Shown here: positions 1 through 64,000 of the stretch, piece by piece
Layout: every line of letters begins with the position of its first letter
How positions within the stretch are numbered: position 1 is the first letter of the stretch
Assembly (NCBI GenBank): GCA_963727815.1
Contig: CAVSGV010000006.1
Location: 28,541-92,540 of the forward strand
Source of the DNA: an uncultured bacterium
GTDB taxonomy: Bacteria > Margulisbacteria > WOR-1 > CAVSGV01
Length of the DNA: 64,000 nucleotides
Reading direction: 5' to 3'
Notes under the pieces: model-generated
The model's database searches: none
Told to the model about the DNA's origin: nothing
Seen by the model: only the letters and a program-made list of their open reading frames with translations
Position numbers and translations under genes: made by a program

Positions 1-138
1 GCGGAAACAAAGAAATTCTTCGAATTCCTGATGGGCGAAGAGAACACCCACTACGAGCTGCTTGAAGAGACGCTGGAATATCTGAACAAGCCGGCTAACT
101 GGTACCGGGAACAGGAACGCTGGATCGTTGAAGGCTGA
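1..138 (+). CDS. 3' end of a gene cut by the window edge (ferritin-like/rubrerythrin-type C-terminus, tentative)
   Basis: Frame 1 is open from base 1 to TGA at 136-138: AETKKFFEFLMGEENTHYELLEETLEYLNKPANWYREQERWIVEG. The ExxH-containing helix resembles ferritin-like di-iron proteins. No start codon lies in the window. Confidence 0.35.
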   Translation, partial: AETKKFFEFLMGEENTHYELLEETLEYLNKPANWYREQERWIVEG

Positions 139-141
139 CAC

Positions 142-921
142 ATGACAGCGGTCATCGAAGTTAAGGACCTCACAAAAAAATTCAATGACATTACGGCCGT
201 GGATTCCATATCTTTTTCTATAGAGGGCGGCGAGGTGTTCGGGTTCCTGGGACCGAACGGGGCCGGAAAAACTACAACGATAAGCATGCTCTGCACCCTC
301 CTGAAACCCACGTCCGGCCTTGCAAAGGTGGGATGCTGTGACGTTTCAAAAGAGCCCAACAGGGTCCGGGAGGAGATCGGGATAATTTTTCAGGACCCGT
401 CCCTTGATGACAGGCTTACCGCCGATGACAACCTGAGGTTCCACGGATATCTTTATCACATGAAAAAAGAAACTATCGAGCAGAGGATCCCTGAAGTGCT
501 CGAGCTTGTGGAGCTTTCCGACAGAAGGAAGAACATTGTCAAGAAATTCTCCGGCGGCATGAAGAGAAGGCTGGAGATCGCCAGGGGGCTTATGCATCGC
601 CCGAAGATATTGTTCCTGGATGAGCCAACGATCGGGCTGGACCCGCAGACGCGCTCCGCGATCTGGGAATACATTCTCAGGATGAGGAAAGAGACCGGCC
701 TTACCATATTCATGACCACTCATTACATGCAGGAAGCGGAGGTCTGCGACCGCATCGCGATAATTGACCACGGAAAGATCATTGATATCGACTCGCCGGC
801 AAAACTTAAGGAAAAATACAACGAGAAGACGCTTGAGGACGTTTTCCTTAAACTTACCGGAAGGCAGATAAGGCCGCAGAGCGGAGAAACGACGCTTCAG
901 TCCAGGTGGAGGAGAAGATGA
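142..921 (+). CDS. ABC transporter ATP-binding protein (ABC-2/DrrA-like exporter)
   Basis: Walker A GPNGAGKTT, ABC signature FSGGMKRRL and Walker B ILFLDEPTIGLD are present. It is followed by an overlapping ABC-2 permease gene. Confidence 0.9.
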   Translation: MTAVIEVKDLTKKFNDITAVDSISFSIEGGEVFGFLGPNGAGKTTTISMLCTLLKPTSGLAKVGCCDVSKEPNRVREEIGIIFQDPSLDDRLTADDNLRFHGYLYHMKKETIEQRIPEVLELVELSDRRKNIVKKFSGGMKRRLEIARGLMHRPKILFLDEPTIGLDPQTRSAIWEYILRMRKETGLTIFMTTHYMQEAEVCDRIAIIDHGKIIDIDSPAKLKEKYNEKTLEDVFLKLTGRQIRPQSGETTLQSRWRRR

Positions 922-1673
922 TACATCAGGACCTTGGCGCCATCTTCATATTATGGCTGCGCGACCTGAAGCGGTACTGGTACGACAAACCCAGGATAGT
1001 GGCGTCGCTGGGCCAGCCGCTGCTGTTCTTGTTCGTTCTCGGTTCCGCTCTGTCCCCTTCTTTTAAGGGATCGAACGGAGTGAATTTTACCGAGTTCATT
1101 TTTCCGGGGATAATTTCGATGACGATACTTTTCACCTCGGTCTTCTCCGGCATGTCCATCGTGTGGGACAGGGAATTCGGTTTCCTCAAAGAGGTGATGG
1201 TCGCGCCGGTTTCAAGGTGGTCCATATCCATCGGAAAAGCTTTTGGCGGCGCCTCTGTAGCTCTGATACAAGGCGTGATAATGCTGACGCTTTCGATCTT
1301 CGTTGGGGTGAGGCTTTCCCCGATTATTCTGCTGGAAAGCATATTGATAATGTTCCTCATAGCTTTCGCCATGTCGTCGCTGGGAATAATGATAGCGGCG
1401 CGAATAAAAGAGATGGAAGGCTTCCAGGTGATAGTCAATTTCATAATAATGCCGATATTTTTCCTGTCAGGCGCCTTGTTCCCTCTCGACAGGTTGCCGC
1501 AGTGGCTGACTGTCCTGACGAGGCTGGACCCGCTGACATACGGCGTGGACCTTTTGAGGGGCACTATGATAAAAGTGCATGCTTTCCCTCTGACCGCGGA
1601 CCTGTTGATACTTGGATCTTTTGCGCTTGTCATGCTGGGTATCGCGGTAATAGAGTTCAACAGGATGGATTGA
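906..1673 (+). CDS. ABC-2 type transporter permease
   Basis: 255-aa polytopic membrane protein (about 6 hydrophobic helices). It overlaps the upstream ATPase gene by 16 nt, the typical ABC-2 layout. Confidence 0.8.
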   Translation: MEEKMIHQDLGAIFILWLRDLKRYWYDKPRIVASLGQPLLFLFVLGSALSPSFKGSNGVNFTEFIFPGIISMTILFTSVFSGMSIVWDREFGFLKEVMVAPVSRWSISIGKAFGGASVALIQGVIMLTLSIFVGVRLSPIILLESILIMFLIAFAMSSLGIMIAARIKEMEGFQVIVNFIIMPIFFLSGALFPLDRLPQWLTVLTRLDPLTYGVDLLRGTMIKVHAFPLTADLLILGSFALVMLGIAVIEFNRMD

Positions 1674-1677
1674 TGAA

Positions 1678-2577
1678 ATGAAAGACCTGATAATAATCGG
1701 TGCGGGGCCCGCTGGAATAACCGCCGCGATCTATGCCGCCCGCAAAAAAATGGATTTCACTATGATCTCCATCGATCTGGGAGGCCAGGCGGCGTGGTCG
1801 GGGGACGTGGAAAATTACACCGGCACGCAGCTCATAACAGGCCCCGAACTCGCTCTCAAATTCACCCAGCACATGAAGCAGTTCAAGGTGGACCTGAAAC
1901 AGGGAGATACGGTGACTTCGATCAAGAAGACCGCCGTCGGATTTGTCGTAACCACCAATTCATCAATCTATGAAGCCAAGACCCTGGTGATCGCTTCGGG
2001 CAAAAAACCCAGGATGCTGAACGTCTCCGGAGAAGCCGAGTTCAAGAACAAGGGCGTGACGTATTGCGCCACTTGCGACGGCCCGATCTTCGCGGGAAAA
2101 CCTGTCGCCATCATCGGCGGGGGGAATTCCGCTCTCGATGCGGCAATACAGATGGTGAGGATCGCTTCGAAAACGTACATTATCAATGCCGCCGGAAAAA
2201 TTACCGGAGACCCCGTCATGCTGGACAAGCTGAAAGGATCGGCGGATCTTGAGATAATGAACAGCGCGAAAGTCCTGTCGATCTCCGGAGACAAATTTGT
2301 AAACAGGATTACGGTCAACGTGAACGGAACAGATAAGGACCTGCCGGTCGAAGGGGTCTTTATCGAGATAGGCCTTCTCCCGAACGCGGATTTCATCGAT
2401 ATAGTGAACAAGAACAAGCTGGGAGAGATAATGGTGAACGGTTCGGCGGAAACTTCGCAGCCCGGCATATTCGCGGCAGGCGACGTCACAGATGTCCCCG
2501 AAAAGCAGATAATAATCGCAGCCGGCGAGGGAGCCAAAGCTGCGCTGTCCGCTTTCCGCTATTTGTCGACACACTGA
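1678..2577 (+). CDS. trxB: thioredoxin-disulfide reductase-like FAD/NAD(P) oxidoreductase
   Basis: N-terminal GAGPAG FAD motif, redox-active CATCDG motif, second GGGNSA dinucleotide motif and C-terminal GDV motif. Its 299 aa is typical of low-Mr TrxR. Confidence 0.8.
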   Translation: MKDLIIIGAGPAGITAAIYAARKKMDFTMISIDLGGQAAWSGDVENYTGTQLITGPELALKFTQHMKQFKVDLKQGDTVTSIKKTAVGFVVTTNSSIYEAKTLVIASGKKPRMLNVSGEAEFKNKGVTYCATCDGPIFAGKPVAIIGGGNSALDAAIQMVRIASKTYIINAAGKITGDPVMLDKLKGSADLEIMNSAKVLSISGDKFVNRITVNVNGTDKDLPVEGVFIEIGLLPNADFIDIVNKNKLGEIMVNGSAETSQPGIFAAGDVTDVPEKQIIIAAGEGAKAALSAFRYLSTH

Positions 2578-2600
2578 AAAGCGTATAGTATAATTCCCGC

Positions 2601-3911
2601 ATGAAGATAAAGCCGAGCACCGTCATCGCCATCAGCTTTTTTCTTGTCATACTTATAGGCGGAACGATACTTAGCCTTCCAATATCTTCGGCGAACGGGA
2701 CTTCAACGAATTTCCTCGATTCATATTTCACGGCGAATTCGGCCACCTGCGTCACCGGTCTTACAGTGCTGGATACGGGAGTTCATTTTTCGCTCTTCGG
2801 GCTCATCATTATCATGATCCTCATGCAGGCAGGCGGACTGGGATACATGACCTTTTCCGCGTTCTTCCTCCTCGTCCTGAGGAAGAAGATGTTCGTGTCC
2901 GAAAAGATGATGCTCCAGGATGCGCTGAATGCTTATTCGGGCAACGAGCTCATCAATATCTTAAAGAGCATTTTTGCCATTGTTCTTACCATAGAGGGTG
3001 TCGGGTTCCTGATATTGTTCATGAGATGGGCGCCGGGAATGGGGGTGGGCCAGGCAGTGCTCTACGCGGCTTTCCACGCCATCTCCGCTTTTAATAACGC
3101 CGGCTTCGCTCTGCCCGCCAACAACGCCAACCTTTCGCCTTTTGTGCTGGACGTGATAGTGAACCTGACGATAACGTCGCTGGTGATCATCGGAGGTCTG
3201 GGCTTTATAGTGATAAACGATCTTCTGAAAGGGAAAAAGCTGACGCTCCATTCAAAGATAGTTATCTCAACCACCGCCATCTTGCTTGCTGCGGGCACGG
3301 TAGCGATATTTGTATTTGAATACGCGAATCCACAAACTCTTGGTCCCCTGCCTTTATGGGGGAAGATAATGGCCGCCTATTTCCAGGCCGTCACTCCCAG
3401 GACGGCGGGTTTCAGCACGGTTAAAATAGGCGCGATGTTCCCGCCCACTCTCATTCTTACGATGGTCCTGATGTTCATAGGCGCCAGTCCGGGAGGCACC
3501 GGAGGCGGCGTCAAGACGACCACTTTTGCGGTGCTTTTCGCCACCATCGGCGCGACGCTGAAGGGCCTGAAGGACACGGTGATGTTCAAGCGCAGGATCC
3601 CCCATCAAACGGTAAGGCGGGCGTTCACCATAACCACGATAGCGGTGTTCGTAGTGATAAGCGCCGTCCTGCTGCTGGATTATTTCGACGGCTTCGGGCT
3701 GATGGAATCTGCGTTCGAAGTATTTTCGGCGTTCGGCAGCGTGGGGCTTTCAATGGGCATAACGCCGCACCTTTCTTCCATTGGAAAAATAATAATAATT
3801 GTAGTAATGTTCATTGGCCGCGTGGGGCCGCTTTCGCTGGCCCTGTCGCTGCTCATTCAGCAGAAGGAGCCGAGGATCGAATATCCGAAAGAGAACATTT
3901 CGATCGGCTGA
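2601..3911 (+). CDS. trkH: TrkH/KtrB-family K+ uptake membrane subunit
   Basis: 436-aa polytopic protein with repeated pore-loop-like segments (QAGGLGY, NNAGF, RTAGF, GGTGGGVKT). A TrkA-type RCK gene lies immediately downstream. Confidence 0.85.
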   Translation: MKIKPSTVIAISFFLVILIGGTILSLPISSANGTSTNFLDSYFTANSATCVTGLTVLDTGVHFSLFGLIIIMILMQAGGLGYMTFSAFFLLVLRKKMFVSEKMMLQDALNAYSGNELINILKSIFAIVLTIEGVGFLILFMRWAPGMGVGQAVLYAAFHAISAFNNAGFALPANNANLSPFVLDVIVNLTITSLVIIGGLGFIVINDLLKGKKLTLHSKIVISTTAILLAAGTVAIFVFEYANPQTLGPLPLWGKIMAAYFQAVTPRTAGFSTVKIGAMFPPTLILTMVLMFIGASPGGTGGGVKTTTFAVLFATIGATLKGLKDTVMFKRRIPHQTVRRAFTITTIAVFVVISAVLLLDYFDGFGLMESAFEVFSAFGSVGLSMGITPHLSSIGKIIIIVVMFIGRVGPLSLALSLLIQQKEPRIEYPKENISIG

Positions 3912-3936
3912 TCGGATTACAAAGGAGGACCGTCAA

Positions 3937-4602
3937 ATGAAAAAACAGTATGCCGTCCTGGGGCTTGGAAGGTTCGGGTCAAAAGTGGCGAGGGAGCTTT
4001 TCTACAGGAAGCAGGAAGTCATAGTCGTGGACCACAACGAGGAAAAGATCCAGGGAATAAAGGACGAGGTGACCAACGCGTATCTTGGCGACATAACCGA
4101 CGAGCAGACGCTCCTTGAGGCGGGGGTCGGGGAATGCGACGTTGTCGTCGTGGCGGAGAGCTCGAACATAGAGGCGAACATCATCGCGGCGCAGATATGC
4201 AAGAACCTGGGTATAAAGTCCGTCATATGCAAGGCAAAGAACACCATCCACGGGAGCATTTTGAAGAAACTTAATATCGACATGATAATCTTTCCGGAAC
4301 AGGACACTGCGATAAAGCTGGTCAACAAGCTGACGTCCGAGGGGATATTGGATTACATCGAGCTGGGCGGAGAGCTTTCGATAGTAGGGATAACGGCGCC
4401 GGAGAACATGCTGAACAAGACCATCGGCGAGCTGGAGCTGAGAAAGAGGTTCAACGTTACCATCCTCGGCATAAAGCGCGGGGATGAGATAGTGTTCAAT
4501 CTGACAGCGGACACGAAGATAACCAAGAGCGACGTCTTAATTGTTTTCGGAGAAGCCGACGCGCTGAAGAAGCTGCATCTGGATATAACTCATAAGACCT
4601 AG
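3937..4602 (+). CDS. trkA: TrkA/KtrA-type K+ uptake regulatory subunit (RCK N+C domains)
   Basis: Rossmann motif VLGLGRFG sits at the N-terminus. ATG at 3937 is preceded by RBS AAAGGAGGA (3921-3929). The track ORF from 3814 overlaps trkH and is probably an over-extension. Confidence 0.85.
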   Translation: MKKQYAVLGLGRFGSKVARELFYRKQEVIVVDHNEEKIQGIKDEVTNAYLGDITDEQTLLEAGVGECDVVVVAESSNIEANIIAAQICKNLGIKSVICKAKNTIHGSILKKLNIDMIIFPEQDTAIKLVNKLTSEGILDYIELGGELSIVGITAPENMLNKTIGELELRKRFNVTILGIKRGDEIVFNLTADTKITKSDVLIVFGEADALKKLHLDITHKT

Positions 4603-4642
4603 TAGTGAATAGAGGATAGTGTATAGCGGATAGAAAAAATAA

Positions 4643-5119
4643 TTAAGACTTGGTTCTGATCCTGTCCACGAAGTCGGATACTTTCTGAAGGTGTTTGCCG
4701 GCACCGATCTCCCAATCCTTGATCTCCAGTGTCGCAGCCGGTTCTTTACCAAGGATTGAACTCATGGTCTTGAAAGCGTTCGATGCCCCTGTGTTTCCTT
4801 CCGTGCAGAAGAAAGCCGCGTTCGATATTTTTTCCGCGTTCTCGCTCAGGAAAGTCCTTATCGCCGGGCTCAGGTTCCACGCGAATATCGGTGTCCCGAT
4901 TATCACCATGTCATAGGAATCGATGCTCTTCATTACGTCCGATATCTTCGTAAGATTTCCCATCGAGGCATCACGTCCGGAAGTAAGCCATCCCCAGATG
5001 CCGCGCCTGTCCACCTTGTCCTTAATTTCTTCGATGTCGCACTTGAGGACGAAAGATATGGCTTCCGCCACTTTTTTGGTGTGGCCGGAGCGGGAATAGC
5101 AGATAACTAGCGTTTTCAT
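4643..5119 (-). CDS. flavodoxin-like protein
   Basis: The N-terminus MKTLVICYSRSGHTKKVAEAI is the classic flavodoxin FMN phosphate-binding loop. 158 aa. Confidence 0.7.
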   Translation of the reverse strand: MKTLVICYSRSGHTKKVAEAISFVLKCDIEEIKDKVDRRGIWGWLTSGRDASMGNLTKISDVMKSIDSYDMVIIGTPIFAWNLSPAIRTFLSENAEKISNAAFFCTEGNTGASNAFKTMSSILGKEPAATLEIKDWEIGAGKHLQKVSDFVDRIRTKS

Positions 5120-5128
5120 GATGTTGAA

Positions 5129-5545
5129 TTATACTCCAGGGCCGGTGATCGAATCAATCAAACTTTTAACTTTATTCCTGATATCATCTCTGATCCTTCG
5201 AACATCTTCGATAGGTTTGCCTTTCGGATCGTCGATATGCCAATCAATGTAATGCTTTGAAGGATAGATCGGGCAAGTGTCTTCGCATCCCATCGTCACC
5301 ATGTAATCGAATTGCTTGATAGAAAGATCGTTAAAGCCTTTCGGCTTGCTTCCTGAAAGATCGATGCCCGCTTCCTTCATCGCGGAAGCAACTGTCGGAT
5401 TGATATCTTTGCCGGGTTTTGAACCGGCCGAATGCGCGTCGATCTTGTCCGATGCCAGGCTGCGCGCGAAAGCTTCGGCCATTTGCGAACGGCCCGCATT
5501 CTCCACACAAACAAATAATACTTTTAGTTTCTCCGTTATGATCAC
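5129..5545 (-). CDS. arsC: arsenate reductase, thioredoxin-coupled LMW-PTPase type
   Basis: CX5R(S) P-loop VCVENAGRSQMAEA plus downstream Cys pair GCEDTCP. 138 aa. Confidence 0.8.
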   Translation of the reverse strand: MIITEKLKVLFVCVENAGRSQMAEAFARSLASDKIDAHSAGSKPGKDINPTVASAMKEAGIDLSGSKPKGFNDLSIKQFDYMVTMGCEDTCPIYPSKHYIDWHIDDPKGKPIEDVRRIRDDIRNKVKSLIDSITGPGV

Positions 5546-5553
5546 TCCAGGAT

Positions 5554-5619
5554 GTCACTCTGAGCGAAGCGAAGAGTCTGTGTTTGATAAGGCAGATGCT
5601 TCGCGCTGCTCAGCATGAC
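5554..5619. repeat. REP-like inverted-repeat element, copy 1
   Basis: Arm gtcactctgagcgaagcgaagagtctg (5554-5580) and imperfect reverse-complement arm cagatgcttcgcgctgctcagcatgac (5593-5619). It lies between the arsC start and the phoU stop. Confidence 0.85.
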
Positions 5620-5623
5620 AAAT

Positions 5624-6337
5624 TCAAACTTTCTTTTTTTCCTTCCAGTCCTTGCCGACGAATTTTTTCAGCTCTTCAACGTTGTGTTTTATCATCTTGG
5701 CTTCCACCATGTAGACCACGTCCTCCGCGATGTTGGTGGCATGGTCGGCTATCCTTTCGAGGTGCCGCGCGATGAAGATGAGCAGGACAGATTGAGGGAT
5801 GACGTCCCTATCCTCCATCATTACAGTTATGAGCTCTTCGGTGATGAGATCGCGGTAATTATCAGCTTCATCATCGCTGTTCCACACTTCTCTCGCGATG
5901 TTCAAGTCGCGTTTAACGAAAGAATCCAGAGCGCCTTTCACCATCCTCTGAGCAACGTCTCCTAGCTTCGGGATGTCGATGAGCGGCTTAGGAAGCGGAT
6001 GCGGCATCATTTCAAGTGATCTCTCGGCTATGTCCACCGCCAGGTCCCCTATCCTTTCAAGATCGGTGGCTATCCGCATTCCCGTTGTTATGAATCGAAG
6101 ATCGATCGCCATCGGCTGGCGAAGAGCGAGAAGGCTGACGCATTTTTCGTCGATCTCGACTTCGAGCTTGTTGATCCTGTCGTCGCCGCGGATGACGTTC
6201 TTCGCCATCTCCTCGTCTTTTTTCTTGAGGGATTCAACCGAGTTCCTTATGGCGGCTTCCACCAAGGAGCCCATCTCCAGTATCATCTTGTTCAATTCTT
6301 TCAATTCATCGTCGAACGTCCTGTGTTCAGCGGGCAT
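5624..6337 (-). CDS. phoU: phosphate signalling complex protein PhoU (copy 2 of 2 in the window)
   Basis: 237-aa two-repeat PhoU architecture (DDxINxLE...DLERIGDxAxNIAE appears twice). It is highly similar to the ORF at 20182-20895. Confidence 0.9.
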   Translation of the reverse strand: MPAEHRTFDDELKELNKMILEMGSLVEAAIRNSVESLKKKDEEMAKNVIRGDDRINKLEVEIDEKCVSLLALRQPMAIDLRFITTGMRIATDLERIGDLAVDIAERSLEMMPHPLPKPLIDIPKLGDVAQRMVKGALDSFVKRDLNIAREVWNSDDEADNYRDLITEELITVMMEDRDVIPQSVLLIFIARHLERIADHATNIAEDVVYMVEAKMIKHNVEELKKFVGKDWKEKKKV

Positions 6338-6388
6338 GTGCCACCTCTTTCACGGACATTCTATCAGAGAAAAGCTTTACGGGGAATC

Positions 6389-6697
6389 TCAAGAAGCGCG
6401 GCCGCGCAGCTTCGCAAGCGCCTGCACGGAAAATTTGTGTATCTTTGTCAGGTCCTTCGGCCTTCCTTTGGAGGGCTTTATCTTCAATGCCGCTGCCTTT
6501 TTTATCACCCATTTGAACTTTACCACGTCAGATCTCTTGAGCGGTGAATGCTTATCCGAGGATTCGATCGTTTTTTCCGCGTCTGACAATCTCGCGTTGA
6601 CGACGGATGAATACTTCACCATTATGTCGTTAACGGCCGTCCGTATCTTCTGTATCTCAAGAGCCGCTTTTTTGGCAAGGCCTGAACGCGCCATCAT
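6389..6697 (-). CDS. hypothetical basic 102-aa protein, member of the Pho operon
   Basis: ATG at 6697 is preceded by GGAGGT. It lies co-directionally between the Tmk-like genes and phoU. I recognise no family. Confidence 0.5.
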   Translation of the reverse strand: MMARSGLAKKAALEIQKIRTAVNDIMVKYSSVVNARLSDAEKTIESSDKHSPLKRSDVVKFKWVIKKAAALKIKPSKGRPKDLTKIHKFSVQALAKLRGRAS

Positions 6698-6927
6698 CTT
6701 ATTACCTCCGCAAGTACTTTTTCGATCTTCGCCCTCCCCCTAGTAGACATGTTCAGGAACAGACTTATTAAGGTTGAGCTTAGCCTTCAATACATTCAAA
6801 CCGTATATTCCTGCCTTAAAATAGAGCCAGCATTTACTTAAATTGTCCCCCATTTGGACAAATATCGCAACTATCTTATATTGAATCCATTGAGGTATCA
6901 AGCATCGTTCTGTTTTCAGCAACGAAG

Positions 6928-7614
6928 TCAGGCAATGCCAGCCCTTCTATTATAGAGGATCGTCGGCATATAGACAGTAATTTTCCCTTTCCGCTCTGGA
7001 TAACCTAAGATATTCATATCTTCATATCTTAAAAAATCTGCATCATTTGAAACAAACGTGGAAATATTAAATGCATTTGCATAAGCAAGAATACAGGCGT
7101 CAGTTGATAATATTTTATATTTTGCAATTATCTTTGGAAGCGCAGTTAACACATCAATAACAACAGGACTCCCAGAAGCTCCCTTAGGAACATTAGCATT
7201 GGTTGCGTATATAGGTTGAATCCCTTCCTTTGAAAGCCAGCCAATAAACCCCGACAACCTGGGTTCAATGTAATTCTCGGGCATTTCATTTGGCTTAAAT
7301 TTATAATAATCATGCCATATTTTCTCAGCCGCCTTATATGGCAATTTTAATTTCTCATGAATGAACAAGATTAAATAGTGCTTATAAAGTAAATGGAGTG
7401 CTTCCTCAATAGAAAATATTGAAATATAAAGCTTATTTCCATTCTTTTTTAGCTCTTCATAAAATTTATCGCTTTCATCATAAATCTGATATTCTTCAGA
7501 CCTTGTATCGTGAGGTTGAACACGTATGCTATATATAAAATTAGTATCTAAGCAGATATTTTTATTTTTTGGGGAATAAATTGAATCGGAAAATGAGTAA
7601 TTATCCGCTATCAT
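6928..7614 (-). CDS. PIN-domain-like nuclease (toxin-like), with a large insert
   Basis: Four acidic positions lie in PIN-like contexts: ICLDTNFIY, SIEEALHLL, LSTDACILAYA and VSNDADFL. Its start overlaps the stop of the upstream small ORF by 4 nt. Confidence 0.5.
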   Translation of the reverse strand: MIADNYSFSDSIYSPKNKNICLDTNFIYSIRVQPHDTRSEEYQIYDESDKFYEELKKNGNKLYISIFSIEEALHLLYKHYLILFIHEKLKLPYKAAEKIWHDYYKFKPNEMPENYIEPRLSGFIGWLSKEGIQPIYATNANVPKGASGSPVVIDVLTALPKIIAKYKILSTDACILAYANAFNISTFVSNDADFLRYEDMNILGYPERKGKITVYMPTILYNRRAGIA

Positions 7615-7844
7615 TTACTTCTGTAAAAGCCTATTACCGCTGAACCTTCCTTATCAATTACCTCATTTTTCGTAGCCTTTTTTTGGATAGGGTTACTATT
7701 GAAAGGTAAATTCATAACAGCTAACATTTTAATCTCATATGGCTGCTTTTTGTCCACCATACTCTTTAATTTCGGGTCTTTATCTATCAAAGCATCAAGA
7801 TCAGCTTCGGTAGGATAGAATAATTTTGAAAAAACTGCTGACAT
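7611..7844 (-). CDS. small partner protein of the PIN-like gene (antitoxin-like by position)
   Basis: The ATG giving MSAVFSKLF is preceded by GAGGAG. The track start at 7862 is a TTG sitting on the RBS. It is translationally coupled to the PIN-like gene. Confidence 0.4.
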   Translation of the reverse strand: MSAVFSKLFYPTEADLDALIDKDPKLKSMVDKKQPYEIKMLAVMNLPFNSNPIQKKATKNEVIDKEGSAVIGFYRSK

Positions 7845-8029
7845 AACCTTTAATCTCCTCAATTATTTATCGTCACAAAGGAGAGGGAATTTCACTAATT
7901 GATAGATTATACCCATCCAGATCATAACAAGTCAACCATATTCAATTTAAGGTCGACATTAGCCATCAATGCATTAAATCCGTGTTTCTCTGCATTACAC
8001 GAGGACTAGCATTTACTTGATTGATAACA

Positions 8030-8726
8030 TTAGATTCTAAGGGTGGCTGTTCCTGAATCAGGATCTTCTGGATAAAAACGGTTTTTTTGACTTAATTGAA
8101 ATTGTTCCGCTTTTTTCTTTAACTTTTCGATTTCAGGTAAAGCCATTTCCTTGAACGATTTGTCCGAAGAAAATGAAGCAACATGTGTCGGGCCTCCAAC
8201 GCTTCTATCCTGTGAACTCGTTTCTTGTATACACAAAACACACATTTCCGCCCCAGCCTCTGTTTTTATATCTGACTTATAAAGACGATTGAGAAGGTAA
8301 TCTGCAATATATGGAACTCGAATAAAATGAAAGCCTGTGACGCCTTTTCTTGGAGACAAAATTATCCTCGCTTCGAAGAATATACATTTCTGGAGTACAA
8401 TCCAAAGTATACCCAATCAACAGCAATGAAAGGTTTGGCCTTTGACTTGGTTGCAAATGTTCATAAAAATCATTAAATTTAGCTTTCCCTTTAACCCTGA
8501 TTTGTTCTGCCAAATTTGAAATTCCTGTCAAATGATCTAAATCAGCTTTAATTTGATCGAGAAAATACATAGCAAGGCCTCCGTCTCCCGCAATGCCTAT
8601 CGCACTATGTTCACCAAGCTTGAAAACCTTTTGAATAGTATCATTGCTTGTTATAACAGAGCTTGCTCTACTATCGGAAGCGATTACAACTCCATCTTTA
8701 GCTTTCAGGCCAATAACTAGTGTCAT
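8030..8726 (-). CDS. proteasome beta-subunit/HslV-like Ntn hydrolase (frame break near 8350-8360 in this assembly)
   Basis: The N-terminus MTLVIGLKAKDGVVIASDSRAS places the Thr nucleophile right after Met, followed by GIAGDGG. The fold continues in the track ORF at 8030-8416 (GVTGFHFIRVPYIADYLLNRLYK...GGPTHVA) after a 1-nt shift. Confidence 0.65.
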
Positions 8727-8727
8727 T

Positions 8728-9084
8728 TTAGTTGAGGTTTACCTTTATATCCAGAGAGCTTTGTGGCTCAGTTTGATTGAATCGAGGGGCATATTGTTTA
8801 TACATCTGTTTTTCTATGGCTTTCCTCTTTTCTTCTCCTTTAATGCTGGCATATCGAAATGCAAAATTCCCATCTTGTTTAATAAAAATGCTCTCTGAGA
8901 GTTTTTTAGATAACTCATCCCCCAAGTCAGGACTGCTTCCAATAAAAACAACATAAAATTTGTCATCAGGTTCTTTCCTAGAAATACGATAAACCCCCTC
9001 GATCCCATTGAGTAAGGGTTTTATTGCATCATTTGTAAACGGGATAAGCTTAGACCATTGCAAAGTTAGATCGAGGTTTTCCAT
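8728..9084 (-). CDS. small GIY-YIG-like protein (divergent)
   Basis: GVYRIS...FYVVFIGSSPDLGDEL...EEKRKAIEKQMYKQYAPRFN follows the GIY...YIG...E...N spacing of GIY-YIG nucleases. Its stop lies 1 nt before the ATG of the proteasome-like gene. Confidence 0.4.
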   Translation of the reverse strand: MENLDLTLQWSKLIPFTNDAIKPLLNGIEGVYRISRKEPDDKFYVVFIGSSPDLGDELSKKLSESIFIKQDGNFAFRYASIKGEEKRKAIEKQMYKQYAPRFNQTEPQSSLDIKVNLN

Positions 9085-9138
9085 ACAGTTTATTTTTTAT
9101 CCTTTCCTATCATCGTTTTTCTTGGGATTTTAAGTACT

Positions 9139-9526
<388 letters not shown>

Positions 9527-9675
9527 CATGGGAAAAATACAGCGAGGAATATAAAGAATATGAGGAATTCAAGAAAAAACATAACGTGGGGCTCAATGAA
9601 TTATTCCCAAAGGGCCATATGCCCCCCGTTCAACCTAAAAAATACGGCTAGGCGTAGAAGCGGGCTCTTGAAGAG

Positions 9676-10677
9676 ATGAAAAATAAGCCACAAACTGAGA
9701 CAGGGAAATTGCTTTCAAGAATGTTTGATAACAAGTTTGATATAACAGACCTCAAAGAAGCACTCAAAATCAGCGATTGGATACTTCTCATGGATGAGGA
9801 CGAATATTCAGAGAGTTTCTTAGCAAAGAAAATCTTTAATTCAATCATTGATTACACATCATTTGAGGTTATGCCAGACAAGAAAACGGCAAAGACACTA
9901 CGCAATGATCTGGATGATTACTTGGAAAGCTTTATCAAAAATACGCTCAAAACGAGTTCCCGTGAAAGAAGAGTCAGCGAGATAATCGTCCTACAAAACC
10001 CCAATATCTACACATTTAATAAACACAAAGAAATGATCCTCGCACTGTTTCAAGATATGCGGGAAAATTATGGAGACACTTTTGTGTTTGAAAATCCTTT
10101 TGAGGGAATACCATTTGAAGCAGACAATAAAGAGAGTATACAGCAACGTTACGCCGCCAGACAGTTTCTTTTTATACATGCTATCCTTGCTTTTGAAAAA
10201 CTCGGATATATCAAAATTCTTGCACTCGGAAATAATTGGCATTGGGCAAACGCCAATGATGATAATCTTAAATATTATGCAAAAATTCAATTGCTCCCAT
10301 CTCTCTACCAAGGACAGAAGCATGAAATAGATGGCACAAATAAAACCGACAAGACAATCTGGTCATATAATCCATCGACAGGGATACTTTCGATTAACGG
10401 CAAAAACATCCAATTTAAGAAAAATAATTTTAGGGCTAAGGTTTTAGAGCTATTAACCAAAAACAGTAGAAACATGAATAAAAAATGGTCGTGGGATGAG
10501 ATTTACGAGGCAATCGAAAGGAAAAGAAGCGAAGAAAAGTTAGGGAAAGAAGAACAAGATAAAGTTTATTACGCTTGTGAAGGCATTACTGAATATATAG
10601 CAAATAAAAGTGGTGTAACCGGATTTATTATATTTGATAAGCAAACCGCACGAATAAACCCCGTATTACTGCCTTGA
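9676..10677 (+). CDS. hypothetical 333-aa island protein (possible C-terminal winged-helix)
   Basis: Long ORF with AT-rich codon usage matching the island. The C-terminal segment KKWSWDEIYEAIERK...VYYACEGITEYIANKSGVTGFIIFDKQTARINP looks like a DNA-binding wHTH. I recognise no family. Confidence 0.5.
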   Translation: MKNKPQTETGKLLSRMFDNKFDITDLKEALKISDWILLMDEDEYSESFLAKKIFNSIIDYTSFEVMPDKKTAKTLRNDLDDYLESFIKNTLKTSSRERRVSEIIVLQNPNIYTFNKHKEMILALFQDMRENYGDTFVFENPFEGIPFEADNKESIQQRYAARQFLFIHAILAFEKLGYIKILALGNNWHWANANDDNLKYYAKIQLLPSLYQGQKHEIDGTNKTDKTIWSYNPSTGILSINGKNIQFKKNNFRAKVLELLTKNSRNMNKKWSWDEIYEAIERKRSEEKLGKEEQDKVYYACEGITEYIANKSGVTGFIIFDKQTARINPVLLP

Positions 10678-10681
10678 TTTT

Positions 10682-10714
10682 GTAGGTCTACCGTAGGTCT
10701 ACTTAGGCCTACAC
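10682..10714. repeat. three tandem 11-bp units (iteron-like)
   Basis: GTAGGTCTACC / GTAGGTCTACT / TAGGCCTACAC, directly downstream of the 333-aa gene and about 420 bp upstream of the Rep remnant. Confidence 0.5.
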
Positions 10715-10871
10715 CTCATTTAGTAAGCTTAGCTTAATGTTAAACAGCGAAGCCGAACAATCATTTGAATACGATAAGGACATCAGCAATTTATCTCTTA
10801 CTGATGAAGAGATTAAAAGAGTTGCTGACCTCTTCGCTATTCTTGATCAAAGTTGATCAGAGAATAAAAAA

Positions 10872-11168
10872 ATGAAAACAAAGATAAGTGAAATACAAAT
10901 AACGCCGATTAAAGCTAAAGACGGATTGGTAGCTATAGCTAGTTTTGTCTATAACGGGGATTTTTATATGGGGTCAATCGGGATATACACAAGGCCACAA
11001 GCCGGATACCGATTGACCTACCCCACCCGTAAGACTGCTAACAATAGTTTTAACATTTTCCATCCGATCAACAAAACCATTGCGGAGGAAATTGAGAAAG
11101 CAGTAATCAGTAAATTTGAAGAGGTAATGAATCTGTATGATAGACACAATAGTATTAACACTGAGTAA
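10872..11168 (+). CDS. SpoVG-like DNA/RNA-binding protein
   Basis: Aligns by eye to SpoVG: KISEIQITPIKAKDGLVAIASFVYNGDF...YPTRKTANNSFNIFHPINKTIAEEIEKAV. Compare B. subtilis ...RAIASITLD...PSKRTPDGEFRDIAHPIN. Confidence 0.7.
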   Translation: MKTKISEIQITPIKAKDGLVAIASFVYNGDFYMGSIGIYTRPQAGYRLTYPTRKTANNSFNIFHPINKTIAEEIEKAVISKFEEVMNLYDRHNSINTE

Positions 11169-12306
11169 AGATATGTATCATATAACCGAACCGGATAAAT
11201 TTAAACCATCGGCACGCTGGATCAATACTGATACAGGCCGAATAGGGAAGCCGTGCCTATATAACATCTAAGCAAAACCCGACAAAAACTGAATTGCATA
11301 ACGGTATTTATAAGCCACGCCTTACTTTGACCAACCGTTTTAACCATACTGGAAGATATGAAGCATCATTGAAGATCGAGCTTTCTTTACCAAAACTTCT
11401 ATATGGAAATAACTTTGATGAATTAAAAGATTCTGATTTTGAAACGGTCTCAAACAAATTGCAAGAACGGCTAAAAGAAATGGGCGTTCATGTTTTCTAA
11501 GCAACTGCTTATCAAAGCTCCTGTTTCGGCGGTGCATTACTCAAAAAACATACCGCTTACAGACGGCTCGACCCCTTATCATTACATAAAGAAAATCAAA
11601 GAAGCTAATATCACTCAAGCTCTCGATACAAATCAAACAGATTTTCGCAATGATGGCCATAGCTTTAAGTGGCACTGCAATTCTTACGAAGTGGCATTCT
11701 ATGACAAGATCAAAGACCTTGAAGTATCAAAGAAAAGCGAAAAGCGGGCGATAGAAAAAGACAATGTTATGCAATTAGGGCTTTTTGATAAACTGAAAAA
11801 AAGAAGGCTATTTGAAGTTTTGAGGATGGAGGTTAGACTAAATAAACGGCAAAAAATAAGTCAGATATTCAAAAAGCTTGAGATAGGCAGTGAGATAACA
11901 TTTCAAAGTGTTTTTGACGCAAAAAAATCCCAAATAGTTTTATGCATTATCTTGTCGAGGTAGAAAAGCAAAGGCCAGCCCTATTAGACCGGACATATAA
12001 CGATCCCCAAGCATTTTGGCTGATATTGTTATAAGCAATCCAAATCTGAGAGCAAGACAAGCATTACAGGCTTTTGGATTAAAGCAGGCGTTTGATAAAA
12101 TTGGGATGCGGGAGCTAAGAAAGATACTTAACAGATTAAGTGATCGGTCTTGGTATCGTTTAGTTAAAACTATCAAGCAAGTAAAACTTGCGAAAAAGAA
12201 TGACACGTTCGGGGTTATCCGCAAACATCTATTATCTTTTGAATCCCTGAAGTTAGTTAATTTTCAAAATGTCATCGATAATAAAAGAAGCTTGAACAGC
12301 GTATGA
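11137..12306 (+). pseudogene. rolling-circle replication initiator remnant (phage/plasmid gene II/X-like), four frame breaks
   Basis: Pieces read MIDTIVLTLSKDMYHITEPDKF... (11137-11271), ...SKQNPTKTELHNGIYKPRLTLTNR...SLPKLLYGNNF (to 11500), ...EVLRMEVRLNKRQK (11490-11963), MHYLVEVEKQRPALLDR (third frame) and ADIVISNPNLRARQALQAFGL (12016-12306). The family assignment is from memory. Confidence 0.5.
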
Positions 12307-12517
12307 TTAGCAAGAAAAGGCATAATGCCACAGAACGCAGGGCAAACGAGGCTCATAGGGGCTATTATCAGGCATTACAGGTGTTTTTACGGGCTTTTGG
12401 GGATAAGGGACGCTAAGGATCGGAGAGCTTGCACAGCAAACGGGGTAAGATAGGAATGGAATTTTCAGATAAAAAGGGCTTGATAATGTCTGTAAACCAT
12501 TGTAAAGTATATAGCAT

Positions 12518-12694
12518 ATGAAAACACAAGAATATTATTTAGCACAAGAGCTGGCCGACAAACTAAGAGTAAACATTATGACGATTTACCGCTACATCAA
12601 AGCTGGGAAGCTTGTTGCACATAAAATTGGCAAAGAATTTCGTATAAGCAATAAAGAGTTTCAGTCATTTTTAACTAAGGCGAAAACAAAATAA
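12518..12694 (+). CDS. excisionase-family helix-turn-helix protein (58 aa)
   Basis: MKTQEYYLAQELADKLRVNIMTIYRYIKAGKLVAHKIGKEFRISNKEFQSFL matches the Xis/MerR-type HTH pattern (...TvYrwikeGklpa.kiGr.wRi). It is below the ORF-track size cut-off and ends 4 nt before the RM gene. Confidence 0.6.
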   Translation: MKTQEYYLAQELADKLRVNIMTIYRYIKAGKLVAHKIGKEFRISNKEFQSFLTKAKTK

Positions 12695-12698
12695 ATAT

Positions 12699-15600
12699 AT
12701 GGACATAAAAGAATTACAAACTAAATGGAACAAAGAAAAGGGATACTACAAAACAAAAGAAGTCGGAGATGGACTACAACACTTTATTCGTCAATTATTT
12801 GAATGCCCCGCCCTATTTAACTTAAAACAAGGAAGCGGAGTAACAAAACATACTAAAAGAAAAAACGAGTTCACCATTGAAACCCGCAAAAGAGATAAAG
12901 CTGGTCAAGCTGATTACATCATTTTTATTGATGGAATAAACATTGTAATTCCTGTTGAAGTTGAAAAATACGAAAACATTAAAGCTGGCGAAAAACAGTT
13001 ACTAAAATATCAATTAGCATGGGATAGAAAATATGGCATTTTGACCGATGGCTTTACTTGGCGTTTCTATAATAACACCTCTTATATAACATTCAATATT
13101 GATGATTTATTTTCAAACACTAAAATATTTCTTACTTTCTGGAAAGAATATATAAAGCCTGAAAATTATTACCTCTCCTTCTTTGAAGAACAAGGTCAAC
13201 TATCATTATTTCAGAAAAATAGCGTTAAAGTTGAACGAGATCGAGAGTTATTCTTTGAAGACATAACGAGGTTAATTGATAACTTTAAGAATAAACTGAA
13301 TTTAGCTGGGTATTTTAACAGTAAAGATAAAAAGGAAAATGATAAAAAAGCAACGGAAATTACTTATGCTTACTTCATTCAATTTATTTTATATAAAAAT
13401 CTTGTTGATAATTGCTACCATAGTTTTGAAGATGAATTCAAGCAAAGGATAGAAGCTATACATAGAAGCTTAAAAGCAGAGGTTTATGATGCTGTCCTTA
13501 CGAACATAAAGAGTATTTCTAAGTTTATTTCTGAGAAGCTTTACAAGCCTTTTAATAAGGAACAAGAGTTCATAAATATTCATCTTGAGGAAATATTAAA
13601 TAAACCGAAAACCGAATTGTCAGATATATCCTTATGGTTAGATATTATTGTTTTCATAAATAGATATGACTTCTCAAATATAAGCAAAGACATCTTTGGT
13701 TATATTTACGAAAACTACTTAAAAGACCTCTATGACGAAACGAATAAAGGACAATACTTTACTGACCCAGCCATAGTTGAATTTATGTTAGATGAAATTG
13801 GTTATACTGAAAGAACAATCCAAAACAAATATCAGCAAGGAAAACTAAAAGAACTCTCATTGATTGATCCGAGCTGTGGGAGTGGCACTTTCCTTTATTG
13901 TGCCACCAATAGACTTATAAATGCTTTGTGGGATGATAATACTGAAAAAAAATCAAAACTCGTTGAAGATGCAATAAATAATAATATATTTGGATTAGAT
14001 ATTGCTGAATTTCCTCTTTATCTGGCTGAAATGAATATTCTAATGCGAATGTTGCCTTTAATTGTTAACGAAAAATACAACAACCCCATAGATAAGAAAA
14101 TCAAAGTTTTTAAGACAAATGATAGTGTTTCAGAATTTTTAGACATTAGAGGACAAAATCTTCAAGGTGATTTGTTTAATCAAAAGCTTTTAGCCCTAGG
14201 GTATGCGAGTTACATTCGGAATGAAGACGATTTGAAAGATATGAAGACAAGCTTGATCCCGCCCAAAAAACGTTTTGATTATGTTATTGGTAATCCACCT
14301 TATATTGGCTATAACGAATGTTGTAAACAGAAAATCTTAATTTTTGAACTGATAAAACAAAGAAAAAGTATTATTAAATGATATTTATGGTGTTAATTTG
14401 CATAGTATTCCAAACAATCCCAAACGATATAGGCCAAATCCGAATCTTTATGCCTTTTTTGTAGCGTTAGGCTTAGAATTATTAAAAGATAATGCGGTTA
14501 TATGTTACATTATTCCTCAAACAATATTAACGTCTGGGGATTTTGATGTTTTACGTTATCATTTATCAAAAAAAACTACAATTAAAAAGATTATTACCTT
14601 TGAAGGTAAAATGTTTATTGGGAGAGGATTAAAACAAAAAAACCCTGTTGCAACATCGAGCTTGATCTTTGTTGTTAAAAAGTCTTCCGCAAATGAAAGC
14701 CATAAAGTTACTATCGTAAACTACAAAGACTATAATGAGCCGGAATTTGAAAAATATTTGAGGGGACGCAACAAAGAAACCAAAACTATATTGCAGGCTG
14801 AACTACTAAAGAATATTAAAAATTGGAACTTCATAAAACAAAATGATACCTTTATAAGAATGTATGACAGCTATCTTGAAACAACACAAGATATGTCAAA
14901 TTATTATGAACATGATAGTGCGAGGAAAACATACAATAGCACCTTCTATTTTGATGGCGGCTATAGCATTGATGAGAAGCAACTCTTAAATGCCCCAGAT
15001 TTTTATATCTATCCTAAAATAAATAACAACTATTATACGATAAGAGACGCAAGAGGGTTTTGGCCAAATATTAGGCAGGGAAATTCTAAGCATAGGATAG
15101 ATTTAAGACAAGGTAATCAAGAATATCATTTATTGGATAGTGAATATAAAATTATCTGGTCATACGCAAATATGCAAAGATTCTTTTTTACAGACAAACC
15201 TGTCATATGGGCGAGAAATCAATTTAATGCTATTGGCTCAAATAACAAGAGCGAACTTTTATATTTATTTTCTTTACTTAATTCGAGCTTAAACTTTTGC
15301 ATATTAAAAAGCATGTTAAAAAGTGAGAACGAGAAGGATTTTTTGATCGCAACTAATTCCGTGAAGCAATTCATTCGAGCCCCAATTATAAACCAAAACA
15401 ATCAAATAATTAAAGATGAGATTATAAAACAAACGGAGATTATGCTTAATTTGGAAACCTCTTCTATGTCAAATTATGTTGATTTTGGAAACATACAAAT
15501 GCAAAAGTTTGACAGGGTTGAATTCGACAACAAGAATCTTATCTTATATAAAGAAAATAATAGAATCTTAGCTAAAATTAAAAGCAATCCTGAGTTAATT

Positions 15601-15855
15601 AAGCAAATTATTGCCGATAAATATAGCGAAAAGAATTTGGCTGGCAATCCAATTATTTCATTAACAGAACTTAAATCAACCCCAGTTATTGATTGTAATG
15701 AACAGGAAAGTGTTAAAGATTATATTGATACACTTGTATTTGCTCTGTATTTCAATATTAAGCTTAGTAAAGTAGGATTTGAATATGCTAAACGAATCAA
15801 AACGAAATGTAAGGGAAACAAGTTTTATACTTATATTGAATCTGGAGAACAATGA
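12699..15855 (+). CDS. type IIG restriction-modification enzyme (nuclease + N6-adenine methyltransferase + specificity domain), frame break at 14356-14370
   Basis: N-terminal PD-(D/E)xK-like motif ADYIIF...IPVEVEK followed by GILTDGFTWRFY. Methyltransferase motif I is IDPSCGSGTFL and motif IV is GNPPYIG. The second ORF frame is open from 14356 (NKEKVLLNDIYGVNLHSIP), so removing one A from the AGAAAAAG run fuses both ORFs. Confidence 0.8.
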
Positions 15856-17360
15856 AAGCAATAATTGTCGCACGAGTATCCACTGAAGAGCAAAAGGAAG
15901 CTGGCAATTCCCTCCCCGCTCAAATTGCACGACTTAAAAAGCATTGTCAAGGCAAGGGGTTTGAGGTCGCAAAAGAATTCAGCTTCGACGAAAGTGCATA
16001 TAAAGAGCATCGAGATGACTTCGATAACATCCTTGATTATGTTATCAGCCAAAAGGAAAAAATAGTTGTTTGTTTTGACAAGGTAGATCGGCTGTCCCGA
16101 AACATCTTTGATAAACGAGTATCCCTGCTCTACGAAAAAGCGTTAAAAGACGAGATTGAACTTCACTTTGTATCAGATGGACAGGTTATCAATAGCCAGC
16201 TTTCCGCAGTGGAAAAGTTCAATTTCAGCATGAGTCTTGGGCTTGCTAAATATTATTCGGATGCCATAAGCGACAACGTTAAAAGGGCACAGGAACAAAT
16301 CCTAAGAAGCGGTAGATACCCCCACTCGCTCCCTTATGGATATAAAAAAATCATACGAGATGATGGTAAAAGTAATTATGTAATTGATGAATATGCCTCC
16401 CGAATAGTCCAGAAAGTTTTTGAATGGTATGCAACCGGAGCATTTTCAATGAATTTGATCCTTGATAAGCTGATAAAAGAATATGGGATCAAATGGTCAA
16501 AGAGCTTTTTGGATAAAGTCCTTAAAAATACTTTCTATTATGGGCTTATGGTATGGAAGGGTAAGACATGTAAACATGGGTATCCGACCATCATTACCTA
16601 TGCCCTGTTTGAACAAGCACAACAAGTAAAAGCTGGCCATAATAAAAAGAAATTCAAATATGCTGGGCTTCCGTATATTTATCGAGGCCTTATTCGATGC
16701 AACCATTGCGGGCTTGCTATTACTCCTGAAAAACACAAAGGGCATGTTTATTACCATTGCACAGAATATAACGGCAAACACGATGCCAAGTGGCTTAAAG
16801 AAGAAGCTATAACCGAACAACTTAGCCAAGTATTCAAAAAACTACGCTTACCGGATCATGTCATGGATAAAGTTATTAACACACTCAAAAATGTCCATGA
16901 GGATAAAAATCAATTTAGGGATAAGCAATATGAGGAATTATCAAAAGAACATCAACTCTATACAGCCAGAAGCGACAAATTGTATGTCGACAAACTCGAT
17001 GGGCGTATTACTGACGTTGCCTATGACAGATATTATCAATCCTTCAGGGATAAGATAGCCGAAATGGATGCAAGATTAGCCTTACTTCAAGATGCCGAAG
17101 ATAATTACTATATCACTGTGAAATACTTGCTAGACATAGCTAAAAGAGCTAATGATCTATTTGTCTGTTCGGAAGTTGAAGAAAAAAGGCAAATTATCAA
17201 GTTAATACTTCCGAACCTTAGGATGGATGGCAATACTTTGCGATATGAAGCACAAAAACCGTTTGATTCTCTACTCGCTTATGCGGATAGTAAAGGAAAG
17301 CTCAGCTCAAGGTTCACGTCCTGGATCGTCCTGTTCGCGTTCACGACGTCAAAATTATAA
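15852..17360 (+). CDS. large serine recombinase (integrase)
   Basis: The resolvase-type N-terminus AIIVARVSTEEQ carries the catalytic Ser. A recombinase domain, a zinc ribbon CNHCGLAITPEKHKGHVYYHC and a C-terminal coiled-coil region follow. Its last 20 codons run across the right junction into host DNA. Confidence 0.9.
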   Translation: MKAIIVARVSTEEQKEAGNSLPAQIARLKKHCQGKGFEVAKEFSFDESAYKEHRDDFDNILDYVISQKEKIVVCFDKVDRLSRNIFDKRVSLLYEKALKDEIELHFVSDGQVINSQLSAVEKFNFSMSLGLAKYYSDAISDNVKRAQEQILRSGRYPHSLPYGYKKIIRDDGKSNYVIDEYASRIVQKVFEWYATGAFSMNLILDKLIKEYGIKWSKSFLDKVLKNTFYYGLMVWKGKTCKHGYPTIITYALFEQAQQVKAGHNKKKFKYAGLPYIYRGLIRCNHCGLAITPEKHKGHVYYHCTEYNGKHDAKWLKEEAITEQLSQVFKKLRLPDHVMDKVINTLKNVHEDKNQFRDKQYEELSKEHQLYTARSDKLYVDKLDGRITDVAYDRYYQSFRDKIAEMDARLALLQDAEDNYYITVKYLLDIAKRANDLFVCSEVEEKRQIIKLILPNLRMDGNTLRYEAQKPFDSLLAYADSKGKLSSRFTSWIVLFAFTTSKL

Positions 17361-17956
17361 TCCCTGCAAATGTTGACGAACTCTTTTTTGACCTTGTTCT
17401 GGTATTTGATCATGCTGTCGAACCAGTCCCTTGAAAATCCCATGTCCATTCCAGACTCCCAATAGTCAAGCGCGGGGTGGGAACTCAGCGTGCGGTCTAC
17501 GAGCGTTTTCATCGAAAGATCCAGGAAGAACACCGCATCGGGAACGAGTGCCATTTGATACAGCGACTTTACCCATTCGCCTTCCGCTCCCCTGACGATG
17601 TCGCGTATCATCAGAGTGAAAATATATCGATCGGCCAGGACGACGCACCCGGCGTTCAAAGCAGGCATGATGTTGTTTTCAAGCTGGTCGTAAAAATCGG
17701 TCGCGTAGAACAGCGACATGGTCCGAGGACTCAGCACGTTGCCATTCTTCGCCGTCTCAAGCTCCTCGCTGACCAGGAGGGACCTTTTTAATCCCGCGCT
17801 TACCACGGCATAGCCTTTCTGTTCCAGCCAGGGGATGAGGTTCGCGATGTGCGTGGACCTTCCGGAAGAATCCATGCCCTCGATGACTATAAGCGCTCCC
17901 TGCAGCTTTTTCGGCTCAACTCCCGCCGGCGGCTTGCCGAAGAATTTGTTGCTCAT
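17279..17956 (-). CDS. thymidylate-kinase-like P-loop protein 2 (Walker A Lys replaced by Arg); 3' end replaced by island DNA
   Basis: VIEGMDSSGRST P-loop and a LADRYIFT DRY-type motif. The tail ...LELSFPLLSA is encoded by island sequence from 17300 downward. ATGA overlap with the upstream paralog. Confidence 0.7.
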   Translation of the reverse strand: MSNKFFGKPPAGVEPKKLQGALIVIEGMDSSGRSTHIANLIPWLEQKGYAVVSAGLKRSLLVSEELETAKNGNVLSPRTMSLFYATDFYDQLENNIMPALNAGCVVLADRYIFTLMIRDIVRGAEGEWVKSLYQMALVPDAVFFLDLSMKTLVDRTLSSHPALDYWESGMDMGFSRDWFDSMIKYQNKVKKEFVNICRDYNFDVVNANRTIQDVNLELSFPLLSA

Positions 17957-18630
17957 ATCTCTCTCCTCTTGTGATGCTCGGCAAGGTCGATCTTTTTCGA
18001 TATCAGCTCCCTTACCTGCATCTGCATAACATTGATCTTTTGCGTCGCGTCTATCTCGCTGAACCCGAATTCCTTGGACATGGCGTTATATTGTTCATGT
18101 ATCCGACCCTGGAAGAGCTTAAAGCTTTCTTTTATGTCCGGTGAAAGGTTAAGGTCCTGACCGGCCTCAAAATACTTCAACTCCGGCCGGCCTTCAAGGA
18201 TTCTGGAAAGCGCGACATCAAGAGGGACCTTGAAATAGAGGATGATGTCCGGCTCCTGAACGAACCCGTAAAGCTTCCTTAACCAGGCGGGATCGCATCC
18301 TCTTACGGTATCCCTCGCGTAAGAAGTGTATATGTACCTGTCGCAAAGCACGATGTACCCGCCTTTCAGCATGGGGAGTATCTGCCGCTCATACCGGTCG
18401 GCGAAATCCGTCGCGTGTATGAGGCTGAAGGTGGTGGGCGTAAGGAGCCTGCGTTTTTTGGCTTTCTTTGTCGCTTCCTTCACGAGTTCGCTTGAATTCC
18501 ATTCGGTGAAGAACACCTTGTAGCCGAGCCCTAAAAGCCATTTATACACAAGATAAATCTGAGTGGATTTACCAGACCCATCGAGTCCTTCCACTGCTAT
18601 TAATTTCCCCGCCAGCCCCATGTCCTTCAT
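17953..18630 (-). CDS. thymidylate-kinase-like P-loop protein 1
   Basis: AVEGLDGSGKSTQ P-loop and a CDRYIYTSYA motif. ATG at 18630 forms an ATGA overlap with the ppx stop. The track start at 18711 is probably an over-extension. Confidence 0.75.
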   Translation of the reverse strand: MKDMGLAGKLIAVEGLDGSGKSTQIYLVYKWLLGLGYKVFFTEWNSSELVKEATKKAKKRRLLTPTTFSLIHATDFADRYERQILPMLKGGYIVLCDRYIYTSYARDTVRGCDPAWLRKLYGFVQEPDIILYFKVPLDVALSRILEGRPELKYFEAGQDLNLSPDIKESFKLFQGRIHEQYNAMSKEFGFSEIDATQKINVMQMQVRELISKKIDLAEHHKRREI

Positions 18631-20216
18631 TTTATGTTCCTTTGAGATATCAATCTCGGCTTGACCCTGAATAACCTGACGAACAGCTTCGCTTTTCTTT
18701 CGAATGCCCACGTATCAAGCGATATCATCCTTCTCGCGTGATAATAGATCTTTACTTTCCTTTTGTTCATGACGACCTTTATCTTCCGTATCCTCTGCAG
18801 ATGGTCCCTGTCAAGCGCGTCGGCGATCCTTAAGATGGACGCTAGCCTCGCGACTATCTTCCGGTTCTCGCTGCTCAACTTCATGAACTGGTCGTGTCTT
18901 ACCGTAGGCTCGCTTTTTCTGTGATATCTCGCTATGTTAGCGGCCATCACCATGTCGAGCGGCGAAAAGCTGGGAAGCTCGAACTGCGAGATCATGTACA
19001 TGGAATGTTTATGGTGGTTCTTGTAGCTGATGCACGTCCCGATATCGTGGAGCAGCGACGCGGCAAGGAGGAGCTTCCTTTCGTACGGGCCGAGCTTATG
19101 CAGGCTTCGTAATTGATCGAAAAGCGAGAGCGACAGCTTGGACACATGAGATCCGTGTTTCTCCTCAAAATTGAACTTTCTTCCAAGGTTAAGGGCGGAT
19201 TCACAGATCATTTTCTCGTGTTCTTTTATCCATTCTCCTCTTTTGGATATCTCCCGCATGAGGTCGATTATGACGCCTTCCTTCACGCCGACGAAAGGAA
19301 CGGTTATCGATTTCGCTTTGACCTGGTTCGCCACGTGGGAATAGACCATGGCGGCCGGAAGTATCACGTCGGCCTTATCGCTGCTCAATGAAAATCTCTT
19401 CATCCTTTCTTTTTCGGAATACTTTGACAGCTGTTCGGCGAAGTTCTTCAGTTTCTTGACGTTTATTATCCGAACGCCCTGATTATCGGGGGTCGAGCCG
19501 ATGAGATGGCTTATCCTTTCGATATTGCCTCCTGTCGCTATGATTCTGCGGCAGCGGAAAGCTTTTTTTATCTTGAAGATGGATATGAATTCCTTAAGCA
19601 GCTTATAGAACCTTTTTGGGTCGTTCCTCGCGATATCGAATTCCTCAAGAAGCCTTACCGCGCCGATGCCCCTTGATTCCGTCTGTTTTATGCCTTTTCC
19701 GTCGACCAGCGATATCTCAACGCTGCCGCCGCCAAGGTCCATCAGAAGTGATCGGCCAGATTGAAGGTTAATCTTTTCCCGGACCGACAGATATGCCAAT
19801 CTGGCTTCTTCTATGCTTGATATTATTTCTATCCTGATGCCGATCTTTTTTCTTGCATTATCAATGAGCTCTTTTCCGTTCTTCGCTTCTCTTAAAGCGC
19901 TGGTGGCCACAGCCCTGTAGTAAGAAACGTTGAATGACATCATTTTCGCGTTTATTACGCTAAGCACGGAGAGGGCATCGCCGATCGTCTTCTTGTCGAG
20001 ATACCCGCCGAGAAAAACGCTTTTCCCCAGCCTTAACGGGAATCTCTCGGAATATATCGGCGAGTATTGTTCCGGTCCGTAGAATTCGGATATTTGCAGA
20101 CGAACGGCGTTCGACCCGATGCCAACTGCAGCCACCATGACGGGAAAAGGTTTCAGCGGCGCGGTTTTTTGCGGATCCTTGCTATATAGACGGTTTTTCC
20201 ACCCAATCCTTGCCAA
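18627..20216 (-). CDS. ppx: exopolyphosphatase / guanosine pentaphosphate phosphohydrolase family protein with HD domain
   Basis: Ppx/GppA ASKHA-fold N-terminus (VGIGSNAVRLQI...DLGGGSVE) and C-terminal HD region (LLHDIG). The alternative start at 20138 (MVAAVGIGSN) would remove the 35-nt overlap with phoU. Confidence 0.85.
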   Translation of the reverse strand: MARIGWKNRLYSKDPQKTAPLKPFPVMVAAVGIGSNAVRLQISEFYGPEQYSPIYSERFPLRLGKSVFLGGYLDKKTIGDALSVLSVINAKMMSFNVSYYRAVATSALREAKNGKELIDNARKKIGIRIEIISSIEEARLAYLSVREKINLQSGRSLLMDLGGGSVEISLVDGKGIKQTESRGIGAVRLLEEFDIARNDPKRFYKLLKEFISIFKIKKAFRCRRIIATGGNIERISHLIGSTPDNQGVRIINVKKLKNFAEQLSKYSEKERMKRFSLSSDKADVILPAAMVYSHVANQVKAKSITVPFVGVKEGVIIDLMREISKRGEWIKEHEKMICESALNLGRKFNFEEKHGSHVSKLSLSLFDQLRSLHKLGPYERKLLLAASLLHDIGTCISYKNHHKHSMYMISQFELPSFSPLDMVMAANIARYHRKSEPTVRHDQFMKLSSENRKIVARLASILRIADALDRDHLQRIRKIKVVMNKRKVKIYYHARRMISLDTWAFERKAKLFVRLFRVKPRLISQRNIK

Positions 20217-20895
20217 TGAATTTCCTCAATTCTTCTATGTTGTGTTTGATCATTTTCGCTTCGACCATGTATACCACGTCCTCGGCTATGTTCGTCGCGT
20301 GGTCGCATATCCTTTCGAGGTACCTGGCTATGAATATCAATATTACCGATTGCGGAATGACCTTTGGGTTCTTCTGCATAAGAGAGATGAGCTCTTCCTG
20401 GATAAGGTCCCTGTAATGGTCCGCTTCATCGTCCGCTTTCCACACTTCCCTCGCCAGATTTATGTCCCTCTTGATGAACGCGTCTATCGCCCCGCTTACC
20501 ATCCTCTTTGTGACTTCGGCGAATTTCGGAATGTCGACGAGCGGTTTCGGGAACGGATATGCCAGCATCTCAAGCGATCTCTCCGCGATGTCCACCGAAA
20601 GATCGCCGATCCTTTCCAGGTCGGTTATAAGCTTCATTACGCTCGCTATCATCCTCAGGTCGACCGCCATAGGCTGGAACAGAGCGAGCAGGTCCACGCA
20701 TTTCTCGTCGATATCGACCTCAAGCTTGTTTATCCTGTCGTCGCCTCTTATCACGTTCTTCGCCATCTCTTCATCCTTGGTCTTGAGCGATTGGATGGAG
20801 TTGTTTATGGATTCCTCCACGTACATTCCCATCTCGGCTATCATTTTTTTCAGTTGCTGCAGTTCGTCGTCAAAATGCCTATGTTCAGCGAACAT
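20182..20895 (-). CDS. phoU: phosphate signalling complex protein PhoU (copy 1)
   Basis: 237 aa, directly downstream of pstB, with the PhoU repeat motifs DDRINKLEV and DLERIGDLSVDIAE. Confidence 0.9.
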   Translation of the reverse strand: MFAEHRHFDDELQQLKKMIAEMGMYVEESINNSIQSLKTKDEEMAKNVIRGDDRINKLEVDIDEKCVDLLALFQPMAVDLRMIASVMKLITDLERIGDLSVDIAERSLEMLAYPFPKPLVDIPKFAEVTKRMVSGAIDAFIKRDINLAREVWKADDEADHYRDLIQEELISLMQKNPKVIPQSVILIFIARYLERICDHATNIAEDVVYMVEAKMIKHNIEELRKFIGKDWVEKPSI

Positions 20896-20933
20896 GTGTT
20901 CCTCCTTTATTTTACCCTGAGCTTGTCGAAGGG

Positions 20934-21698
20934 TTATCCGAATCTTCCGGTGACATAATCTTCGGTTCTCTTGTTCTTCGGAGCCGTAAAAATATTATTG
21001 GTGATGTCAAATTCGATCAACTCGCCCATCAAAAAGAAACCAGTGACGTCCGATACTCTCGCCGCCTGCTGCATGTTGTGGGTAACGATGACGATGGTAT
21101 ATTTATTTTTCAGCTCGTGTATCAGTTCCTCGATCTTTCCCGTGGAGATAGGATCGAGAGCGGATGCGGGCTCGTCCATCAAGAGAATGTCCGGCTTTAT
21201 CGCCAGCGCCCTCGCGATGCACAGCCTCTGCTGCTGGCCGCCGGAAAGGTCCAGCGCGTTCTTGTCCAGGCTGTCCTTCACCTCGTCCCATATCGCCGCC
21301 GCCTTAAGGCTTTCCATCACCATGCGGTCGAGTTCGTCCTTTGACGTTGTGATCTTGTTGATCTTAAGGCCGTACGCAACGTTCTCGTATATCGATTTGG
21401 GGAACGGGTTGGATTTCTGGAAGACCATTCCCACTTTCCTTCTTATCGCGGTAACGTCGATCTCCGGAGCGTAAATATCCTGGCCTTCGATCTCGATCTT
21501 TCCTTCTATCCTCGTGTTCTTTATTATGTCGTTCATGCGGTTGAGCGATCTTAAGAACGTTGATTTGCCGCAGCCGGAAGGGCCGATGAGCGCGCTTACC
21601 TTGTTCTTATGCAGAGAAAGGTTGATGTTCTTCAGCGCCTTTTCGCCGCCGTAATAAAAATTGAAATCGGTCACCTTTACAGCAATATCATTGTCCAT
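20934..21698 (-). CDS. pstB: phosphate ABC transporter ATP-binding protein
   Basis: Walker [10 protein letters not shown], signature LSGGQQQRL, Walker [12 protein letters not shown] and the PstB-typical C-terminus [10 protein letters not shown]. Confidence 0.95.
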
Positions 21699-22562
21699 TT
21701 ATATTCTCCTTATCTGCCTGAATTTATATCGAATGTAGATCGCTATCGAATTGAACAGAAGGACGAAGAACACGAGCACCGCGGCGGTCCCGTAAGCCAG
21801 CGGACGCACCTTGATGATGTCGACGTGCTGGGTGGACATGACGAAAAGATGGTAAGGCAGCGCCATGTACTGGTCGAATATCGATGACGGAAGATGCGGG
21901 ATATAGAACGCGACCCCGGTGAAAAGCAGCGGCGCCGTTTCTCCCGTGGCTCTTGATAATCCCAGTATCGCGCCGGTCAGGATGCCGGGGATCGAATACG
22001 GCAGGACCGATGTCCTTATCATCTGCCATTTTGTCGCCCCAAGCGCAAGAGCTCCGGCCCTGTAAGCGTCCGGGACGGCTTTCAGCGCTTCTTCGCTGGC
22101 GGTTATCGTCCACGGAAGCGTAAGCAGGCCCATCGTAAGGCCGGATGCGATGACCGACGTGCCCATGCGCATCGAATTGACGAAAAGGGCGACCCCGAAA
22201 AGGCCGTAAACGATGGACGGAACGCCGGAGAGATTCCTGATGGAAAGTCTTATCACGCGGTTGATGGTCGTGTCTTTCGCGTATTCGTTCAGATATATTG
22301 CCGCGAAAACGCCGACCGGAATTGCGAAGAGAGCGGTAATGAAGGTCACGTAGAAAGTTCCCACGATGCACGGGAATATTCCGCCCTTCGTCATGCCCTC
22401 GCGCGGCGCGGTGAAAATGAACTGCGGGGTGATGACGCCTGCTCCTTTTATGAGTATGTCGATGACGATCCATGCGATGATGGCGATGACAAGAAAGACC
22501 GGTATCATTATCAGCCAGTTGATCAAGCCTTCGTATTTTTTCAGTTTGGATACGTTCGCCAT
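21699..22562 (-). CDS. pstA: phosphate ABC transporter permease PstA
   Basis: Polytopic permease with an EAA-like loop (EEALKAVPDAYRAGALALGATKWQ), positioned between pstC and pstB. Confidence 0.9.
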   Translation of the reverse strand: MANVSKLKKYEGLINWLIMIPVFLVIAIIAWIVIDILIKGAGVITPQFIFTAPREGMTKGGIFPCIVGTFYVTFITALFAIPVGVFAAIYLNEYAKDTTINRVIRLSIRNLSGVPSIVYGLFGVALFVNSMRMGTSVIASGLTMGLLTLPWTITASEEALKAVPDAYRAGALALGATKWQMIRTSVLPYSIPGILTGAILGLSRATGETAPLLFTGVAFYIPHLPSSIFDQYMALPYHLFVMSTQHVDIIKVRPLAYGTAAVLVFFVLLFNSIAIYIRYKFRQIRRI

Positions 22563-22563
22563 G

Positions 22564-23445
22564 TCAGTATTTTTTAACCCTGTGAGTAAAGTAATCAGCC
22601 GCCAGGTTCACGATGAAAGTTATTATGAAAACGTACAATCCCAGAGCGAACAGCGCGTAATAATGGGTGGTATCATAGGGCACTTCGCCGAGTTCCGTCG
22701 CGATGTTGGCGGTCAGCGTCCTCACCGAATCGAAGAAAGACATCGGCATGGCGGCAGCGTTCCCGGTAGCCATTAGGACGGTCATGGTCTCCCCTATTGC
22801 GCGCCCCATTCCCAGCATTATCGACGCCAGTATCCCCGATGATGCCGCCGGAAGAGTGACGAAGAATAGCGTCTGCCACTTGTTGGCGCCAAGAGCGTAG
22901 GAGCCTTCCTTGTAGAAATTCGGGACCATTAATATGGCGTCTTCGGAAATGCTGATGATCGTTGGAAGCGCCATTATCCCCAGAAGGAAAGAACCGTTGA
23001 GCGCGTTGAGTCCGTTGGAGAGATGGAATATCCTGGCGATTATCGGTGAAACCACCACGATGCCGAGGAAGCCGAGGACGACCGACGGTATCCCGGAGAG
23101 TATCTCGATGACGGGCTTGATTATCTCCCGCTCTCTGGGACCGGCTATTTCCGCCATGTATGCGGCCGTAAAGATGCCGATGGGAACCGCAAATATCAGC
23201 GCACCTATAGTAACCATGAACGTTCCCACCAGCATTGCGAGTATCCCGTAAGTTGATTCACTGTAGCCGTCGGGATTCCAGATGGGTTTAAGGAAATCCA
23301 GGATCGGTATCGCCTTGAACGCGGGAATGGAATTGACGATGAGGAGCACGAATATCCCAGCGAGGACGATTATCGACAGGAAAGCGCTGAAAAGGAACAA
23401 TCCCTCGAGCGCTTTCTCATAATAATTCTTTTTTAATTTTTTCAA
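22564..23445 (-). CDS. pstC: phosphate ABC transporter permease PstC
   Basis: Polytopic permease (SEDAILMVPNFYKEGSYALGANKWQT), positioned between pstS and pstA. Confidence 0.9.
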   Translation of the reverse strand: MKKLKKNYYEKALEGLFLFSAFLSIIVLAGIFVLLIVNSIPAFKAIPILDFLKPIWNPDGYSESTYGILAMLVGTFMVTIGALIFAVPIGIFTAAYMAEIAGPREREIIKPVIEILSGIPSVVLGFLGIVVVSPIIARIFHLSNGLNALNGSFLLGIMALPTIISISEDAILMVPNFYKEGSYALGANKWQTLFFVTLPAASSGILASIMLGMGRAIGETMTVLMATGNAAAMPMSFFDSVRTLTANIATELGEVPYDTTHYYALFALGLYVFIITFIVNLAADYFTHRVKKY

Positions 23446-23542
23446 TATGCACCTTTATCTTGGAGCCTATAAAGCCGAGAGCCGCCCCGATGGGTCGGGG
23501 CAGCTCAAGGCTATGAAGAAACCATTTAGCTAATCCTGAGGA

Positions 23543-24433
23543 CTATTTCAGGTTAGCCTCATTCACCTGTACATAATTAGGCGTGATCGCGTAAAAGCCC
23601 TGCGATTTCAATATCGCCTGGCCCGCGGCTGAAAGCTCGAAATCTATGAACGCTCTCAGATCGCCCGACGGCTTGCCGTTGAAATAATGGTACAGCGGCC
23701 TTGCTATCGGATATTTTCCGCTCAACACATCAGCCTCGACCAGCGGTGAGACCGCGTCGCTTCCTGCCTGTGCAGCTATGCTCAACACGGAGATACCGTC
23801 AATGGTCTTGTTGGTAGTGGTATCCTGCGTGTATCCAACACCCACATATCCTATTCCCGCCCTGTCCGCTTTGACCGCATCCACTATCTGCGAGTTTCCG
23901 CTCATCCTGTTCATTTTCATGGAATACTCGCCCTTCATGACGTTCTGGCGGAAATAAACGAAAGTGCCGGAGCTGGCCTGCCTGCCGTAAAGTGAAATGG
24001 CCATATCCGCACCGCCCACGTCTTTCCAATTCGTTATTTCGCCTTTATATATCTTCGCTACCTGGTCCACGGTAAGCGAACTTACCTTATTGGCCTTGTT
24101 CACTACTATCGAGAGGCCGTCTATTCCGAACACTATGTAATTGACGTCTATTCCTCTCGCGCGGCACTGGACCACCTCACTGGGTAATATCGCCCTTGAG
24201 GCTATTGCCATGTCCGCTTTGCTGTTTATCAGCGCCGCGAATCCCGTTCCGGAACCCCCGCCAGTGACGGCTATGGACGTTCCCTCGTTCTGGTTCATGA
24301 ACGCTTCCGCGATCGCCTGCACCGCGTTAAGCTCCGTATCGGATCCTTTTATCTGGAGCGTGTTCGCGAACGCAGCTGAACAGAACATTATCGCTACGAT
24401 CGCAATGAGCGATCCTGTTATCAACTTTTTCAT
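23543..24433 (-). CDS. pstS: phosphate ABC transporter substrate-binding protein
   Basis: Signal peptide followed by IKGSDTELNAVQAIAEAF...TGGGSGTG, a PstS/PBP-like pattern. It is the first transporter gene of the pst cluster. Confidence 0.9.
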   Translation of the reverse strand: MKKLITGSLIAIVAIMFCSAAFANTLQIKGSDTELNAVQAIAEAFMNQNEGTSIAVTGGGSGTGFAALINSKADMAIASRAILPSEVVQCRARGIDVNYIVFGIDGLSIVVNKANKVSSLTVDQVAKIYKGEITNWKDVGGADMAISLYGRQASSGTFVYFRQNVMKGEYSMKMNRMSGNSQIVDAVKADRAGIGYVGVGYTQDTTTNKTIDGISVLSIAAQAGSDAVSPLVEADVLSGKYPIARPLYHYFNGKPSGDLRAFIDFELSAAGQAILKSQGFYAITPNYVQVNEANLK

Positions 24434-24488
24434 TTTAATTCCCTCCTTGTCATTAAGTCATTAACACATTATATTATCGGCCAATTCC

Positions 24489-24527
24489 GTTACAGTAATG
24501 TTAAATCCCTGTAACATTCCCGTTAAT
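24489..24527. promoter_or_regulatory. candidate Pho-box array upstream of pstS
   Basis: Four hexamers at exactly 11-bp spacing: GTTACA 24489, GTTAAA 24500, GTAACA 24511 and GTTAAT 24522. A minus-strand TATAAT lies at 24473-24468, 15 bp from the nearest hexamer, with no obvious -35. Confidence 0.5.
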
Positions 24528-25636
24528 TAGTACGACCACTTCACCTGGAACACTGTCTGATACTGCGTATAGGCTGCATTGGTACTGGCGTTGTAGGGGG
24601 TCGCTCCTCCACCAAGCTGATTGCCGCAAGCATACGTCAGTTTGGACGAGTTCAACTGGAAGAGCAGGTCGGTCGTCCAGTGGTAATTCACAGCGTATAT
24701 CATCAGGTCCTGTGAATTTGTCCTTATATCGCCGTTGCCCGTTAACGCAAGGTCGGAATAAAGCTGATTGTCGACGTCTGGATTGTAAACGTCTTCTCTC
24801 ACACCGATATCCCACTTGTCGTTGATCGTCCACATAACTAACTTTGAGTTGCCCTGAACATGGTAGCTTTGAGTATCCGCTGCATTGGGTTTCATGCCGT
24901 CGACGCCTTCCCACATGAACCAGAGAGGACCGGCATAGTAGTTCACCGCTAGGCCGTTATACCATTTTCCGGTGACCGTATTCTGGTAAGTGGTAGCGTC
25001 GCTGCTCCCTACCAACGAGTTGTACAATGATCCTCTGATCGAAAGACCCGGTAACGGATACAGGCCTAAACTGATGTCTGTCGCTGTGTTATTGTCCGTC
25101 TCAGTCGGTTTTGCGTAACCGTTGCCGCCGTATGCCGCGACCTGGTAATCGGCCCAACCTCCCGGAAAATATCCCTGCAATGACATTCCTAGGTCGGCGC
25201 TGGAGATCAATCCGAGATTGTCCTCAAGGTTCTTGTATATCATCGGATACTGCCATTTATCGATCATGGCGAAATATACCGGCTGTTGTCCAAACCTGGC
25301 AAATCCGCCTTCCGGAAGAAGGTTAAGGATGTCAACATAAGCGGATTTCACGAACGCGGTCCAGTCATCGTTGGTCGTATTGCCCGACTTCATCGGAATG
25401 TCCAATGTTAAATTGCCAGCGAGGTTATCCTCGTAGCTCATTTTCCAGGTCATGTAGGCCCTTTCAATGGACATTTTTGAAGTGTTCGTCTGTTCATCCG
25501 AGTATATCTGGTTGTTCCCGGTATCCCTGAACCATGTGTAGCCGGAGAACTGAATGTCGCTCGCCGCGGCGAAAACGCCCGGCACAAATATCGACATTAT
25601 CAGCATTGACAGACACAGTAACTTTAACGTTTTCAT
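24527..25636 (-). CDS. putative outer-membrane beta-barrel porin, first gene of the pst operon
   Basis: Signal peptide (FVPGVFAAAS), alternating Tyr/Gly/Asn-rich pattern throughout and an aromatic C-terminal residue (...FQVKWSY). The position suggests a phosphate-regulated porin. No specific family was verified. Confidence 0.55.
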   Translation of the reverse strand: MKTLKLLCLSMLIMSIFVPGVFAAASDIQFSGYTWFRDTGNNQIYSDEQTNTSKMSIERAYMTWKMSYEDNLAGNLTLDIPMKSGNTTNDDWTAFVKSAYVDILNLLPEGGFARFGQQPVYFAMIDKWQYPMIYKNLEDNLGLISSADLGMSLQGYFPGGWADYQVAAYGGNGYAKPTETDNNTATDISLGLYPLPGLSIRGSLYNSLVGSSDATTYQNTVTGKWYNGLAVNYYAGPLWFMWEGVDGMKPNAADTQSYHVQGNSKLVMWTINDKWDIGVREDVYNPDVDNQLYSDLALTGNGDIRTNSQDLMIYAVNYHWTTDLLFQLNSSKLTYACGNQLGGGATPYNASTNAAYTQYQTVFQVKWSY

Positions 25637-25756
25637 TTATCGTTCACTCTCCTTGTTCGTTTCGTTGACCCGGACATAATGGTTCCTTCCGTATTATCAC
25701 CTCCCGCTTTTTTCGCTTTTACGATCTTCATCGCGGGTAATAATAAAGCAGGCGCG

Positions 25757-25795
25757 TTACAGGAATATGTAGCGATTGTTACAAGAAGGTAAATT
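25757..25795. promoter_or_regulatory. candidate Pho-box array upstream of the porin gene
   Basis: GTTACA at 25757 and GTTACA at 25779 (22 bp apart), with weaker units ATGTAG at 25768 and GTAAAT at 25790. A minus-strand TATTAT lies at 25746-25741. Confidence 0.4.
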
Positions 25796-25802
25796 AAACT
25801 AT

Positions 25803-25891
25803 GTCACCCTGAACGAAGTGAAGGGTCTGAATTTAAAATGCAGATTCTTCGCTTCGCTCAGAATGACAAGAGCCGAAGGGCTCAGGATGAC
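25803..25891. repeat. REP-like inverted-repeat element, copy 2 (three arms)
   Basis: Arms gtcaccctgaacgaagtgaagggtctg (25803-25829), cagattcttcgcttcgctcagaatgac (25841-25867) and agccgaagggctcaggatgac (25871-25891). It lies directly after the phoR stop. Confidence 0.85.
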
Positions 25892-25892
25892 G

Positions 25893-27224
25893 TTAGGGGG
25901 CTTTTTTCAGAGTGAAAGTGAACGTGGAGCCTTCATTGATGCGGCTCGAAACGGAGACCTTCCCGCCGTAAAGCTCGATGATGTGCTTCACTATGGAAAG
26001 TCCCAGACCCGTGCCGCCCAATTCCCTCGATCTGGCTTTATCCGTTGTGTAGAACCTTTCGAAGATCCTGGGAAGATGTTCTTCTTCTATGCCGATGCCG
26101 GTGTCGGCGACGGAGAACCTGGAATATCCGTTCTCGCTCTTTCCGCTGATAGTTATCGAACCGCTCGTTTTGTTGTATTTCACCGCGTTGTCCAGCAGGT
26201 TAAGGAATACGCGGAAGAGATGGTCCTCCGAACAGAACACGCTCATGGCATCGCTCTCGAGATCTATCTTGACGTTTATCTTCTTATCATTGATCTTGGA
26301 TGAAACCGTGTCGATGGCGCGCTCGATCACATCTTTGACCTTTATGGACCTTACTTCTTTCGGCCTGCCGCTTTCTTCAAGGCTTGAAAGCTCAAGGATG
26401 TCGTCAATAAGGGCGGAAAGCCTTTCGGAATTCTTCACGATCTTTTTAAGGAAATCGATATTGTGCTCCTTGTCGTTGACGGCGCCGTCAAGCAGCGTCT
26501 CCGCGGACGACTTGATCGATGTGAGCGGCGTCTTCAGTTCGTGCGATACGTTCGACGTGAATTCGCTCCTGATGTTCTCAAGCTCCTTGATCCTCGTTAT
26601 GTCGTTCAGGACCGCCATCGCTCCTCCCCCGCCTATCGGAACGGTATGGACCAGAAGATGTTTTTCTTCCGGCTGGGTCACGGATATCTGTATCTCGTTC
26701 GCGCTTTTGCCGGACATGACAGACCTTATCGAAGCCGTAAGCTCCGGCTGTCTTATTCTCTCTATGAAGTCGCGGCCGAGCACCTCGCTCTCATTCAAGC
26801 TGAGCAGTTTTTCCGCGGCGCTGTTAATAAGTATGACGTTCTCGTTCCCGTCAATGGCTATGACGCCTTCGGCCATGGATGACAGTATCGCTTTCATCCT
26901 GTCCTTTGATGAAGAAAGTTCATCTATGGTCCTGGAAAGCCTTTCCTGAAGCTCGTTGATGGAATCCTCTATTCTCCTGAATTCTGAGCGGGTATTGGAC
27001 CTTATATGCTTGAATTTGCCGACTGAAATGTCGAATATCTCATCGGAGATCCTGTCGATGTTCGATATGAAGAATGATGAGAGCCATGTGGAGTAAACTG
27101 TAATGATCACAAGGATCAACGTGATACTTAAGAGAGAAACTTGCGCGAAGACGACTATCACTATGCTCAGTACGAGGACCGCCGCGTATGACAGGAATAT
27201 TTTCCAGTAGATATTTTCTTCCAT
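25893..27224 (-). CDS. phoR: phosphate regulon sensor histidine kinase
   Basis: N-terminal TM region, PAS-like segment, H-box FTSNVSHELKTPLTSI, and N/G boxes LLDNAVKY and DTGIGI...GGTGLGLSIV. It is adjacent to the phoB-like regulator and the pst operon. Confidence 0.85.
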   Translation of the reverse strand: MEENIYWKIFLSYAAVLVLSIVIVVFAQVSLLSITLILVIITVYSTWLSSFFISNIDRISDEIFDISVGKFKHIRSNTRSEFRRIEDSINELQERLSRTIDELSSSKDRMKAILSSMAEGVIAIDGNENVILINSAAEKLLSLNESEVLGRDFIERIRQPELTASIRSVMSGKSANEIQISVTQPEEKHLLVHTVPIGGGGAMAVLNDITRIKELENIRSEFTSNVSHELKTPLTSIKSSAETLLDGAVNDKEHNIDFLKKIVKNSERLSALIDDILELSSLEESGRPKEVRSIKVKDVIERAIDTVSSKINDKKINVKIDLESDAMSVFCSEDHLFRVFLNLLDNAVKYNKTSGSITISGKSENGYSRFSVADTGIGIEEEHLPRIFERFYTTDKARSRELGGTGLGLSIVKHIIELYGGKVSVSSRINEGSTFTFTLKKAP

Positions 27225-27911
27225 TCAGTCCTTCAGCTTGTAGCCAAAGCCTCTTATGGTCTGGATGTGGTCACCCGCTTTGCCGAGCTTTTCCCGGAGC
27301 CTCTTAACGTGGACGTCCACCGTTCGCGTTTCTACCGCGGCCTGAATGCCCCACACGTCGTCGAGCAGCCTCTCCCGCGAGAACACCTTGTTCCTGTTCG
27401 AGGCAAAGAATTCCAGGAGCTTGAACTCTTTTGCCGAGAGCTCGATGGGTTTTCCCTTTACCGTCACCTCATGCCGGTCCATGTCCATCTTCACGTCGGC
27501 GAAAGAGATCATCGATTTCGCTTTCTCGCCTTTCGGCACGGCTGAATATCTTCTCAGTATCGCCTTTATCCTCGCTACAAGCTCTTTCATGCTGAACGGT
27601 TTTACGATGTAATCGTCGGCGCCCACTTCAAGTCCCACCACCTTGTCCACTTCCTGCTTTTTCGCGGTGAGCATTATTACGGGGATCTTGGCGGTCTTCG
27701 GGTCCTTTTTCAGCGCCTTGCACAGCTCGATGCCGCTGAGTCCCGGCAGCATGAGGTCCAGAAGAACTAGGTCCGGGATTATCTCTTTGGCGAGCTTCAA
27801 TCCGTTGATGCCGTCGAAGCTTTTATGAGTAGCGAAGCCTTCCTTCTTCAGGTTGTATTCGATGGTCTCAACTATGTCTTTTTCGTCGTCTATTATAAGG
27901 ATGTCTAACAT
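27225..27911 (-). CDS. phoB: OmpR/PhoB-family response regulator
   Basis: Receiver domain (ILIIDDE...DLVLLDLMLPG...MLTAK) plus a winged-helix output domain (LSAKEFKLLEFF...VDVHVKRLREKL...TIRGFGYKL). Confidence 0.9.
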   Translation of the reverse strand: MLDILIIDDEKDIVETIEYNLKKEGFATHKSFDGINGLKLAKEIIPDLVLLDLMLPGLSGIELCKALKKDPKTAKIPVIMLTAKKQEVDKVVGLEVGADDYIVKPFSMKELVARIKAILRRYSAVPKGEKAKSMISFADVKMDMDRHEVTVKGKPIELSAKEFKLLEFFASNRNKVFSRERLLDDVWGIQAAVETRTVDVHVKRLREKLGKAGDHIQTIRGFGYKLKD

Positions 27912-27974
27912 ATATATACTTTACAACATGGCAGCGGCATTATCAAATATGAAGAGAAGCTTTGCCCGCTCGGC

Positions 27975-28532
27975 TCAAAAATTAACGCACGATCCGCCCG
28001 CCCTATCGTCATCCCTCCTTTCTATGTCTTTGATCAAGGGGAATATTATACCACCGTCGACTATCCCTCTGGCCCAGCCCCTTGCAGTGTGGGCATTCCT
28101 GGTTTTTTCGAAAGTCAGAGGTTTATAGAAGCTTTTTTCTCCCACCACGTCGCTGCCGGCAAGGCGTTCTTTCATATCATAAAGCATCCGGCCCGCTCGC
28201 CCGCTGTGGCAGCAAAATACCGCCACCTTCTTGTCTTTCAGGACGATCTTCTTGAAAAAAGAACGTATCGCCGGCGAATAGGTGCCGACCCAGACAGGCG
28301 AGCCGATAAATATTATTTCGTATGAATTCGGGTTCCTATCAAAGAACCGCAGCCTCGGAGCCGAACGCATGAAGACCTGAATGAACGCTTTAATGTTCAT
28401 GGAACGCGAACCGGGCCTGTACGGAACCATCGTCCTAATTTCAAGTATGTCCGCGCCGGTCTCCGCCGCGATGTTCTCCGCGATGAACTTCGTGTTCCCG
28501 CTCAACGAAAAATAAACGACCAGGGGTTTCAT
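27975..28532 (-). CDS. flavodoxin-family protein
   Basis: The N-terminus MKPLVVYFSLSGNTKFIAENIA is a flavodoxin FMN-binding loop. 185 aa. Confidence 0.7.
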   Translation of the reverse strand: MKPLVVYFSLSGNTKFIAENIAAETGADILEIRTMVPYRPGSRSMNIKAFIQVFMRSAPRLRFFDRNPNSYEIIFIGSPVWVGTYSPAIRSFFKKIVLKDKKVAVFCCHSGRAGRMLYDMKERLAGSDVVGEKSFYKPLTFEKTRNAHTARGWARGIVDGGIIFPLIKDIERRDDDRAGGSCVNF

Positions 28533-28882
28533 GCAACTGCCTGCAAGTCCGATGACATCTCAAGCATGTTCACCCTGATGTAATTCCTGTCGCCGATAAG
28601 CTCGGACCTGTCTATCAGCTTGTACCCGACCGACAATCCGCATCTGCGGCAGAACAGTTCCATGATGTCCGAAGAAAACTTATCATCCTCTCCTCTGACG
28701 TTCGTAACTTTCTTCGGGGAAAAGAATGACGGGCTTTCTATGAGATCAAGATCGTCGTCTGCTGCCGAAAAGATCTCGTTGCCGCAGTAAATGCACTTGA
28801 ATATCCTGCCGCTAACTTTTTGTTCTCCATTTATCAGCATAGAGCAACCTCCTTTCATGCTTACTATTGTTTTCGCGCTCAT
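28529..28882 (-). CDS. small zinc-ribbon protein (two CxxC pairs)
   Basis: CIYCGNEIF ... CRRCGLSVGYKL. The spacing is reminiscent of MsrB/yippee-type beta-tent zinc sites. 4-nt overlap with the flavodoxin gene. Confidence 0.35.
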   Translation of the reverse strand: MSAKTIVSMKGGCSMLINGEQKVSGRIFKCIYCGNEIFSAADDDLDLIESPSFFSPKKVTNVRGEDDKFSSDIMELFCRRCGLSVGYKLIDRSELIGDRNYIRVNMLEMSSDLQAVA

Positions 28883-28951
28883 TCTCGGCCATCCGTGTTA
28901 CATTTTGATTAAATCAGGGTTTATACGATGTAAAAATTTTCCGCAGGTGGA

Positions 28952-29812
28952 ATGAAATTTCGATACCGATCAGGCGATAATCAATTGGCCATGATCGAAG
29001 ATTATAAGATAAATATAGGCACGCAGGTGCCAAGCCAGATGCTGGATATGCACATGATCGGAGAGGCATTGTGTAGAGTGCAGACCGATATCGCGGCACC
29101 GGACTCACTCATCAATAATAAATTGAATGTGCTCAATCAAAACGAAGCTCTGTCCTGCTTCGTGCGCTCGGTTTTTCCGCCCACTGCGCCGTCATTGGGA
29201 AAACCACGCGAAACTGAAGGCGTAAAACGAGCCCTTACTGATGAAGAGCGAGAATATATCGCGCGCGCCTATAAATACGTTGCTTCTCTTCTTGAAAAAC
29301 CTGTCTTCGACATGGAATACATAGCCGAGATCAATAACATCTGCCGGTGGGGCGCAGCCCGGTCCGACATGACTTCATCCAGTGAAACGGAGTATTATAA
29401 GATCGCCAAAGAAAACTTCAGAGAGATGAACGCCAATCGGGATTCATTTTGCACCTACAAAATCGGTCCAACATGGAGATGGTTCAAAGCCAACAGGGAC
29501 AGATCACCCTATGAATTGGCTGCGGGTCTTTTCGCAAGGATGGTCGTCGAGCCTCAAATGTTCTGGATGCGGAACGAAGAGACAGGATCCGTCATGGCAG
29601 CGTACATTTTTGCAAGAGCGGGGATCAAGCCTTTCTATCTTGATATAGATACTGCCCCAGAGTTCTTTTATTTATCGGACAAAATACGTCTTTGCAGTAA
29701 ATTTGGGCCGGTAAGATGGATGCAATCCCATTATTACACCGGACGGTTCGCTAAATTTCTTCAGAAGAACTTCAAGGCTGTCAATGCTCAGCATAACGGA
29801 GAAACTATTTGA
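28952..29812 (+). CDS. hypothetical protein, possible degenerate Fic-fold
   Basis: The segment MFWMRNEETGSVMAAYIFARAGIKPFYLD aligns positionally with the Fic core HPFxxGNGRxxRxxxxxxLxxxGxP but lacks the His and the GNGR. Confidence 0.3.
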   Translation: MKFRYRSGDNQLAMIEDYKINIGTQVPSQMLDMHMIGEALCRVQTDIAAPDSLINNKLNVLNQNEALSCFVRSVFPPTAPSLGKPRETEGVKRALTDEEREYIARAYKYVASLLEKPVFDMEYIAEINNICRWGAARSDMTSSSETEYYKIAKENFREMNANRDSFCTYKIGPTWRWFKANRDRSPYELAAGLFARMVVEPQMFWMRNEETGSVMAAYIFARAGIKPFYLDIDTAPEFFYLSDKIRLCSKFGPVRWMQSHYYTGRFAKFLQKNFKAVNAQHNGETI

Positions 29813-29971
29813 TCTGTCTTTTATAAGCCGCTTCAGGTTTCCCCAGGTAAGACTGTCACAATAAACTAACAAAATAGTAACAATACCTTCACTTGCACTT
29901 AACATGCAGATCATACAATACATTCAAATTCGTATTATTAATTACAGATCGATTCGGAAGGCGGTGATCAT

Positions 29972-31516
29972 ATGGAAGGCGCAATGGCTTTAAGAATGGA
30001 AATGCAAGAAGAAAAACGGCACTTTGTTGGCCCTTTCGGAGATTTTTCATTATTGATCGACGGATTGGATATAGACACAGGGATAAGGCACAATTACATT
30101 TCGGTGGAGAACAGGCTGCTGAACATCGACGAGTCCGTTGCCACGTATTGTTTATCTGACAAAACAGAGATCGTTCTTGCGGTCAATTCCGCGAAAAAAG
30201 CTTTCGAAATATTCCGCAAAGCAACGATCGATGACAGATTGAACGTGATAAGAACATTAAAGAACAAGATTTCCCGCAATATGGACCTGCTGATCGATAT
30301 CTGCATCGCCGAAGGATTGTCGGTCAAATCGGCGTTGTGGCAGCTGGACACCATATTGAACGTCATCGTTTCGGAAGATAACTTCGAGCTTTACAGATAT
30401 CTGGCAAGGCCGTATGACAACCTCAGAAAAGAAGGGGCATATATGTACAGGCAGCCCCTCGGCGTGCTTGGGATAGTGACGCCTTTTAACGGAGCGATTC
30501 TTTTGGCGGGTCTCGGCATAGTAAGCCAGATAATATCCGGGAATACATCGGTGATAAAAGCCCCCAGCACGAACCCTGTATCGACCTTGATATTCGGGAA
30601 GCTGGTATGCGAATCATTGCAGGAAAATAAAATGCCAGCTGGCGTCATCAATGTTATCGTCGGCAAAGGCGAAGATGTCGTTGACCAATGGCTGGATAAA
30701 AGGCTTATTGAAGGCCTTGTATTCTATGGAGGCAGCGGGACAGGCTTAAAGATAGGTTCAAAGGCGATCAGGCAGGGGATAAAACCGATACTTGAACTTG
30801 CCGGATCCGACGCATGCGTCGTGCATGAAGATGCCGACCTCGATGAAGCCGCCGTGAATATCGTAAAAGGAAGATTCCTTGCCTCCGGCCAGGTCTGCAT
30901 TTCGATAAAGCGTTTGATAGCCCATGAATCGATACATGATCAATTGATCGAGCGGATATTGTTCCACGTGAGAGACCTTAAGGTAGGCCTGCCTTCCGAC
31001 CCGGCGACCGACATAATTCCCCTGGGGCACCAAAAAACATTATCATTGATCGGGAGTGCCATCGAAGATGCGGTATCGAAAGGCGGGACGGTACAGTGCG
31101 GAGGATACAGGATGAACTACCTTGGTGAAAAAGATATTAACGGCCTGTATTTTGCGCCAACCGTTGTCACGAACGTCAGTTATAACGATGATATCATGCA
31201 GAATGAGATATTAGGGCCTGTCATCCCGGTGACGAAATATAGATCCATCCATGAAGCGATCAAGATAACGAACAGCTCAAAATACGGGCTGAGAGCTTCC
31301 ATCTGGACCAAGAACAGAGGCATTGCGGACAGGTTCATTGATGAAGTGGATGTTGGAAGCGTCCTTGTCAATAAATTCCATTTGTGGTTCGGCGATGATG
31401 TAGCCCATTTGGGGGGGATGAAAGCGTCATCCGGGACCAATAACGGCGCAAAATACTTCATAGAAGAAATGCTGAAGAAGAAATACGTCAATAAAGAAAA
31501 CTTGATTCATTTTTAA
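29972..31516 (+). CDS. aldehyde dehydrogenase family protein (divergent)
   Basis: ELAGSDACVVHEDADLDEA (compare ELGGKSP) carries the catalytic Glu, and SGQVCISIKRL carries the catalytic Cys. The length and the N-terminal NAD-binding region are consistent with the ALDH fold. Confidence 0.75.
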   Translation: MEGAMALRMEMQEEKRHFVGPFGDFSLLIDGLDIDTGIRHNYISVENRLLNIDESVATYCLSDKTEIVLAVNSAKKAFEIFRKATIDDRLNVIRTLKNKISRNMDLLIDICIAEGLSVKSALWQLDTILNVIVSEDNFELYRYLARPYDNLRKEGAYMYRQPLGVLGIVTPFNGAILLAGLGIVSQIISGNTSVIKAPSTNPVSTLIFGKLVCESLQENKMPAGVINVIVGKGEDVVDQWLDKRLIEGLVFYGGSGTGLKIGSKAIRQGIKPILELAGSDACVVHEDADLDEAAVNIVKGRFLASGQVCISIKRLIAHESIHDQLIERILFHVRDLKVGLPSDPATDIIPLGHQKTLSLIGSAIEDAVSKGGTVQCGGYRMNYLGEKDINGLYFAPTVVTNVSYNDDIMQNEILGPVIPVTKYRSIHEAIKITNSSKYGLRASIWTKNRGIADRFIDEVDVGSVLVNKFHLWFGDDVAHLGGMKASSGTNNGAKYFIEEMLKKKYVNKENLIHF

Positions 31517-31526
31517 TAAGCTCCGA

Positions 31527-34184
31527 TCATCCTTTATTGAATTCAGTCGGCTTTCCTGCAATATAAAGCAATGCGTCATAGGAATCCCCCGTTTTCTCCC
31601 GTTCTCTTCTTATCATAATATCCATTGTTATCGCGCCAAGCACCAATCCGCTGCCTATAAATATGGATGGAATTAAGCCGAATCTGAGCGAGAAATTCGC
31701 ACCATATAACATGATGCCAATGCCCGGGCCGATGACAAGGAATTTGAGCATTTCATTTCTCAGCCATACAATGGTAGTTTCTCTATCCCTTCTCATCCTA
31801 TGTGCCAACTCTATATAAGATGATTCTAAAGGAGAGAGCCCCTTCTTATCCTGGTATGCATATATTTTTTCCAATACAGCTTGCAAATTATGGTATTTCC
31901 CCGAAAGACCCAGGGCTCGTTTTGCTCTAAAGGAAAGCTGCGTCTCGTATTGCGAAAATCTGCTCCATCCTGCCATTTTAGGGTGATAAAAATTATGTAC
32001 CGGTATTGAAGTGATATCTCTCTTTGATATCATGAGAGGGATGGTCTTATCGCCAATAGTCACCGAGTTATTAATGACAAGCTTTCCCATATCGTTAGAA
32101 AGCGTGTTATTAACGAAACCTATTAGTTGTTTATAATCCATCCCTTCAGTATGTTCGAACACTGTAGCTTCTTTCCCGTGCATAATGATGGATGGGTTCA
32201 CAAGCAGCCTTTTTAACTCGACCGAACCTATTTTCGCTCCTTCAACGTAGGTCAATTTTTGGGTCATTCCCCGGAGGAGCAATCTTCCGGCAAACGTATC
32301 TTCAACGGGTATGCCAAAATATGCGTTAAGCATTCTTACGCCTTCAAGATAATTATCCGATAAATAAAATCCATTCAATCCGAGATCGACCCTTGAGAGG
32401 CCAAGAGAAGTTCTTTCGTCGTATAACCATCTCCTTAAAGTATGCGGGGGCGCGGTCACTGGATTTGTGCTGCCTACAAGGCGTTCCTTCATCTTATTGA
32501 GGGGCATAGCATTTTCTCCCTCTTTAATTATCTGTATAACAACGACCTTGCCGCCTCTTTTTGTCAGGTATTCGAACAGTTCAGGCGCGAAACCATCAAG
32601 TATGTACAGATCTCTGCCTTTATAACGGACTTTTTTAACATAGATCTCCCTTGCGAGTTCAACGATTTCACCTTCACCCGAATACCAGTATATATTCAGG
32701 TCCTGGTATGGAATATCTTCTTTTTCCATGAACTGGAAACCTCCGAGAATATTATCTTTAACCCTGTCGACAGACACGCCATAGTGGTTCTTGAACCTCT
32801 CTTTCGCCTGAGCTGAAAGCGCCGCGACTCCTCTTTTTGCCACATCTTTAATGACGCCATATTGATTTTCCGTTATTTGATTTGAAGAAATATACGGTCC
32901 GGAAAGAACCGATATTGCCGCGGCATTCCAGCCATTAGCTCTTAATAAAAACAGAGTTTTCCTTATTATTTCACCCTTCTTTGACTCCTTTTCAAAAAGT
33001 TCGGGTTTTAAGATAATTACAGCTTCATGGTCGTTCATTGTCACTGTTCTGATGTAATATGTCTCATCCAATTCGAGTACATCGCTCCTATCGCCATCCG
33101 TGATATCGTTAACTTCATAAGTTATTCTGTCGGATAATATATTGATATCATTTAGATCGTTCGTTCTGCGGAATATCGTTGAGAAGACCCTTGAATTTTC
33201 CTCTCCCCATTCAATGTCCATGGGTTGCGTCATCATGCTTGCGGGATCCAGGGTCTCCCTTCCTTGTGATATCCTTATGAGCTTGTTCGTCCCGGCCATG
33301 GCATTGATTCCGAGACAAGCTTCCATTACTTTAAAAAATTCATTAATATTTGATGTTGTGTCCTGGATCTCTTTATCCTTCTTAGCCGTCGAACTAGATC
33401 TCTTGCTCATCTCCATATTTACGATCTTGCTCTTGATCTCTTCAATAAGGGTTTTGTTGGGCTTGACCACCAATGCGACAGCCGTAAGGCAATTGGGGTC
33501 TTCCATCATCAAAAGAGGATAACAATCCTTGATAGCATGGATGTTCTGCGCAATAAAGAACAGCGACTGGAGATTCTTATAAAGATCCTGGGATTTTAAT
33601 TGTTTGATCACATCTACGCCGAGCACGGACGGATTTCCAAGAGCCTTACCCGTTTTGATTATTGCATTCAATCCATCTTCAAGCCCCAGTTTTCTTATTA
33701 TCGCAAAATAAAAAATAAGCTCGAGTTCGGACGGGTAGAAACCTTTTTTTTCATAATCACACAGATCATCAAATTGTGCGGTGGTTATGCCGATATCGTA
33801 GAGGACCGTCGCCAGGATTTCTCTAGTAAGGACGGCTTTGATCGCCCTGAAAACCGCGGGAGAAGTTCCGGCTTTGTTCGTAGTGTACTCATCTATCAAT
33901 CTCATTGGCCGAATGGTATCCGTCAGATCCCCCCAGAATTTATCATCGACCAATTGGCGCAGTTTGTTTTGGTCAAAATTATTGAGGATATGTCCGGCAT
34001 CCACATCTGTAAAGCTATGCATAGCTGCGACGGGCTTTGTTTTTTCCTCTTTAAGATATGTTTGAACGGCAACGCGCATTTTTTGAATGACATCATCTAT
34101 CGCTGCTCTATCGAACCTGCCAAAAGAAGTGACTTTTATGCCGCCTCTGATATTGAAAGTGTTTATTTCGAAAGGTCCCGCCAT
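31527..34184 (-). CDS. 885-aa membrane-anchored protein with a nucleoside-diphosphate-kinase-like domain (catalytic His replaced by Tyr)
   Basis: EAVIILKPELF...VVVIQIIKEGENAMPLNKMKERLVGSTNPVTAPPHTLRRWLY...LNGFYLSDNYLEGVRMLNAYFG aligns by eye with NDK ...IVVSVLEGENAV...[20 protein letters not shown]...[21 protein letters not shown]. C-terminal hydrophobic helices are present. It is a paralog of the ORF at 40799-42001. Confidence 0.6.
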   Translation of the reverse strand: MAGPFEINTFNIRGGIKVTSFGRFDRAAIDDVIQKMRVAVQTYLKEEKTKPVAAMHSFTDVDAGHILNNFDQNKLRQLVDDKFWGDLTDTIRPMRLIDEYTTNKAGTSPAVFRAIKAVLTREILATVLYDIGITTAQFDDLCDYEKKGFYPSELELIFYFAIIRKLGLEDGLNAIIKTGKALGNPSVLGVDVIKQLKSQDLYKNLQSLFFIAQNIHAIKDCYPLLMMEDPNCLTAVALVVKPNKTLIEEIKSKIVNMEMSKRSSSTAKKDKEIQDTTSNINEFFKVMEACLGINAMAGTNKLIRISQGRETLDPASMMTQPMDIEWGEENSRVFSTIFRRTNDLNDINILSDRITYEVNDITDGDRSDVLELDETYYIRTVTMNDHEAVIILKPELFEKESKKGEIIRKTLFLLRANGWNAAAISVLSGPYISSNQITENQYGVIKDVAKRGVAALSAQAKERFKNHYGVSVDRVKDNILGGFQFMEKEDIPYQDLNIYWYSGEGEIVELAREIYVKKVRYKGRDLYILDGFAPELFEYLTKRGGKVVVIQIIKEGENAMPLNKMKERLVGSTNPVTAPPHTLRRWLYDERTSLGLSRVDLGLNGFYLSDNYLEGVRMLNAYFGIPVEDTFAGRLLLRGMTQKLTYVEGAKIGSVELKRLLVNPSIIMHGKEATVFEHTEGMDYKQLIGFVNNTLSNDMGKLVINNSVTIGDKTIPLMISKRDITSIPVHNFYHPKMAGWSRFSQYETQLSFRAKRALGLSGKYHNLQAVLEKIYAYQDKKGLSPLESSYIELAHRMRRDRETTIVWLRNEMLKFLVIGPGIGIMLYGANFSLRFGLIPSIFIGSGLVLGAITMDIMIRREREKTGDSYDALLYIAGKPTEFNKG

Positions 34185-34476
34185 ATCAACGCTCTCCTGT
34201 CTGATCGTTTTTCAGTAACACAGGTATATCGCCCACACGGATAAAAAAAATTAGTTTTCCCTTGTAAATTTCTTGTTAATTCCAGGTGAACGACTTTTGG
34301 CGGATATTGTTCATGGAAGCTTTCAGAGCGGAAATCACTATAAAATGGCCCGGAGAACAAGTATAAGATTGAAGAAGATAATAACGCACGGACTCTTAGA
34401 AAATGAAATCTTACCGCGATTATGCAGATATTATCATGTGACATTATTTAATTTGGGCCCGATAAACCTGACTTAA

Positions 34477-36201
34477 ATGAAACCAATAGACGACTTCCAG
34501 AGGCCGGCCGCTGGCGATGCCGCCATGCCGAAACCAATCCTTAATCTTGATCCTGAAAAGACGCAATTCCATTTTATGGACTTCTCATCCAAGAATGAGG
34601 CATCCTTAAGACGGATGACAAGCAATGAGCCGCAGGTGTCCGCTTTCCTTGACAAAGCTCTGACCAGCGGGAAAGCCAGCTATTTCATGCTTTATCATAA
34701 TGTTGATAATGCAGGGAAGCTCGGACAGGTTGCCGATGCCATGGGGTGTGTTTTCCAGCATGAGAAGACCACATACGTGCTGCCATATCTTTTTCCGGGT
34801 TCTTCGATAAAGGAATTCTATCTGGAATCTTTGTTCCAAGATAAGTATCCGCAGAAGATAGTGACGTGGCGTAAAATAGTCAACCTTGATACGGGGGTAC
34901 ACAACCAAGTCTTCGAAGACACGCCGCTTGAATCTCTGTCCATCCCAGAGGGCGAATTGAAAGAAGTTTGGCCTTTTCCTCTGCCTTCGCAGGACAAGCC
35001 ATATATTTTAATGGATAAATCCTTTACCTGGGATGAGAGCAATAAATTATTCAAAGAAGCGAAAAAGAGCGACGACTCGTTCCGTCTTAAAGCGAACACC
35101 ATGTTCCTTCACACTCTCGGTGATAGTATAATGATGGGTTCATTTTTCTATTATGTGCTTGATAAAATGCAATCGATGGGGATCCTTGCAACATTGATCT
35201 TCGTTGAAAGGATCATTCCGCTTGTAATTGGAACGTATGTGAACAGCCGGTATTCCGACAAACTGAGCAAAGTCGAGGATCAGAAAAAGCTGATAAGGGT
35301 AATGGACAGCAAAGTGCCTTTCCTGGACTTGTGGTGGAAATACCATACCATGGACAGCCTTATTGAGCAGAATAAGAGGACGATCCTTATCAAGAATTTA
35401 AATTCAACCTTGTTCTTCGGCATATATTTAACTCTTTTACTGGGCATTCCGGAGATAGGGCCATTCTGGAAAAATGCCGCGTTAGGCGCATATGCGGTAA
35501 GTCTCGCAATGGAATGCGGCGCGCAGATCGGCGAAGACAAGAATTCTTTTGCAATGACAAAGGATATCTTTGATGAAACCAAATATGAAAGCAGATGGTG
35601 GAAGATCTATTCCGCATACCAGAACCGGATAACTTTGCTGGAGATCATCCCTTTTCTTTTAAGTGCCGGGATATGCAAATTAGCCGATCAGGACGCCGCC
35701 GCGCTGTTCCTGACAGCGGGGGGATTCCTTCTTTCGTTATCCAATCGCATATTCTCGAAATATGCGCAGGAAAGGTCCGGCGTTTTCCTGCGCGGAGGAT
35801 ATAACATAATATCGGATGACCAGATGGTCTTGAATAATAAAGATAATGAATTCAGGGCCCGAATGGTCGATCCTAAACATAAACTGAAGCTTATAAAAAA
35901 AGATAAGAGGATTTTCCTTCCCGAAATTGATCCATCAAAGGTCCGCATTGGCGTAAAAGAAGAGCCGAAACTTGTCTCGGTCAGGAACCATTGGCTGTCA
36001 TGGCTTTTATCTTTCGGCATGATAAAAAAACGCACTCTTGCAGTGAAGTCGGGGAATGAACAGATCGAATTCACTTTGATAGGCGACAAAAAACAGAACC
36101 TTGCGGCGCTCTTTGAGCTGATCTCTCCTCCTTCTGACACGCCTGCCGGGATCCCGCCAAAAGAAAATATCCCCGATCCTGCAGGACTTTCGAATAAATA
36201 A
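34477..36201 (+). CDS. hypothetical 574-aa polytopic membrane protein
   Basis: Long ORF divergent from the 885-aa gene, with several hydrophobic helices in the central 250 aa. I recognise no family. Confidence 0.5.
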   Translation: MKPIDDFQRPAAGDAAMPKPILNLDPEKTQFHFMDFSSKNEASLRRMTSNEPQVSAFLDKALTSGKASYFMLYHNVDNAGKLGQVADAMGCVFQHEKTTYVLPYLFPGSSIKEFYLESLFQDKYPQKIVTWRKIVNLDTGVHNQVFEDTPLESLSIPEGELKEVWPFPLPSQDKPYILMDKSFTWDESNKLFKEAKKSDDSFRLKANTMFLHTLGDSIMMGSFFYYVLDKMQSMGILATLIFVERIIPLVIGTYVNSRYSDKLSKVEDQKKLIRVMDSKVPFLDLWWKYHTMDSLIEQNKRTILIKNLNSTLFFGIYLTLLLGIPEIGPFWKNAALGAYAVSLAMECGAQIGEDKNSFAMTKDIFDETKYESRWWKIYSAYQNRITLLEIIPFLLSAGICKLADQDAAALFLTAGGFLLSLSNRIFSKYAQERSGVFLRGGYNIISDDQMVLNNKDNEFRARMVDPKHKLKLIKKDKRIFLPEIDPSKVRIGVKEEPKLVSVRNHWLSWLLSFGMIKKRTLAVKSGNEQIEFTLIGDKKQNLAALFELISPPSDTPAGIPPKENIPDPAGLSNK

Positions 36202-36223
36202 TATTAACCTCAGCTCGGCTTTC

Positions 36224-36529
36224 TTAATTTATCCTTAACAACGAATTTTCCGTTCCAAGCGGGCTCATTACATGTTCGGTAAGCGGGTCCGTGAACCATT
36301 TTCCGTCCAGTAGATACCTGTACTGATGGTACTGATGGTCTCCAGATGTTACGCTGACGGAAGCCAGCCATTCTCCCCTCTTTCCCGACTTGGACATGAC
36401 TATCGCGCCCTTCTCCCAATTCGTGAAATCTCCGGCCACCTTGACTTCCCTGACATCTTGTAAGGTCACGGGCGGCGTGAACTTGATCGCGACCATCTTC
36501 TTCCTGCTGCTTATTGCCATATAAGTCAC
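36224..36529 (-). CDS. stand-alone CBM48/AMPK-beta-type glycogen-binding-like domain protein
   Basis: VKFTPP...VKVAGDFTNWEKGAIVMSKS..GEWLASVSVTSGDHQYHQYRYLLDGKWFTDP matches the V.v.G.FnnW....m.....G.w...l.l.pG.y.YkF.vDG.W..Dp pattern. Confidence 0.6.
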   Translation of the reverse strand: MTYMAISSRKKMVAIKFTPPVTLQDVREVKVAGDFTNWEKGAIVMSKSGKRGEWLASVSVTSGDHQYHQYRYLLDGKWFTDPLTEHVMSPLGTENSLLRIN

Positions 36530-36670
36530 CTCCTCTATTGTTCATTGGACGTTATGCTAATCGGCATTGGTTAAAATAATGTGAAGAATAAGTTACATTT
36601 CAATAATATTTACATGAACGTCATATGTGGGTCGATTTTTTCTGTTATAATATTTCTCGAGGTGGCAAAC

Positions 36671-37300
36671 ATGACAGAAAGCGCTTCAAAGGCCCTCTCC
36701 ATCCTCCGAGATGCTTCCCGTTTCCAGTGGTACGTCGTGACGCTTCTTTTGATAGTCCTCTACATTTATTCCGTCGAAGTTGAGAGGAAGAACTGGAACA
36801 TTTTCTTCGGGGGCCTCGCTCTGTGGGGAATGGACTGGTTCAACGAGATATGGAACGCGCTGCTTTTTCATTTCAATCAATATGCTCCCGCATGGGCAAC
36901 TCCCGGAGCGACAGCTTATAATATCCTGATCGGGCTCAACATTGAGATCACGCTGATGTTCGCAGTGATGGGAATTTACGCATGCAAGATGCTGCCGGCG
37001 AACAAGAAAATGAAGATCTTCGGCATCAACAACAGGATATTCTTCGCTGTCCTCAATGCCTTTCTTGCCGTCTTCATCGAGATAATACTTAATCACATCG
37101 GGGCGCTGTCTTGGGACCTGCCGTGGTGGAACCTGAAAGCGCCGTATCTGATATTCCTGATAGGATATCTTCCCTTTTTCCTTGTCGCATTCTGGGTGCA
37201 TGACATGAAAAAAGTGGCCGACAAGGCGAAGACGGTCGGTGCAATATTGGGATTTGACCTGTTGTGCCTGATACTGTTCATCGCTCTGGGGTGGATATAG
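36671..37300 (+). CDS. hypothetical polytopic membrane protein
   Basis: ATG at 36671 (MTESASKAL) follows GAGGTGG. About 6 hydrophobic helices. The track start at 36581 lacks an RBS. Confidence 0.5.
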   Translation: MTESASKALSILRDASRFQWYVVTLLLIVLYIYSVEVERKNWNIFFGGLALWGMDWFNEIWNALLFHFNQYAPAWATPGATAYNILIGLNIEITLMFAVMGIYACKMLPANKKMKIFGINNRIFFAVLNAFLAVFIEIILNHIGALSWDLPWWNLKAPYLIFLIGYLPFFLVAFWVHDMKKVADKAKTVGAILGFDLLCLILFIALGWI

Positions 37301-37347
37301 ATCAGATCATCGGGATATCAGGGGATCAGAATATCAGAGGGATATGC

Positions 37348-37353
37348 TATAAT
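37348..37353 (+). promoter_or_regulatory. perfect TATAAT 7 nt upstream of the VIT-like ATG (possible leaderless transcript)
   Basis: gatatgcTATAATctgtacATG, with no Shine-Dalgarno between the box and the ATG at 37360. Confidence 0.3.
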
Positions 37354-37359
37354 CTGTAC

Positions 37360-37858
37360 ATGTTAAGAAAGATCCTTCAACACGCACATAATTGGCAGAG
37401 GAGGTTCAGTTTCGGGTCCACCTCCGCGATAATAACCAATCTCGCGCTTATGGCCGGCCTTCATTCGGGACCCAACGCAAAGGTAAGCATAATGGGCGGC
37501 ATCCTCGTAATAGCGCTTGCCGACAACATATCTGATTCTTTCGGCATACATATATTTCAGGAGTGCGAGAGGATAGACAGGTTCGAGGTCTGGATCTCTA
37601 CGGCCTTTAACTTCATGTCCAGGGTCATAGTCTCTCTTACTTTTATAGCATTGATGCTGATACTGCCGCTCAACGCCGCCATACTCTCTTCCATAGTCTG
37701 GGGGCTTCTGCTTTTGGCCGTCTTGAGCTATCTGATCGCAAAGAACGAGTTCGAGCGATCCGTACGCGTCGATATTCACGCACATCTCCATCGCGGTCAT
37801 CGTGATATTATTGAGCAATCTTGTGGGAGATTTTCTGATAAGCCGCTTCGGCAGATAA
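37360..37858 (+). CDS. VIT1/CCC1-family (iron/manganese transporter-like) small membrane protein, frame break near 37750-37757
   Basis: FSFGSTSAIITNLALMAGL...GGILVIALADNISDSFG is VIT-like. After ...KNEFE the hydrophobic C-terminus DPYASIFTHISIAVIVILLSNLVGDFLISRFGR continues in the next frame to TAA at 37856-37858, while the track frame turns hydrophilic. Confidence 0.55.
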
Positions 37859-37889
37859 GATACGATCCAGCCTGATATTATTCCGCGAT

Positions 37890-38666
37890 CTATTCGTCCC
37901 TTCCGGTGGCGCTCTTAAGATTGTCTATGAGGTCCTGGTAAACCGTTTTCCCCAAACTCTGAGCCTTGTGTACATCAGCCCATGCGTTGTCATATTGCTG
38001 GAGCTGATAGTAAGCCTGCGCCCGCGCCACGTACGCCCAACCGGCTGATGAGTTCAGCCCGATGGCGGTCGTCTCGTCCGCGACCTCCTGTTCGTAGTTC
38101 CCCTGCCTGCCGTAAGCGTAACCCCTGTATTGATACGGCAGGTAATATTTCGTGTCGATCTCTATCGATTTGTTGCAGTCCGAAATGGCCTGGTCGTAAT
38201 TGCCCTGGTTGTAATAAGAGTATCCGCGCTCCGCATAAGCATCGGAATAATCCGGCTTCAGGTCTATGGCGCTTGAATAGTCGGCTATCGCCTGGCTGTA
38301 GTTCGTTTGATCGTTGTACGCAAGTCCCCGCGCGTAATACGCGAAGGAATCTTTCGGGTTCAGCTCCAGCGCTTTTGTCTGGTCGGCAATGTCCTGGTCG
38401 TAATTTTGCTGCTGGCCGTAGCAGTACCCGCGCTCCGAGTAGGCCGCCGAGTAATTCGGGTCCATATTGATCGCTGTGGTGAAGTCGGTTATCGCGGCGC
38501 TGTAATTGGAATCCCACTCATCAAGCGTCCCGTCATCATAATGATCCACGGCCGTTTTGGGTTTCGGCGCGGTCGCGGAAAAAGCCCCGATGGATACAAC
38601 GGATATAAGGAACAATAAAAAGATTAGGACCGAGGTTGTCTTGATATTGAGCGTGCTTGTTTTCAT
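37890..38666 (-). CDS. secreted tetratricopeptide-repeat protein
   Basis: Signal peptide followed by about six 34-aa TPR units (AxxDYxxAIxLxPxYxxAYxxRGxxY repeated). Confidence 0.85.
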   Translation of the reverse strand: MKTSTLNIKTTSVLIFLLFLISVVSIGAFSATAPKPKTAVDHYDDGTLDEWDSNYSAAITDFTTAINMDPNYSAAYSERGYCYGQQQNYDQDIADQTKALELNPKDSFAYYARGLAYNDQTNYSQAIADYSSAIDLKPDYSDAYAERGYSYYNQGNYDQAISDCNKSIEIDTKYYLPYQYRGYAYGRQGNYEQEVADETTAIGLNSSAGWAYVARAQAYYQLQQYDNAWADVHKAQSLGKTVYQDLIDNLKSATGRDE

Positions 38667-38688
38667 ATTTGTCCCTCCAAGCCCGATA

Positions 38689-40332
38689 TTATATACCTTT
38701 GGTTAATGGAAGAGTAACCAGGAAAGTGGCGCCCTTTCCCGGGGTCGATCCCACGCTGATCGTCCCGCCGTGCGCCTCGACCATCCTTTTCACGACCGAC
38801 AACCCGACGCCTATTCCCTCCACGCGGCCCGTGAACGTTTTTTCTATCTGATAGAACCCGTCGAAAATTTTCGCTGTTTCCTCCGGCGGAATGCCAGGGC
38901 CGTTGTCGGCAAAAGATATCTTGACGGAGCCGGCGGACTTTTCCACCGAGCAAGATATCTGGCAAATTCCCTTATCATTGAACTTCACGGCGTTCTCGAT
39001 GATGTTGTAGGCGATAAGCTCGAAATACGGCCTGTTCATTTTCATGCGGATATTCGGGTCCGCCGCCTGGACCGAAAAGATCACCTTTTTATCCCTGTTC
39101 TGGCTTATGACCTCATCCGCCGCTTTTTTGAGCTCTTCTTCAAGCACAAGATCTTCCGTCATAAGGTTAGGATCGTTCACGTTTATCTTCGCCAGCGTCA
39201 GAAGTTTTTCTATCATGGATTGCATCTTCAGCGCGTTCTCGCGGATGCTCTCTACCGCTTTTTTCATCTTGTCGTCCAGTTTTCCGTAAGCGCCCGAATC
39301 CTCCAGATCCGCTAAGCCTATGATGACGGACAACGGGGTGAAAAGTTTATGGGAAACATAAGAGACCAGGTCCTGTTTCGCGCTCATCCTCCGCTGCGAA
39401 GCCTCCATTAAATGGAAAAGGCGGGCGATCGCGAAGATAAGCGCAGCTGCTATCGCGATGCTGGTAGTTGAGGTGAGCGCGAGCCTGAACTGTGTGCCGT
39501 AAAATCCCGCCTCCTGCCCAGCGAGCACGACAATGCCGTATAAAAGGAAGAACACAATGGACGCTGGAATGACCAAGCGCGCCAGAAGCCCGTCATATGA
39601 ATCGCTTATGAAGGTCGTCATAAGACCGCTCGCAGGGCGGGAGAAAAGGATGCCCGTTCCTACCAGGAGGAATTCAATGGAAGAATGGAACGCCATTTTT
39701 GTCTGCGCCGCGATCCCGAACATCTCCTGTTCGCCGTAAATATATGTTACGAAACCCAGCAGTCCGATCAATAATTCCACGATGATGAACGCCTGGGCTG
39801 GCCGGAATCCCTTTTTTGTTTCAAAGTCCAGGGTCAACAGCGCCATGCTTATAAGAACAAAATTGAACGCGACATTTGCAGGCATGCTGTGAGAATACGA
39901 TCCTGCTGATATGGCATTGAGAATGACGTCGTCTATCGTGATATTAACTGAGAATATGTATTCACACATAGGAATAATGGCAAATATAGCAATGACCGCC
40001 AGCAGACAATATCCGATATTCCGGCGCGCTTTCGCCGGCATCTCGCCAATTTCATTTTCCTGAAGCAGGAACATTGCCGCTCCGGTCAGGATGAAGCAAA
40101 ACGCTGCATTGACCCTCATGGTCATCGACCCGGGAAGAAAGCTTTTAAGGAGAGTGATGTTGAATATATAGCCGAAAAGCACAAATATGCCTATGCCGGT
40201 AACGAGAACGCTGAATATGAGAGAGGTCCGTTTGAACAGGGAAATATAATCCAGAGTGGCTTTAGCCCCCTCCATGCCGGCTATCTTTTCAGCTTTAAAG
40301 CTCATATATGCCTCTGCGTCGAAGTTTATCAC
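38689..40332 (-). CDS. sensor histidine kinase with large polytopic N-terminal domain
   Basis: About 8 TM helices, then H-box VSHKLFTPLSVIIG, N box NIIENAVKF and G boxes DNGPGI and EGIGVGLSVV. Confidence 0.85.
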   Translation of the reverse strand: MINFDAEAYMSFKAEKIAGMEGAKATLDYISLFKRTSLIFSVLVTGIGIFVLFGYIFNITLLKSFLPGSMTMRVNAAFCFILTGAAMFLLQENEIGEMPAKARRNIGYCLLAVIAIFAIIPMCEYIFSVNITIDDVILNAISAGSYSHSMPANVAFNFVLISMALLTLDFETKKGFRPAQAFIIVELLIGLLGFVTYIYGEQEMFGIAAQTKMAFHSSIEFLLVGTGILFSRPASGLMTTFISDSYDGLLARLVIPASIVFFLLYGIVVLAGQEAGFYGTQFRLALTSTTSIAIAAALIFAIARLFHLMEASQRRMSAKQDLVSYVSHKLFTPLSVIIGLADLEDSGAYGKLDDKMKKAVESIRENALKMQSMIEKLLTLAKINVNDPNLMTEDLVLEEELKKAADEVISQNRDKKVIFSVQAADPNIRMKMNRPYFELIAYNIIENAVKFNDKGICQISCSVEKSAGSVKISFADNGPGIPPEETAKIFDGFYQIEKTFTGRVEGIGVGLSVVKRMVEAHGGTISVGSTPGKGATFLVTLPLTKGI

Positions 40333-40477
40333 TCTTCGAATGTTTTACAATGCGATAATGGCCCTCGCCTCTGAGCGTTCGAACGTCAAAAAAAGTCCTT
40401 TTATCAATTTTCAATCGACATTTTATTCTTTAAATGCTATCATTTCTTGACACAAAATAAAAAAAGGGGTGCTGAAA

Positions 40478-40789
40478 ATGAGAAAACTTATTTCAATTTT
40501 CTTCCTTCCGTTGTTGCTTTCGTTAAGCCTGTCGATCCCTGCCGCTTTTGCGCAAAACAAGGACATCATGAACGATCCCATCATAAAACAGGACAAAATG
40601 CAGACTCAGATCGACAAGGCCCTGTTTCAAAAAGACATGCGTATGGTGTGGAAGGATCTGCTAAAGGTGCAAAAAGACACGGATAAATTAAGGCTGGACA
40701 TGCTAAAAGCCAGAAAAGCGATGATCCTGTCCCAAAAAAAGAAAGCCGCGGAAAAAACAAAACAGCAGAAAGCCGTTCCGGCCACATAG
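40478..40789 (+). CDS. small secreted Lys/Gln-rich coiled-coil protein
   Basis: MRKLISIFFLPLLLSLSLSIPAAFA is a signal peptide. ATG at 40478 lies after an AAAAAGGGGTG RBS-like stretch. Confidence 0.45.
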   Translation: MRKLISIFFLPLLLSLSLSIPAAFAQNKDIMNDPIIKQDKMQTQIDKALFQKDMRMVWKDLLKVQKDTDKLRLDMLKARKAMILSQKKKAAEKTKQQKAVPAT

Positions 40790-40798
40790 CCGATCAAT

Positions 40799-42001
40799 TC
40801 AGTTCAGCTGGCTTTTGATCGCTTTGGCGAAAATAATGATGACTTCTTCGGCAGACATCTCTTCCGTGTGATCAAAGACCGACTTGATATTGCCGTTCCA
40901 TTTCACCAGCGGGTTTGCCATGAGCTTCCGTATCTCCGCCGGCGAATACTGGGCGCGCTGCATCAGGAGCCTCCCGATAGAGGTCTCTTCCGGCTTTGTC
41001 CCGAAAAAGTTCTCGCACTCATATAAGAATTCGATCGGGCCGGCCGAAAAATGATATCCGTTCTGGTTCTTGTCCACTTCCAGAACGCCGTACTGCTCCA
41101 TGTTCTTGAACAGGTCGTTCCTTATGCCGCTCCCATCCCTGGGATTGGTCGGTCCGATGACCACACCCCTCATCTTTTTAAGGGACGCGGCCTGCCCGCT
41201 TCCTCTTCTCACCCGCAATACTACGACCCTGTCCTGGGGCCTGGTATAGCTGATCATCTGGGCCGGGGTGAACCCGTTCAAAATGAACACTGTACGCTCA
41301 TCCACATCGCAAGCCCTCACGGGAACAAATCCGCCGTCCTCATATTTTACCGGCGCGACATAAGTGCCTGGAGCTAGTTTTATGTTATATTTCTTCCTGT
41401 CGTTTTTTTCCTTGCTGAGATCATCAAGCTCAAGCGACCGCTTCCACAGAGCGTCAAGCTGTTCAACGCTCAAACCCGCCTGTTCCATGAACTGGAAGCC
41501 GCCAAAAGCAATGGGACCTTCCGGCGACTTAGAATCCATTTCCCGCCCCATCAATTCGCGGAAATACTTTTTTGCGTCCTGGGACACAACAGACACGTCG
41601 TTCTTTGCAATGTTCGCGGTAACGCCGTAGTGTTTTAGCATGGTCTCATTTTCTCTTAGATGGTCGCCGGACATGACCGACGCGTTAAGTATTTCCCAGC
41701 CATTGCTGACGACCGCCATGAGCCCGAGCGCGATCGTATCTTTTATCCTTGCACCTTTCGCCAGCGCGGCGGACTTAACGAACAAGATCGCCTCATCATG
41801 GAACAACTTTGGGTTCACATTCGCGATGGCGGTCGAGGGCGTAAGGATCTCCATATTCAGCACAGGTTTGCATACCCAGCTTGCCGCCGTATTGATCAAT
41901 TTCAAATAACTGACGGATGAGGGATCTGACGCCTCAAGTAATTTCACGCCCATCACCTTAACATTCGTTAAGAACGCTGACACATTTTCAAATCTGATCA
42001 T
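40799..42001 (-). CDS. 400-aa nucleoside-diphosphate-kinase-like protein (catalytic His retained)
   Basis: DRVVVLRVRRGSGQAASLKKMRGVVIGPTNPRDGSGIRNDLF...NGYHFSAGPIEFLYECENFFG aligns with NDK LEGENAV...GATNP...GTLRADYA...[21 protein letters not shown]. It shares the insert GGFQFME with the 885-aa protein. Confidence 0.6.
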   Translation of the reverse strand: MIRFENVSAFLTNVKVMGVKLLEASDPSSVSYLKLINTAASWVCKPVLNMEILTPSTAIANVNPKLFHDEAILFVKSAALAKGARIKDTIALGLMAVVSNGWEILNASVMSGDHLRENETMLKHYGVTANIAKNDVSVVSQDAKKYFRELMGREMDSKSPEGPIAFGGFQFMEQAGLSVEQLDALWKRSLELDDLSKEKNDRKKYNIKLAPGTYVAPVKYEDGGFVPVRACDVDERTVFILNGFTPAQMISYTRPQDRVVVLRVRRGSGQAASLKKMRGVVIGPTNPRDGSGIRNDLFKNMEQYGVLEVDKNQNGYHFSAGPIEFLYECENFFGTKPEETSIGRLLMQRAQYSPAEIRKLMANPLVKWNGNIKSVFDHTEEMSAEEVIIIFAKAIKSQLN

Positions 42002-42027
42002 TTAAATTCTCCTTATCTTTTAATGGG

Positions 42028-43074
42028 TCAGATGACAGGCGCGCCCTGCTTAAAAAGAAGCGCCGGCACCGTCCTGAGCAGTATTCCCAACTCCATTCCC
42101 CAGCTCCAATTCTCTATGTAATGGCGCTCCAGTTTGAATTTGGTTATCCTGTTCTCAACTACATCCGGATCGTCGCGGCCGTTTATCATCCTTAATCCGG
42201 TCAGGCCTGGTTTCGCCGTATAAACCCTCATGAACTCATCCACCGGCATGCTCTTATCTTGAACGATCATATCCGGAAGAATATTCTCGGCCCTCGGACC
42301 GATAAGCGACCACTCGCCTGTCATGACATTCAATAACTGCGGCAGTTCGTCAATGCCGTATTCTCTTATGAACTTGCCCACCGGACGGATTATCCTTGGA
42401 TCTTTCACGTTCGCCGGAATATAAGTATCGGGCCCCTTCAGAAAATACATGGACCTTATCTTGTGATATGTGACCACTTTCCCGTTCTGGCCGGGTCTTT
42501 TGCCCGAGAAGAAAGGCGATCCCGGGGAATAACACATTACAGCAAGCCCTTCCAGGAACATTACCGCCAGCGACGGAACGGCCATTACTAATGAAAGCCC
42601 GATGTCTTCAGTTCTCTTCAGAAAGACGTTCTTCGAAGTGAACAAGCGCGAATTTTCGGGAACGAACTTTTCTCTCGGAGAATAGACCAGTTTTACGGGT
42701 TTAGAGCGGTAAACGACTTTTTCTGGTCTGTTCTCGTTTAAGATGATCTGTAGTTCAGAAAGTGTGTTCGATACGGGCAGGCCGACTTTGATATTAATTT
42801 CACCGTTCTTATCCGCGGTTGCCCAAGCTATGATAGTATCTCGAGTTCCTTTAACTTCGATGCGGTAGAAAATGCGAGGCTTTAAATTGTTCATCTTCAA
42901 GTTCATTTGGAGCGTTTTAACATCATTGAACACATTGATCACGTTGACCCCGGCGCTGCGGATGTCTTCGTGATTTGAAATGAACATCCTTGCCTGAGGA
43001 GCACATGAGGCAAAAAGCCCCATTCCCTTCAGGAAGCCGGCATCCTTAAGTATATAAACAAAATTCGCGCTCAT
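42028..43074 (-). CDS. polyprenyl-phosphate sugar-phosphate transferase (bacterial sugar transferase family) with extra N-terminal domain
   Basis: The C-terminal half SPFFSGKRPGQNGKVVTYHKIRSM...DPRIIRPVGKFIREYGIDELPQLLNVMTGEWSLIGPRA is the WbaP/EpsL-type catalytic core. Confidence 0.8.
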   Translation of the reverse strand: MSANFVYILKDAGFLKGMGLFASCAPQARMFISNHEDIRSAGVNVINVFNDVKTLQMNLKMNNLKPRIFYRIEVKGTRDTIIAWATADKNGEINIKVGLPVSNTLSELQIILNENRPEKVVYRSKPVKLVYSPREKFVPENSRLFTSKNVFLKRTEDIGLSLVMAVPSLAVMFLEGLAVMCYSPGSPFFSGKRPGQNGKVVTYHKIRSMYFLKGPDTYIPANVKDPRIIRPVGKFIREYGIDELPQLLNVMTGEWSLIGPRAENILPDMIVQDKSMPVDEFMRVYTAKPGLTGLRMINGRDDPDVVENRITKFKLERHYIENWSWGMELGILLRTVPALLFKQGAPVI

Positions 43075-43149
43075 ATATTTATTTATCGAAGAAATTAGGC
43101 GGTAATTTCAAATATTAAAGACATATAAAATGATGTAAAATACGCCTGA

Positions 43150-43662
43150 ATGGAAACCAATAAAACCTTTGAAGATTTTCCTCTCTGGATGATCGCCGCG
43201 TACGATGCCGTGGCGTACGGGATATATTTGATCGGCTTTTATATCATGTTCAAGTCCGGGGCGATACTGGGATGGCTGTACCTCATTTTTTGTCTGGCCT
43301 TGGAGGTCCGGATAATGAGGATGTCGTGCGTCAATTGTTTCTATTACGGGAAATTGTGCGGCGCGGGAAGAGGCAAGCTCGCCTCCCTCCTTTTTAAAAG
43401 GGGCGACCCCAGGAAATTCATTGAAAGAGATATCTCCTGGAGGAATCTTATTCCGGACATGCTGGTTTCCCTGATACCTTTCCTGATGGGTATTTATCTT
43501 CTGATCACCGGTTTCAATTGGCCGCTCTTGCTGGCGATCGTTGTTCTTTTTCTTCTAACTACAGTTGGCAACTCTTTCACGCACGGCAGCATCGTCTGTA
43601 AGTACTGCAAACAGAGAGAACTGGGCTGTCCGGCGGAAAAACTGTTCGCGAAAGCCAGGTAA
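43150..43662 (+). CDS. hypothetical membrane protein with Cys clusters
   Basis: Four hydrophobic helices plus CVNCFYYGKLC and CKYCKQRELGC motifs. Confidence 0.45.
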   Translation: METNKTFEDFPLWMIAAYDAVAYGIYLIGFYIMFKSGAILGWLYLIFCLALEVRIMRMSCVNCFYYGKLCGAGRGKLASLLFKRGDPRKFIERDISWRNLIPDMLVSLIPFLMGIYLLITGFNWPLLLAIVVLFLLTTVGNSFTHGSIVCKYCKQRELGCPAEKLFAKAR

Positions 43663-43690
43663 GTTGTATAATGCGGAATAAGGAGCATCT

Positions 43691-44725
43691 ATGAAGAAAG
43701 CATTGATTATTTTTATCTTGGCGGCACTTAGCATCATGCCGCGAACGACCTTCGCTTGCAGCGACTTCCAGCTTAAAGCAAAGGACGGAAGCATAGTCAT
43801 TGGCCGCTCAATGGAATTCCCTGTCGACCTCAAGTCGGAGATATGCGTCGTTCCCCGCGGGCATATGAAATACGGTTTTCTGGCGATCAACGCTTTTAAT
43901 ATCAAGAATGCTTATGTTGATGGGTTCAATGAAAAAGGGCTCTCACTCGACGGATTAATGTTCACCGGAGCGCAATATCAGCCCGAGGCCGCCGGCAAGT
44001 CCCTGCCGATAGATGGTCTGGGCGCCTGGGCGCTCGGGAATTTCGCCACCGTGGATGAAATAAAAAAAGCGCTCCCCAAGATCAACATTACCAAAGCAAA
44101 AAACAAAAAACTGAAAGATCTGGGAATGCACATCGCGTTCCATGACGCGTCGGGGAAAAATCTCGTCGTTGAATTCATCGACGGTAAAGTTAATGTCTAT
44201 GACAATCCGCTGGGGGTCATGACCAATCGGCCGGAGTTCCCCTGGCAAATGAACAATCTCCGCAATTATATAAACCTGGATGCGCGCGATAAAAATCCGA
44301 AAAAGATCAATGGCGTCGTTATCGAACCGGCGGGCGTCGGCAGCGGAATGCTGGGTCTGCCCGGCGACTGGACGCCGCCTTCACGTTTCGTGAGGCTGGC
44401 TTATTGCGTCGATTCAGCGCTAAAGCCCGATAATGCCGCCGAAGCTGTGAATCTGGCGGAGCATATATTGAATACCGTCGATATCCCGAAGGGAGCGATC
44501 AAGGAGCCTCAGGCGATACCTTTTGTCACGCTTTACGGCAATGCTCAATGGGTATTGATCAAGGACCTGACGAATAAGGTCCTCTACTATAAGACATATG
44601 AAAATACCGCATGGAGATCCGTGGATATGAAGAAGTTCAACCTCGCATCCAACGGTCCGGGAAAATACCTGAAAATGGCGGGGGACAAGCTTCCTGTCAT
44701 AGACGTCAGCGGTGACCTTAAATAA
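43691..44725 (+). CDS. choloylglycine hydrolase / linear amide C-N hydrolase family (Ntn hydrolase)
   Basis: The signal peptide ends ...TTFA|CSDFQLKAKDGS, exposing the Cys nucleophile. GRSMEF and MTNRPEFPWQ are typical of the family. Confidence 0.8.
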   Translation: MKKALIIFILAALSIMPRTTFACSDFQLKAKDGSIVIGRSMEFPVDLKSEICVVPRGHMKYGFLAINAFNIKNAYVDGFNEKGLSLDGLMFTGAQYQPEAAGKSLPIDGLGAWALGNFATVDEIKKALPKINITKAKNKKLKDLGMHIAFHDASGKNLVVEFIDGKVNVYDNPLGVMTNRPEFPWQMNNLRNYINLDARDKNPKKINGVVIEPAGVGSGMLGLPGDWTPPSRFVRLAYCVDSALKPDNAAEAVNLAEHILNTVDIPKGAIKEPQAIPFVTLYGNAQWVLIKDLTNKVLYYKTYENTAWRSVDMKKFNLASNGPGKYLKMAGDKLPVIDVSGDLK

Positions 44726-44761
44726 TTAATTATCCTTGCCGATTATGATGGAATTTAAATT

Positions 44762-45790
44762 ATGAAAATTCTTGCCATCGAAACATCCTGCGATGAAACA
44801 AGCGCTGCCGTAGTTGAGAACGGCCGGAAGATACTTTCGAACGTTGTGGCTTCTCAAATTGAGTTCCACCAGAAATACGGCGGCATCGTTCCTGAGGTGG
44901 CATCACGCAAACACATCGAAGTGATAGCTGCCGTTGTGAAACAGGCGATCGACGATTCGAAGGTACCCCTCAAAAAGATCGACGCCGTTGCCGCCACGTA
45001 CGGACCCGGTCTTGTCGGCTCGCTGATAGTCGGGCTTAATTACGCCAAAGCATTGGCTTTTGCCTTGAAGAAACCTTTTATTCCGGTGAATCATATAGAA
45101 GGACACATATACGCCAACTTCGTTGGCGCAATTACCAAATCCCAATCTCCAAATCCCAAACTTACGTCCGGTCCTCACCTCCAATTCCCATTCATATGCC
45201 TTGTGGTAAGCGGCGGCCATACCAATCTCTACTACATCAAATCTCACGGCAAATATCAGCTGCTAGGCCGAACCCGCGATGACGCCGCCGGCGAAGCATT
45301 CGACAAAGTAGCGAGGTTCCTGGGCATCGGCTATCCGGGCGGGCCCATCATCGACAAGATGGCAAAGAAAGGTGATCCTGAAGCGATCGATTTTCCCCGG
45401 GCAATGCTCAAGGAGGGATTTGATTTCAGTTTCAGCGGATTGAAGACTGCAGTTGTCAATCACGTGCGTAAGAACGGAAGCAGGAACATCGATGATATCG
45501 TCGCCTCATTCCAGGAAGCCGTTGTGGATGTACTGGTGGAAAAGACCATCAGGGCTGCCAAAGCAAAAAAGACCAAATGGATCGCTCTGGCGGGAGGTGT
45601 TTCGGCTAATTCAAGGCTGAGGCAGAGACTTACGCAGAGGGCAGAAGAAGAAGGGCTGAAGGTGTCGATACCACCGATGAACCTCTGCACCGACAACGCA
45701 GCCATGATAGGAAGCGCCGCGTACGACTTGAAAAAAAATAACAAAAAGAGTAGTCTGGATGTTGAAGCGGTTTCCACATTGAGGATGTAA
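44762..45790 (+). CDS. tsaD: tRNA N6-adenosine threonylcarbamoyltransferase
   Basis: [27 protein letters not shown] and GYPGGPIID motifs. It contains an unusual 16-codon insert at 45131-45178. Confidence 0.95.
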
Positions 45791-46242
45791 TGGACAACAA
45801 AAAATATATCTTCCTGATTTTTTCAATTTTCATTTTAACTTTTGCATTTGTGTCGGGATGCGGCAGATATGTGGTCCAGTACACCGCTCCGGTCATCCTT
45901 TCAAGCTCCCCCGCTTCAGGCGCGACAAATGTGCCGTCCGATGAAACTCTCTCGATTCAGTTCAGCAAGTCCATGGACAGCGCCAACACGGACATCAACG
46001 GCCTCATGACGAAGATCAAGGTCGCCTCGGACATGACCGCAACGGTGACATTCGATGCCTCCACTACTCCGGAAGCAGTCTGGAACGGCGATTTCACCGT
46101 CCTTACCATAATGAACATTCGTTTTGTGTCGGCAGAAGCCGCGGCAAGGGTCCACATTGTCGCATCGTGGGAGGCTTTCATTGATAGGAACGGTCTGTAC
46201 TTGCCCGAGAATACGGAACTCTGGAATTACACCCTGCAGTAG
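45790..46242 (+). CDS. lipoprotein with SbsA-type Ig-like domain
   Basis: Lipobox FVSGC, then SSSPASGATNVPSDETLSIQFSKSMD, typical of bacterial Ig-like (SbsA) domains. Confidence 0.55.
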   Translation: MDNKKYIFLIFSIFILTFAFVSGCGRYVVQYTAPVILSSSPASGATNVPSDETLSIQFSKSMDSANTDINGLMTKIKVASDMTATVTFDASTTPEAVWNGDFTVLTIMNIRFVSAEAAARVHIVASWEAFIDRNGLYLPENTELWNYTLQ

Positions 46243-46248
46243 CACCCC

Positions 46249-46307
46249 GTCATTCTGAGCGAAGCGAAGAATCTGAATTTGAGACCCTTCACTTCGTTCA
46301 GGGTGAC
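46249..46307. repeat. REP-like inverted-repeat element, copy 3
   Basis: gtcattctgagcgaagcgaagaatctg (46249-46275) and agacccttcacttcgttcagggtgac (46282-46307), between convergent gene ends. Confidence 0.85.
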
Positions 46308-46316
46308 CATTAAAGG

Positions 46317-46787
46317 TTATTTCATCTGGTCAAGAAGAACTGCCATGGCGGCAATGACGTCTTTGGTCTCAGGCTTCATGAATTCCTCGTACGTGAATAT
46401 CTTGCGCCCCGCGGTAAGCGCGCTCTGGATATCCGTGGAATAGTATTTGTCCAGAGTGTTCTTCGCGCTTATCGAAAGCTGTTTCCTGACGATGGTCCGG
46501 ACCGAATCCATCTTGTATGTATTGAAGCAAAGCGCGTAAGTAACGTACGCGCCGGAATCGGACGTCATCTTGGAAAGGAACTGGTCGGCCTTGTTCTCTA
46601 TGGCTCCCCTGTCCCCGCCGATGACCGAATAATCCGCATCAAAAGCTTTCAGCGCCGTCCCCAGGTCCGCCATGCTCTTGTCCACCATCGCAACGGTATC
46701 CGCCGGGGTATATATCATGTATCTTTTCCACGCGCTTCCGTTAAGAAGGGCGTACGCCCAGCCGAGCCTGTTGTAAGCCTTGCGCAT
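46317..46787 (-). CDS. hypothetical protein (possibly the C-terminal part of one gene with 46741-47313)
   Basis: ORF of 156 aa. Its first residues MRKAYNRLGWAYALLNG read on naturally from ...PAQYYPLYY of the upstream ORF, which overlaps it by 47 nt in another frame. Confidence 0.45.
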   Translation of the reverse strand: MRKAYNRLGWAYALLNGSAWKRYMIYTPADTVAMVDKSMADLGTALKAFDADYSVIGGDRGAIENKADQFLSKMTSDSGAYVTYALCFNTYKMDSVRTIVRKQLSISAKNTLDKYYSTDIQSALTAGRKIFTYEEFMKPETKDVIAAMAVLLDQMK

Positions 46788-47313
46788 AATATAGCGGATA
46801 GTACTGCGCCGGCGGTATGTTCATTCCTTTTTCGGTGGTAAGGTTCGATATTGAGGTTAGCACTTCGTCTATCCAGGAATCCGCGTTCTGGTACAGCTCC
46901 AGCTGCTGATAAAGTTTCATGACGGAGCCTTCGATGGACCTGTGTGTAAGTATTCCTTTCCTGAAAGCGGACGCTATGGCGTAAGGAAGGACCTCGGATG
47001 CCTGGGACGCGGTGGTATCTTTCGCTTCAAGGATCCCCACAGCCATTGAGCCGACGGCATCCAGCGCGGAGAGCGAATTATCGTACGCGCCGAGCCTCTC
47101 ACGGACCAGCGCTCTCTTGTACTGCTCCGCCAGGTACTTGACCGGATTGCTGGATTCGCTGGAGACCACATAATCCGTCACGTTCATGCCGAGAGACTTT
47201 GAATCGGACTGCGGAAGGTCCTCGAACGTGGCGGCCAAGTCCTGGCCGAAGCACGGAGTTGATATCAGCAAAAATATGGCGATGAATGTCTTTAGCATAA
47301 AAAACCTTGTCAT
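46741..47313 (-). CDS. hypothetical secreted protein
   Basis: Signal peptide MTRFFMLKTFIAIFLLISTPCFGQ. I recognise no family. Confidence 0.45.
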   Translation of the reverse strand: MTRFFMLKTFIAIFLLISTPCFGQDLAATFEDLPQSDSKSLGMNVTDYVVSSESSNPVKYLAEQYKRALVRERLGAYDNSLSALDAVGSMAVGILEAKDTTASQASEVLPYAIASAFRKGILTHRSIEGSVMKLYQQLELYQNADSWIDEVLTSISNLTTEKGMNIPPAQYYPLYYAQGLQQARLGVRPS

Positions 47314-47345
47314 CTTACCATATAATTATAGTATAATCAAAACCT

Positions 47346-47635
47346 ATGGCCGTCACCAGAAAAAGACGTCGAGCACGTCGCAAAATTGGCGCGCCTCGGG
47401 CTCACCGAAGAGGGACAAGGGACGCTTCACGGAGCAGCTCTCCGCCATCCTGGGATACGCCGAGATGATGAACAGGATAGACACGAAGAACGTCCAGCCC
47501 ACTTCCCACGCCATTCCCATGAAGAACGTTTTTAGGGATGACAAGGTCGTCCCGTGCGATGATGTAAAGGCGATACTGGCCAACGCGCCGTCAGAGCGCG
47601 AGAACATGTTCGCCGTTCCGAAGATAATGGAGTAA
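47346..47635 (+). CDS. gatC: Asp/Glu-tRNA amidotransferase subunit C, two single-base frame breaks in this assembly
   Basis: ATG at 47346 (MAVT), then frame +1 ([17 protein letters not shown]), then frame +2 ([24 protein letters not shown]...VPKIME). The breaks coincide with the A5 run at 47360-47364 and GGG at 47412-47414. Removing one base from each restores a canonical GatC. Confidence 0.8.
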
Positions 47636-47637
47636 TA

Positions 47638-49095
47638 ATGGAACTCTTCGAGCTTACCGCGCATGAACTTCACGCAAAACTATCCAAGAGGGAGACATCC
47701 GTTGAAGAGATACTTAAGTCCGTCATCGGCAGGATAACCGCGACTGAAGACAGGATATCCGCCTTCATGACCATCAACCTTGAGGACGCTCTTAACCGCG
47801 CGATAGAGATAGACGAGCAGATAGCAGCCGGAAAAGAGATTACTCCGCTTACCGGGATACCGGTCGCCGTAAAGGACAACATGTGCACGAAAGGGCTTCT
47901 CACCACCTGTTCCTCGAAGATACTCAGGAATTATATCCCGCCTTACAACGCCACGGTGGTTGATAAGATCATTCAGGCGGGAGCGATACCCATCGGAAAA
48001 ACGAACCTGGATGAATTCGCGATGGGCTCATCCACCGAAAATTCGGCTTACAAGGTGACGAAGAATCCTTGGGACCTTAAGAGAGTGCCCGGCGGTTCCT
48101 CAGGCGGTTCGGCCGCTTCAGTTGCCGCCGATGAAACCGTGATGGCGTTCGGCTCCGACACGGGCGGATCGATAAGACAGCCTGCTTCGCTTTGCGGCGT
48201 CGTCGGGCTTAAGCCGACATACGGAAGGGTTTCAAGATATGGGCTGATAGCGTTCGCTTCATCGCTGGACCAGATAGGCCCGCTTACGAAGGACGTGACG
48301 GATGCCGCGATATTCATGAACTGCATAGCCGGACACGACAAGAAAGATTCCACGTCTGTTGATGTCCCCGTTCCAGATCACCGCAAGTCTTTAGTCGATG
48401 ACGTCAAAGGTTTGAAGGTAGGTTTGATAAAGGATCTGCTTGGCGAAGGGATAGACGCCGGAGTGAAAAAAGCTGTGCTCGACGCAGCCGACAAGTTGAG
48501 AGAGCTTGGCGCGAAAGTGGAGGAAGTATCGATGCCCGCGCTGGAGTACGGCATCTCTACATATTATATACTCGCGACGGCGGAGGCTTCATCTAACCTG
48601 GAGCGTTATGACGGCGTGAAGTACGGCCACCGCTCTGAAGAGGCGGACGATCTTTTGTCGATGTATTACAACACGAGGCGCGAAGGGTTTGGGCCGGAAG
48701 TTAAGCGCAGGATAATGCTGGGGACGTACGCGCTCTCCGCTGGCTACTATGACGCGTATTATTTAAAGGCCCAGAAGGTCAGGACGCTGATAAAGAACGA
48801 CTTTGACAAAGCCTTTTCAAAGTTCGACATACTGATCTCCCCCACTTCGCCCAGCGTCGCGTTCAAGATCGGCGAAAAGATGAACGATCCGCTTTCGATG
48901 TATCTGTCCGACATTGCGACGATACCGGTCAACCTGGCGGGCATTCCGGCGATATCGATCCCATGCGGCTTCGTCAACGGCCTGCCCGTCGGACTGCAGA
49001 TAATGGGCAAGGCTTTCAGCGAGGAAACTCTTTTCAGGGCGGCGTTCACCTATGAGCAGAACACGGCGTGGCACAAGTCGAGGCCGAAGTTATAG
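47638..49095 (+). CDS. gatA: Asp/Glu-tRNA amidotransferase subunit A
   Basis: Amidase signature [13 protein letters not shown], with the catalytic Ser/Lys context conserved. 485 aa. Confidence 0.95.
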
Positions 49096-49153
49096 TCACC
49101 CTGAACGAAGTGAAGGGTCTGAATTTCAGATTCTTCGCTTCGCTCAGAATGAC
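49095..49153. repeat. REP-like inverted-repeat element, copy 4
   Basis: gtcaccctgaacgaagtgaagggtctg (49095-49121) and cagattcttcgcttcgctcagaatgac (49127-49153), filling the gatA-gatB spacer. Confidence 0.85.
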
Positions 49154-49164
49154 GAAAGGATCAT

Positions 49165-50623
49165 ATGAACTATGAAGTCGTAATAGGATTGGAAGTCCAC
49201 GCACAGCTCCTTACGGAGTCGAAAATATTCTGCGGGTGTTCGACCAAGTTCGGCGCGCCGCCGAATACCAACATCTGCCCCGTATGCACCGGCCAGCCAG
49301 GCGTGCTTCCCGTCCTTAACAAGAAGGTCGTGGATTTCGCCATCAAGACCGGACTCGCGCTGAAGGCGAAGATATCGCAGCACTCGATATTCGCAAGGAA
49401 GAATTATTTCTATCCGGACATTCCGAAGGGTTACCAGGTTTCGCAGTATGAGCTGCCGGTAGCCCTTGCGGGTCATATTGATATTACCGTCGACGGAAAG
49501 ACAAGGCAGATAGGCATTACCAGGGTCCATCTCGAGGAAGACGCCGGAAAACTTGTCCACCAGGGAGCGGCCGGATTAAAAGGTTCCACTTCAGAGTCTG
49601 GTCGATTTCAACAGGACGGGAGTCCCGCTGATGGAAATAGTGAGCGAGCCGGACATCCGCTCTCCCGAAGAAGCGAAGGCATACATGGAAGAGCTGAGAA
49701 AACTTCTTGTGGCTCTCGGCGTTTGCGACGGGAACATGGAAGAAGGAAGCCTGAGGTGCGACGCCAATATCTCTCTGAGACCCGCAGGAAAGAAGGAGCT
49801 TGGAGTCAAGACCGAAGTAAAGAACATGAACTCTTTCAAGGCGGTGCAGAAAGCTCTCTCCGCTGAGATCGTAAGGCAGACCAAGGTCCTCGATGAAGGC
49901 GGCAAGCTGACCCAGGAAAGCAGATTGTATGACAACTCAACCGATTCAACGATGTCTATGAGAAGCAAAGAAGAAGCGCACGATTACAGATATTTCCCGG
50001 AGCCCGATCTCGTCCCGATGGAAATAGACAACAAATGGATCGATGCGATAAGGAAGACCATCAGCGAGCTGCCGCAGGCAAAAAAAGCGCGCTATATCTC
50101 GGAGTTCAAGCTTCCGGACATGGATGCCACAGTGCTGTCGTCGGATTCTCCCATGGCGAAGTTCTTTGAGGAAAGCGTTTTGCTTCTCAATGAACCAAAG
50201 GAGATAAGCAACTGGCTCATCGGCGACATATCCGCCTACATGAACGAGAAGAAAAAAGGGATAAATGATCTTGATTTCACTCCAGCAAAACTTATCGAGG
50301 TCATAAAGCTGGTGAGCAAAGGCACCATCAGCAGGAAAACGGCGAAGGAAGTTCTCATCAAGGCGCTGGATTCGGGAAAGAGCGTGAACGACATCGTCGC
50401 AGAATCCGGGTCGACGCAGATATCCGACGAGGGCGAGTTGCTAAAGATAGTGCAAGATGCTATAAATAACAATCCTAAATCTGCCGCAGATTACAAGGCA
50501 GGCGAAGAGCCGGCGCTGTTCCACCTGATGGGACAGATCATGAAGGCGACAAAAGGAAGAGCCAATCCGGAAACAGCGAAAAAGTTGCTTATGGAGGTGC
50601 TGAAAAATGAAGAACATAAATAA
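49165..50623 (+). CDS. gatB: Asp/Glu-tRNA amidotransferase subunit B, one frame break near 49578-49581
   Basis: [15 protein letters not shown]...[11 protein letters not shown] lies in one frame and ...[27 protein letters not shown]... in the next. Removing one A from TTAAAAGG joins them. Confidence 0.9.
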
Positions 50624-51061
50624 AATGCTTAAAGCCCTGTCGCCTCTTATCCTGGCGGTTTTCGTTTGTACTTTCGTCGTTCCGGCGTTCGGGCAGGATA
50701 AGTCAAATTACATTATCATCTTGCCGTCTTCCGTTAACAGGGGGACTTTTTCGATCTGACCATAACTCCCGTCAATACGTCGCTCAGCCTGAATGACATT
50801 TCCGTGTCACTTCCTCCGGGACTTTCTGCCTCCAGGTATCCCGTGAGCGTGCTGGGAAATCACAGTTTTAGTTACAGGATACTCACCGGGCCGTACACCG
50901 GCGCATTCAATATCGGCATCACCATTTCGACGCAGACCGGGCCGGTGACAATGACACGGACCATAGCGGTCCAGCCGACTTTCTTTGACATGTACGGACA
51001 GTACATATTTTTAGCGGGGGTCATTTTGATAGTTGCGATAACGTCAGGCAACGGCCGGTAG
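50607..51061 (+). CDS. hypothetical exported protein with C-terminal TM helix, frame break at the G5 run 50740-50744
   Basis: Signal peptide [29 protein letters not shown]. After ...SSVNRG the sequence continues in another frame as [26 protein letters not shown]... to 51061. Confidence 0.45.
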
Positions 51062-51158
51062 GTAAGAGGAGTTTACGTAGTGGGTGGTTTCCCCCGTTCA
51101 AAACCTGGATTTAACTTGGTCCCCTCTTCTAACTTTCCTCGCTCCTCTAGCTCCTCTT

Positions 51159-51167
51159 TGTTATAAT
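51159..51167 (+). promoter_or_regulatory. extended -10 (TGtTATAAT) immediately upstream of the radical-SAM gene
   Basis: ctctTTGTTATAATgtatctcATGagc. The ATG at 51175 lies 7 nt after the box with no SD, suggesting a possibly leaderless transcript. Confidence 0.35.
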
Positions 51168-51174
51168 GTATCTC

Positions 51175-51780
51175 ATGAGCGCCATTACATATACTATCGG
51201 CAATTCGCTGTACTTGAACATAACCAACAGATGCACGAACAAGTGCGACTTCTGCATACGCGACAAGACCCGGCTTTTCAACAACCAGCACGAGCTCTGG
51301 CTGAAAAAAGAGCCGACAGCGAAAGAAGTGATTGACGCCATCGGCGACCCGAAAAAATATGACGAGGTGGTATTCTGCGGTTACGGCGAACCGCTGATAC
51401 GCCTGGACGCCGTCAAGGAAATATCGAAATGGATCAAAGAGAACGGCGGGAAGGTACGCATCAATACCAACGGCCACGGCAACCTTATCCACAAAAAGAA
51501 CATACTTCCCGAGCTGAAAGGCCTGGTGGATGAGATATCCATAAGCCTGGACGCGGAGAACAAGGGAACATACGAGAGGATCTGCCATCCGGATTTCGGC
51601 GAGGCCTCATTCGATGCTATAATTGATTTTGCAAGGGAAGCGAAGAGGAACGTTCAGGATGTGGAGCTCACGGTCGTTGATATTCCGGAGATAGACAAGA
51701 AAGCGGCCAAAAAGATAGCCGATGAGCTGGGTGTTTCCTTCAGGGTGCGGACCTATTACGAGCAGGATTATAAAAAGTGA
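51175..51780 (+). CDS. small radical SAM protein
   Basis: CxxxCxxC cluster NITNRCTNKCDFCIR near the N-terminus, about 200 aa. The track start at 51166 overlaps the -10 box. Confidence 0.8.
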   Translation: MSAITYTIGNSLYLNITNRCTNKCDFCIRDKTRLFNNQHELWLKKEPTAKEVIDAIGDPKKYDEVVFCGYGEPLIRLDAVKEISKWIKENGGKVRINTNGHGNLIHKKNILPELKGLVDEISISLDAENKGTYERICHPDFGEASFDAIIDFAREAKRNVQDVELTVVDIPEIDKKAAKKIADELGVSFRVRTYYEQDYKK

Positions 51781-51795
51781 GGCGGGTAACGAGTA

Positions 51796-53130
51796 ATGAG
51801 TATTGAGAAAAAATGTGATATTGCGGTCATCGGCGCGGGGCCGGGCGGGTACACGGCAGCCATAAGGGCGGCTCAGCTCGGCAAAAAGGTGATCCTCATT
51901 GAACTGCATGAGGTGGGCGGAACGTGCCTTAACCACGGCTGCATCCCCACAAAGACCCTTCACGCCAGCACGAAATTATTCACGCGGATAAAGAACGCCG
52001 ACCAGTTCGGCATTTCCGTCAGCGGCGCATCGATCGATCTTTCGAAGGTGATCGACAGGAAGAATCGGATAGTCAATCAGCTCCAAAAAGGCCTCGAGTT
52101 CCTTTTCAAGGAAAATGGGATCGAACTGATAAAAGGTGAAGGCAAGCTGGTGGACAGGAACACCATACAGGTGATCAACGGAGAGAAGATCATAGCGGAA
52201 AGCATCATACTCGCGACCGGCTCCACCGTAGCTTCCCTGCCCGGATTCACCATCGACGAGAAAAAAGTCATGTCCAGCAATGGGATACTAGAGCTGAGGA
52301 CGGCGCCGAAAACGATGGGGATCGTCGGCGCGGGTCCAATGGGAATAGAGCTGGGCGGCGTGTTCAACGACCTCGGGACCAAAGTCACGATATTCGAGGT
52401 AATGCCGCGGATACTCCCCGCCGAAGATCCAGAGGTCTCAAAAACGCTGGAGCAGGCGCTCACAAAAAAAGGAATAACGATCAAGACCGGCGAAAGCCTG
52501 AAAGACATAAATGAATTCGAAATTATTCTCATATCGGTCGGAAGGAAACTAAACACTTACGGGTTCGAGCTGGCCGGGATCAAGCTTGATGGGAACAAAG
52601 TGCCGGTCAATGAGAAGATGCAGACGAACATATCCAACGTTTACGCCATCGGCGACATAACCGGAAAATACATGTTCGCTCATACGGCGGCAATGGAAGG
52701 CATCGTGGCCGTCGAGAACATCTGCGGGAAAAAAGCGAAGATGGATTATTCCGCCGTCCCCAGGTGCATTTATTCCGATCCCGGTGTTGCGAGCGTGGGC
52801 ATGACGGAAGAAGAAGCGGTATCGAAATTCGGCGCGGCGAATATCAGGACCGGCAAATATCCTTTCAGGGCTTCGTCCAAGTCGCTGATAGAGGACGAAA
52901 GGGACGGCTTCATAAAGATCATCGCTCACAAGGACGGAAAAGTTCTGGGTTCGCACATAGTGGGCAGCCTGGCGACGGAGATCCTCGGCGAGATCGCTCT
53001 TGCCGTAAGCAGAGGGTTGAAAGTGGCGGACATCATAGCAACGATACACGCGCATCCCACGGTCTACGAATCCATGGCCGAAGCCGCCGAGAACGTCCTT
53101 AAACAGGCGATCTCGATTATAAATAAATGA
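51796..53130 (+). CDS. lpdA: dihydrolipoyl dehydrogenase
   Basis: GAGPGGY FAD motif, redox-active GGTCLNHGCIPTK and C-terminal HAHPT interface motif. Confidence 0.9.
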   Translation: MSIEKKCDIAVIGAGPGGYTAAIRAAQLGKKVILIELHEVGGTCLNHGCIPTKTLHASTKLFTRIKNADQFGISVSGASIDLSKVIDRKNRIVNQLQKGLEFLFKENGIELIKGEGKLVDRNTIQVINGEKIIAESIILATGSTVASLPGFTIDEKKVMSSNGILELRTAPKTMGIVGAGPMGIELGGVFNDLGTKVTIFEVMPRILPAEDPEVSKTLEQALTKKGITIKTGESLKDINEFEIILISVGRKLNTYGFELAGIKLDGNKVPVNEKMQTNISNVYAIGDITGKYMFAHTAAMEGIVAVENICGKKAKMDYSAVPRCIYSDPGVASVGMTEEEAVSKFGAANIRTGKYPFRASSKSLIEDERDGFIKIIAHKDGKVLGSHIVGSLATEILGEIALAVSRGLKVADIIATIHAHPTVYESMAEAAENVLKQAISIINK

Positions 53131-53168
53131 CATATTTGCGTAACTTACCTCACCCCGGCCTTCGGCCA

Positions 53169-53244
53169 CCCCTCTCCACTTTGTGGAGAGGGGCAGTGCT
53201 ATATTCTAATAACATGCTTCCCTTCTCCATTTCATGGAGAAGGG
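53169..53244. repeat. two GC-rich hairpins of a second repeat type
   Basis: cccctctccac-tttg-tggagagggg (53169-53193) and cccttctccat-ttc-atggagaaggg (53220-53244), between the lpdA stop and the lipA start. Confidence 0.7.
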
Positions 53245-53269
53245 TGCCCCGAGAGGGGCGGGATGAGGA

Positions 53270-54106
53270 ATGAGAAACCTTCCGCAATGGCTCATCAAGC
53301 GCACGCCAAAATATCAGAACATTAAGGCCATACGGTCTCTCATCGGCGATAAGGTGAACACTGTGTGCAAGTCCGCCAAATGTCCCAACATAGGCGAGTG
53401 CTACGGCTGCGGAACGGTCACTTTCATGATACTTGGCGACAAGTGCACCAGGGGATGCAAATTCTGCGCGGTCGATGCGTCGGCCCCCGCCCACCCCGAC
53501 CCTATGGAGCCTAAATACGTTGCCGAAGCCGCAAAGAAATTGAACTTGAAATATGTTGTCGTGACTTCCGTGACAAGGGACGATCTTCCCGACGGCGGCG
53601 CGAGCTTTTTCGCAAAGACGATAATCGAGTTGAAGAAGTTGATCCCGGATATCAAGGTAGAGGTGCTGATACCGGACCTGTTGGGCAAGGAAGAACATCT
53701 GAAAAAAGTGATCGATGCCAGGCCGGACGTACTTAACCACAACATTGAGATGGTGGCAAGGCTTTACCCTGAAGTTCGGCCGAATTCCAATTATTACACT
53801 TCGATCAACGTCCTTAAGACCGCAAAAAAGATCGAGGCAGGGACCGTGACAAAATCAGGATTCATGCTCGGTCTCGGCGAAAAGGACGGCGAGGTAATGG
53901 ACCTGATGTGCGAATTGAACGCGGCCCGGTGCGATATTGTGACCATCGGCCAGTACATCGCCCCTACACAACGCCACGCAAAAGTGATAGAATACGTTCG
54001 ACCGGAAAAATTCGATGAATACCGGAACTTCGGCCTGTCCATCGGGATAAAAAAGGTGATCTCCGGGCCTTTGGTGAGAAGTTCCTACATCGCAGGCTCA
54101 TATTAG
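53270..54106 (+). CDS. lipA: lipoyl synthase
   Basis: Auxiliary cluster CKSAKCPNIGEC and radical-SAM cluster CTRGCKFCAV. C-terminal RSSY. Confidence 0.95.
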   Translation: MRNLPQWLIKRTPKYQNIKAIRSLIGDKVNTVCKSAKCPNIGECYGCGTVTFMILGDKCTRGCKFCAVDASAPAHPDPMEPKYVAEAAKKLNLKYVVVTSVTRDDLPDGGASFFAKTIIELKKLIPDIKVEVLIPDLLGKEEHLKKVIDARPDVLNHNIEMVARLYPEVRPNSNYYTSINVLKTAKKIEAGTVTKSGFMLGLGEKDGEVMDLMCELNAARCDIVTIGQYIAPTQRHAKVIEYVRPEKFDEYRNFGLSIGIKKVISGPLVRSSYIAGSY

Positions 54107-54113
54107 ATTAAGT

Positions 54114-54242
54114 GTCACCCTGAGCCCTTCGCATTGTGTCATTCTGAGCGAAGCGAAGAATCTGTATTTTGCTCAGGGTAAACTCCGTGAAGGGTCTGTG
54201 TTCTAAAAATGCAGATTCTTCGGCCTTTGGCCTCAGAATGAC
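54114..54242. repeat. REP-like element cluster, copy 5 (four arms)
   Basis: gtcaccctgagcccttcgc..., gtcattctgagcgaagcgaagaatctg, ...ctccgtgaagggtctg and cagattcttcggcctttggcctcagaatgac. Confidence 0.85.
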
Positions 54243-54251
54243 AATAGGAAG

Positions 54252-55431
54252 TTGTTATTGATGGAAGAAGCAGAACGGTTACAAAAATTACCGACTTACA
54301 TTTTCGCCAAGCAGGATAAGATCAAACTTGAGCTGCGCAAAAAAGGCGCCGACCTCATAGATCTGGGCCTGGGCAGTCCCGACCACACGCCTCCGCAGGA
54401 AGTCATCGATGAAATGATATCCGCGCTCAAGGACCCCAACATCAACAGATATCCGGCGTTCGACGGCTCGGAAGAGTTCAGGCAAGCCGTTGTTACGTGG
54501 ATAAGCCAGGCAATATGGAGTGGATGTTTCCGCCGATGACGTCGTTCCTCTCATCGGCTCCAAGGAAGGCATCGTGCATCTTCAATTCGCGTATCTTAAT
54601 CCGGGTGATACCACTCTTGTCCCAATGCCGGCGTATCCAGCGCACTTCCGCGGAGCGATACTTGCGGGAGCCGAAGCGATCGTGTTGCCAACGACCGAGA
54701 GGACCGGTTTCCTTCCGAACCTGAGAATAGTCGACGAAACAATAGCCAAAAGGGCGAAGATGCTCTTCCTGTCTTATCCGACAAATCCCACCGGAGCCAC
54801 GGTCCCGAAAGAATTCTTCGAGGAAGCTATACAGTTCTGCAAAAAATATGACATCATCCTTATACACGACTTTGCGTACGCGGAGCTTTACTTTGACAAC
54901 CAGAAACCAATCAGCATTCTGTCGCTGCGCGGAGCAAAGGACGTAGCGATAGAATTCCACACTTTTTCCAAGACGTTCGGGATGGCCGGCTGGAGATGCG
55001 GTTTCGCCACCGGGAACAGCCAGCTTGTGGAATCCCTCAGGAAAATAAAGACCAACCTGGATTACGGCCTTTTCAACGCCATTCAGCGGGCCGCGGTAAA
55101 AGCGCTTAACATACACAGCGGCTACATAGACGGCGTGCGCCAGCGCTACCAGAGAAGGCGCGACCTCATTCTCGACGGGCTTAAAGACCTGGGCTGCACC
55201 AACATCATAAAGCCGAAAGGCGCAATGTACGTGTGGTTCCCCATACCGAAAGGATTTAATTCGTACGATTGGATGATATTCCTGATGGAAAAAGCGGGAG
55301 TTGTGGTGACCCCGGGCATCGCTTTCGGCGAGCTGGGCGAAGGTTACGCAAGGATATCGCTGATAGATACCGAAGATAAACTGAAAGAAGCGCTGGCAAG
55401 GATGAAGAAGGCGGGGGTAAAGTATGGATAG
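54252..55431 (+). CDS. class I/II pyridoxal-phosphate aminotransferase (LL-DAP/aspartate aminotransferase-like), frame break near 54503
   Basis: ...FRQAVVTWI lies in one frame and ARQYGVDVSADDVVPLIGSKEGIVHL...SKTFGMAGWRCGF (PLP Lys) in the next. A single extra base restores the continuous fold. Confidence 0.85.
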
Positions 55432-56424
55432 GCCTATCGTCGCGATAACGATGGGAGATGCTTCCGGCATCGGCCCCGAAGTGATAGTGAAAGCTCTCCA
55501 GAACAACGAGGTGCTGAACGTAGCGCGGCCGATAGTTATCGGCGACGCAAGGATAATGCGCAGCGCGCTCAAGTTCGCCAAAGGCGAGCGCATGGAAGTG
55601 AACGCGGTGACCGGAGTGGCCGACGCGAAATTCACCAGAGGAATTATTGATGTCTACGATCTTGAGAACCTGGACCCCTCGAAGGTGAAGGTGGGCCAGA
55701 TATGCGCTCCATGCGGCAAAGCGGCATTCGAATATCTGGACAAGGCGATAAAGCTCGCTCTTAACAACGAGGTAGGCGCCATCGCCACCGGCCCATAAAC
55801 AAGGAAGCCATGCACAAGGCCGGCTATAACTTCGACGGCCACACGGAGATCCTAGCCAAAAAAACGAAGACAAAACATTGCGCGATGATGTTCGTCTCAA
55901 ATCCTTTCTGGGTGATGCTCGTCACGACGCACCTTCCGCTCAGCAAGGTCAGCAAGAAAATAACGAAGAAGAGCGTTCTGCAGACCATAAAGCTGGCCAA
56001 TGAATTCCTTTACAACATCAGGGGAAAGAAGCCGAAGATCGGCGTCGCGGGCCTGAACCCTCACGCAGGCGAAGGCGGCATTTTCGGCAGCGAAGAGAAA
56101 AAAGCGATAAAGCCCGCAGTGGATGAAGCCATAAAGCTTGGCATCAATGTGAAAGGTCCGATATCTCCCGACGGGATATTTTATCTGGCGAACGTCGGCA
56201 TGTTCGATATAGTGATAGCCATGTACCACGACCAGGGGTTGATCCCGCTCAAACTCCTGTCATTCAACAGGTCCGTCAACGTGACCGTTGGGCTTCCGAT
56301 AATCAGGACCTCGGTCGACCACGGCACCGGATTCGATATAGCCGGCAAGGGCTGGGCGAACCCCACAAGCCTCATCGAGGCCATAAAAGTAGCTGCCCAC
56401 TTCTCAAAAGCCAAGAAAAAATAA
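55424..56424 (+). CDS. pdxA: 4-hydroxythreonine-4-phosphate dehydrogenase, frame break at the CCC run 55792-55794
   Basis: IAITMGDASGIGPEV...AIATGP then, in another frame, (I)NKEAMHKAGYNFDGHTEILA...HAGEGG...TSVDHGT. Adding one C gives GPINKEA. Confidence 0.85.
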
Positions 56425-56429
56425 CTGCG

Positions 56430-57236
56430 ATGAAACACAAAAAGTCCCTGGGACAGCATTTCCTGTCAGATGATAACCTCCTGAAAAAGATCGCCGACTC
56501 CGCAGATCTCACAAAGGAAGATCTCGTTCTCGAAGTAGGCACCGGGCTTGGGACGCTCACAAAACACATCGCGCGGTCGGCCGGATTCGTCGTTTCGGTG
56601 GAACTGGATAAGAACATAATTGCCCGCGCTCAGGAGAACCTGAAGGGGTTCAACAACATCGAATTCATCAACGAGAATATAATGAAACTGAACATCCCGG
56701 ATATCATGGACGCGCATCCGTCGTTCAAGCGCAGGAAAGTCGTGGCTAACATCCCCTACTATATTACAACTCCATTGATCTCAATGCTTATCGAGTCCAA
56801 GGCGGATATCAATACCATCGTCCTGCTCATCCAGAAGGAAGTAGCCGACAGGATAGTCGCGGCGCCGGGCGGAAAAAAATACGGCTCGCTGACGATATAC
56901 GTCAATTATTACTGCGAACCGAAGATAGAGTTCCGCATTCCCCGGACCGCTTTCGTTCCTCCGCCCGAAGTGGATTCAGCCGTTCTCAAACTGGTGAGAC
57001 GCGGCAAACCGCCGGTGGATGTGAAAGACGAAAAACTGTTTTTCAGGATCGTCCGCGGTGCCTTCGTCCAGAGAAGAAAGATGCTGAGGAACGCGATAAT
57101 GAACGCGAACATCGAGGGCGTTGATAAGGAAAAGCTGGATAAAGCCTTCGCCGATCTGGGGATCGACGGAAAAAGAAGGGGCGAAACACTGTCGATAAAA
57201 GAATTCGCGGAACTGGCGGACAGGCTTACTTCTTAA
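56430..57236 (+). CDS. rsmA: 16S rRNA (adenine1518/1519-N6)-dimethyltransferase
   Basis: KKSLGQHFL N-terminus, SAM motif VLEVGTGLGTLT and NIPYYITTP. Confidence 0.95.
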   Translation: MKHKKSLGQHFLSDDNLLKKIADSADLTKEDLVLEVGTGLGTLTKHIARSAGFVVSVELDKNIIARAQENLKGFNNIEFINENIMKLNIPDIMDAHPSFKRRKVVANIPYYITTPLISMLIESKADINTIVLLIQKEVADRIVAAPGGKKYGSLTIYVNYYCEPKIEFRIPRTAFVPPPEVDSAVLKLVRRGKPPVDVKDEKLFFRIVRGAFVQRRKMLRNAIMNANIEGVDKEKLDKAFADLGIDGKRRGETLSIKEFAELADRLTS

Positions 57237-59028
57237 GGAAAAGCAATTTAAGCCACAATTTGTCCAGTATCAAACACGTCCATAATATCGCTGCCCGGAC
57301 CACGTTCAACTGCTTTACAGACAGGTCCCACAGCCATTTTGTCATAGGTTGGGGCTGCTTTTTAGGAACAACCCTGACCCCGCCATTATCATTATCCAGT
57401 GCTTGCTGCACCTCCGGTGAATCAAGCGGCTTTTCGTGTAAAGGGTTCTTCGCCTCAAAATACCTTACTTTGCCGGGATGATCGGGTGTTTTATCGGTAT
57501 ACTTCGCGAAATATCCTATCGAACTTAATTCTTCAGCTGTGTATGGACCGAACAACTTTTTAAGGAATTTCTGGCGGAGCTCTTCCTTGTCCTCTTCGGG
57601 TATCCACTTTTTCTTTTTAAGCTCGGCCATGGAGAAAAAGGATCCTCCCAACAGCGCCCGCATGTAATCATGAAGGAATTTTTGAGCGCTCACTCCATTC
57701 AGCTGCCCATTTGGAAGACCTTGGGTGGTCCCCTCCTTAAATAGGTCCGGGTTCCAATATATTTCATCGACACCACACCTGTCGTTCATGGCGCCAAACT
57801 GGCTTCTCGATTGAAAATCTATCGTATACATCAGATAATCAACAGCATTATTAAGCCCTTCCGGATTTTCTCCGGAGTAACCGAGGTCTATCCCCACCGC
57901 GTATCCCACGTTCGGATTCCTTCTCATGGCCATATAAGGCAGGTTCTCGAATATGCCGCCGTCGATGTGGTTCTCGTCCGGCAGGGCTACAGAAGGAATG
58001 ATCATTCCCCAATCATCCTTTACATCCTCGGCACCAATATTGATCGGCTTGAAGATCACCGGAATGCTCATGCTCGCTCTCACTGCCACAGATACCCTTC
58101 TGTCATATTCATCCACGTCTTCCGGACCGGGTTTCATCATTTTCCACCATTTCGGATCGCAGAAGATGACCGCTTTCGCTTTCTTTCCTACCGGGGTAGT
58201 ATGTCCAGCCTGCGTCGTGCTTCCAGCCGGGGTACGCACGGAAACAGTGAAAAGCGGGATCTTAAGGTCGGAGAAATAAACATCTTTCATGCCGAAAAGA
58301 GCATTATAAATGGCCATTATCCTGTCGCCTTTGATGGGACCTTTGTAGTGCCCAATGTCGGTCAAGGCGCCTTTAATGTCAGGATCGGCAAATTGATGCC
58401 AATCCATTTTCTCTATGATCATTTTCACATTGTTCTTCAGGTTGTCGATCGAGCCCTCCTTGCAGAACGGGCTGGCGAAAAGCGCTCCCGCGGACACGGC
58501 ATAAACAAAATCGGGGAATAAACCCATATCCAGCCATTTTTCGAATACCCACGGATAAATGAATCCCTTTAAAGAACCGCCGCTCGGTAGCCAGGCAAGG
58601 CCGTCGCCCCTTAGATATTTGGCCTTCAGGAACGAAATGAAGATCACCTTTTTTTCCAGATTCATCGACACCCGTTCTTTTCCCTTGTCGTAAGCGATCT
58701 TTATCTCCCTGATATTATTGATGGTCTCCGCGTTTATGTTGTTATCTTTCTGGAAACGCCTCTGTACGCTTTCATAACTCAATGTGTCGAACACGTCCAT
58801 CACAGCCAAATAATCTTTCTTGTTCGCTTTAATGGTCACCAGCAAAGGCTCTGCCCTGTTCACGAAAGGTATGCTTACATGATAGTTGTAGATCCCGGAG
58901 TTCTTTTTGGTTTCTTCGCTGCCAAAACCCGTGAATTCATATTTATTAAAGGTCAAGCCGGTGCTGATGTCCATTTGGAATTCCTTTCCATGCTTACATT
59001 TATCGCCAAAAACGGCCGAATATTTCAC
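57226..59028 (-). CDS. patatin-like phospholipase with long N- and C-terminal extensions
   Basis: Oxyanion-type SGGSLKG, nucleophile elbow AVSAG (GxSxG variant) and catalytic Asp in HIDGGIFENLP. Confidence 0.7.
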   Translation of the reverse strand: MKYSAVFGDKCKHGKEFQMDISTGLTFNKYEFTGFGSEETKKNSGIYNYHVSIPFVNRAEPLLVTIKANKKDYLAVMDVFDTLSYESVQRRFQKDNNINAETINNIREIKIAYDKGKERVSMNLEKKVIFISFLKAKYLRGDGLAWLPSGGSLKGFIYPWVFEKWLDMGLFPDFVYAVSAGALFASPFCKEGSIDNLKNNVKMIIEKMDWHQFADPDIKGALTDIGHYKGPIKGDRIMAIYNALFGMKDVYFSDLKIPLFTVSVRTPAGSTTQAGHTTPVGKKAKAVIFCDPKWWKMMKPGPEDVDEYDRRVSVAVRASMSIPVIFKPINIGAEDVKDDWGMIIPSVALPDENHIDGGIFENLPYMAMRRNPNVGYAVGIDLGYSGENPEGLNNAVDYLMYTIDFQSRSQFGAMNDRCGVDEIYWNPDLFKEGTTQGLPNGQLNGVSAQKFLHDYMRALLGGSFFSMAELKKKKWIPEEDKEELRQKFLKKLFGPYTAEELSSIGYFAKYTDKTPDHPGKVRYFEAKNPLHEKPLDSPEVQQALDNDNGGVRVVPKKQPQPMTKWLWDLSVKQLNVVRAAILWTCLILDKLWLKLLFLKK

Positions 59029-59079
59029 TAAACATAAAATTGACCGTCATTCCGCAAAAAGATATAATGAGCGCTCGAG

Positions 59080-60021
59080 GTGGCTGAATTGGCAAAAAAG
59101 GTTTCAGTTTTCGGCGCGGGCAACGTCGGCGCCGAGGTCGCAAGAAGGATCATCGAAAAGAAGCTCGCTGATGTCGTGCTTGTCGATATTGTCGAGGGGA
59201 TCCCTCAGGGAAAAGCGCTCGACATGCTGCAGTCCGGCCCCGTGGAAGGTTTTGATAATTCGATCATCGGCACGAACGATCCGTCATTGATAAAAGGTTC
59301 TGACGTCGTCGTCGTCACCGCCGGCCTTGCCAGAAAACCCGGAATGAGCAGGGACGATCTTCAGGCGATGAACGCGAAGATAATCAAGGGCATAACCGAG
59401 AACATTAGGGATTTTTCTCCGGATTCGATGATCATCATGGTCACAAATCCTCTTGATGTCATGACGTATCTGGCCTGGAAAGTCAGCGGATTTGACAGGA
59501 AAAAAGTTTTCGGGATGGCCGGGGAGCTGGATACCGCAAGGATGATAGCTTTTATCTCGATGGAGCTGAAGGTCCCCGCATCAAAGATAAAAGCCATGGT
59601 CCTTGGAGGACATGGTGATCTGATGGTCCCTCTCGCCAGCCAGACTAGCGTGAACGGGAAACCTCTCTCTCAATTAATGACAAAAGAAAAGATACAGGAA
59701 TTGATAACTAGGACCGCCAACGGCGGCGCCGAGATAGTAAATCTTCTCAAGACCGGCAGCGCCTATTACGCGCCTTCGGCTTCGGCGGTGAAAATGGTGG
59801 AAGCTGTTATCAGGAACACCGGCATGATCATTCCAAGCGCAGTGATACTCGATGGCGAATACGGATTGAAAGATGTCTGCATCGGAGTGCCGGCCAGGAT
59901 AGGAAAGAACGGCGTTGAAAAAGTCATCGAGCTGAAACTCCCCGACGAAGACAGGCTGATGCTTGAAAGGTCCGCGAACTCGGTAAAAGAGAATATCGCG
60001 AAGCTAATGGTGTCACCCTGA
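59080..60021 (+). CDS. mdh: malate dehydrogenase (LDH-like MDH)
   Basis: VFGAGNVGA Rossmann motif, MVTNPLDVMTY and GGHGDLMVPL. A TTG at 59089 behind GAGGTGG is an alternative start. The last codons and the stop lie inside REP copy 6. Confidence 0.9.
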   Translation: MAELAKKVSVFGAGNVGAEVARRIIEKKLADVVLVDIVEGIPQGKALDMLQSGPVEGFDNSIIGTNDPSLIKGSDVVVVTAGLARKPGMSRDDLQAMNAKIIKGITENIRDFSPDSMIIMVTNPLDVMTYLAWKVSGFDRKKVFGMAGELDTARMIAFISMELKVPASKIKAMVLGGHGDLMVPLASQTSVNGKPLSQLMTKEKIQELITRTANGGAEIVNLLKTGSAYYAPSASAVKMVEAVIRNTGMIIPSAVILDGEYGLKDVCIGVPARIGKNGVEKVIELKLPDEDRLMLERSANSVKENIAKLMVSP

Positions 60022-60078
60022 GCGTAGCGAAGGGTCTGTATTTTAAAAATGCAGATTCTTCACTTCGTTCAGAATGAC
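60012..60078. repeat. REP-like inverted-repeat element, copy 6
   Basis: gtcaccctgagcgtagcgaagggtctg (60012-60038) and cagattcttcacttcgttcagaatgac (60052-60078). Confidence 0.85.
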
Positions 60079-60089
60079 AAAAGGAAACT

Positions 60090-60932
60090 ATGAGAGATAT
60101 CGAAGCAAAGAAAATATCCGACACGGTCCGCGACCTTGCGATACAGGCCAACTACGAGCTGTCCGATGACTTGGTTTACGCTCTCAACGAAGCCCTCAAA
60201 AAAGAAAAGTCTCCGAACGGAAGAGAGGTCCTCCGCCAGCTGATAAAGAACGCTGACATTGCCAGGAAAGAAAGATATCCCATCTGCCAGGACACCGGCC
60301 TTGCGCTCGTGTTCCTCGAGATAGGCCAGGATGCGAGGATAACGGGCGGGAACATCACTGAGGCCGTCAATGAGGGCGTAAGCAGGGGCTACAAGGAAGG
60401 CTATCTCAGGAAGTCCGTGGTCAACGATCCGTTCATCAGAAAAAACACAAGCGATAACACTCCGGCTATAATTCATACTGATATTGTTGCCGGCGATAAG
60501 ATCAAGATAACTTTCATGGCGAAAGGCGGCGGCTGCGAGAACGTGGGAGCCTACAGAATGTTCAAGCCGGGCGCGTCGCGTGATGAGATCGAACAGTTCG
60601 TCATTGATACGATCAAGTCGGCTGGAGCGAACCCCTGCCCTCCCGTGATAGTGGGCATCGGCATAGGCGGCAATCAGGAGAGATCGGCTTATCTCGCCAA
60701 GAAAGCTCTATTAAGGGCAGTGGGCAAGTTCAGCAGCGGCAAGGATACGTCGGCAATGGAGAAAGAGATACTTTCAAAGATCAACGCGCTGGGGATCGGG
60801 CCCGAGGGTCTCGGAGGCGTCATCACCGCAATGGCCGTCCACATAGAGACCGCGCCGTCCCACATCGCAAGCCTTCCCGTGACGGTGTCCGTTGACTGCC
60901 ACGCTCACAGGGTGAAGGAGGCCGTCATCTGA
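60090..60932 (+). CDS. class I Fe-S fumarate hydratase / hydro-lyase, alpha subunit
   Basis: PICQDTG, GGGCEN and the overall TtdA/FumA N-terminal domain pattern. A beta subunit follows with an ATGA-type overlap. Confidence 0.9.
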   Translation: MRDIEAKKISDTVRDLAIQANYELSDDLVYALNEALKKEKSPNGREVLRQLIKNADIARKERYPICQDTGLALVFLEIGQDARITGGNITEAVNEGVSRGYKEGYLRKSVVNDPFIRKNTSDNTPAIIHTDIVAGDKIKITFMAKGGGCENVGAYRMFKPGASRDEIEQFVIDTIKSAGANPCPPVIVGIGIGGNQERSAYLAKKALLRAVGKFSSGKDTSAMEKEILSKINALGIGPEGLGGVITAMAVHIETAPSHIASLPVTVSVDCHAHRVKEAVI

Positions 60933-61480
60933 TGGAAGAAAAAAAGATAACACTGCCGATAACCGACAAGGATATCAAGTCATTAAAGACAGGTGATCGA
61001 GTGCTCCTGACCGGAACTCTTTACACCGCAAGGGATGCAGCGCACAAGAGACTGTTGATGGACATGAAGAAGCCTCCGCTTAAGCTGAAAGACCAGATCA
61101 TATATTACAGCGGGCCAACTCCCGCCATGCCCGGAAGGCCCATCGGTTCGGCTGGTCCAACCACTGCCGGCAGAATGGACGGGTTCACTCCGGCAATGCT
61201 GAAAGCCGGTATAAAGGGAATGATAGGCAAAGGTTCCAGGTCAAAAGAAGTCCGTGATCTGTTAAAGAAATACAAGGCAGTTTATTTCGTGGCGACAGGC
61301 GGCGCGGGTGCTCTTCTCGCGAAGCACATAAAGTCCGCAAGCGTGGTCGCTTACCCCGACCTCGGCCCCGAAGCGATATACGAGCTGAAGGTGGTGGATT
61401 TTCCCGTGATCGTCGCGGACGACATCAAGGGGAACGACATTTTTGAACAGGGAGTCAAGAAATACAGGAGGAAGGTGTAA
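60932..61480 (+). CDS. class I Fe-S fumarate hydratase / hydro-lyase, beta subunit
   Basis: LTGTLYTARDAAHKRL...GPTTAGRMD...IGKG is typical of the TtdB/FumA C-terminal domain. Confidence 0.9.
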   Translation: MEEKKITLPITDKDIKSLKTGDRVLLTGTLYTARDAAHKRLLMDMKKPPLKLKDQIIYYSGPTPAMPGRPIGSAGPTTAGRMDGFTPAMLKAGIKGMIGKGSRSKEVRDLLKKYKAVYFVATGGAGALLAKHIKSASVVAYPDLGPEAIYELKVVDFPVIVADDIKGNDIFEQGVKKYRRKV

Positions 61481-61481
61481 A

Positions 61482-62456
61482 ATGTCAAAACCCAAAATCC
61501 AAAATCCAAATAAATCAAAGCAAATATCCAAATATTTTATTATTTTGATTTTGACATTAATTTGTCATTTGTCATTTGTAATTTGGAATTACTCTTTTGC
61601 TTCAGCAAAAGAGTACGACGGTGCCTGGTTCCTCGGCTTCAATGAGAAAACGCAGTTGTTCGGCGATGAGAACAGCAAGGTAGTCCGTCAGGCCGTCACA
61701 ATTGCCATCGACAGGGACAAAATTGCGAAAAAAATAGTGGGCGATGATACCGTCCCGGCCGGGATCATTCCTCCCGGCATGGAGGGTTATGATCCTTCGC
61801 TTTCCGCGTATCCACACGATATCGGGCTGGCAAAAAAAATGATGAGATCGTCCGGCTATTCCCTGAGCGATAAAAGGCTGAAACATATTTCGTTGCTCAT
61901 GACGGATGGCGTAAAGACAAAACTGATAGTCGATGAGATAAAAATGGACCTCATCAATCTGGGATTCGACATCACGACCACTACCGTGAAATATTCGAAT
62001 ACCACCGCCTGGCAGAAGGCGCTGACATCGGGCAGGTATGACATGTTCGTCATGGGATACAAGGCCGGGGACGTGGGAGAAATATTCATAGCCGACAAGT
62101 CCACCGGGCTGTTCCACACTTTCAACTGCTTCAAGAACTCCACGAACGAAGCCGATCAGGCGTTCTTTGACAGGTATGAAGACGCGGTAAAAGCGGGTTT
62201 TTCGCCCGATCCCGTCTGCAACCCGCAGCCTGAAAAAGAGCCGAAGACCCTGGACCTGCTGAGGCCGCTTTTCTATACAAAAGAAGACGCGAACGTATCT
62301 AATTTCAGCGAAAAGAGAGTGGACATCCTCCTTGAGGAGCTCTCCACCACCGATGAAAAGCTAATCGCCACAAGGAAAGACAAGTTCGAAGAGATAGGAA
62401 GGATAATTCTTGAGGAATGCCCCGTGGTTCCTCTTTTTTACATCACCAGGCTATGA
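61482..62456 (+). CDS. family-5 ABC substrate-binding-protein-like protein lacking the usual N-terminal lobe
   Basis: VRQAVTIAIDRDKIAKKIVGD.TVPAGIIPPGMEGYDP...AKKMMRSSGY resembles the middle and C-terminal parts of peptide/nickel SBPs. ATG at 61482 follows AGGAGGAAGG. The N-terminal 40 codons are low-complexity repeat DNA. Confidence 0.5.
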   Translation: MSKPKIQNPNKSKQISKYFIILILTLICHLSFVIWNYSFASAKEYDGAWFLGFNEKTQLFGDENSKVVRQAVTIAIDRDKIAKKIVGDDTVPAGIIPPGMEGYDPSLSAYPHDIGLAKKMMRSSGYSLSDKRLKHISLLMTDGVKTKLIVDEIKMDLINLGFDITTTTVKYSNTTAWQKALTSGRYDMFVMGYKAGDVGEIFIADKSTGLFHTFNCFKNSTNEADQAFFDRYEDAVKAGFSPDPVCNPQPEKEPKTLDLLRPLFYTKEDANVSNFSEKRVDILLEELSTTDEKLIATRKDKFEEIGRIILEECPVVPLFYITRL

Positions 62457-62677
62457 ACCAGATCGACCAATATTTTAAAGTAAAAAAAACGGAAGTTTCC
62501 TTCATCTGCACATACATGGAAGCTTTCGAAGGTATGGCGGCCGTACGGACCCCGGACCCGAAATACGGCGACGATGCCGTGCTTCACTTCATGGTATCGC
62601 CCGATTTTATCGGACAGTTCGATGAACTTATCGGCGTGCTTCAGAAAGACATCCCGATGGAAAAGGTCGAGCCTTGA
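62453..62677 (+). CDS. small conserved-looking hypothetical protein (74 aa)
   Basis: MNQIDQYFKVKKTEVSFICTYMEAFEGMAAVRT.... ATGA overlap with the upstream stop and a 4-nt overlap with the HAD gene. Confidence 0.4.
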   Translation: MNQIDQYFKVKKTEVSFICTYMEAFEGMAAVRTPDPKYGDDAVLHFMVSPDFIGQFDELIGVLQKDIPMEKVEP

Positions 62678-63174
62678 ACATATTCTATCCCAATGAACAC
62701 AAGAGGACCGTTCAGGACATCGACCTCGTGAAACTCAAGTCGATGGGGATCATCAACCTTATCGTGGACCTGGATGAGACCCTAAGAAAAAGGAACGCGG
62801 ACTTCATTCCGGAATCATCGGTGAACTGGCTTCACAGCGTCCGGAACAGCGGTTTCAAAGTATGCATCACATCCAATAATCCGTTCAGCTGGAAGCTTAA
62901 GGAGATCGAAAAGCGGCTCGGCGTTCCGGTAAGTCTTCTCGCATTGAAACCCTTGCCTCTCGCCTTCCATCACGCGATGAAACTATTGGGGTCAAATAAG
63001 TCGAATACCGCTTTCATCGGCGACCAGCTCTTTACCGATATCATGGGAGCGAATATTGTCGGGCTGTATTCGATACTCGTCGACCCGATAACTGGAGCGG
63101 AAAAAGGGATCTTCAGGCGGATGATGCGCTGGCTGGAAGAGAGGATATTCCCGAGGGTCAACCTCGATCTTTAG
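62674..63174 (+). CDS. YqeG-type HAD-IIIA phosphatase
   Basis: HAD motif I VDLDETL, motif II ITSNN and motif III/IV GDQLFTDIMGAN. 166 aa. Confidence 0.75.
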   Translation: MNIFYPNEHKRTVQDIDLVKLKSMGIINLIVDLDETLRKRNADFIPESSVNWLHSVRNSGFKVCITSNNPFSWKLKEIEKRLGVPVSLLALKPLPLAFHHAMKLLGSNKSNTAFIGDQLFTDIMGANIVGLYSILVDPITGAEKGIFRRMMRWLEERIFPRVNLDL

Positions 63175-63176
63175 TT

Positions 63177-63272
63177 GTCATTCTGAGAGAGCAAAGCGAA
63201 CGAAGAATCTGACTTTGCAAAACGATGCACCAAAGTTGTCATTCTGAGGGAGTAAAACGACCGAAGAATCTG
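63177..63272. repeat. REP-like arms, copies 7a and 7b (direct orientation)
   Basis: gtcattctgagagagcaaagcgaacgaagaatctg (63177-63211) and gtcattctgagggagtaaaacgaccgaagaatctg (63238-63272). Confidence 0.8.
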
Positions 63273-63284
63273 CCTTCTATATCG

Positions 63285-63563
63285 TCACAATTGATCGCTT
63301 AAGTCGTTCCATTCAGGATTTGATAATTCAATAAGAGCTATTTTCTTTTGCCTGGTCCAGCCTTTTATTTGCTTCTCCCTGACAATTGCATCTCTTGGCA
63401 AATTAAATTCCTCAAGATAGACAAACGTTTTAATATGATACCTGGATGTAAATCCGATATCCCCTGATTTATGTTGTTGGAGTCTTCTGATAATATTGCT
63501 GGTAATACCCGTATACAATGTTCTTGATCTATTCGACATAATATATACATGATATTTTTTCAT
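63285..63563 (-). CDS. GIY-YIG nuclease family protein (92 aa)
   Basis: YHVYIMSNRSRTLYTGITSNIIRRLQQHK...REKQIKGWTRQKK is the canonical small GIY-YIG (UPF0213-like) pattern. Confidence 0.85.
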   Translation of the reverse strand: MKKYHVYIMSNRSRTLYTGITSNIIRRLQQHKSGDIGFTSRYHIKTFVYLEEFNLPRDAIVREKQIKGWTRQKKIALIELSNPEWNDLSDQL

Positions 63564-63568
63564 AAAGG

Positions 63569-63596
63569 CAGACCCTTCGCCTCGGCTCAGGGTGAC
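63569..63596. repeat. REP-like arm, copy 8 (inverted relative to 7a/7b)
   Basis: cagacccttcgcctcggctcagggtgac, on the other side of the GIY-YIG gene. Confidence 0.8.
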
Positions 63597-63605
63597 AACT
63601 GCACG

Positions 63606-64000
63606 TCAGCTCAAACCTTTAAGCGACTGCTTTATTATGTCCTCCGTGCCTTTCACCTTCGTGAAATCTATTCCGGACCTCATTATGGCTTCTCTTGCTT
63701 CTTTGGGAGTGTAGCCGAGCGTCATGAGCGCCTCTATCGCGTCTGAAATTATCGGCTCCTCGGTAGGCAGCCCCTTCTTGCTTTCTCCGGTGGATATCGC
63801 GTAAGCCTTGCCCACTTTTTCCTTGAGCTCGATGACAAGCTTCTGCGCGGTCTTGAGGCCGATGCCGGGAACCGTGGTGATGAGGTCGATGCTCCCTTTT
63901 GCTATGGCGATGACAAGGTCCTCCATTTTTATGCCGGAGAGAAGTCCGATGGCGCTCTTGGGGCCGATGCCGGAAACGGAAAGGAGCATCGAGAACAATC
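63606..64000 (-). CDS. ruvA: Holliday junction DNA helicase RuvA, C-terminal two-thirds (5' end beyond the window)
   Basis: HhH motifs SVSGIGPKSAIGLLS and VPGIGLKTAQKLVIELK, plus C-terminal domain III ALMTLGYTPKEAREAI. Confidence 0.9.
   Translation of the reverse strand, partial: LFSMLLSVSGIGPKSAIGLLSGIKMEDLVIAIAKGSIDLITTVPGIGLKTAQKLVIELKEKVGKAYAISTGESKKGLPTEEPIISDAIEALMTLGYTPKEAREAIMRSGIDFTKVKGTEDIIKQSLKGLS

Follow-up and report, generated by a model that had tools for sequence, protein, structure and literature searches.

Genomic islands with tyrosine integrases target tRNA genes, and the core that they share with the target is typically tens of bp long. The filamentous phage PhiRSM carries a small serine recombinase and is found at tRNA-Ser. 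Archaeal integrases of the SSV1 type are tyrosine recombinases with attP in the int gene, which is split near its 5' part and inactivated. For phages with serine integrases, a review of mycobacteriophages states that tRNA genes are not used (PMC9262239). Streptococcal ICEs with a single serine integrase that insert in rumA exchange the 3' parts of the integrase gene and rumA reciprocally, with both C-termini changed; of the two copies of a short direct repeat, the target gene contains one and the integrase gene its partner (PMC4701971). PhiBT1 and PhiC31 integrate precisely at pseudo-attB sites in which little beyond the core dinucleotide is conserved, with identities of 27-48% (PMC5937489).

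The locus described here is a foreign AT-rich island with its own serine integrase, inserted precisely in the last codons of a kinase-like gene. The whole stretch of DNA that was analysed, 64 kb in length, is referred to as the window. The AT-rich block spans approximately 6.74 to 17.30 kb of it, and the GC content drops there from about 0.50: the values are 0.51 for the left flank, 0.335 for the island (0.347 without its poly(A) run) and 0.49 for the right flank. Both flanks belong to one minus-strand Pho cluster, in which PstSCAB, PhoU, Ppx/GppA and two Tmk-like genes stand on one side of the island and a 102-aa ORF, PhoU and an LMW phosphatase on the other. The interrupted parts of the operon are:

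17279-17956, minus strand: Tmk-like gene in its present state, ending ...VNLEL-SFPLLSA-stop, with the native 13-residue C-terminus exchanged for the island-encoded SFPLLSA
6694-6735, minus strand: displaced native 3' end of the Tmk-like gene, encoding RAKIEKVLAEVIR-stop, its TGA overlapping the ATG of the 102-aa gene
5129-6697, minus strand: downstream operon genes severed from their upstream partners (102-aa ORF 6389-6697, PhoU 5624-6337, LMW phosphatase 5129-5545), in the same gene order as in the metagenome contig L001

In the related metagenome contigs L001 and L002 the operon runs Pst-PhoU-Ppx-Tmk-Tmk-small ORF-PhoU without the island, and the DNA is continuous across the junction, establishing the empty site, which reads CCTTGAGCTGAGGGCGAAGATCG in L001. 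The block is also missing from a 70% identical relative (L087). The TGA of the displaced 3' end overlaps the ATG (6697) of the 102-aa gene as ATGA, and the same 4-nt overlap is present in L001 and L002. All 17 Tmk-like homologues in the alignment, the most distant of them about 62% identical, have a longer native C-terminus and no island-encoded tail; the sequence in the two closest (identity 86-87%) is ...LEL-RAKIEKV(L/I).... The SFPLLSA ending was found in the window protein only and in none of the homologues compared. No tRNA gene was detected in the whole 64-kb window, the island flank being a protein-coding gene, and a search of the window for rRNA or other RNA gave no Rfam match. The host tRNA-Asn gene lies outside the window.

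The exact ends of the element were established by comparison with a sister element, L003. Identity between L003 and the window begins exactly at 6734 (CTCCCCCTAGTAGAC...), the flanks being unrelated, and homology at the 3' end of the L003 integrase gene stops exactly at 17303 (...GGAAAGCTC). These limits define CTC as the core common to both ends. Similarity of the host DNA to the empty sites in L001 and L002 breaks off at the attL core and picks up again at the attR core, attL and attR have only CTC in common, and no target sequence was duplicated or lost relative to L001 and L002. The element and its cores are:

6737-17300, no strand assigned: element proper, 10,564 bp from one CTC core to the other with both cores excluded (10,567 bp with one core counted)
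6734-6736, plus strand: attL core CTC, with the host B arm to the left, the element P' arm to the right and the crossover CT or TC inside
17301-17303, plus strand: attR core CTC, with the element P arm to the left and the host B' arm to the right

The reconstructed attP reads ...GGAAAG-CTCCCCC-TAGTAGAC..., or with longer arms ...GTAAAGGAAAG-CTCCCCC-TAGTAGACATGTTCAGG..., and the reconstructed attB reads ...CTTCGCC-CTC-AGCTCAAGG... (with the longer left arm ...GATCTTCGCC-CTC-AGCTCAAGG...). The latter lies 13 codons ahead of the stop in the second Tmk-like gene of the Pst/PhoU/Ppx operon. The crossover dinucleotide is CT or TC, as the sequence fits both. Inverted-repeat symmetry around the attP and attB centres reached at best 8-9 of 24 positions when every candidate centre was scored, which was not above expectation. 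A search for promoters and terminators in the left part of the island, its left arm, gave no signal above shuffled expectation.

The last gene of the island encodes the integrase, and its 3' end is parted by integration:

15852-17360, plus strand: large serine recombinase (LSR; integrase), 502 aa in the integrated state, intact, the last island gene, pointing outward
6737-6841, plus strand: 3' segment of the integrase ORF, joined only when attP is intact; 35 further codons, PLVDMFRNRLIKVELSLQYIQTVYSCLKIEPAFT-stop, split from the gene body in the integrated state

The integrase matched PF00239 Resolvase (E=2e-18), PF07508 Recombinase (E=1e-10) and PF13408 Zn_ribbon_recom (E=8e-7) in Pfam and the integrase family phrog_95 in PHROGs (E=6e-64). 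Its catalytic-serine motif is RVS10T, with R8, V9 and S10 invariant in alignments of 24 and 30 sequences. It is 94% identical to P0121, the integrase of L003, with about 6% of residues differing. The element-encoded part ends ...YADSKGKL, and the last 19 codons (SSRFTSWIVLFAFTTSKL-stop) run antisense through the Tmk-like gene. In the integrated enzyme the swap is confined to the last 34 residues, and all catalytic and DNA-binding domains are intact. Counted from the start of the core, the detached tail has an open frame of exactly 35 codons in all four of the window, L003, L088 and L090, and the differences among them fall preferentially on third codon positions. L090 has this tail contiguous with the LSR gene at a tandem-element junction, and P0222, from circular contigs, has a similar attP-type tail. 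In the family at large, neither the length nor the sequence of the attP-type tail is constant, one arginine excepted. A family-wide conserved tail module was dropped from consideration, the tail being coding in the close clade and variable beyond it.

These results bear out much of a sequence-only reading of the same DNA, namely an AT-rich block interrupting the minus-strand Pho operon (the compositional profile is not flat), an island-encoded end on the Tmk-like ORF, the ATGA overlap at 6697 and a recombinase, here with three LSR domains, that is the last gene and points outward. Its central proposal, an element inserted in the Tmk-like 3' end with a reconstructable attB, agrees with the empty sites and with the ends matched by L003. 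It had asked for an empty site in related genomes, which was found, and had named homologues naturally ending in SFPLLSA as a refutation, of which there were none among those compared.

The integrase belongs to a family of more than 1,800 homologues, with 464 matches in species-representative genomes, Patescibacteria and Dependentiae accounting for many. A tRNA gene abuts the integrase 3' end in 47 of 60 family genomic loci, demonstrating that the family targets tRNA genes; the remaining 13 have no adjacent tRNA gene. In 49 of the 120 closest homologues the tail reads a T-loop antisense, and in none of these 120 does it read the Tmk gene. L003 lies at the tRNA-Asn 3' end with CTCCCCC on its flanks, and in L003 and L090 the integrase 3' end abuts the tRNA 3' end on the opposite strand, which is not the case for the window copy. 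L088 and L089 are placed at a non-tRNA or tRNA-like fragment. A contiguous attP (aaaggaaagCTCCCCCtggtagacatgttcagg) occurs in L090 between tandem elements, and a related integrase that has an attP-type tail is encoded on three circularly permuted contigs of 12.6-12.8 kb. The integrase clade normally targets the last nucleotides of tRNA-Asn(GTT), and the Tmk-like gene is probably not the normal target of the element. The window attB and the tRNA-Asn attB agree at 9-12 of 32-50 positions, no more than expected by chance, with CTC alone in common. A tRNA mimic at the window site was rejected when the site ranked in the middle of the distribution of all host CT/TC sites by similarity to the tRNA-Asn attB. 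Exact-pattern searches gave no match for the circular junction of the window element in viral and metagenome collections or for the empty site in the metagenome collection; these collections also missed the positive control L002, and these negatives therefore carry little weight. As a mobile island it is of an ordinary kind, its one unusual feature being that its closest relatives insert into tRNA genes.

The other features of the island are:

6928-7614, minus strand: PIN-domain protein, 228 aa (PF01850, E=7e-8), variable left-arm cargo with no counterpart in L003
7611-7862, minus strand: 83-aa ORF without family matches, overlapping the start of the PIN gene by 4 nt
8030-8726, minus strand: proteasome/HslV-like Ntn-hydrolase gene (PF00227, E=8e-14), apparently truncated or frameshifted
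8728-9084, minus strand: 118-aa ORF without family matches
9143-9525, plus strand: 383-nt poly(A) run, in the place taken in the L003 homologue by the 5' third of a 495-aa gene
9676-10677, plus strand: 333-aa ORF, the C-terminal two thirds of a conserved 495-aa backbone protein, its N-terminus lost at the poly(A) run
10872-11168, plus strand: SpoVG-family protein, 98 aa (PF04026), a backbone gene also present in L003, L088, L089 and L090
11246-12303, plus strand: remnant, in three frames, of a backbone gene of about 387 aa, intact in L003
12518-12694, plus strand: HTH_17 (excisionase/MerR-like) small DNA-binding protein (PF12728, phrog_66), with a homologue in L090 (76% identical) that occupies the corresponding position
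12699-15855, plus strand: Type IIG restriction-modification enzyme (Eco57I/MmeI-like), as ORFs 12699-14381 and 14398-15855 in different frames

Several of these genes look damaged, suggesting that the island copy is partly decayed. In the HslV-like gene, ORF 8277-8726 aligns to the Pfam profile from position 7 to position 122 (of 189), and it is overlapped by a second frame at 8030-8416. The break between the two restriction-modification ORFs falls within the Eco57I methylase domain. Compared with the L003 copy, the gene of about 387 aa has single-base indels at 11241, 11498, 11944 and 12016. The 495-aa gene is truncated, the 333-aa ORF being 88% identical to L003 residues 163-495, and the adjoining poly(A) run is probably an assembly or gap artefact. 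A role of the protein of about 387 aa as replication initiator was considered and dropped: searches of Pfam, PHROGs, NCBIfam, PADLOC and PDB sequences gave no match, and its AlphaFold model, confident as it was (pTM 0.82), found no fold match in the PDB. It matched only unnamed viral proteins and, weakly, an Inoviridae Rep. The HTH_17 protein is a candidate regulator or directionality factor; we know of no common sequence signature for recombination directionality factors. Among the main island ORFs, PHROGs matches were limited to the integrase, the excisionase-like HTH protein and the HslV-like protein, and no capsid, tail, terminase or lysis genes were found with PHROGs on these ORFs or with Pfam. 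No Pfam or NCBIfam domain of a relaxase, coupling protein or type IV secretion system was detected in the scanned island ORFs, which were those of at least 50 aa. By its gene content the element would be a non-conjugative integrative island without recognisable phage structural genes.

We consider it likely that the locus arose by integrase-driven integration of a circle at a secondary site in the Tmk-like gene. A non-conjugative element of about 10.57 kb would have entered the genome as a circle, and its own large serine recombinase, which we infer to have catalysed the event, would have joined attP with the chromosomal Tmk-like site by strand exchange at a 2-bp overlap (CT or TC) within the common CTC, with zero duplication or deletion. 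Because attP sits inside the integrase gene, at its 3' end, the insertion swapped the 3' ends of two convergent genes, integrase and Tmk-like. The kinase-like protein has lost RAKIEKVLAEVIR and gained SFPLLSA, and in the integrase a tail of 34 residues has given way to 18 residues that are read antisense from the host gene. Since the Tmk site has only the CTC core of the tRNA-Asn target, its use would best be read as secondary-site (pseudo-attB) integration. The translationally coupled 102-aa ORF, PhoU and phosphatase have been displaced 10.6 kb from the promoter side, with presumable consequences for their expression. Points that speak against this account are that neither a circular junction nor a strain-level empty site of this very element turned up in the collections searched (negatives of little weight), that the att arms show no clear inverted-repeat symmetry, and that the poly(A) run reveals flaws in the island assembly. 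The island shortens one of two paired Tmk-like kinases in a phosphate-starvation operon and uncouples the small ORF, the second PhoU and the phosphatase from it, which bears on annotation and physiological inference.

A base-exact set of attP, attB, attL and attR is now available for an uncharacterised serine-integrase clade that is abundant in uncultivated small-genome bacteria and may be useful there. As a natural example of sites sharing only the core, the locus also bears on the off-target reach of serine integrases in genome engineering. More tentatively, and with doubts on our side, the clade could represent an undescribed LSR lineage that recombines at tRNA ends with attP in frame and a state-dependent tail controlling integration versus excision, the window being a rare jump into a compositionally distant host at a 3-bp site. 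If this were true, the integrase tail would differ between the free or tandem form and the integrated form, and would depend on the target when integrated.

Integration at a secondary site has to be weighed against the Tmk-like 3' end being a genuine preferred attB, reached on target by an integrase with a new specificity. In its favour, about 6% of residues separate the enzyme from its tRNA-Asn-using sister, and targets do vary in the family, as seen from the 13 of 60 loci without an adjacent tRNA gene and from L088 and L089. However, the window and L003 have nearly the same attP arms in the 60 bp surrounding the core, the Tmk gene is read by no tail among the 120 closest integrases, and this junction was carried by one contig only in the searches made. 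The chance-level likeness to the canonical attB and the lack of detected symmetry also speak against it, and we regard a new specificity as unlikely. An assembly or binning artefact, by which the AT-rich block would come from another organism or from a free element, is very improbable. It would need two independent joins at adjacent host bases, exactly at the attP arms with the common CTC, and both hybrid ORFs fit conservative site-specific recombination; the poly(A) run as a local assembly problem, the several single-base indels in the block, and a composition and relatives' hosts (Patescibacteria, Dependentiae) unlike the flanks are what could be said for it.

The sequence-only reading had placed the crossover in a CT at 6740-6741 and 17301-17302, giving a native C-terminus ...LELRGRAKIEKVLAEVIR and an uninterrupted gene ...LELRGRAKIEKV.... 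This geometry keeps the frame and has CT at both places. At the left junction, however, the core is the CTC at 6734-6736, 6 bp away. The six bases are absent from the closest homologues and from both empty-site DNAs, and bases 6737-6741 (CCCCT), formerly assigned to the host flank, are element DNA found in the conserved element end of L003, L088 and L090, each with another flank. Compared with all 17 homologues, the two closest and the other 15 alike, the joined C-terminus ...LEL-RG-RAKIEKV... is two residues too long, and the restored ending is ...NLELRAKIEKVLAEVIR; on the evidence of the L001 and L002 empty sites and the L003 ends, the attB given as cgccctccccctcagctcaagg has to be replaced by cgccCTCagctcaagg. 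We therefore hold the original geometry to be highly improbable. It is scarcely conceivable that the block is ancestral and was precisely deleted in relatives, as 17 of 17 homologues have the longer native C-terminus and none ends in SFPLLSA, the block is compositionally foreign, and its ends are attP arms common to elements in other genomes.

The island has parallels in several described systems. Like the integrases of the PhiC31, Bxb1, A118 and TP901-1 type, the window enzyme has the Resolvase, Recombinase and zinc-ribbon architecture with a catalytic serine, recombination is conservative with a very short core (here 3 bp) and no target duplication, and the integrase gene adjoins attP at the element end. 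It differs from them in that the carrier has no recognisable phage structural or conjugation genes, the clade usually targets the extreme tRNA 3' end, and attP lies inside the integrase ORF. As with tRNA-targeting islands and PhiRSM, the sister elements sit at a tRNA 3' end and leave the tRNA intact, whereas a large serine recombinase is encoded here, the shared core does not exceed 6-7 bp and the window copy does not occupy a tRNA gene. Integration parts a segment of the integrase ORF from the rest, as in the SSV1 type, but the window integrase keeps all domains and exchanges its last 34 residues only. The gene-end exchange geometry of the streptococcal rumA ICEs is also found in the window, in an element without a conjugation module, with another target gene, other host phyla and an apparently non-canonical site. 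Finally, the window site resembles the PhiBT1 and PhiC31 pseudo-attB sites in having about 25-30% identity to the canonical attB with only CTC shared. Those sites were used by vectors in heterologous hosts in the laboratory, whereas the window represents a natural event in an environmental genome, with a canonical site in a tRNA gene.

The sequence-only reading had placed an AT-rich block in the minus-strand Pho operon, with the recombinase as its last gene, pointing outward at the right end. Both were found. In a sliding profile the GC content was about 0.48-0.54 on either side and fell clearly to 0.28-0.39 from about 6.75 to 17.3 kb (left flank 0.509, island 0.335, right flank 0.490). The gene content of operon and block, taken from the ORF list and Pfam scans, was as follows.

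Minus strand, Pho cluster: histidine kinase, PstS, PstC, PstA and PstB
20182-20895, minus: PhoU, upstream of the block in the operon
18627-20216, minus: Ppx/GppA, upstream of the block in the operon
17953-18711, minus: first thymidylate-kinase-like (Tmk-like) gene, upstream of the block in the operon
17279-17956, minus: second Tmk-like gene, adjoining the AT-rich block
15852-17360, plus: large serine recombinase with Resolvase, Recombinase and Zn_ribbon_recom domains
12699-15855: type IIG Eco57I/MmeI-like restriction-modification enzyme, variable cargo
11246-12303: remnant of the ~387-aa backbone gene (4585-5754 in the sister element on contig L003)
10872-11168: SpoVG-family protein, conserved backbone
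9676-10677: remaining C-terminal 333 residues of the 495-aa backbone protein
Left arm: PIN-domain protein, 83-aa ORF, proteasome/HslV-like protein and 118-aa ORF, variable cargo
6389-6697, minus: 102-aa ORF, beyond the block
5624-6337, minus: second PhoU copy, beyond the block
5129-5545, minus: low-molecular-weight phosphatase, beyond the block

When the reconstructed kinase was used as query in a protein search, the window's own 225-aa protein was found on one 659-kb contig. The close relatives were 231-232 aa long (P0002, 87% identity; P0003, 86%), and on their contigs this operon is present and not interrupted by the block. An empty site, as predicted for related genomes, was present in L001, with the uninterrupted order PstSCAB-PhoU-Ppx-Tmk-Tmk-99 aa-PhoU-phosphatase, and in L002, where a 102-aa ORF comes after Tmk; on both contigs, Tmk and the next ORF share a 4-nt overlap. 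The block was also absent from L087, a 70%-identical relative. Ppx/GppA followed by two overlapping Tmk-like paralogues forms a conserved module (window 17279-20216, L001 3822-6699, L087 1766-4699), which in the window and L001 lies within a Pst/PhoU operon, ahead of a ~100-aa ORF without family.

As the sequence-only reading had it, the second Tmk-like ORF ends in ...VNLEL-SFPLLSA, and minus-strand 6694-6735 encodes RAKIEKVLAEVIR-stop, with the TGA overlapping the ATG of the 102-aa gene. None of the aligned homologues ends in SFPLLSA; the closest two of the 17 read ...LEL-RAKIEKV(L/I)..., and the "RG" of the C-terminus joined in that reading consists of two extra residues absent from all 17. 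The empty-site DNA of L001 reads, on the gene strand, ...AACCTTGAGCTGAGGGCGAAGATCG..., and the window matches it until ...GAGCTGAG on the right side and again from GAGGGCGAAG... on the left, so that the shared plus-strand bases are CTC at 6734-6736 and 17301-17303. The restored kinase ends in ...NLELRAKIEKVLAEVIR.

The same limits were obtained from L003, whose integrase (P0121, 94% identical) is the nearest homologue of the window's. The L003 element has CTCCCCC at its flanks, a left end reading ...gtaCTCCCCCtagtagacatgttcagg... and a right end adjoining the 3' end of tRNA-Asn(GTT). In pairwise alignment, similarity to the window starts exactly at 6734 (CTCCCCCTAGTAGACATG...) and stops exactly at 17303 (...GGAAAGCTC); beyond the ends the flanks are unrelated, which fixes the element ends to the base. 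The attP is ...GTAAAGGAAAG-CTCCCCC-TAGTAGACATGTTCAGG..., and L090 has the same attP as contiguous DNA between two tandem elements beside tRNA-Asn. The integrases of this tandem (L090 1896-10311) are 36% identical, both end in ...ADSKGKL and share the attP core. In the window, attL and attR have nothing but CTC in common, which leaves CT or TC as the 2-bp crossover. The homologue alignment, the L001 empty-site DNA and the L003 end match together contradict both an ancestral origin of the block and the junction geometry first proposed. The sequence-only interpretation was right in substance, and its right CT falls within CTC 17301-17303; its left CT (6740-6741) lies 6 bp too far right and has to be moved.

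The backbone common to the window, L003, L088/L089 and L090 consists of the 495-aa protein, the SpoVG-family protein, the ~387-aa protein, a small HTH protein and the integrase. L003 and L088 encode an N6/N4 methylase with a ResIII helicase where the window has the type IIG enzyme, and no phage structural or conjugation genes were detected in the island ORF scans. For the ~387-aa protein there are 2,150 homologues, but Pfam, PHROG and NCBIfam place it in no family. Its confident AlphaFold model (pTM 0.82) had no fold match among PDB structures, matched the unnamed viral proteins A0A345MP47, A0A345MVG1 and A0A345N4R7 (E ~1e-9) and weakly matched Inoviridae Rep, a hint rather than a result that it may act in replication.

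Compared with its intact counterpart in L003, the window's ~387-aa gene carries four single-base indels. The Eco57I methylase domain is divided between two frames and the proteasome-like gene is shortened; the integrase body has zero indels. A 383-nt pure poly(A) at 9143-9525, between divergent island genes, is the sole homopolymer of at least 12 nt in the 64-kb window. It replaces the 5' third of the 495-aa gene, lying where L003 has the first ~110 codons of that gene and the region upstream of it, and is most probably an artefact of assembly or of a gap. Two explanations fit this state of the copy: decay of the element in place, or poor assembly or polishing of the island region. The intact flanking host genes slightly favour real decay, and the poly(A) run calls for caution.

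Read through attP, the integrase frame gives ...YADSKGK-L-PLVDMFRNRLIKVELSLQYIQTVYSCLKIEPAFT-stop. Counted from the core, exactly 35 codons stay open in each of the window, L003, L088 and L090, with tail differences biased to third codon positions (e.g. 4/1/10 for L003 vs L088). A large serine recombinase gene in L090 reads this tail, and a similar one occurs in the homologue P0222, whose three source contigs (12.6-12.8 kb, from three samples) are circularly permuted. The open frame, the L090 gene and P0222 all indicate that attP lies within the integrase gene, so that two convergent genes trade 3' ends on integration. Here the integrase gains SSRFTSWIVLFAFTTSKL, an antisense reading of the kinase gene, and the kinase gains the element-encoded SFPLLSA. 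Tails of the attP type differ in both length and sequence over the wider family, so we do not claim the tail as a conserved functional module. The circularly permuted contigs L004, L005 and L006 (integrase 61% identical, attP-type tail), with ankyrin-repeat proteins and a Toprim/DUF3987 primase-like protein as cargo, seem to represent a related element in its free, circular state. A 60-aa ORF without family match (6740-6922, minus) overlaps the integrase tail segment; no gene was called at the corresponding place in L003, and the ORF is probably spurious.

More than 1,800 integrase homologues were found, 464 of them by a scan of species-representative genomes; most of the best 80 of these 464 lie in MAGs that bear the labels Patescibacteria, Dependentiae/Babeliales and Gammaproteobacteria/Pseudomonadota. 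Among these 80, several genomes have 2-3 copies (L031/L037, OY969622.1; L042/L051/L085, MFD01231.bin.2.11; L060/L061/L068, JAGVLQ01), in some cases (Babeliales L031/L037; L060/L068) at different tRNA genes (Arg, Glu, Asp). At 47 of 60 loci ARAGORN called an opposite-strand tRNA gene whose 3' end adjoins that of the integrase: Asn(GTT) in the clade nearest the window, Asp, Glu, Gln or Arg elsewhere. The tail ...WLPR(E/Q/L)DSN..., an antisense T-loop, was present in 49 of the 120 closest homologues; in 48 others the reading frame closes within three codons. The L003 and L090 elements (integrases 94% and 81% identical) are both at tRNA-Asn, and those of L088/L089 (84%) at a tRNA-like fragment. 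In L088 (~11440-11480, with an equivalent in L089) the right end adjoins CTCCCCGGGCTGGTTCGTTTCGAAC, which resembles a tRNA-Asn acceptor and T-arm; ARAGORN called no tRNA there, and the fragment is perhaps a tRNA remnant, degraded or displaced, that serves as target. These loci indicate that the normal target of the family is a tRNA gene. Such tRNA-end targeting is at least uncommon among serine integrases, and our literature searches found no report of it for this clade.

No tRNA gene lies within the 64-kb window. Anchored on the core, the window attB matched the L003 tRNA-Asn attB at 9-12 of 32-50 flanking positions, and 39-61% of all host-DNA CT/TC sites score at least as well. A true new attB specificity for the Tmk-like 3' end is unlikely: the attP arms of window and L003 are nearly identical, which does not suggest a change of specificity, and no tail among the 120 closest homologues reads the Tmk-like gene. 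An assembly chimera is more improbable still, as it would require two joins at adjacent host bases, both exactly on the attP arms. The most economical reading is integration at a secondary site that has the core alone in common with the canonical target.

For the host, the kinase-like protein loses the C-terminal segment kept by its closest relatives, its translational coupling through ATGA with the 102-aa gene would be lost, and the 102-aa ORF, PhoU and phosphatase genes now stand behind 10.6 kb of foreign DNA. As the left-arm island genes share the direction of these three genes and a left-arm scan found no convincing terminator in between, read-through could still express them.

The insertion is real, a serine-integrase genomic island of a well-known kind that swaps gene ends. 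In Nocardia, PhiBT1 integrates at pseudo-attB sites with 27-48% identity to attB, among which the core dinucleotide alone is invariant (PMC5937489); the window site likewise shares the core and little else with the canonical target. The exchange of gene 3' ends on integration has the same geometry in the window as in streptococcal ICEs with a serine integrase that inserts them in rumA (PMC4701971).

Follow-up and report, generated by a model that had tools for sequence, protein, structure and literature searches.

Probable family-3 polyphosphate kinase genes behind ppx in a pst-phoU gene cluster of an uncultured bacterium, with a mobile island in the partner gene

Two thymidylate-kinase-like genes behind ppx in the window (the whole 64,000-nucleotide stretch analyzed) very probably encode, as judged from sequence comparison, the catalytic (TmkL1, cPPK3) and the partner (TmkL2, rPPK3-type) subunit of a family-3 polyphosphate kinase (PPK3). 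In the host genome a mobile island has integrated into the partner gene and disconnected three genes downstream of it. The pair adds a member to an enzyme family already described and is not a new system: SaPPK3 of Sulfolobus acidocaldarius consists of Saci_2019 (cPPK3) and Saci_2020 (rPPK3) (Hofmann et al., J Biol Chem 2026, PMC12995831), and bacterial PPK3 has been described as present in “a few” bacteria (PMC12995831; preprint 10.1101/2024.08.28.610084). The original prediction, a polyphosphate-linked kinase acting together with Ppx, is supported by membership in the PPK3 family, which is distinct from the PPK2 kinases whose shared P-loop fold it invoked, and had already been published, in 2024 as a preprint and in 2026. 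Coordinates of all features discussed are collected in Table 1.

Table 1. Features of the locus, listed from the upstream regulator genes to the distal genes (minus strand, unless indicated)
Feature	Positions	Strand	Basis or remark
phoB	27225-27911	-	Response regulator, winged-helix C-terminus; named from translation
phoR	25893-27224	-	HisKA/HATPase kinase; named from translation
Porin-like ORF	24527-25636	-	ORF
pstS	23543-24433	-	ORF; L038 ortholog match
pstC	22564-23445	-	ORF; L038 ortholog match
pstA	21699-22562	-	ORF; L038 ortholog match
pstB	20934-21698	-	ORF; L038 ortholog match
phoU	20182-20895	-	PF01895
ppx	18627-20138 (probable start)	-	Ppx/GppA + domain III + HD; longest ORF reaches 20216
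Predicted cPPK3 (TmkL1), 225 aa	17953-18630	-	PF02223 Thymidylate_kin, 81 bits
Predicted rPPK3-type partner (TmkL2), 225 aa	17279-17956	-	PF02223, 67.8 bits
Large serine recombinase gene	15852-17360	+	Resolvase, Recombinase and Zn_ribbon_recom domains
Island	6736-17300		30-36% GC against about 50% in flanks; absent from L038
Severed rPPK3 3' end (RAKIEKVLAEVIR-stop)	6694-6735	-	Frame translation and DNA alignment with uninterrupted L038 ortholog
orf102	6389-6697	-	ATGA-coupled to original rPPK3 stop
Second phoU	5624-6337	-	PF01895
LMW phosphatase	5129-5545	-	PF01451

Family placement is clearest for the catalytic subunit. TmkL1 shares 52% identity (213.7 bits, E 1.9e-62) with ST1543 of Sulfurisphaera tokodaii (PDB 2plr/5h70), scores at most 53 bits against any canonical Tmk, and falls together with ST1543 within the cPPK3 clade of a maximum-likelihood tree (support 91/87), apart from housekeeping Tmk. 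ST1543 is the solved homolog of the Sulfolobus cPPK3 (PDB 2plr, 4nzy, 4rzx, 5h70; PMC12995831). The P-loop GLDGSGKST, a CDRY motif and the basic stretch KKAKKRR are all retained in TmkL1, and EGLDGSGKS is found in 117 of 120 homologs. By analogy with the Sulfolobus enzyme, TmkL1 would move phosphate reversibly between ATP/ADP and polyphosphate. Enzymatic activity and a TmkL1/TmkL2 heterotetramer are what we infer for the host; for the activity we extrapolate from the archaeal enzyme, with which identity amounts to 50-52% (catalytic) and about 30% (partner).

TmkL2 likewise stands closer to PPK3 than to canonical Tmk, scoring 120 bits with 2plr but no more than 42 bits with the latter, and is found among bacterial partner subunits with support of 97/86 (maximum-likelihood tree). 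Pairwise identities amount to 34% with archaeal cPPK3 and 30-32% with archaeal rPPK3. The AF2 monomer model (pLDDT 87.9) has 5h70 as its best structural match (TM 0.86/0.93). A quick tree gathered the partners into one rPPK3 clade (SH-aLRT 90), whereas a more careful tree with more taxa resolved them as a basal grade. Both P-loops can be read in the translations as originally predicted, that of TmkL2 being GMDSSGRST with the Walker-A lysine replaced by arginine, as are KYFEAGQDLN in TmkL1 and DYWESGMDMG in TmkL2. The suspicion that this insert is foreign to housekeeping Tmk proved right: alignment places 12 additional residues after the lid in every PPK3-type sequence and in none of 20 canonical Tmk.

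In the archaeal enzyme, addition of rPPK3 leads to an alpha2beta2 complex that is about ten-fold more active than cPPK3 alone, and the inactivity of rPPK3 was attributed to loss of the DRX arginine (PMC12995831). By that analogy TmkL2 would be a non-catalytic partner. The arginine loss expected of an rPPK3 is, however, not seen, as TmkL2 reads LADRY; DRY occurs in 118 of 120 bacterial partner homologs, against DGY in 6 of 7 Sulfolobaceae partners, which qualifies the published explanation and makes a purely regulatory role insecure for the bacterial partner. The degeneracy common to all partner subunits, at the level of sequence, is instead the Walker-A Lys-to-Arg exchange (119/120 bacterial, 7/7 archaeal and 3/3 in a second bacterial group), with a G-R-S/T P-loop in 119 of the 120 TmkL2 homologs. 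Mean pairwise identity is 67.8% for the partner and 72.6% for the catalytic subunit. It is tempting to speculate, although we consider it rather improbable, that the bacterial partner is no dead scaffold but has a working ligand site, which might sense ATP/ADP or polyphosphate and determine in which direction the enzyme runs, or might catalyze a second phosphotransfer step. This is suggested by the invariant Walker-A arginine, the DRY arginine, the invariant LDYWESGMD of lid and insert, and a cross-phylum conservation close to that of the catalytic subunit. If so, the Sulfolobus rPPK3, which has DGY and a long branch, would be derived and further degenerated. A third kind of partner, with the lysine kept and DRY changed to NKY, has arisen independently in other Omnitrophota families.

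The genomic setting ties the pair to phosphate. The Ppx/GppA-HD gene and the two Tmk-fold genes were confirmed as ORFs behind pstB-phoU, all on the minus strand together with phoU, and the ATGA overlaps between ppx and TmkL1 (18627-18630) and between TmkL1 and TmkL2 (17953-17956) can be read directly off the sequence. The order and overlaps given in the original prediction stand; its ppx start probably does not, and TmkL2 is not intact. The ppx product is 82% identical to a 502-aa ortholog in L038, in an alignment that begins at residue 28. Translation probably begins with the ATG at 20138 (503 aa) and not with the TTG at 20216; the later start agrees in product length with this ortholog and leaves 43 nt between phoU and ppx. 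Pfam scores of the product are 152 bits (PF02541), 97 bits (PF21447) and 39 bits (PF01966).

Upstream, phoB, phoR, the porin-like ORF, pstSCAB and phoU form a same-strand series with gaps of 0-97 nt, in which the pst genes score 425-480 bits against their L038 orthologs and the two-component regulator phoBR (25893-27911) lies directly upstream of the operon. Pho-box-like CTGTAAC/TGTTACA repeats, with 11- and 22-bp spacing, precede both pstS and the porin ORF. A promoter scan of the locus stayed at chance level, and no convincing internal terminator was found in the operon, the scan count again being that expected by chance. A Pho-controlled porin-pstSCAB-phoU operon would transcribe ppx, cPPK3 and rPPK3 as its distal part, and the three products would form a module to make, use and degrade polyphosphate. 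Its distal position would tie polyphosphate turnover to high-affinity phosphate uptake, and we infer Pho regulation of the ppx-PPK3 module on these grounds. Embedding within pstSCAB-phoU downstream of phoBR is a local peculiarity of the host, and it offers a direct, testable link between PPK3 and phosphate-uptake signaling.

The operon has, however, been cut. The 10.6-kb island sits in the last helix of rPPK3, where 13 residues have been replaced by 7: codons 1-218 of TmkL2 are native, while the last seven (SFPLLSA) and the stop, at 17279-17300, are island DNA, and the C-terminus departs from those of P0122 and P0123 after ...NLEL. Alignment with L038 reveals a core GAG (CTC on the plus strand) at both junctions, and the serine recombinase gene reads across the right one. 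The severed 3' end of rPPK3 now lies 10.6 kb from the rest of the gene. The three genes behind it (5129-6697), orf102, the second phoU and the LMW phosphatase, are distal genes of the former operon cut off by the island; L038 has the identical order rPPK3-orf99-phoU-LMWPc. The small orf102 has counterparts in L004, L006 and L038, all sharing the invariant motif K.KP.KGR.KDL, and its profile search returned 13 clusters only, with no name or domain.

Such an insertion raises the prospect that the host enzyme is PPK3 by descent but impaired, the island having cut into the last helix of the partner and taken the three distal genes off their promoter, so that at best the roughly ten-fold weaker activity of cPPK3 alone would be left. 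We regard this as unlikely. The native C-terminus RAKIEKVLAEVIR has indeed become SFPLLSA, the AF2 model puts the junction within the terminal helix H211-224, and the archaeal catalytic subunit does lose about ten-fold of its activity on its own. On the other hand, both reading frames are otherwise intact with all conserved motifs present, the C-terminal residues fall in alignment columns that rank among the lowest in conservation, and the modeled end of TmkL2 is still folded (pLDDT 86-91).

Other readings concern the substrate. Use of a phosphate donor or acceptor other than polyphosphate, by a heteromeric nucleotide kinase that serves, for example, NMP/NDP salvage or acts on (p)ppGpp-type substrates of the Ppx/GppA protein, appears very improbable. 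The Ppx/GppA family does include pppGpp phosphohydrolases, and the exopolyphosphatase model TIGR03706 gives the ppx product 206 bits, under its cut-off of 307; yet TmkL1 is close to its archaeal homolog, a proven polyphosphate kinase lies in the same clade, CHAD, CYTH and pst are recurrent neighbors of the pair, and neither PF02503 (PPK1) nor PF03976 (PPK2) has a match in the host assembly. This absence is provisional at an assembly completeness of only about 70%; the PPK3 pair appears to be the sole polyphosphate kinase of the genome. A relationship to PPK2 was ruled out, as TmkL1 and TmkL2 have no PF03976 match and none was found in the assembly: PPK3 derives from the dTMP-kinase superfamily. 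A plain duplication of dTMP kinase, which the public annotation implies, is scarcely credible. Both proteins match PF02223, homologs are named “dTMP kinase” in source records, and TmkL1 passes the TIGR00041 equivalog (90 bits against a cut-off of 83.25; TmkL2, 78.5 bits), a marginal pass that explains the misannotation. Maximum-likelihood trees, however, split canonical Tmk from the PPK3 clades with 100/100 support, the branch between them being about 2 substitutions per site long. The separate bona fide tmk sought by the original prediction lies on another contig (G000:C3:337-903; PF02223, 174.5 bits) and groups with the tmk of relatives. The canonical F-A-A-D-R and A-Y-Q, whose F..R and AYQ we take from TMPK structures to contact dTMP, correspond in the alignment of both subunits to H/Y-A-T-D-F and A/I-R-D. 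Tree, additional tmk and motif replacements together rule out a duplicated canonical Tmk, and Saci_2019/2020 have no dTMP kinase activity (PMC12995831).

The PPK3 reading also agrees with the distribution of the genes. The conservation of the ppx-TmkL1-TmkL2 order, which the original prediction asked to be surveyed, was seen in distant genomes: the order is kept in L004, L006, L014, L015, L038 and L039 as well as in archaeal loci that also contain SixA and CHAD. Members of different phyla share the arrangement, frequently with pst, CHAD, CYTH or SixA genes as neighbors, with a pst neighborhood also in L038 and L039, CHAD/CYTH in L006 and SixA in L044/L045. Among 146 Omnitrophota genomes PPK3 (21) outnumbers PPK2 (8) and PPK1 (6), and the two subunits are adjacent in 20 of the 21 PPK3-positive genomes of the phylum. 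For each subunit there are at least 8000 clusters (90% identity), and those with a name span at least six bacterial phyla. Thousands of such genes still carry the label “dTMP kinase” in public databases, and their recognition as PPK3 would give a polyphosphate metabolism to lineages seemingly without a kinase.

Comparison with SaPPK3 reveals a common plan. In both systems two adjacent, translationally coupled Tmk-fold genes come right after ppx, a canonical dTMP kinase is encoded elsewhere, and PPK1 and PPK2 are absent; the catalytic subunit has the P-loop lysine, DRY and a Lys-rich stretch, the partner has the Walker-A exchange, and both subunits share the 12-residue post-lid insert. The host, a mesophilic-type bacterial MAG, differs in its partner, which keeps DRY (DGY in 6/7 Sulfolobaceae partners), is nearly as conserved as the catalytic subunit and has its gene cut by a mobile element, and in its neighbors: where SaPPK3 is accompanied by SixA and CHAD, the host has pstSCAB-phoU, a small basic ORF, a second phoU and an LMW phosphatase. 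Class II (two-domain) PPK2, such as PA3455 of Pseudomonas aeruginosa, also combines an active P-loop module with a degenerate oligomerizing one, a comparison discussed in PMC12995831, and like PPK3 runs preferentially from polyphosphate to nucleotide (PMC12995831), but it belongs to another family (PF03976), is a single fused polypeptide and not two subunits, and uses AMP, not ADP. The neighborhood of PPK3 resembles that of PPK1 (PMC12995831). In the Pho-controlled ppk-ppx operons of PPK1 bacteria, kinase and exopolyphosphatase are co-transcribed and linked to phosphate starvation, as they would be in the host, where co-transcription is presumed; there, however, the kinase has an unrelated fold and the operon stands separately, whereas the host pair lies inside the pst-phoU unit itself.

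The two thymidylate kinase-like genes downstream of ppx appear, on sequence evidence, to encode a family-3 polyphosphate kinase (PPK3), with TmkL1 as the catalytic subunit (cPPK3) and TmkL2 as an rPPK3-type partner. Pfam matches and intergenic gaps of 0-97 nt along the minus-strand stretch from phoB to TmkL2 bear out the original prediction of a ppx gene followed by two coupled Tmk-like genes inside a pst-phoU operon, and the ATGA start/stop overlaps it placed at the ppx/TmkL1 and TmkL1/TmkL2 joints are visible in the DNA itself. Translation of ppx probably begins at ATG 20138 rather than at TTG 20216, since an 82%-identical orthologue starts at the former.

Features of the PPK3 operon and of the island in the window
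Feature	Position	Strand	Basis or remark
phoB, phoR, porin-like ORF, pstS, pstC, pstA, pstB, phoU, Ppx/GppA-HD gene, two 225-codon genes	27911-17279	minus	ORFs
PhoU (237 aa)	20182-20895	minus	Pfam
Ppx-GppA + Ppx-GppA_III + HD	18627-20216	minus	Pfam; longest ORF
TmkL1 and TmkL2, Thymidylate_kin	17953-18630 and 17279-17956	minus	Pfam; 81 bits and 67.8 bits
Island, integrative element	6736-17300		10.6 kb, 30-36% GC; inserted precisely in the rPPK3 3' end
Unbroken run of 383 A residues	9143-9525		within the island
Severed TmkL2 end, RAKIEKVLAEVIR-stop	6694-6735	minus	translation
Small basic ORF	6389-6697	minus	99-131 aa across loci; coupled translationally to the rPPK3 end
PhoU paralogue (237 aa)	5624-6337

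TmkL1 exceeds the cut-off of the NCBIfam dTMP-kinase equivalog slightly (90 bits against 83.25; TmkL2, at 78.5 bits, falls under it), and sources therefore label the homologues "dTMP kinase". A housekeeping identity is nevertheless ruled out for both genes by a third, canonical tmk on contig 3 and by the tree split. Among the three PF02223 matches in the assembly (1.68 Mb, 6 contigs, ~70% complete), the canonical gene scores 174.5 bits, TmkL1 and TmkL2 80 and 66 bits. The trees took in bacterial pairs, the canonical tmk of this genome and its relatives, and Sulfolobaceae pairs collected with ST1543 as query, whose loci read SixA-ppx-cPPK3-rPPK3-CHAD. Canonical Tmk and PPK3 were separated with full support by a branch of ~2 substitutions per site; TmkL1 lay within the cPPK3 clade together with ST1543 (91/87), and TmkL2 grouped with bacterial partner subunits (97/86). 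The quick tree united all partner subunits in a single clade (SH-aLRT 90), whereas the careful tree placed them in a basal grade.

In a comparison with all PDB sequences, the best match of TmkL1 is ST1543 of Sulfurisphaera tokodaii (2plr/5h70; 52% identical across 210 residues, at 213.7 bits and E 1.9e-62), a cPPK3 homologue with a solved structure (PMC12995831), the top canonical Tmk reaching just 53 bits. ST1543 is also the best match of TmkL2 (120 bits vs 42 bits for canonical Tmk), whose AlphaFold2 model (mean pLDDT 87.9) superposes most closely on 5h70 (TM 0.86/0.93, rmsd 1.5-1.6 Å), followed by canonical Tmk structures at TM ~0.73. This match to the PPK3 family supports the earlier interpretation of the pair as a polyphosphate-linked kinase acting with Ppx.

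The motifs first read from the sequence (GLDGSGKST, GMDSSGRST, KYFEAGQDLN and DYWESGMDMG) are all present. The suspected insert foreign to housekeeping Tmk proved to be a 12-residue segment after the lid, found in all catalytic and partner sequences and missing from canonical Tmk. In both subunits, H/Y-A-T-D-F and (A/I)-R-D align to the canonical F-A-A-D-R and A-Y-Q motifs, which we take to be thymidine-nucleotide contacts in TMPK structures. Among the best 120 of at least 8000 clusters per subunit, catalytic homologues keep DRY and, in 117/120, EGLDGSGKS, and the partner Walker A reads G-R-S/T in 119/120 bacterial sequences. Since the same state is common to Sulfolobaceae partners (7/7) and a second bacterial group (3/3), the Lys-to-Arg exchange is a signature that partner subunits share across the family. 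The inactivity of rPPK3 has been ascribed to a missing DRX arginine (PMC12995831); this account fits archaeal partners (DGY in 6/7) but not TmkL2 or bacterial partners, where DRY is kept (118/120). Mean pairwise identity among top matches is 72.6% for catalytic and 67.8% for partner subunits, the latter more than a mere scaffold would usually show.

At 90% identity, each subunit has 8000 clusters or more, the best 120 all exceeding 300 bits, and source names among the matches include Acidobacteriota, Planctomycetota, Polyangiaceae, Spirochaetota, Longimicrobiales and Omnitrophota. Clustering at 50% left 145 representatives at E <= 1e-30, with apparent two-domain fusions among them: P0241 (460 aa), P0312 (471 aa), P0314 (454 aa), P0247 (696 aa) and P0387 (1610 aa) carry two PPK3-like stretches, or a PPK3-like domain in a much longer protein, and look like natural fusions of both subunits. 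P0143, whose source is given as "Candidatus Omnitrophota bacterium", is encoded exactly in G137, a genome from the window's class, which makes Omnitrophota the very probable phylum of the window. Within that phylum, the pair occurs in 21/146 genomes examined and in 0/5 same-family relatives. PPK1 is found in 6/146, its five strong matches all in PPK3-lacking genomes; PPK2 is found in 8/146, all with PPK3 and all in families f45-f46. Neither was found in the window's ~70% complete assembly.

The gene order ppx-c-r recurs in six loci (L004, L006, L014, L015, L038, L039); L038 and L039 repeat the full pstSCAB-phoU-ppx-c-r arrangement, and L006 has CYTH, CHAD and pst nearby. Two same-class relatives (L044 in G017, L045 in G104) show another order, SixA-cPPK3-rPPK3-ppx. 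The L035/L044 partner has an additional ~12-residue insertion in the lid, and the L006 rPPK3 (8546-9478) is split across two frames without a gene call, which points to a frameshift or assembly error. In L046-L058 (Omnitrophota families f44-f47) another partner type keeps the Walker A Lys (GSGK-S/T/G) and has NKY for DRY; because it branches beside cPPK3, apart from Arg-type partners, the tree suggests an independent duplication.

TmkL2 is 7 residues short of its closest homologues and departs from them after ...NLEL, where the island entered within the terminal helix (H211-224 in the AlphaFold2 model). Beyond the severed end come a 102-codon ORF, joined to it by another ATGA overlap, then a second phoU and an LMW phosphatase, as in the uninterrupted relative locus L038 (rPPK3(232 aa)-orf99-phoU-LMWPc), which also has the phoU duplication. 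Both phoU genes stood in one operon before the island arrived: pstB-phoU ... rPPK3-orf102-phoU. Three-way DNA alignment placed the crossover at GAG, found at both junctions, and the reading frame of a large serine recombinase gene at the island end runs on into TmkL2. Further island content includes a type IIG restriction-modification-like gene pair, together with Rep-like remnants; the run of A residues, unless an assembly artefact, would be an extraordinary homopolymer. The small basic ORF (the 102-codon ORF in the window; counterparts: L038 9811-10110, L004 9413-9808, L006 9373-9696) has an invariant K.KP.KGR.KDL motif; it gave no Pfam match, and a profile search returned just 13 clusters.

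Beyond the observed placement in the family, the architecture, the motif states and the phyletic distribution, a working scheme can be proposed by analogy with the archaeal system: cPPK3 would catalyse ATP + polyP(n) <-> ADP + polyP(n+1), the partner would assemble and activate it, and Ppx would trim polyP to Pi. The module may be induced along with Pst under phosphate limitation, judging from its position, because phoBR lie immediately upstream and Pho-box-like CTGTAAC/TGTTACA repeats (11- and 22-bp spacing) are found ahead of pstS and of the porin-like ORF. The cell might in that state store incoming phosphate as polyP, or mobilise polyP.

The PPK3 system itself was already published in 2024-2026. 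Hofmann et al. (J Biol Chem 2026, PMC12995831; preprint 2024) described it in Sulfolobus acidocaldarius, where two "thymidylate kinases" adjoining ppx associate as a heteromeric polyphosphate kinase: Saci_2019 is cPPK3, and Saci_2020 is rPPK3, an inactive partner that drives alpha2beta2 assembly and boosts activity, while a third gene, Saci_0893, is the true dTMP kinase. The archaeal enzyme is reversible, preferring polyP + ADP -> ATP, and operons of this kind in bacteria, with PPX and Pst as neighbours, were already predicted there (PMC12995831). The additions made here are modest: the DRY kept in the partner, the pst-phoU embedding, and a partner gene cut by an island.

What the first reader, a model, noticed from the sequence alone, without database searches (positions are those of the whole stretch)
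40799..42001. 400-aa protein with a divergent NDK-like fold next to a sugar-phosphate transferase
By eye, the C-terminal half aligns with nucleoside diphosphate kinase, including GPTNP (NDK GATNP), IRNDL (LRADY) and NGYHFSAGPIEFLYECENFFG ([21 protein letters not shown]). The phospho-His position is retained. The protein is about 2.7 times the size of NDK, has an about 100-aa insert containing GGFQFME, and lacks the SD of the HGSD motif. It is convergent with nothing obvious. It sits 27 nt upstream of a polyprenyl-phosphate sugar transferase that has an unusual N-terminal domain, which suggests a role in supplying or sensing nucleotide(-sugar)s for envelope glycan synthesis.
Basis: partly seen in the sequence, partly recalled or inferred. 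Interest (0 to 1): 0.6.

Follow-up and report, generated by a model that had tools for sequence, protein, structure and literature searches.

The report
Long-form NDK-fold phosphotransferase, unstudied family
This 400-residue protein of an uncultivated Saganbacteria/Margulisbacteria genome really is a relative of nucleoside diphosphate kinase that keeps the whole catalytic site but carries a 110-residue insertion and two extensions, and it belongs to a widespread family (many bacterial phyla, plus tandem-repeat versions in dinoflagellates and euglenids) for which I found no experimental study.

Summary
ORF 40799-42001 (-) encodes a 400-aa protein with no Pfam, NCBIfam or PDB sequence hit of its own. 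A profile of 96 homologues hits only NDKs in the PDB (E 9.8e-9). hhalign against NDKs gives 98% probability. An AlphaFold model (pLDDT 91) matches only NDK structures (TM 0.64-0.74 on the NDK).

Every NDK active-site residue has a conserved equivalent: K76, Y125, F244, R278, T285, R294, N314, H317 (96/96), S319 and E328. The NDK core is residues 70-126 plus 237-335. It is split by a 110-aa insertion in the helix hairpin that covers the nucleotide, and flanked by N- and C-terminal extensions.

The family is large (546 clusters at 50% identity). It is mostly labelled "hypothetical protein", has no model of its own, and coexists with canonical ndk in all 12 genomes of this phylum that carry it.

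It is most likely an active His-phosphoenzyme NDP-to-NTP kinase with a specialised role. The link to the adjacent sugar-phosphate transferase looks like an operon, but it was seen nowhere else. Three other contexts place family members beside P-loop (NMP-)kinase-like genes, and one of them also beside a UDP-glucose pyrophosphorylase/GT5 gene.

This is a new variant of a known kind, of moderate interest.

The parts
40799..42001 (-). Whole ORF, 400 aa plus TGA stop: long-form NDK-fold protein
   Evidence: ORF list. The family search found 546 representatives at E<=1e-3. AlphaFold model pLDDT 91.3.
41795..42001 (-). N-terminal extension, residues 1-69. A small alpha/beta unit, lower confidence at residues 1-30.
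   Evidence: Secondary structure and pLDDT of the model. Coordinates checked.
41624..41794 (-). First half of the NDK core, residues 70-126 (beta1-alpha1-beta2-helix A). K76 is the equivalent of NDK K12 (motif KSA here, KPE in the family). H124-Y125 is the equivalent of NDK H51-Y52.
   Evidence: Motif table and residue counts. A weak, individually non-significant HMM stretch aligns the family's flfflKPE with the TLLILKPD of 1xqi. Foldseek alignments span the whole NDK chain.
41294..41623 (-). Family-specific insertion, residues 127-236 (helices plus a beta-hairpin), with conserved motifs LGGxxF (GGFQFME here) and KLAxGTY. It replaces the short loop between helix A and helix 2 of NDK, the hairpin that covers the nucleotide base.
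   Evidence: Alignment A1 consensus, motif table, model secondary structure.
40997..41293 (-). Second half of the NDK core, residues 237-335: helix 2 (F244), beta3, alpha3 (R278), enlarged Kpn loop (T285, R294), beta4 (N314, H317, S319), alpha4 (E328).
   Evidence: hhalign 98%, E 2.4e-13 over residues 251-335. HMM alignment to 1xqi and 4di6. Conservation counts.
41051..41053 (-). Codon of His317, the predicted phospho-accepting histidine
   Evidence: Invariant in 96/96 members. Aligned with the catalytic His of NDKs. Codon checked.
40802..40996 (-). C-terminal extension, residues 336-400, conserved across the family (GxLL, NP, FDxTE motifs)
   Evidence: A1 consensus and near-invariant N363, F376, T379, E380. 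Model helices and hairpin.
42002..42027 (-). 26-nt spacer between the transferase stop and the ATG, with an AAGGAG ribosome-binding site 7 nt before the start
   Evidence: Sequence read directly.
42028..43074 (-). Upstream gene of the putative operon: a 348-aa polyprenyl-phosphate sugar-1-phosphate transferase (Bac_transf domain at residues 153-340) with an unassigned N-terminal extension of about 140 aa
   Evidence: Pfam PF02397 E 4.2e-38. NCBIfam EPS_sugtrans and WcaJ models match the C-terminal domain only, below their full-length cut-offs.
43111..43139 (-). Sigma-70-like promoter match upstream of the transferase gene (consensus match only)
   Evidence: The number of such sites in the region is not above the shuffle expectation.
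40758..40780 (-). Terminator-like hairpin plus T-run, 19 nt after the stop codon (consensus match only)
31527..34184 (-). Paralogue in the same window: an 885-aa protein whose residues ~385-690 are the same long-form NDK-like domain (GGFQFME at 481), with the catalytic His replaced by Tyr607 and the partner Glu by Met. It also has an unassigned 380-aa N-terminal region and a hydrophobic C-terminal tail.
   Evidence: tblastn match E 1.1e-26. Profile match E 1.3e-66. Alignment A5. Residue positions.

Best explanation
The gene encodes an active histidine-phosphoenzyme phosphotransferase of the nucleoside diphosphate kinase type. An NTP donates its gamma-phosphate to His317, which is held by Glu328 and Ser319. 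The phosphate then passes to a nucleoside diphosphate bound by K76, Y125, N314 (ribose) and R278, T285, R294 (phosphates), with the base against F244.

The 110-residue insertion sits in the helix hairpin that normally leaves the base exposed. Together with the conserved C-terminal extension, it most likely acts as a lid or partner surface that narrows substrate choice or changes oligomerisation. The protein would then serve a specialised nucleotide pool beside the housekeeping Ndk.

In this genome it is probably co-transcribed with a polyprenyl-phosphate sugar-phosphate transferase. There it could regenerate the NTP needed to remake the nucleotide-sugar donor.

Shown: homology, fold, conservation of the catalytic constellation, family distribution, coexistence with canonical ndk.
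Inferred: enzymatic activity, nucleotide substrates, lid role of the insertion, coupling to glycan synthesis.
For: Homology and fold:
- The profile of 96 homologues hits only NDKs in the PDB, best E 9.8e-9.
- hhalign gives 98%, E 2.4e-13.
- The AlphaFold model has pLDDT 91.3 and pTM 0.89.
- All meaningful Foldseek hits are NDKs, with TM 0.64-0.74 normalised to the NDK.

Active site:
- Equivalents of all NDK residues that bind or act on the nucleotide are near-invariant in the family and all present in the query: K76 95/96, Y125 92/96, F244 94/96, R278 90/96, T285 91/96, R294 96/96, N314 94/96, H317 96/96, S319 93/96, E328 95/96.
- The roles of the NDK residues are taken from PMC7461546. Those of S120 and F60 are from my own knowledge.
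- Such conservation over 546 clusters at 50% identity argues for catalysis.

Specialised role:
- All 12 genomes of this phylum that carry the family also carry a canonical ndk, so the role is additional.

Context hints at nucleotide chemistry:
- An AAA_17 protein immediately upstream and a GT5+UDPGP fusion two genes downstream.
- An adenylate/shikimate-kinase-like P-loop gene next door in a B. thuringiensis plasmid cluster.
- In a related Parageobacillus plasmid cluster, an 'AAA family ATPase' upstream beyond an IS256, a SurE nucleotidase gene immediately downstream and a NUDIX hydrolase gene two genes downstream.

Operon signals with the transferase.
Against: - No biochemical datum exists for any member, as far as five literature searches show.
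- Keeping every catalytic residue does not guarantee activity. Human NME6 keeps them all but was reported phosphotransfer-inactive, possibly because of a 3-residue Kpn-loop insertion (PMC8597243). This family also has an enlarged Kpn loop.
- The query is an atypical member: KSA instead of KPE, W274L, and a 2-3-residue deletion just before R294.
- The insertion lies exactly at the nucleotide-binding hairpin and could occlude the site.
- The transferase pairing is not conserved.
- Most chromosomal members have no nucleotide-related neighbour.
- Assignment of K76, Y125 and F244 rests on motifs, a weak HMM stretch and the predicted structure, not on a significant sequence alignment.
Confidence: 0.6

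Rival explanations
1. It is a His-phosphoenzyme that passes the phosphate to a non-nucleotide or non-standard acceptor. Candidates are a modified nucleotide or nucleoside-antibiotic intermediate, a sugar or polyol phosphate, a lipid phosphate, or a protein (protein histidine kinase). The insertion and the C-terminal extension would form the acceptor site.
For: - The insertion is large, carries conserved motifs and sits at the substrate entrance.
- The family coexists with an ordinary ndk, so a different substrate would explain why both are kept.
- The Bacillaceae plasmid clusters look like small-molecule biosynthesis. The B. thuringiensis one holds MetK, myo-inositol-1-phosphate synthase, an APH-type kinase, SDRs, and PHP and HAD phosphatases. 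The Parageobacillus one holds MetK, myo-inositol-1-phosphate synthase, SurE and NUDIX.
- Group I NMEs are known protein histidine kinases (PMC7461546).
Against: - The residues that bind ribose hydroxyls and the base-stacking Phe are conserved, which argues that at least one substrate is an ordinary nucleotide.
- Most chromosomal members stand alone with no biosynthetic neighbours.
Confidence: 0.2
2. It is a catalytically silent nucleotide-binding or scaffold protein, like NME6 as reported or NDK5. It would act through binding (sensing) rather than phosphotransfer.
For: - NME6 keeps all catalytic residues yet was found phosphotransfer-inactive and monomeric (PMC8597243).
- The Kpn loop is enlarged and the query deviates at the KPE motif.
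- The in-window paralogue has clearly lost His and Glu, which shows that the fold can be reused non-catalytically.
Against: - The His, its Glu and Ser partners and all phosphate ligands are invariant or near-invariant across 96 diverse members. This is hard to explain without catalysis.
- The dead paralogue shows what relaxation of that constraint looks like.
Confidence: 0.12
3. In this genome it is the working housekeeping NDP kinase, because the canonical ndk is a pseudogene.
For: The only canonical ndk (G000:C6:523214-523642) reads through one TGA and one TAA. About 25 codons lie in another frame between two compensating frameshifts.
Against: - The shifted segment still encodes a perfect NDK consensus (IVTVIEGENAVAKIREMMGP), and the second shift lies in a GGGG run. 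This is typical of assembly indels.
- Relatives keep both genes.
Confidence: 0.08

Closest known systems
Canonical nucleoside diphosphate kinase (Ndk/NME group I; Pfam PF00334; EC 2.7.4.6; e.g. E. coli 2hur, human NME2 8pyw)
   Same: Same ferredoxin-like fold with helix hairpin and Kpn loop (Foldseek TM 0.7 on the NDK). Same catalytic His with Glu and Ser partners. Same Lys/Tyr/Asn and Arg/Thr/Arg ligands and base-stacking Phe.
   Different: - 400 aa against about 140-155 aa.
- A 110-aa insertion between helix A and helix 2.
- 69-aa N-terminal and 65-aa C-terminal extensions.
- An enlarged Kpn loop.
- The query scores nothing against PF00334.
- It coexists with a true ndk.
- Activity and oligomeric state are unknown.
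Insertion-bearing NDKs with solved structures (1xqi, 195 aa, which I recall as Pyrobaculum aerophilum NDK; 4di6/4dz6, 190 aa)
   Same: They are the best PDB sequence matches of the family profile (E 9.8e-9 and 2.2e-7). They share the longer Kpn-loop segment between the GTIR motif and the N-x-x-H motif.
   Different: They lack the 110-aa hairpin insertion and the C-terminal extension, and they are still recognised by PF00334-type models.
Group II NME proteins (NME6, NME7, flagellar NDK5)
   Same: Divergent NDK domains with extra segments. They show that the fold can be embedded in larger proteins and can be catalytically silent (PMC8597243; PMC7461546). NME7-type chains of doublet microtubules appear among the Foldseek hits (7ung_5, 9e2g_0R).
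   Different: Their extra parts are DM10, Dpy-30 or second NDK domains, not this insertion. TM-scores over the full chain are low (0.15-0.30). Many group II members lack some catalytic residues, whereas this family keeps them all.
Unnamed long-form NDK-like family (e.g. Oceaniferula marina WP_178932449.1 / UniRef A0A851GED9; Ca. Saganbacteria MCX5748646.1; Verrucomicrobia MBU0679076.1, auto-named 'nucleoside-diphosphate kinase')
   Same: The query is a member: phmmer E 1e-13 to 5e-75 to 150 representatives. It shares the motifs HYG, LGGxxF, KLAxGTY, LNGF, G-x-T-x-P...R, NGxHxSAGP, NP and FDxTE.
   Different: The query and three close relatives (P0002, P0005, P0279, the full-length member of the P0009 cluster) form a divergent subgroup with GPTNP..G--GIRN and HFSAG. 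The query itself reads KSA where the family has KPE (KPG and KPS in its two full-length relatives). The query also has two private extra segments in the insertion.

Membership tests
Nucleoside diphosphate kinase superfamily (NDK fold) | Ferredoxin-like alpha/beta sandwich with the helix A/helix 2 hairpin and the Kpn loop | tested here: met
   The AlphaFold model has pLDDT 91.3. All Foldseek PDB hits with probability >=0.9 are NDKs or NDK-domain chains, with TM 0.64-0.74 normalised to the NDK over 267-283 columns.
Nucleoside diphosphate kinase superfamily (NDK fold) | Statistically significant sequence homology to NDKs | tested here: met
   Family profile against PDB: only NDKs, E 9.8e-9. hhalign 98%, E 2.4e-13. 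The same profile retrieves the canonical ndk genes of relatives at E 1e-9 to 1e-5.
Canonical Ndk (Pfam PF00334 / NCBIfam PRK00668, EC 2.7.4.6) | Score above the curated model cut-off | tested here: not met
   The query has no PF00334 or NCBIfam hit even at E<=1. Typical family members reach 20-26 bits against a 155-bit NCBIfam cut-off. 50/96 members hit PF00334 at E<=0.01, and a few just pass 27 bits.
Canonical Ndk (Pfam PF00334 / NCBIfam PRK00668, EC 2.7.4.6) | Catalytic His plus Glu/Ser partners, and the Lys, Tyr, Asn, Arg, Thr, Arg nucleotide ligands | tested here: met
   H317 96/96, E328 95/96, S319 93/96, K76 95/96, Y125 92/96, N314 94/96, R278 90/96, T285 91/96, R294 96/96. All are present in the query. 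The mapping of the C-terminal residues comes from significant alignments. The mapping of K76, Y125 and F244 comes from motifs and the model.
Canonical Ndk (Pfam PF00334 / NCBIfam PRK00668, EC 2.7.4.6) | Compact single domain of about 135-180 residues | tested here: not met
   400 aa, with a 110-aa insertion and two extensions.
Canonical Ndk (Pfam PF00334 / NCBIfam PRK00668, EC 2.7.4.6) | NTP:NDP phosphotransfer through a phospho-His intermediate; hexamer or tetramer | not testable with these tools
   Needs purified protein.
Long-form NDK-like family (unnamed) | Full-length homology and the family motifs in the insertion and the C-terminal extension | tested here: met
   phmmer over residues ~65-399 to many 330-360-aa proteins. 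The motif table shows deviations at KPE->KSA, W274L and the shortened GS-R segment.
Polyprenyl-phosphate glycosyl-1-phosphate transferase (Bac_transf, PF02397), for the neighbouring gene | Bac_transf catalytic domain above the gathering score | tested here: met
   131 bits against a cut-off of 27, residues 153-340. The sugar specificity was not determined.
Conserved NDK-like + sugar-transferase module | The gene pair recurs in other genomes | tested here: not met
   Absent beside the closest relatives. Absent in five relatives of the same class. No such transferase cluster appears among the recurrent neighbours of about 77 further loci; those neighbours were clustered by BLAST, not scanned with Pfam.

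The most novel reading that the evidence does not exclude
The long-form family is a separate, ancient branch of the NDK superfamily, and its insertion creates a closed, selective acceptor site. Its physiological job would then not be bulk NDP-to-NTP conversion. It would be the last phosphorylation step for particular nucleotides or nucleotide-like intermediates (nucleotide-sugar recycling, modified nucleotides, nucleoside natural products). It would often work downstream of a dedicated P-loop NMP kinase. The same enzyme was amplified as tandem-repeat polyproteins in dinoflagellates and euglenids.
Probability: 0.25. Interest if true: 0.7.

Novelty: new variant of a known kind. Interest (0 to 1): 0.5.

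Why it matters
NDK is among the best-studied phosphotransfer enzymes and is usually treated as a single compact, base-unspecific housekeeping protein.

A second, much larger form would be an overlooked piece of nucleotide metabolism if active. It keeps the whole active site and has a conserved insertion over the nucleotide pocket. It is kept alongside the ordinary enzyme in all 12 genomes of this phylum that carry it, is found in many other bacterial phyla, and occurs as multi-copy polyproteins in some protists. It would also be a natural experiment in how substrate selectivity can be grafted onto the NDK fold.

The practical consequences are these:
- The family deserves its own profile model, since it is now mostly annotated as hypothetical protein.
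- One biochemical characterisation would annotate hundreds of sequence clusters.

For this particular gene, the pairing with a phosphoglycosyl transferase offers a concrete, testable hypothesis of local NTP regeneration for glycan synthesis.

Tried and rejected
- Single-sequence AlphaFold gave a useless model (pLDDT 37). Only the alignment-based run was used.
- The word-index search found only the protein itself.
- The search for related loci failed with alignments A1 and A2 because no stretch was conserved enough. It found nothing with the single protein. It worked only with a tight subgroup alignment, A3, so the 263 loci are biased towards the main clade.
- The phage collection and the viral fold library gave nothing.
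- Domain fusions in longer family members gave no functional clue. They showed only NDK, an EF-hand pair on one eukaryotic repeat protein and a sub-threshold LGFP repeat.
- Neighbour clustering over about 77 loci found only lineage-restricted synteny. In PVC bacteria this is a gene I read by eye as rsmB-like, overlapping the family gene. In Bacteroidales it is a 124-aa protein I read by eye as DUF1987/SiaC-like, plus an aldo-keto-reductase-like gene. I therefore rejected a universal operon partner.
- I rejected 'replacement of a missing ndk' as the general role, because all 12 family-bearing genomes of the phylum also have ndk.
- Five literature searches found no description of the family.
Neither expression nor the ndk frameshifts could be checked in reads.
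- Coordinates of the model are not available to scripts. Whether the insertion really caps the nucleotide pocket could not be measured.
Full report
**The gene.** Window 40799-42001 (minus strand) is a clean 400-codon ORF. It starts 26 nt after the stop codon of a 348-aa gene and is preceded by AAGGAG 7 nt before the ATG. A promoter-like site lies upstream of the 348-aa gene and a terminator-like hairpin lies 19 nt after the 400-aa ORF. Both are consensus matches only. The two genes therefore look like one transcription unit. The upstream gene carries a Bac_transf phosphoglycosyl-transferase domain (PF02397, E 4.2e-38, residues 153-340) behind an unassigned extension of about 140 residues.

**Is the NDK resemblance real?** Alone, the protein hits nothing in Pfam, NCBIfam or the PDB sequences, and the word-index search returned only itself. 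An exhaustive phmmer search found 546 representatives (50% clusters) at E<=1e-3 and 220 at E<=1e-10. Most are 330-360 aa.

An alignment of 96 of them (A1) has G283, R294 and H317 invariant. The evidence from that alignment is as follows:
- Its profile, searched against all PDB sequences, returned NDKs only (all 60 rows shown), best 1xqi at E 9.8e-9.
- 50 of the 96 members hit Pfam NDK at E<=0.01, and no other family recurs.
- Profile-profile comparison with canonical NDKs taken from relatives' genomes gave 98% probability, E 2.4e-13, over residues 251-335.
- AlphaFold with A1 gave a confident model (pLDDT 91.3, pTM 0.89). The single-sequence run was useless.
- Foldseek against the PDB returned NDKs throughout. 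The whole NDK chain was covered (267-283 alignment columns, that is, bridging the insertion), with TM 0.64-0.74 normalised to the NDK.

**Anatomy.** This comes from the model's secondary structure and the motif table.

| Residues | Part |
|---|---|
| 1-69 | N-terminal extension |
| 70-126 | beta1-alpha1-beta2-helix A of NDK (LFVKS..., ...KHYG) |
| 127-236 | Family-specific insertion of helices and a beta-hairpin, with conserved LGGxxF (GGFQFME) and KLAxGTY motifs |
| 237-335 | Helix 2, beta3, alpha3, a lengthened Kpn loop, beta4 and alpha4 |
| 336-400 | Conserved C-terminal extension (GxLL, NP, FDxTE) |

Equivalents of the NDK active-site residues are all present in the query and near-invariant in the family:

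| Query residue | NDK equivalent | Conserved in 96 members |
|---|---|---|
| K76 | K12 | 95 |
| Y125 | Y52 | 92 |
| F244 | F60 | 94 |
| R278 | R88 | 90 |
| T285 | T94 | 91 |
| R294 | R105 | 96 |
| N314 | N115 | 94 |
| H317 | H118 | 96 |
| S319 | S120 | 93 |
| E328 | E129 | 95 |

The roles of the NDK residues are taken from PMC7461546; those of S120 and F60 are from my own knowledge.

The query is an atypical member. It has KSA instead of KPE, L instead of the usual W274, and GPTNPRDGS--GIRN with a 2-3-residue deletion. The shortened segment is shared by three close relatives (P0002, P0005, P0279), whose full-length members read KPG and KPS at the first motif.

**Distribution.** A motif-anchored scan of one genome per species found 263 loci. 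They come from Bacteroidota, Verrucomicrobiota, Kiritimatiellota, Planctomycetota, Acidobacteriota, Chloroflexota, several Proteobacteria and Sericytochromatia, and include cultured strains (Pseudoflavitalea, Bernardetia, Kiritimatiellota B12222).

Long multi-copy versions are eukaryotic: Prorocentrum cordatum CAK0870700.1 and Jenningsia fusiforme. A 2306-aa protein has eight repeats and a C-terminal EF-hand pair.

Source names are 'hypothetical protein' or, occasionally, 'nucleoside-diphosphate kinase'. No Pfam or NCBIfam model covers the family.

Relatives in the same class are labelled Candidatus Saganbacteria and Margulisiibacteriota. This agrees with earlier notes on this genome.

Within that phylum only 12 of 146 genomes carry a full-length member. 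All 12 also carry a canonical ndk. The family is therefore not a substitute for Ndk in general.

**Context.** No partner is universal.
- Most chromosomal members stand alone.
- PVC bacteria have a gene that I read by eye as an rsmB-like methyltransferase overlapping the family gene.
- Bacteroidales share local synteny with a 124-aa protein that I read by eye as DUF1987/SiaC-like, and with an aldo-keto-reductase-like gene.
- Three Saganbacteria relatives have a gene that I read by eye as bioB-like downstream.
- The transferase pairing of the window was seen nowhere else, not even beside the closest relatives.

Three contexts do point to nucleotide chemistry:
- In the locus of P0279 the order is AAA_17 protein, family member, unknown protein, GT5+UDP-glucose-pyrophosphorylase fusion, giant protein, all on one strand.
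- On B. thuringiensis plasmid pST7-2 the gene lies in a cluster with MetK, myo-inositol-1-phosphate synthase, SDRs, an APH-type kinase, and PHP and HAD phosphatases. A small adenylate/shikimate-kinase-like P-loop protein is immediately adjacent.
- On a Parageobacillus plasmid it lies in a cluster with MetK and myo-inositol-1-phosphate synthase. An 'AAA family ATPase' lies upstream beyond an IS256, SurE immediately downstream and a NUDIX hydrolase two genes downstream.

An NMP-kinase-like gene next to an NDK-like gene suggests consecutive phosphorylations, XMP to XDP to XTP.

**Mechanism proposed.** I consider an active ping-pong phosphotransferase most likely (0.6). An NTP phosphorylates His317, and the phosphate goes to a bound NDP. 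The insertion and C-terminal extension would narrow specificity or provide a partner surface. In this operon the enzyme could regenerate the NTP needed to rebuild the nucleotide-sugar that the transferase consumes.

Only homology, fold, residue conservation and distribution are shown. Activity, substrates and coupling are inferred.

The main caveat is NME6. It keeps every catalytic residue yet was reported phosphotransfer-inactive, perhaps because of a Kpn-loop insertion (PMC8597243). This family also has a longer Kpn loop, and an insertion at the nucleotide hairpin.

Rivals:
- Transfer to a non-standard acceptor (0.2).
- A silent binding protein (0.12).
- Stand-in for a broken ndk in this genome (0.08).

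**The canonical ndk.** It exists at G000:C6:523214-523642, outside the window. In the assembly, about 25 codons lie in another frame between two compensating frameshifts, which gives in-frame TGA and TAA. The shifted stretch still reads a perfect NDK consensus and the second shift is in a GGGG run. I think assembly indels are the likelier cause.

**Paralogue.** The window holds a second copy of the long-form domain inside an 885-aa protein (31527-34184, minus). It has an unassigned 380-aa N-terminal region and a hydrophobic C-terminal tail. There the His is Tyr607, the partner Glu is Met, the R278-equivalent is Lys and HY is QY. An 881-aa orthologue from a metagenome shows the same His->Tyr change. 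It looks like a pseudo-enzyme derivative, and it illustrates what loss of catalytic constraint looks like in this fold.

**Earlier notes of this scan (leads only).** Other agents described an 'expanded NDK-fold kinase, conserved uncharacterised family' of 346 aa, a long-form NDK in a mobile nucleotide-modification cassette, and NDK-kinase-HD fusions in glycan clusters. Sequence look-ups did not link them to my protein, so I cannot say they are the same family. They agree with the reading reached here independently.

**Verdict.**
- The protein is a divergent member of a widespread, unstudied long-form branch of the NDK superfamily, that is, a new variant of a known kind.
- Interest is moderate (0.5).

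Noticed in passing
window 31527-34184 (-): 885-aa paralogue with the same long-form NDK-like domain (residues ~385-690). The catalytic His is replaced by Tyr607 and its partner Glu by Met. It also has an unassigned 380-aa N-terminal region and a hydrophobic C-terminal tail. An 881-aa metagenomic orthologue (P0014) shares the His->Tyr change. It is probably a membrane-anchored pseudo-enzyme.
   Followed up: partly
own genome G000:C6:523214-523642 (locus L001 1501-1929), outside the window: The canonical ndk has two compensating frameshifts about 75 nt apart, giving in-frame TGA and TAA. The shifted segment still encodes a perfect NDK consensus, and the second shift is in a GGGG run. This is probably an assembly indel pair, but a recent pseudogene is not excluded.
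   Followed up: partly
window ~8000-17400: A low-GC island (30-36% GC against about 50%). It holds an MmeI/Eco57I-type restriction-modification gene split into two adjacent ORFs (12699-14381 and 14398-15855) and a large serine recombinase (15852-17360). A PIN-domain ORF lies at 6928-7614. It looks like an integrated mobile element.
   Followed up: partly
window 42028-43074 (-): The phosphoglycosyl transferase has an N-terminal extension of about 140 residues with no Pfam match, ahead of the membrane hairpin and the Bac_transf domain.
   Followed up: no
proteins P0003, P0004, P0006, P0007, P0008, P0011, P0047: Eukaryotic proteins of 650-2800 aa made of 2-8 tandem copies of the long-form domain. 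They come from the dinoflagellate Prorocentrum cordatum, the euglenid Jenningsia fusiforme and marine metagenomes. One ends in an EF-hand pair. They look like polyproteins or repeat enzymes.
   Followed up: partly
L123 (B. thuringiensis plasmid pST7-2, CP016196.1 34219-49112) and L124 (Parageobacillus caldoxylosilyticus plasmid NZ_CP040554.1 9928-24815): Two related plasmid clusters around a family member. Both hold MetK, myo-inositol-1-phosphate synthase, SDR-type dehydrogenase(s) and a small P-loop kinase/ATPase gene. The B. thuringiensis one also has an APH-type kinase and PHP and HAD phosphatases. The Parageobacillus one also has SurE and a NUDIX hydrolase. The product is unknown. I found no paper on them.
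   Followed up: partly
L011, L012, L014, L015, L019, L020, L027 (Kiritimatiellia and Verrucomicrobia): The family gene's stop overlaps by 4 nt the start of a ~423-aa gene that I read by eye, without a Pfam scan, as an RsmB/Sun-like SAM methyltransferase. This is a conserved two-gene unit in PVC bacteria.
   Followed up: no
L120 3915-13119: A same-strand array in a metagenomic contig: a 650-aa AAA_17 protein, the family member (P0279), a 626-aa unknown protein, a 787-aa GT5 + UDP-glucose pyrophosphorylase fusion, and the start of a 2132-aa protein.
   Followed up: no
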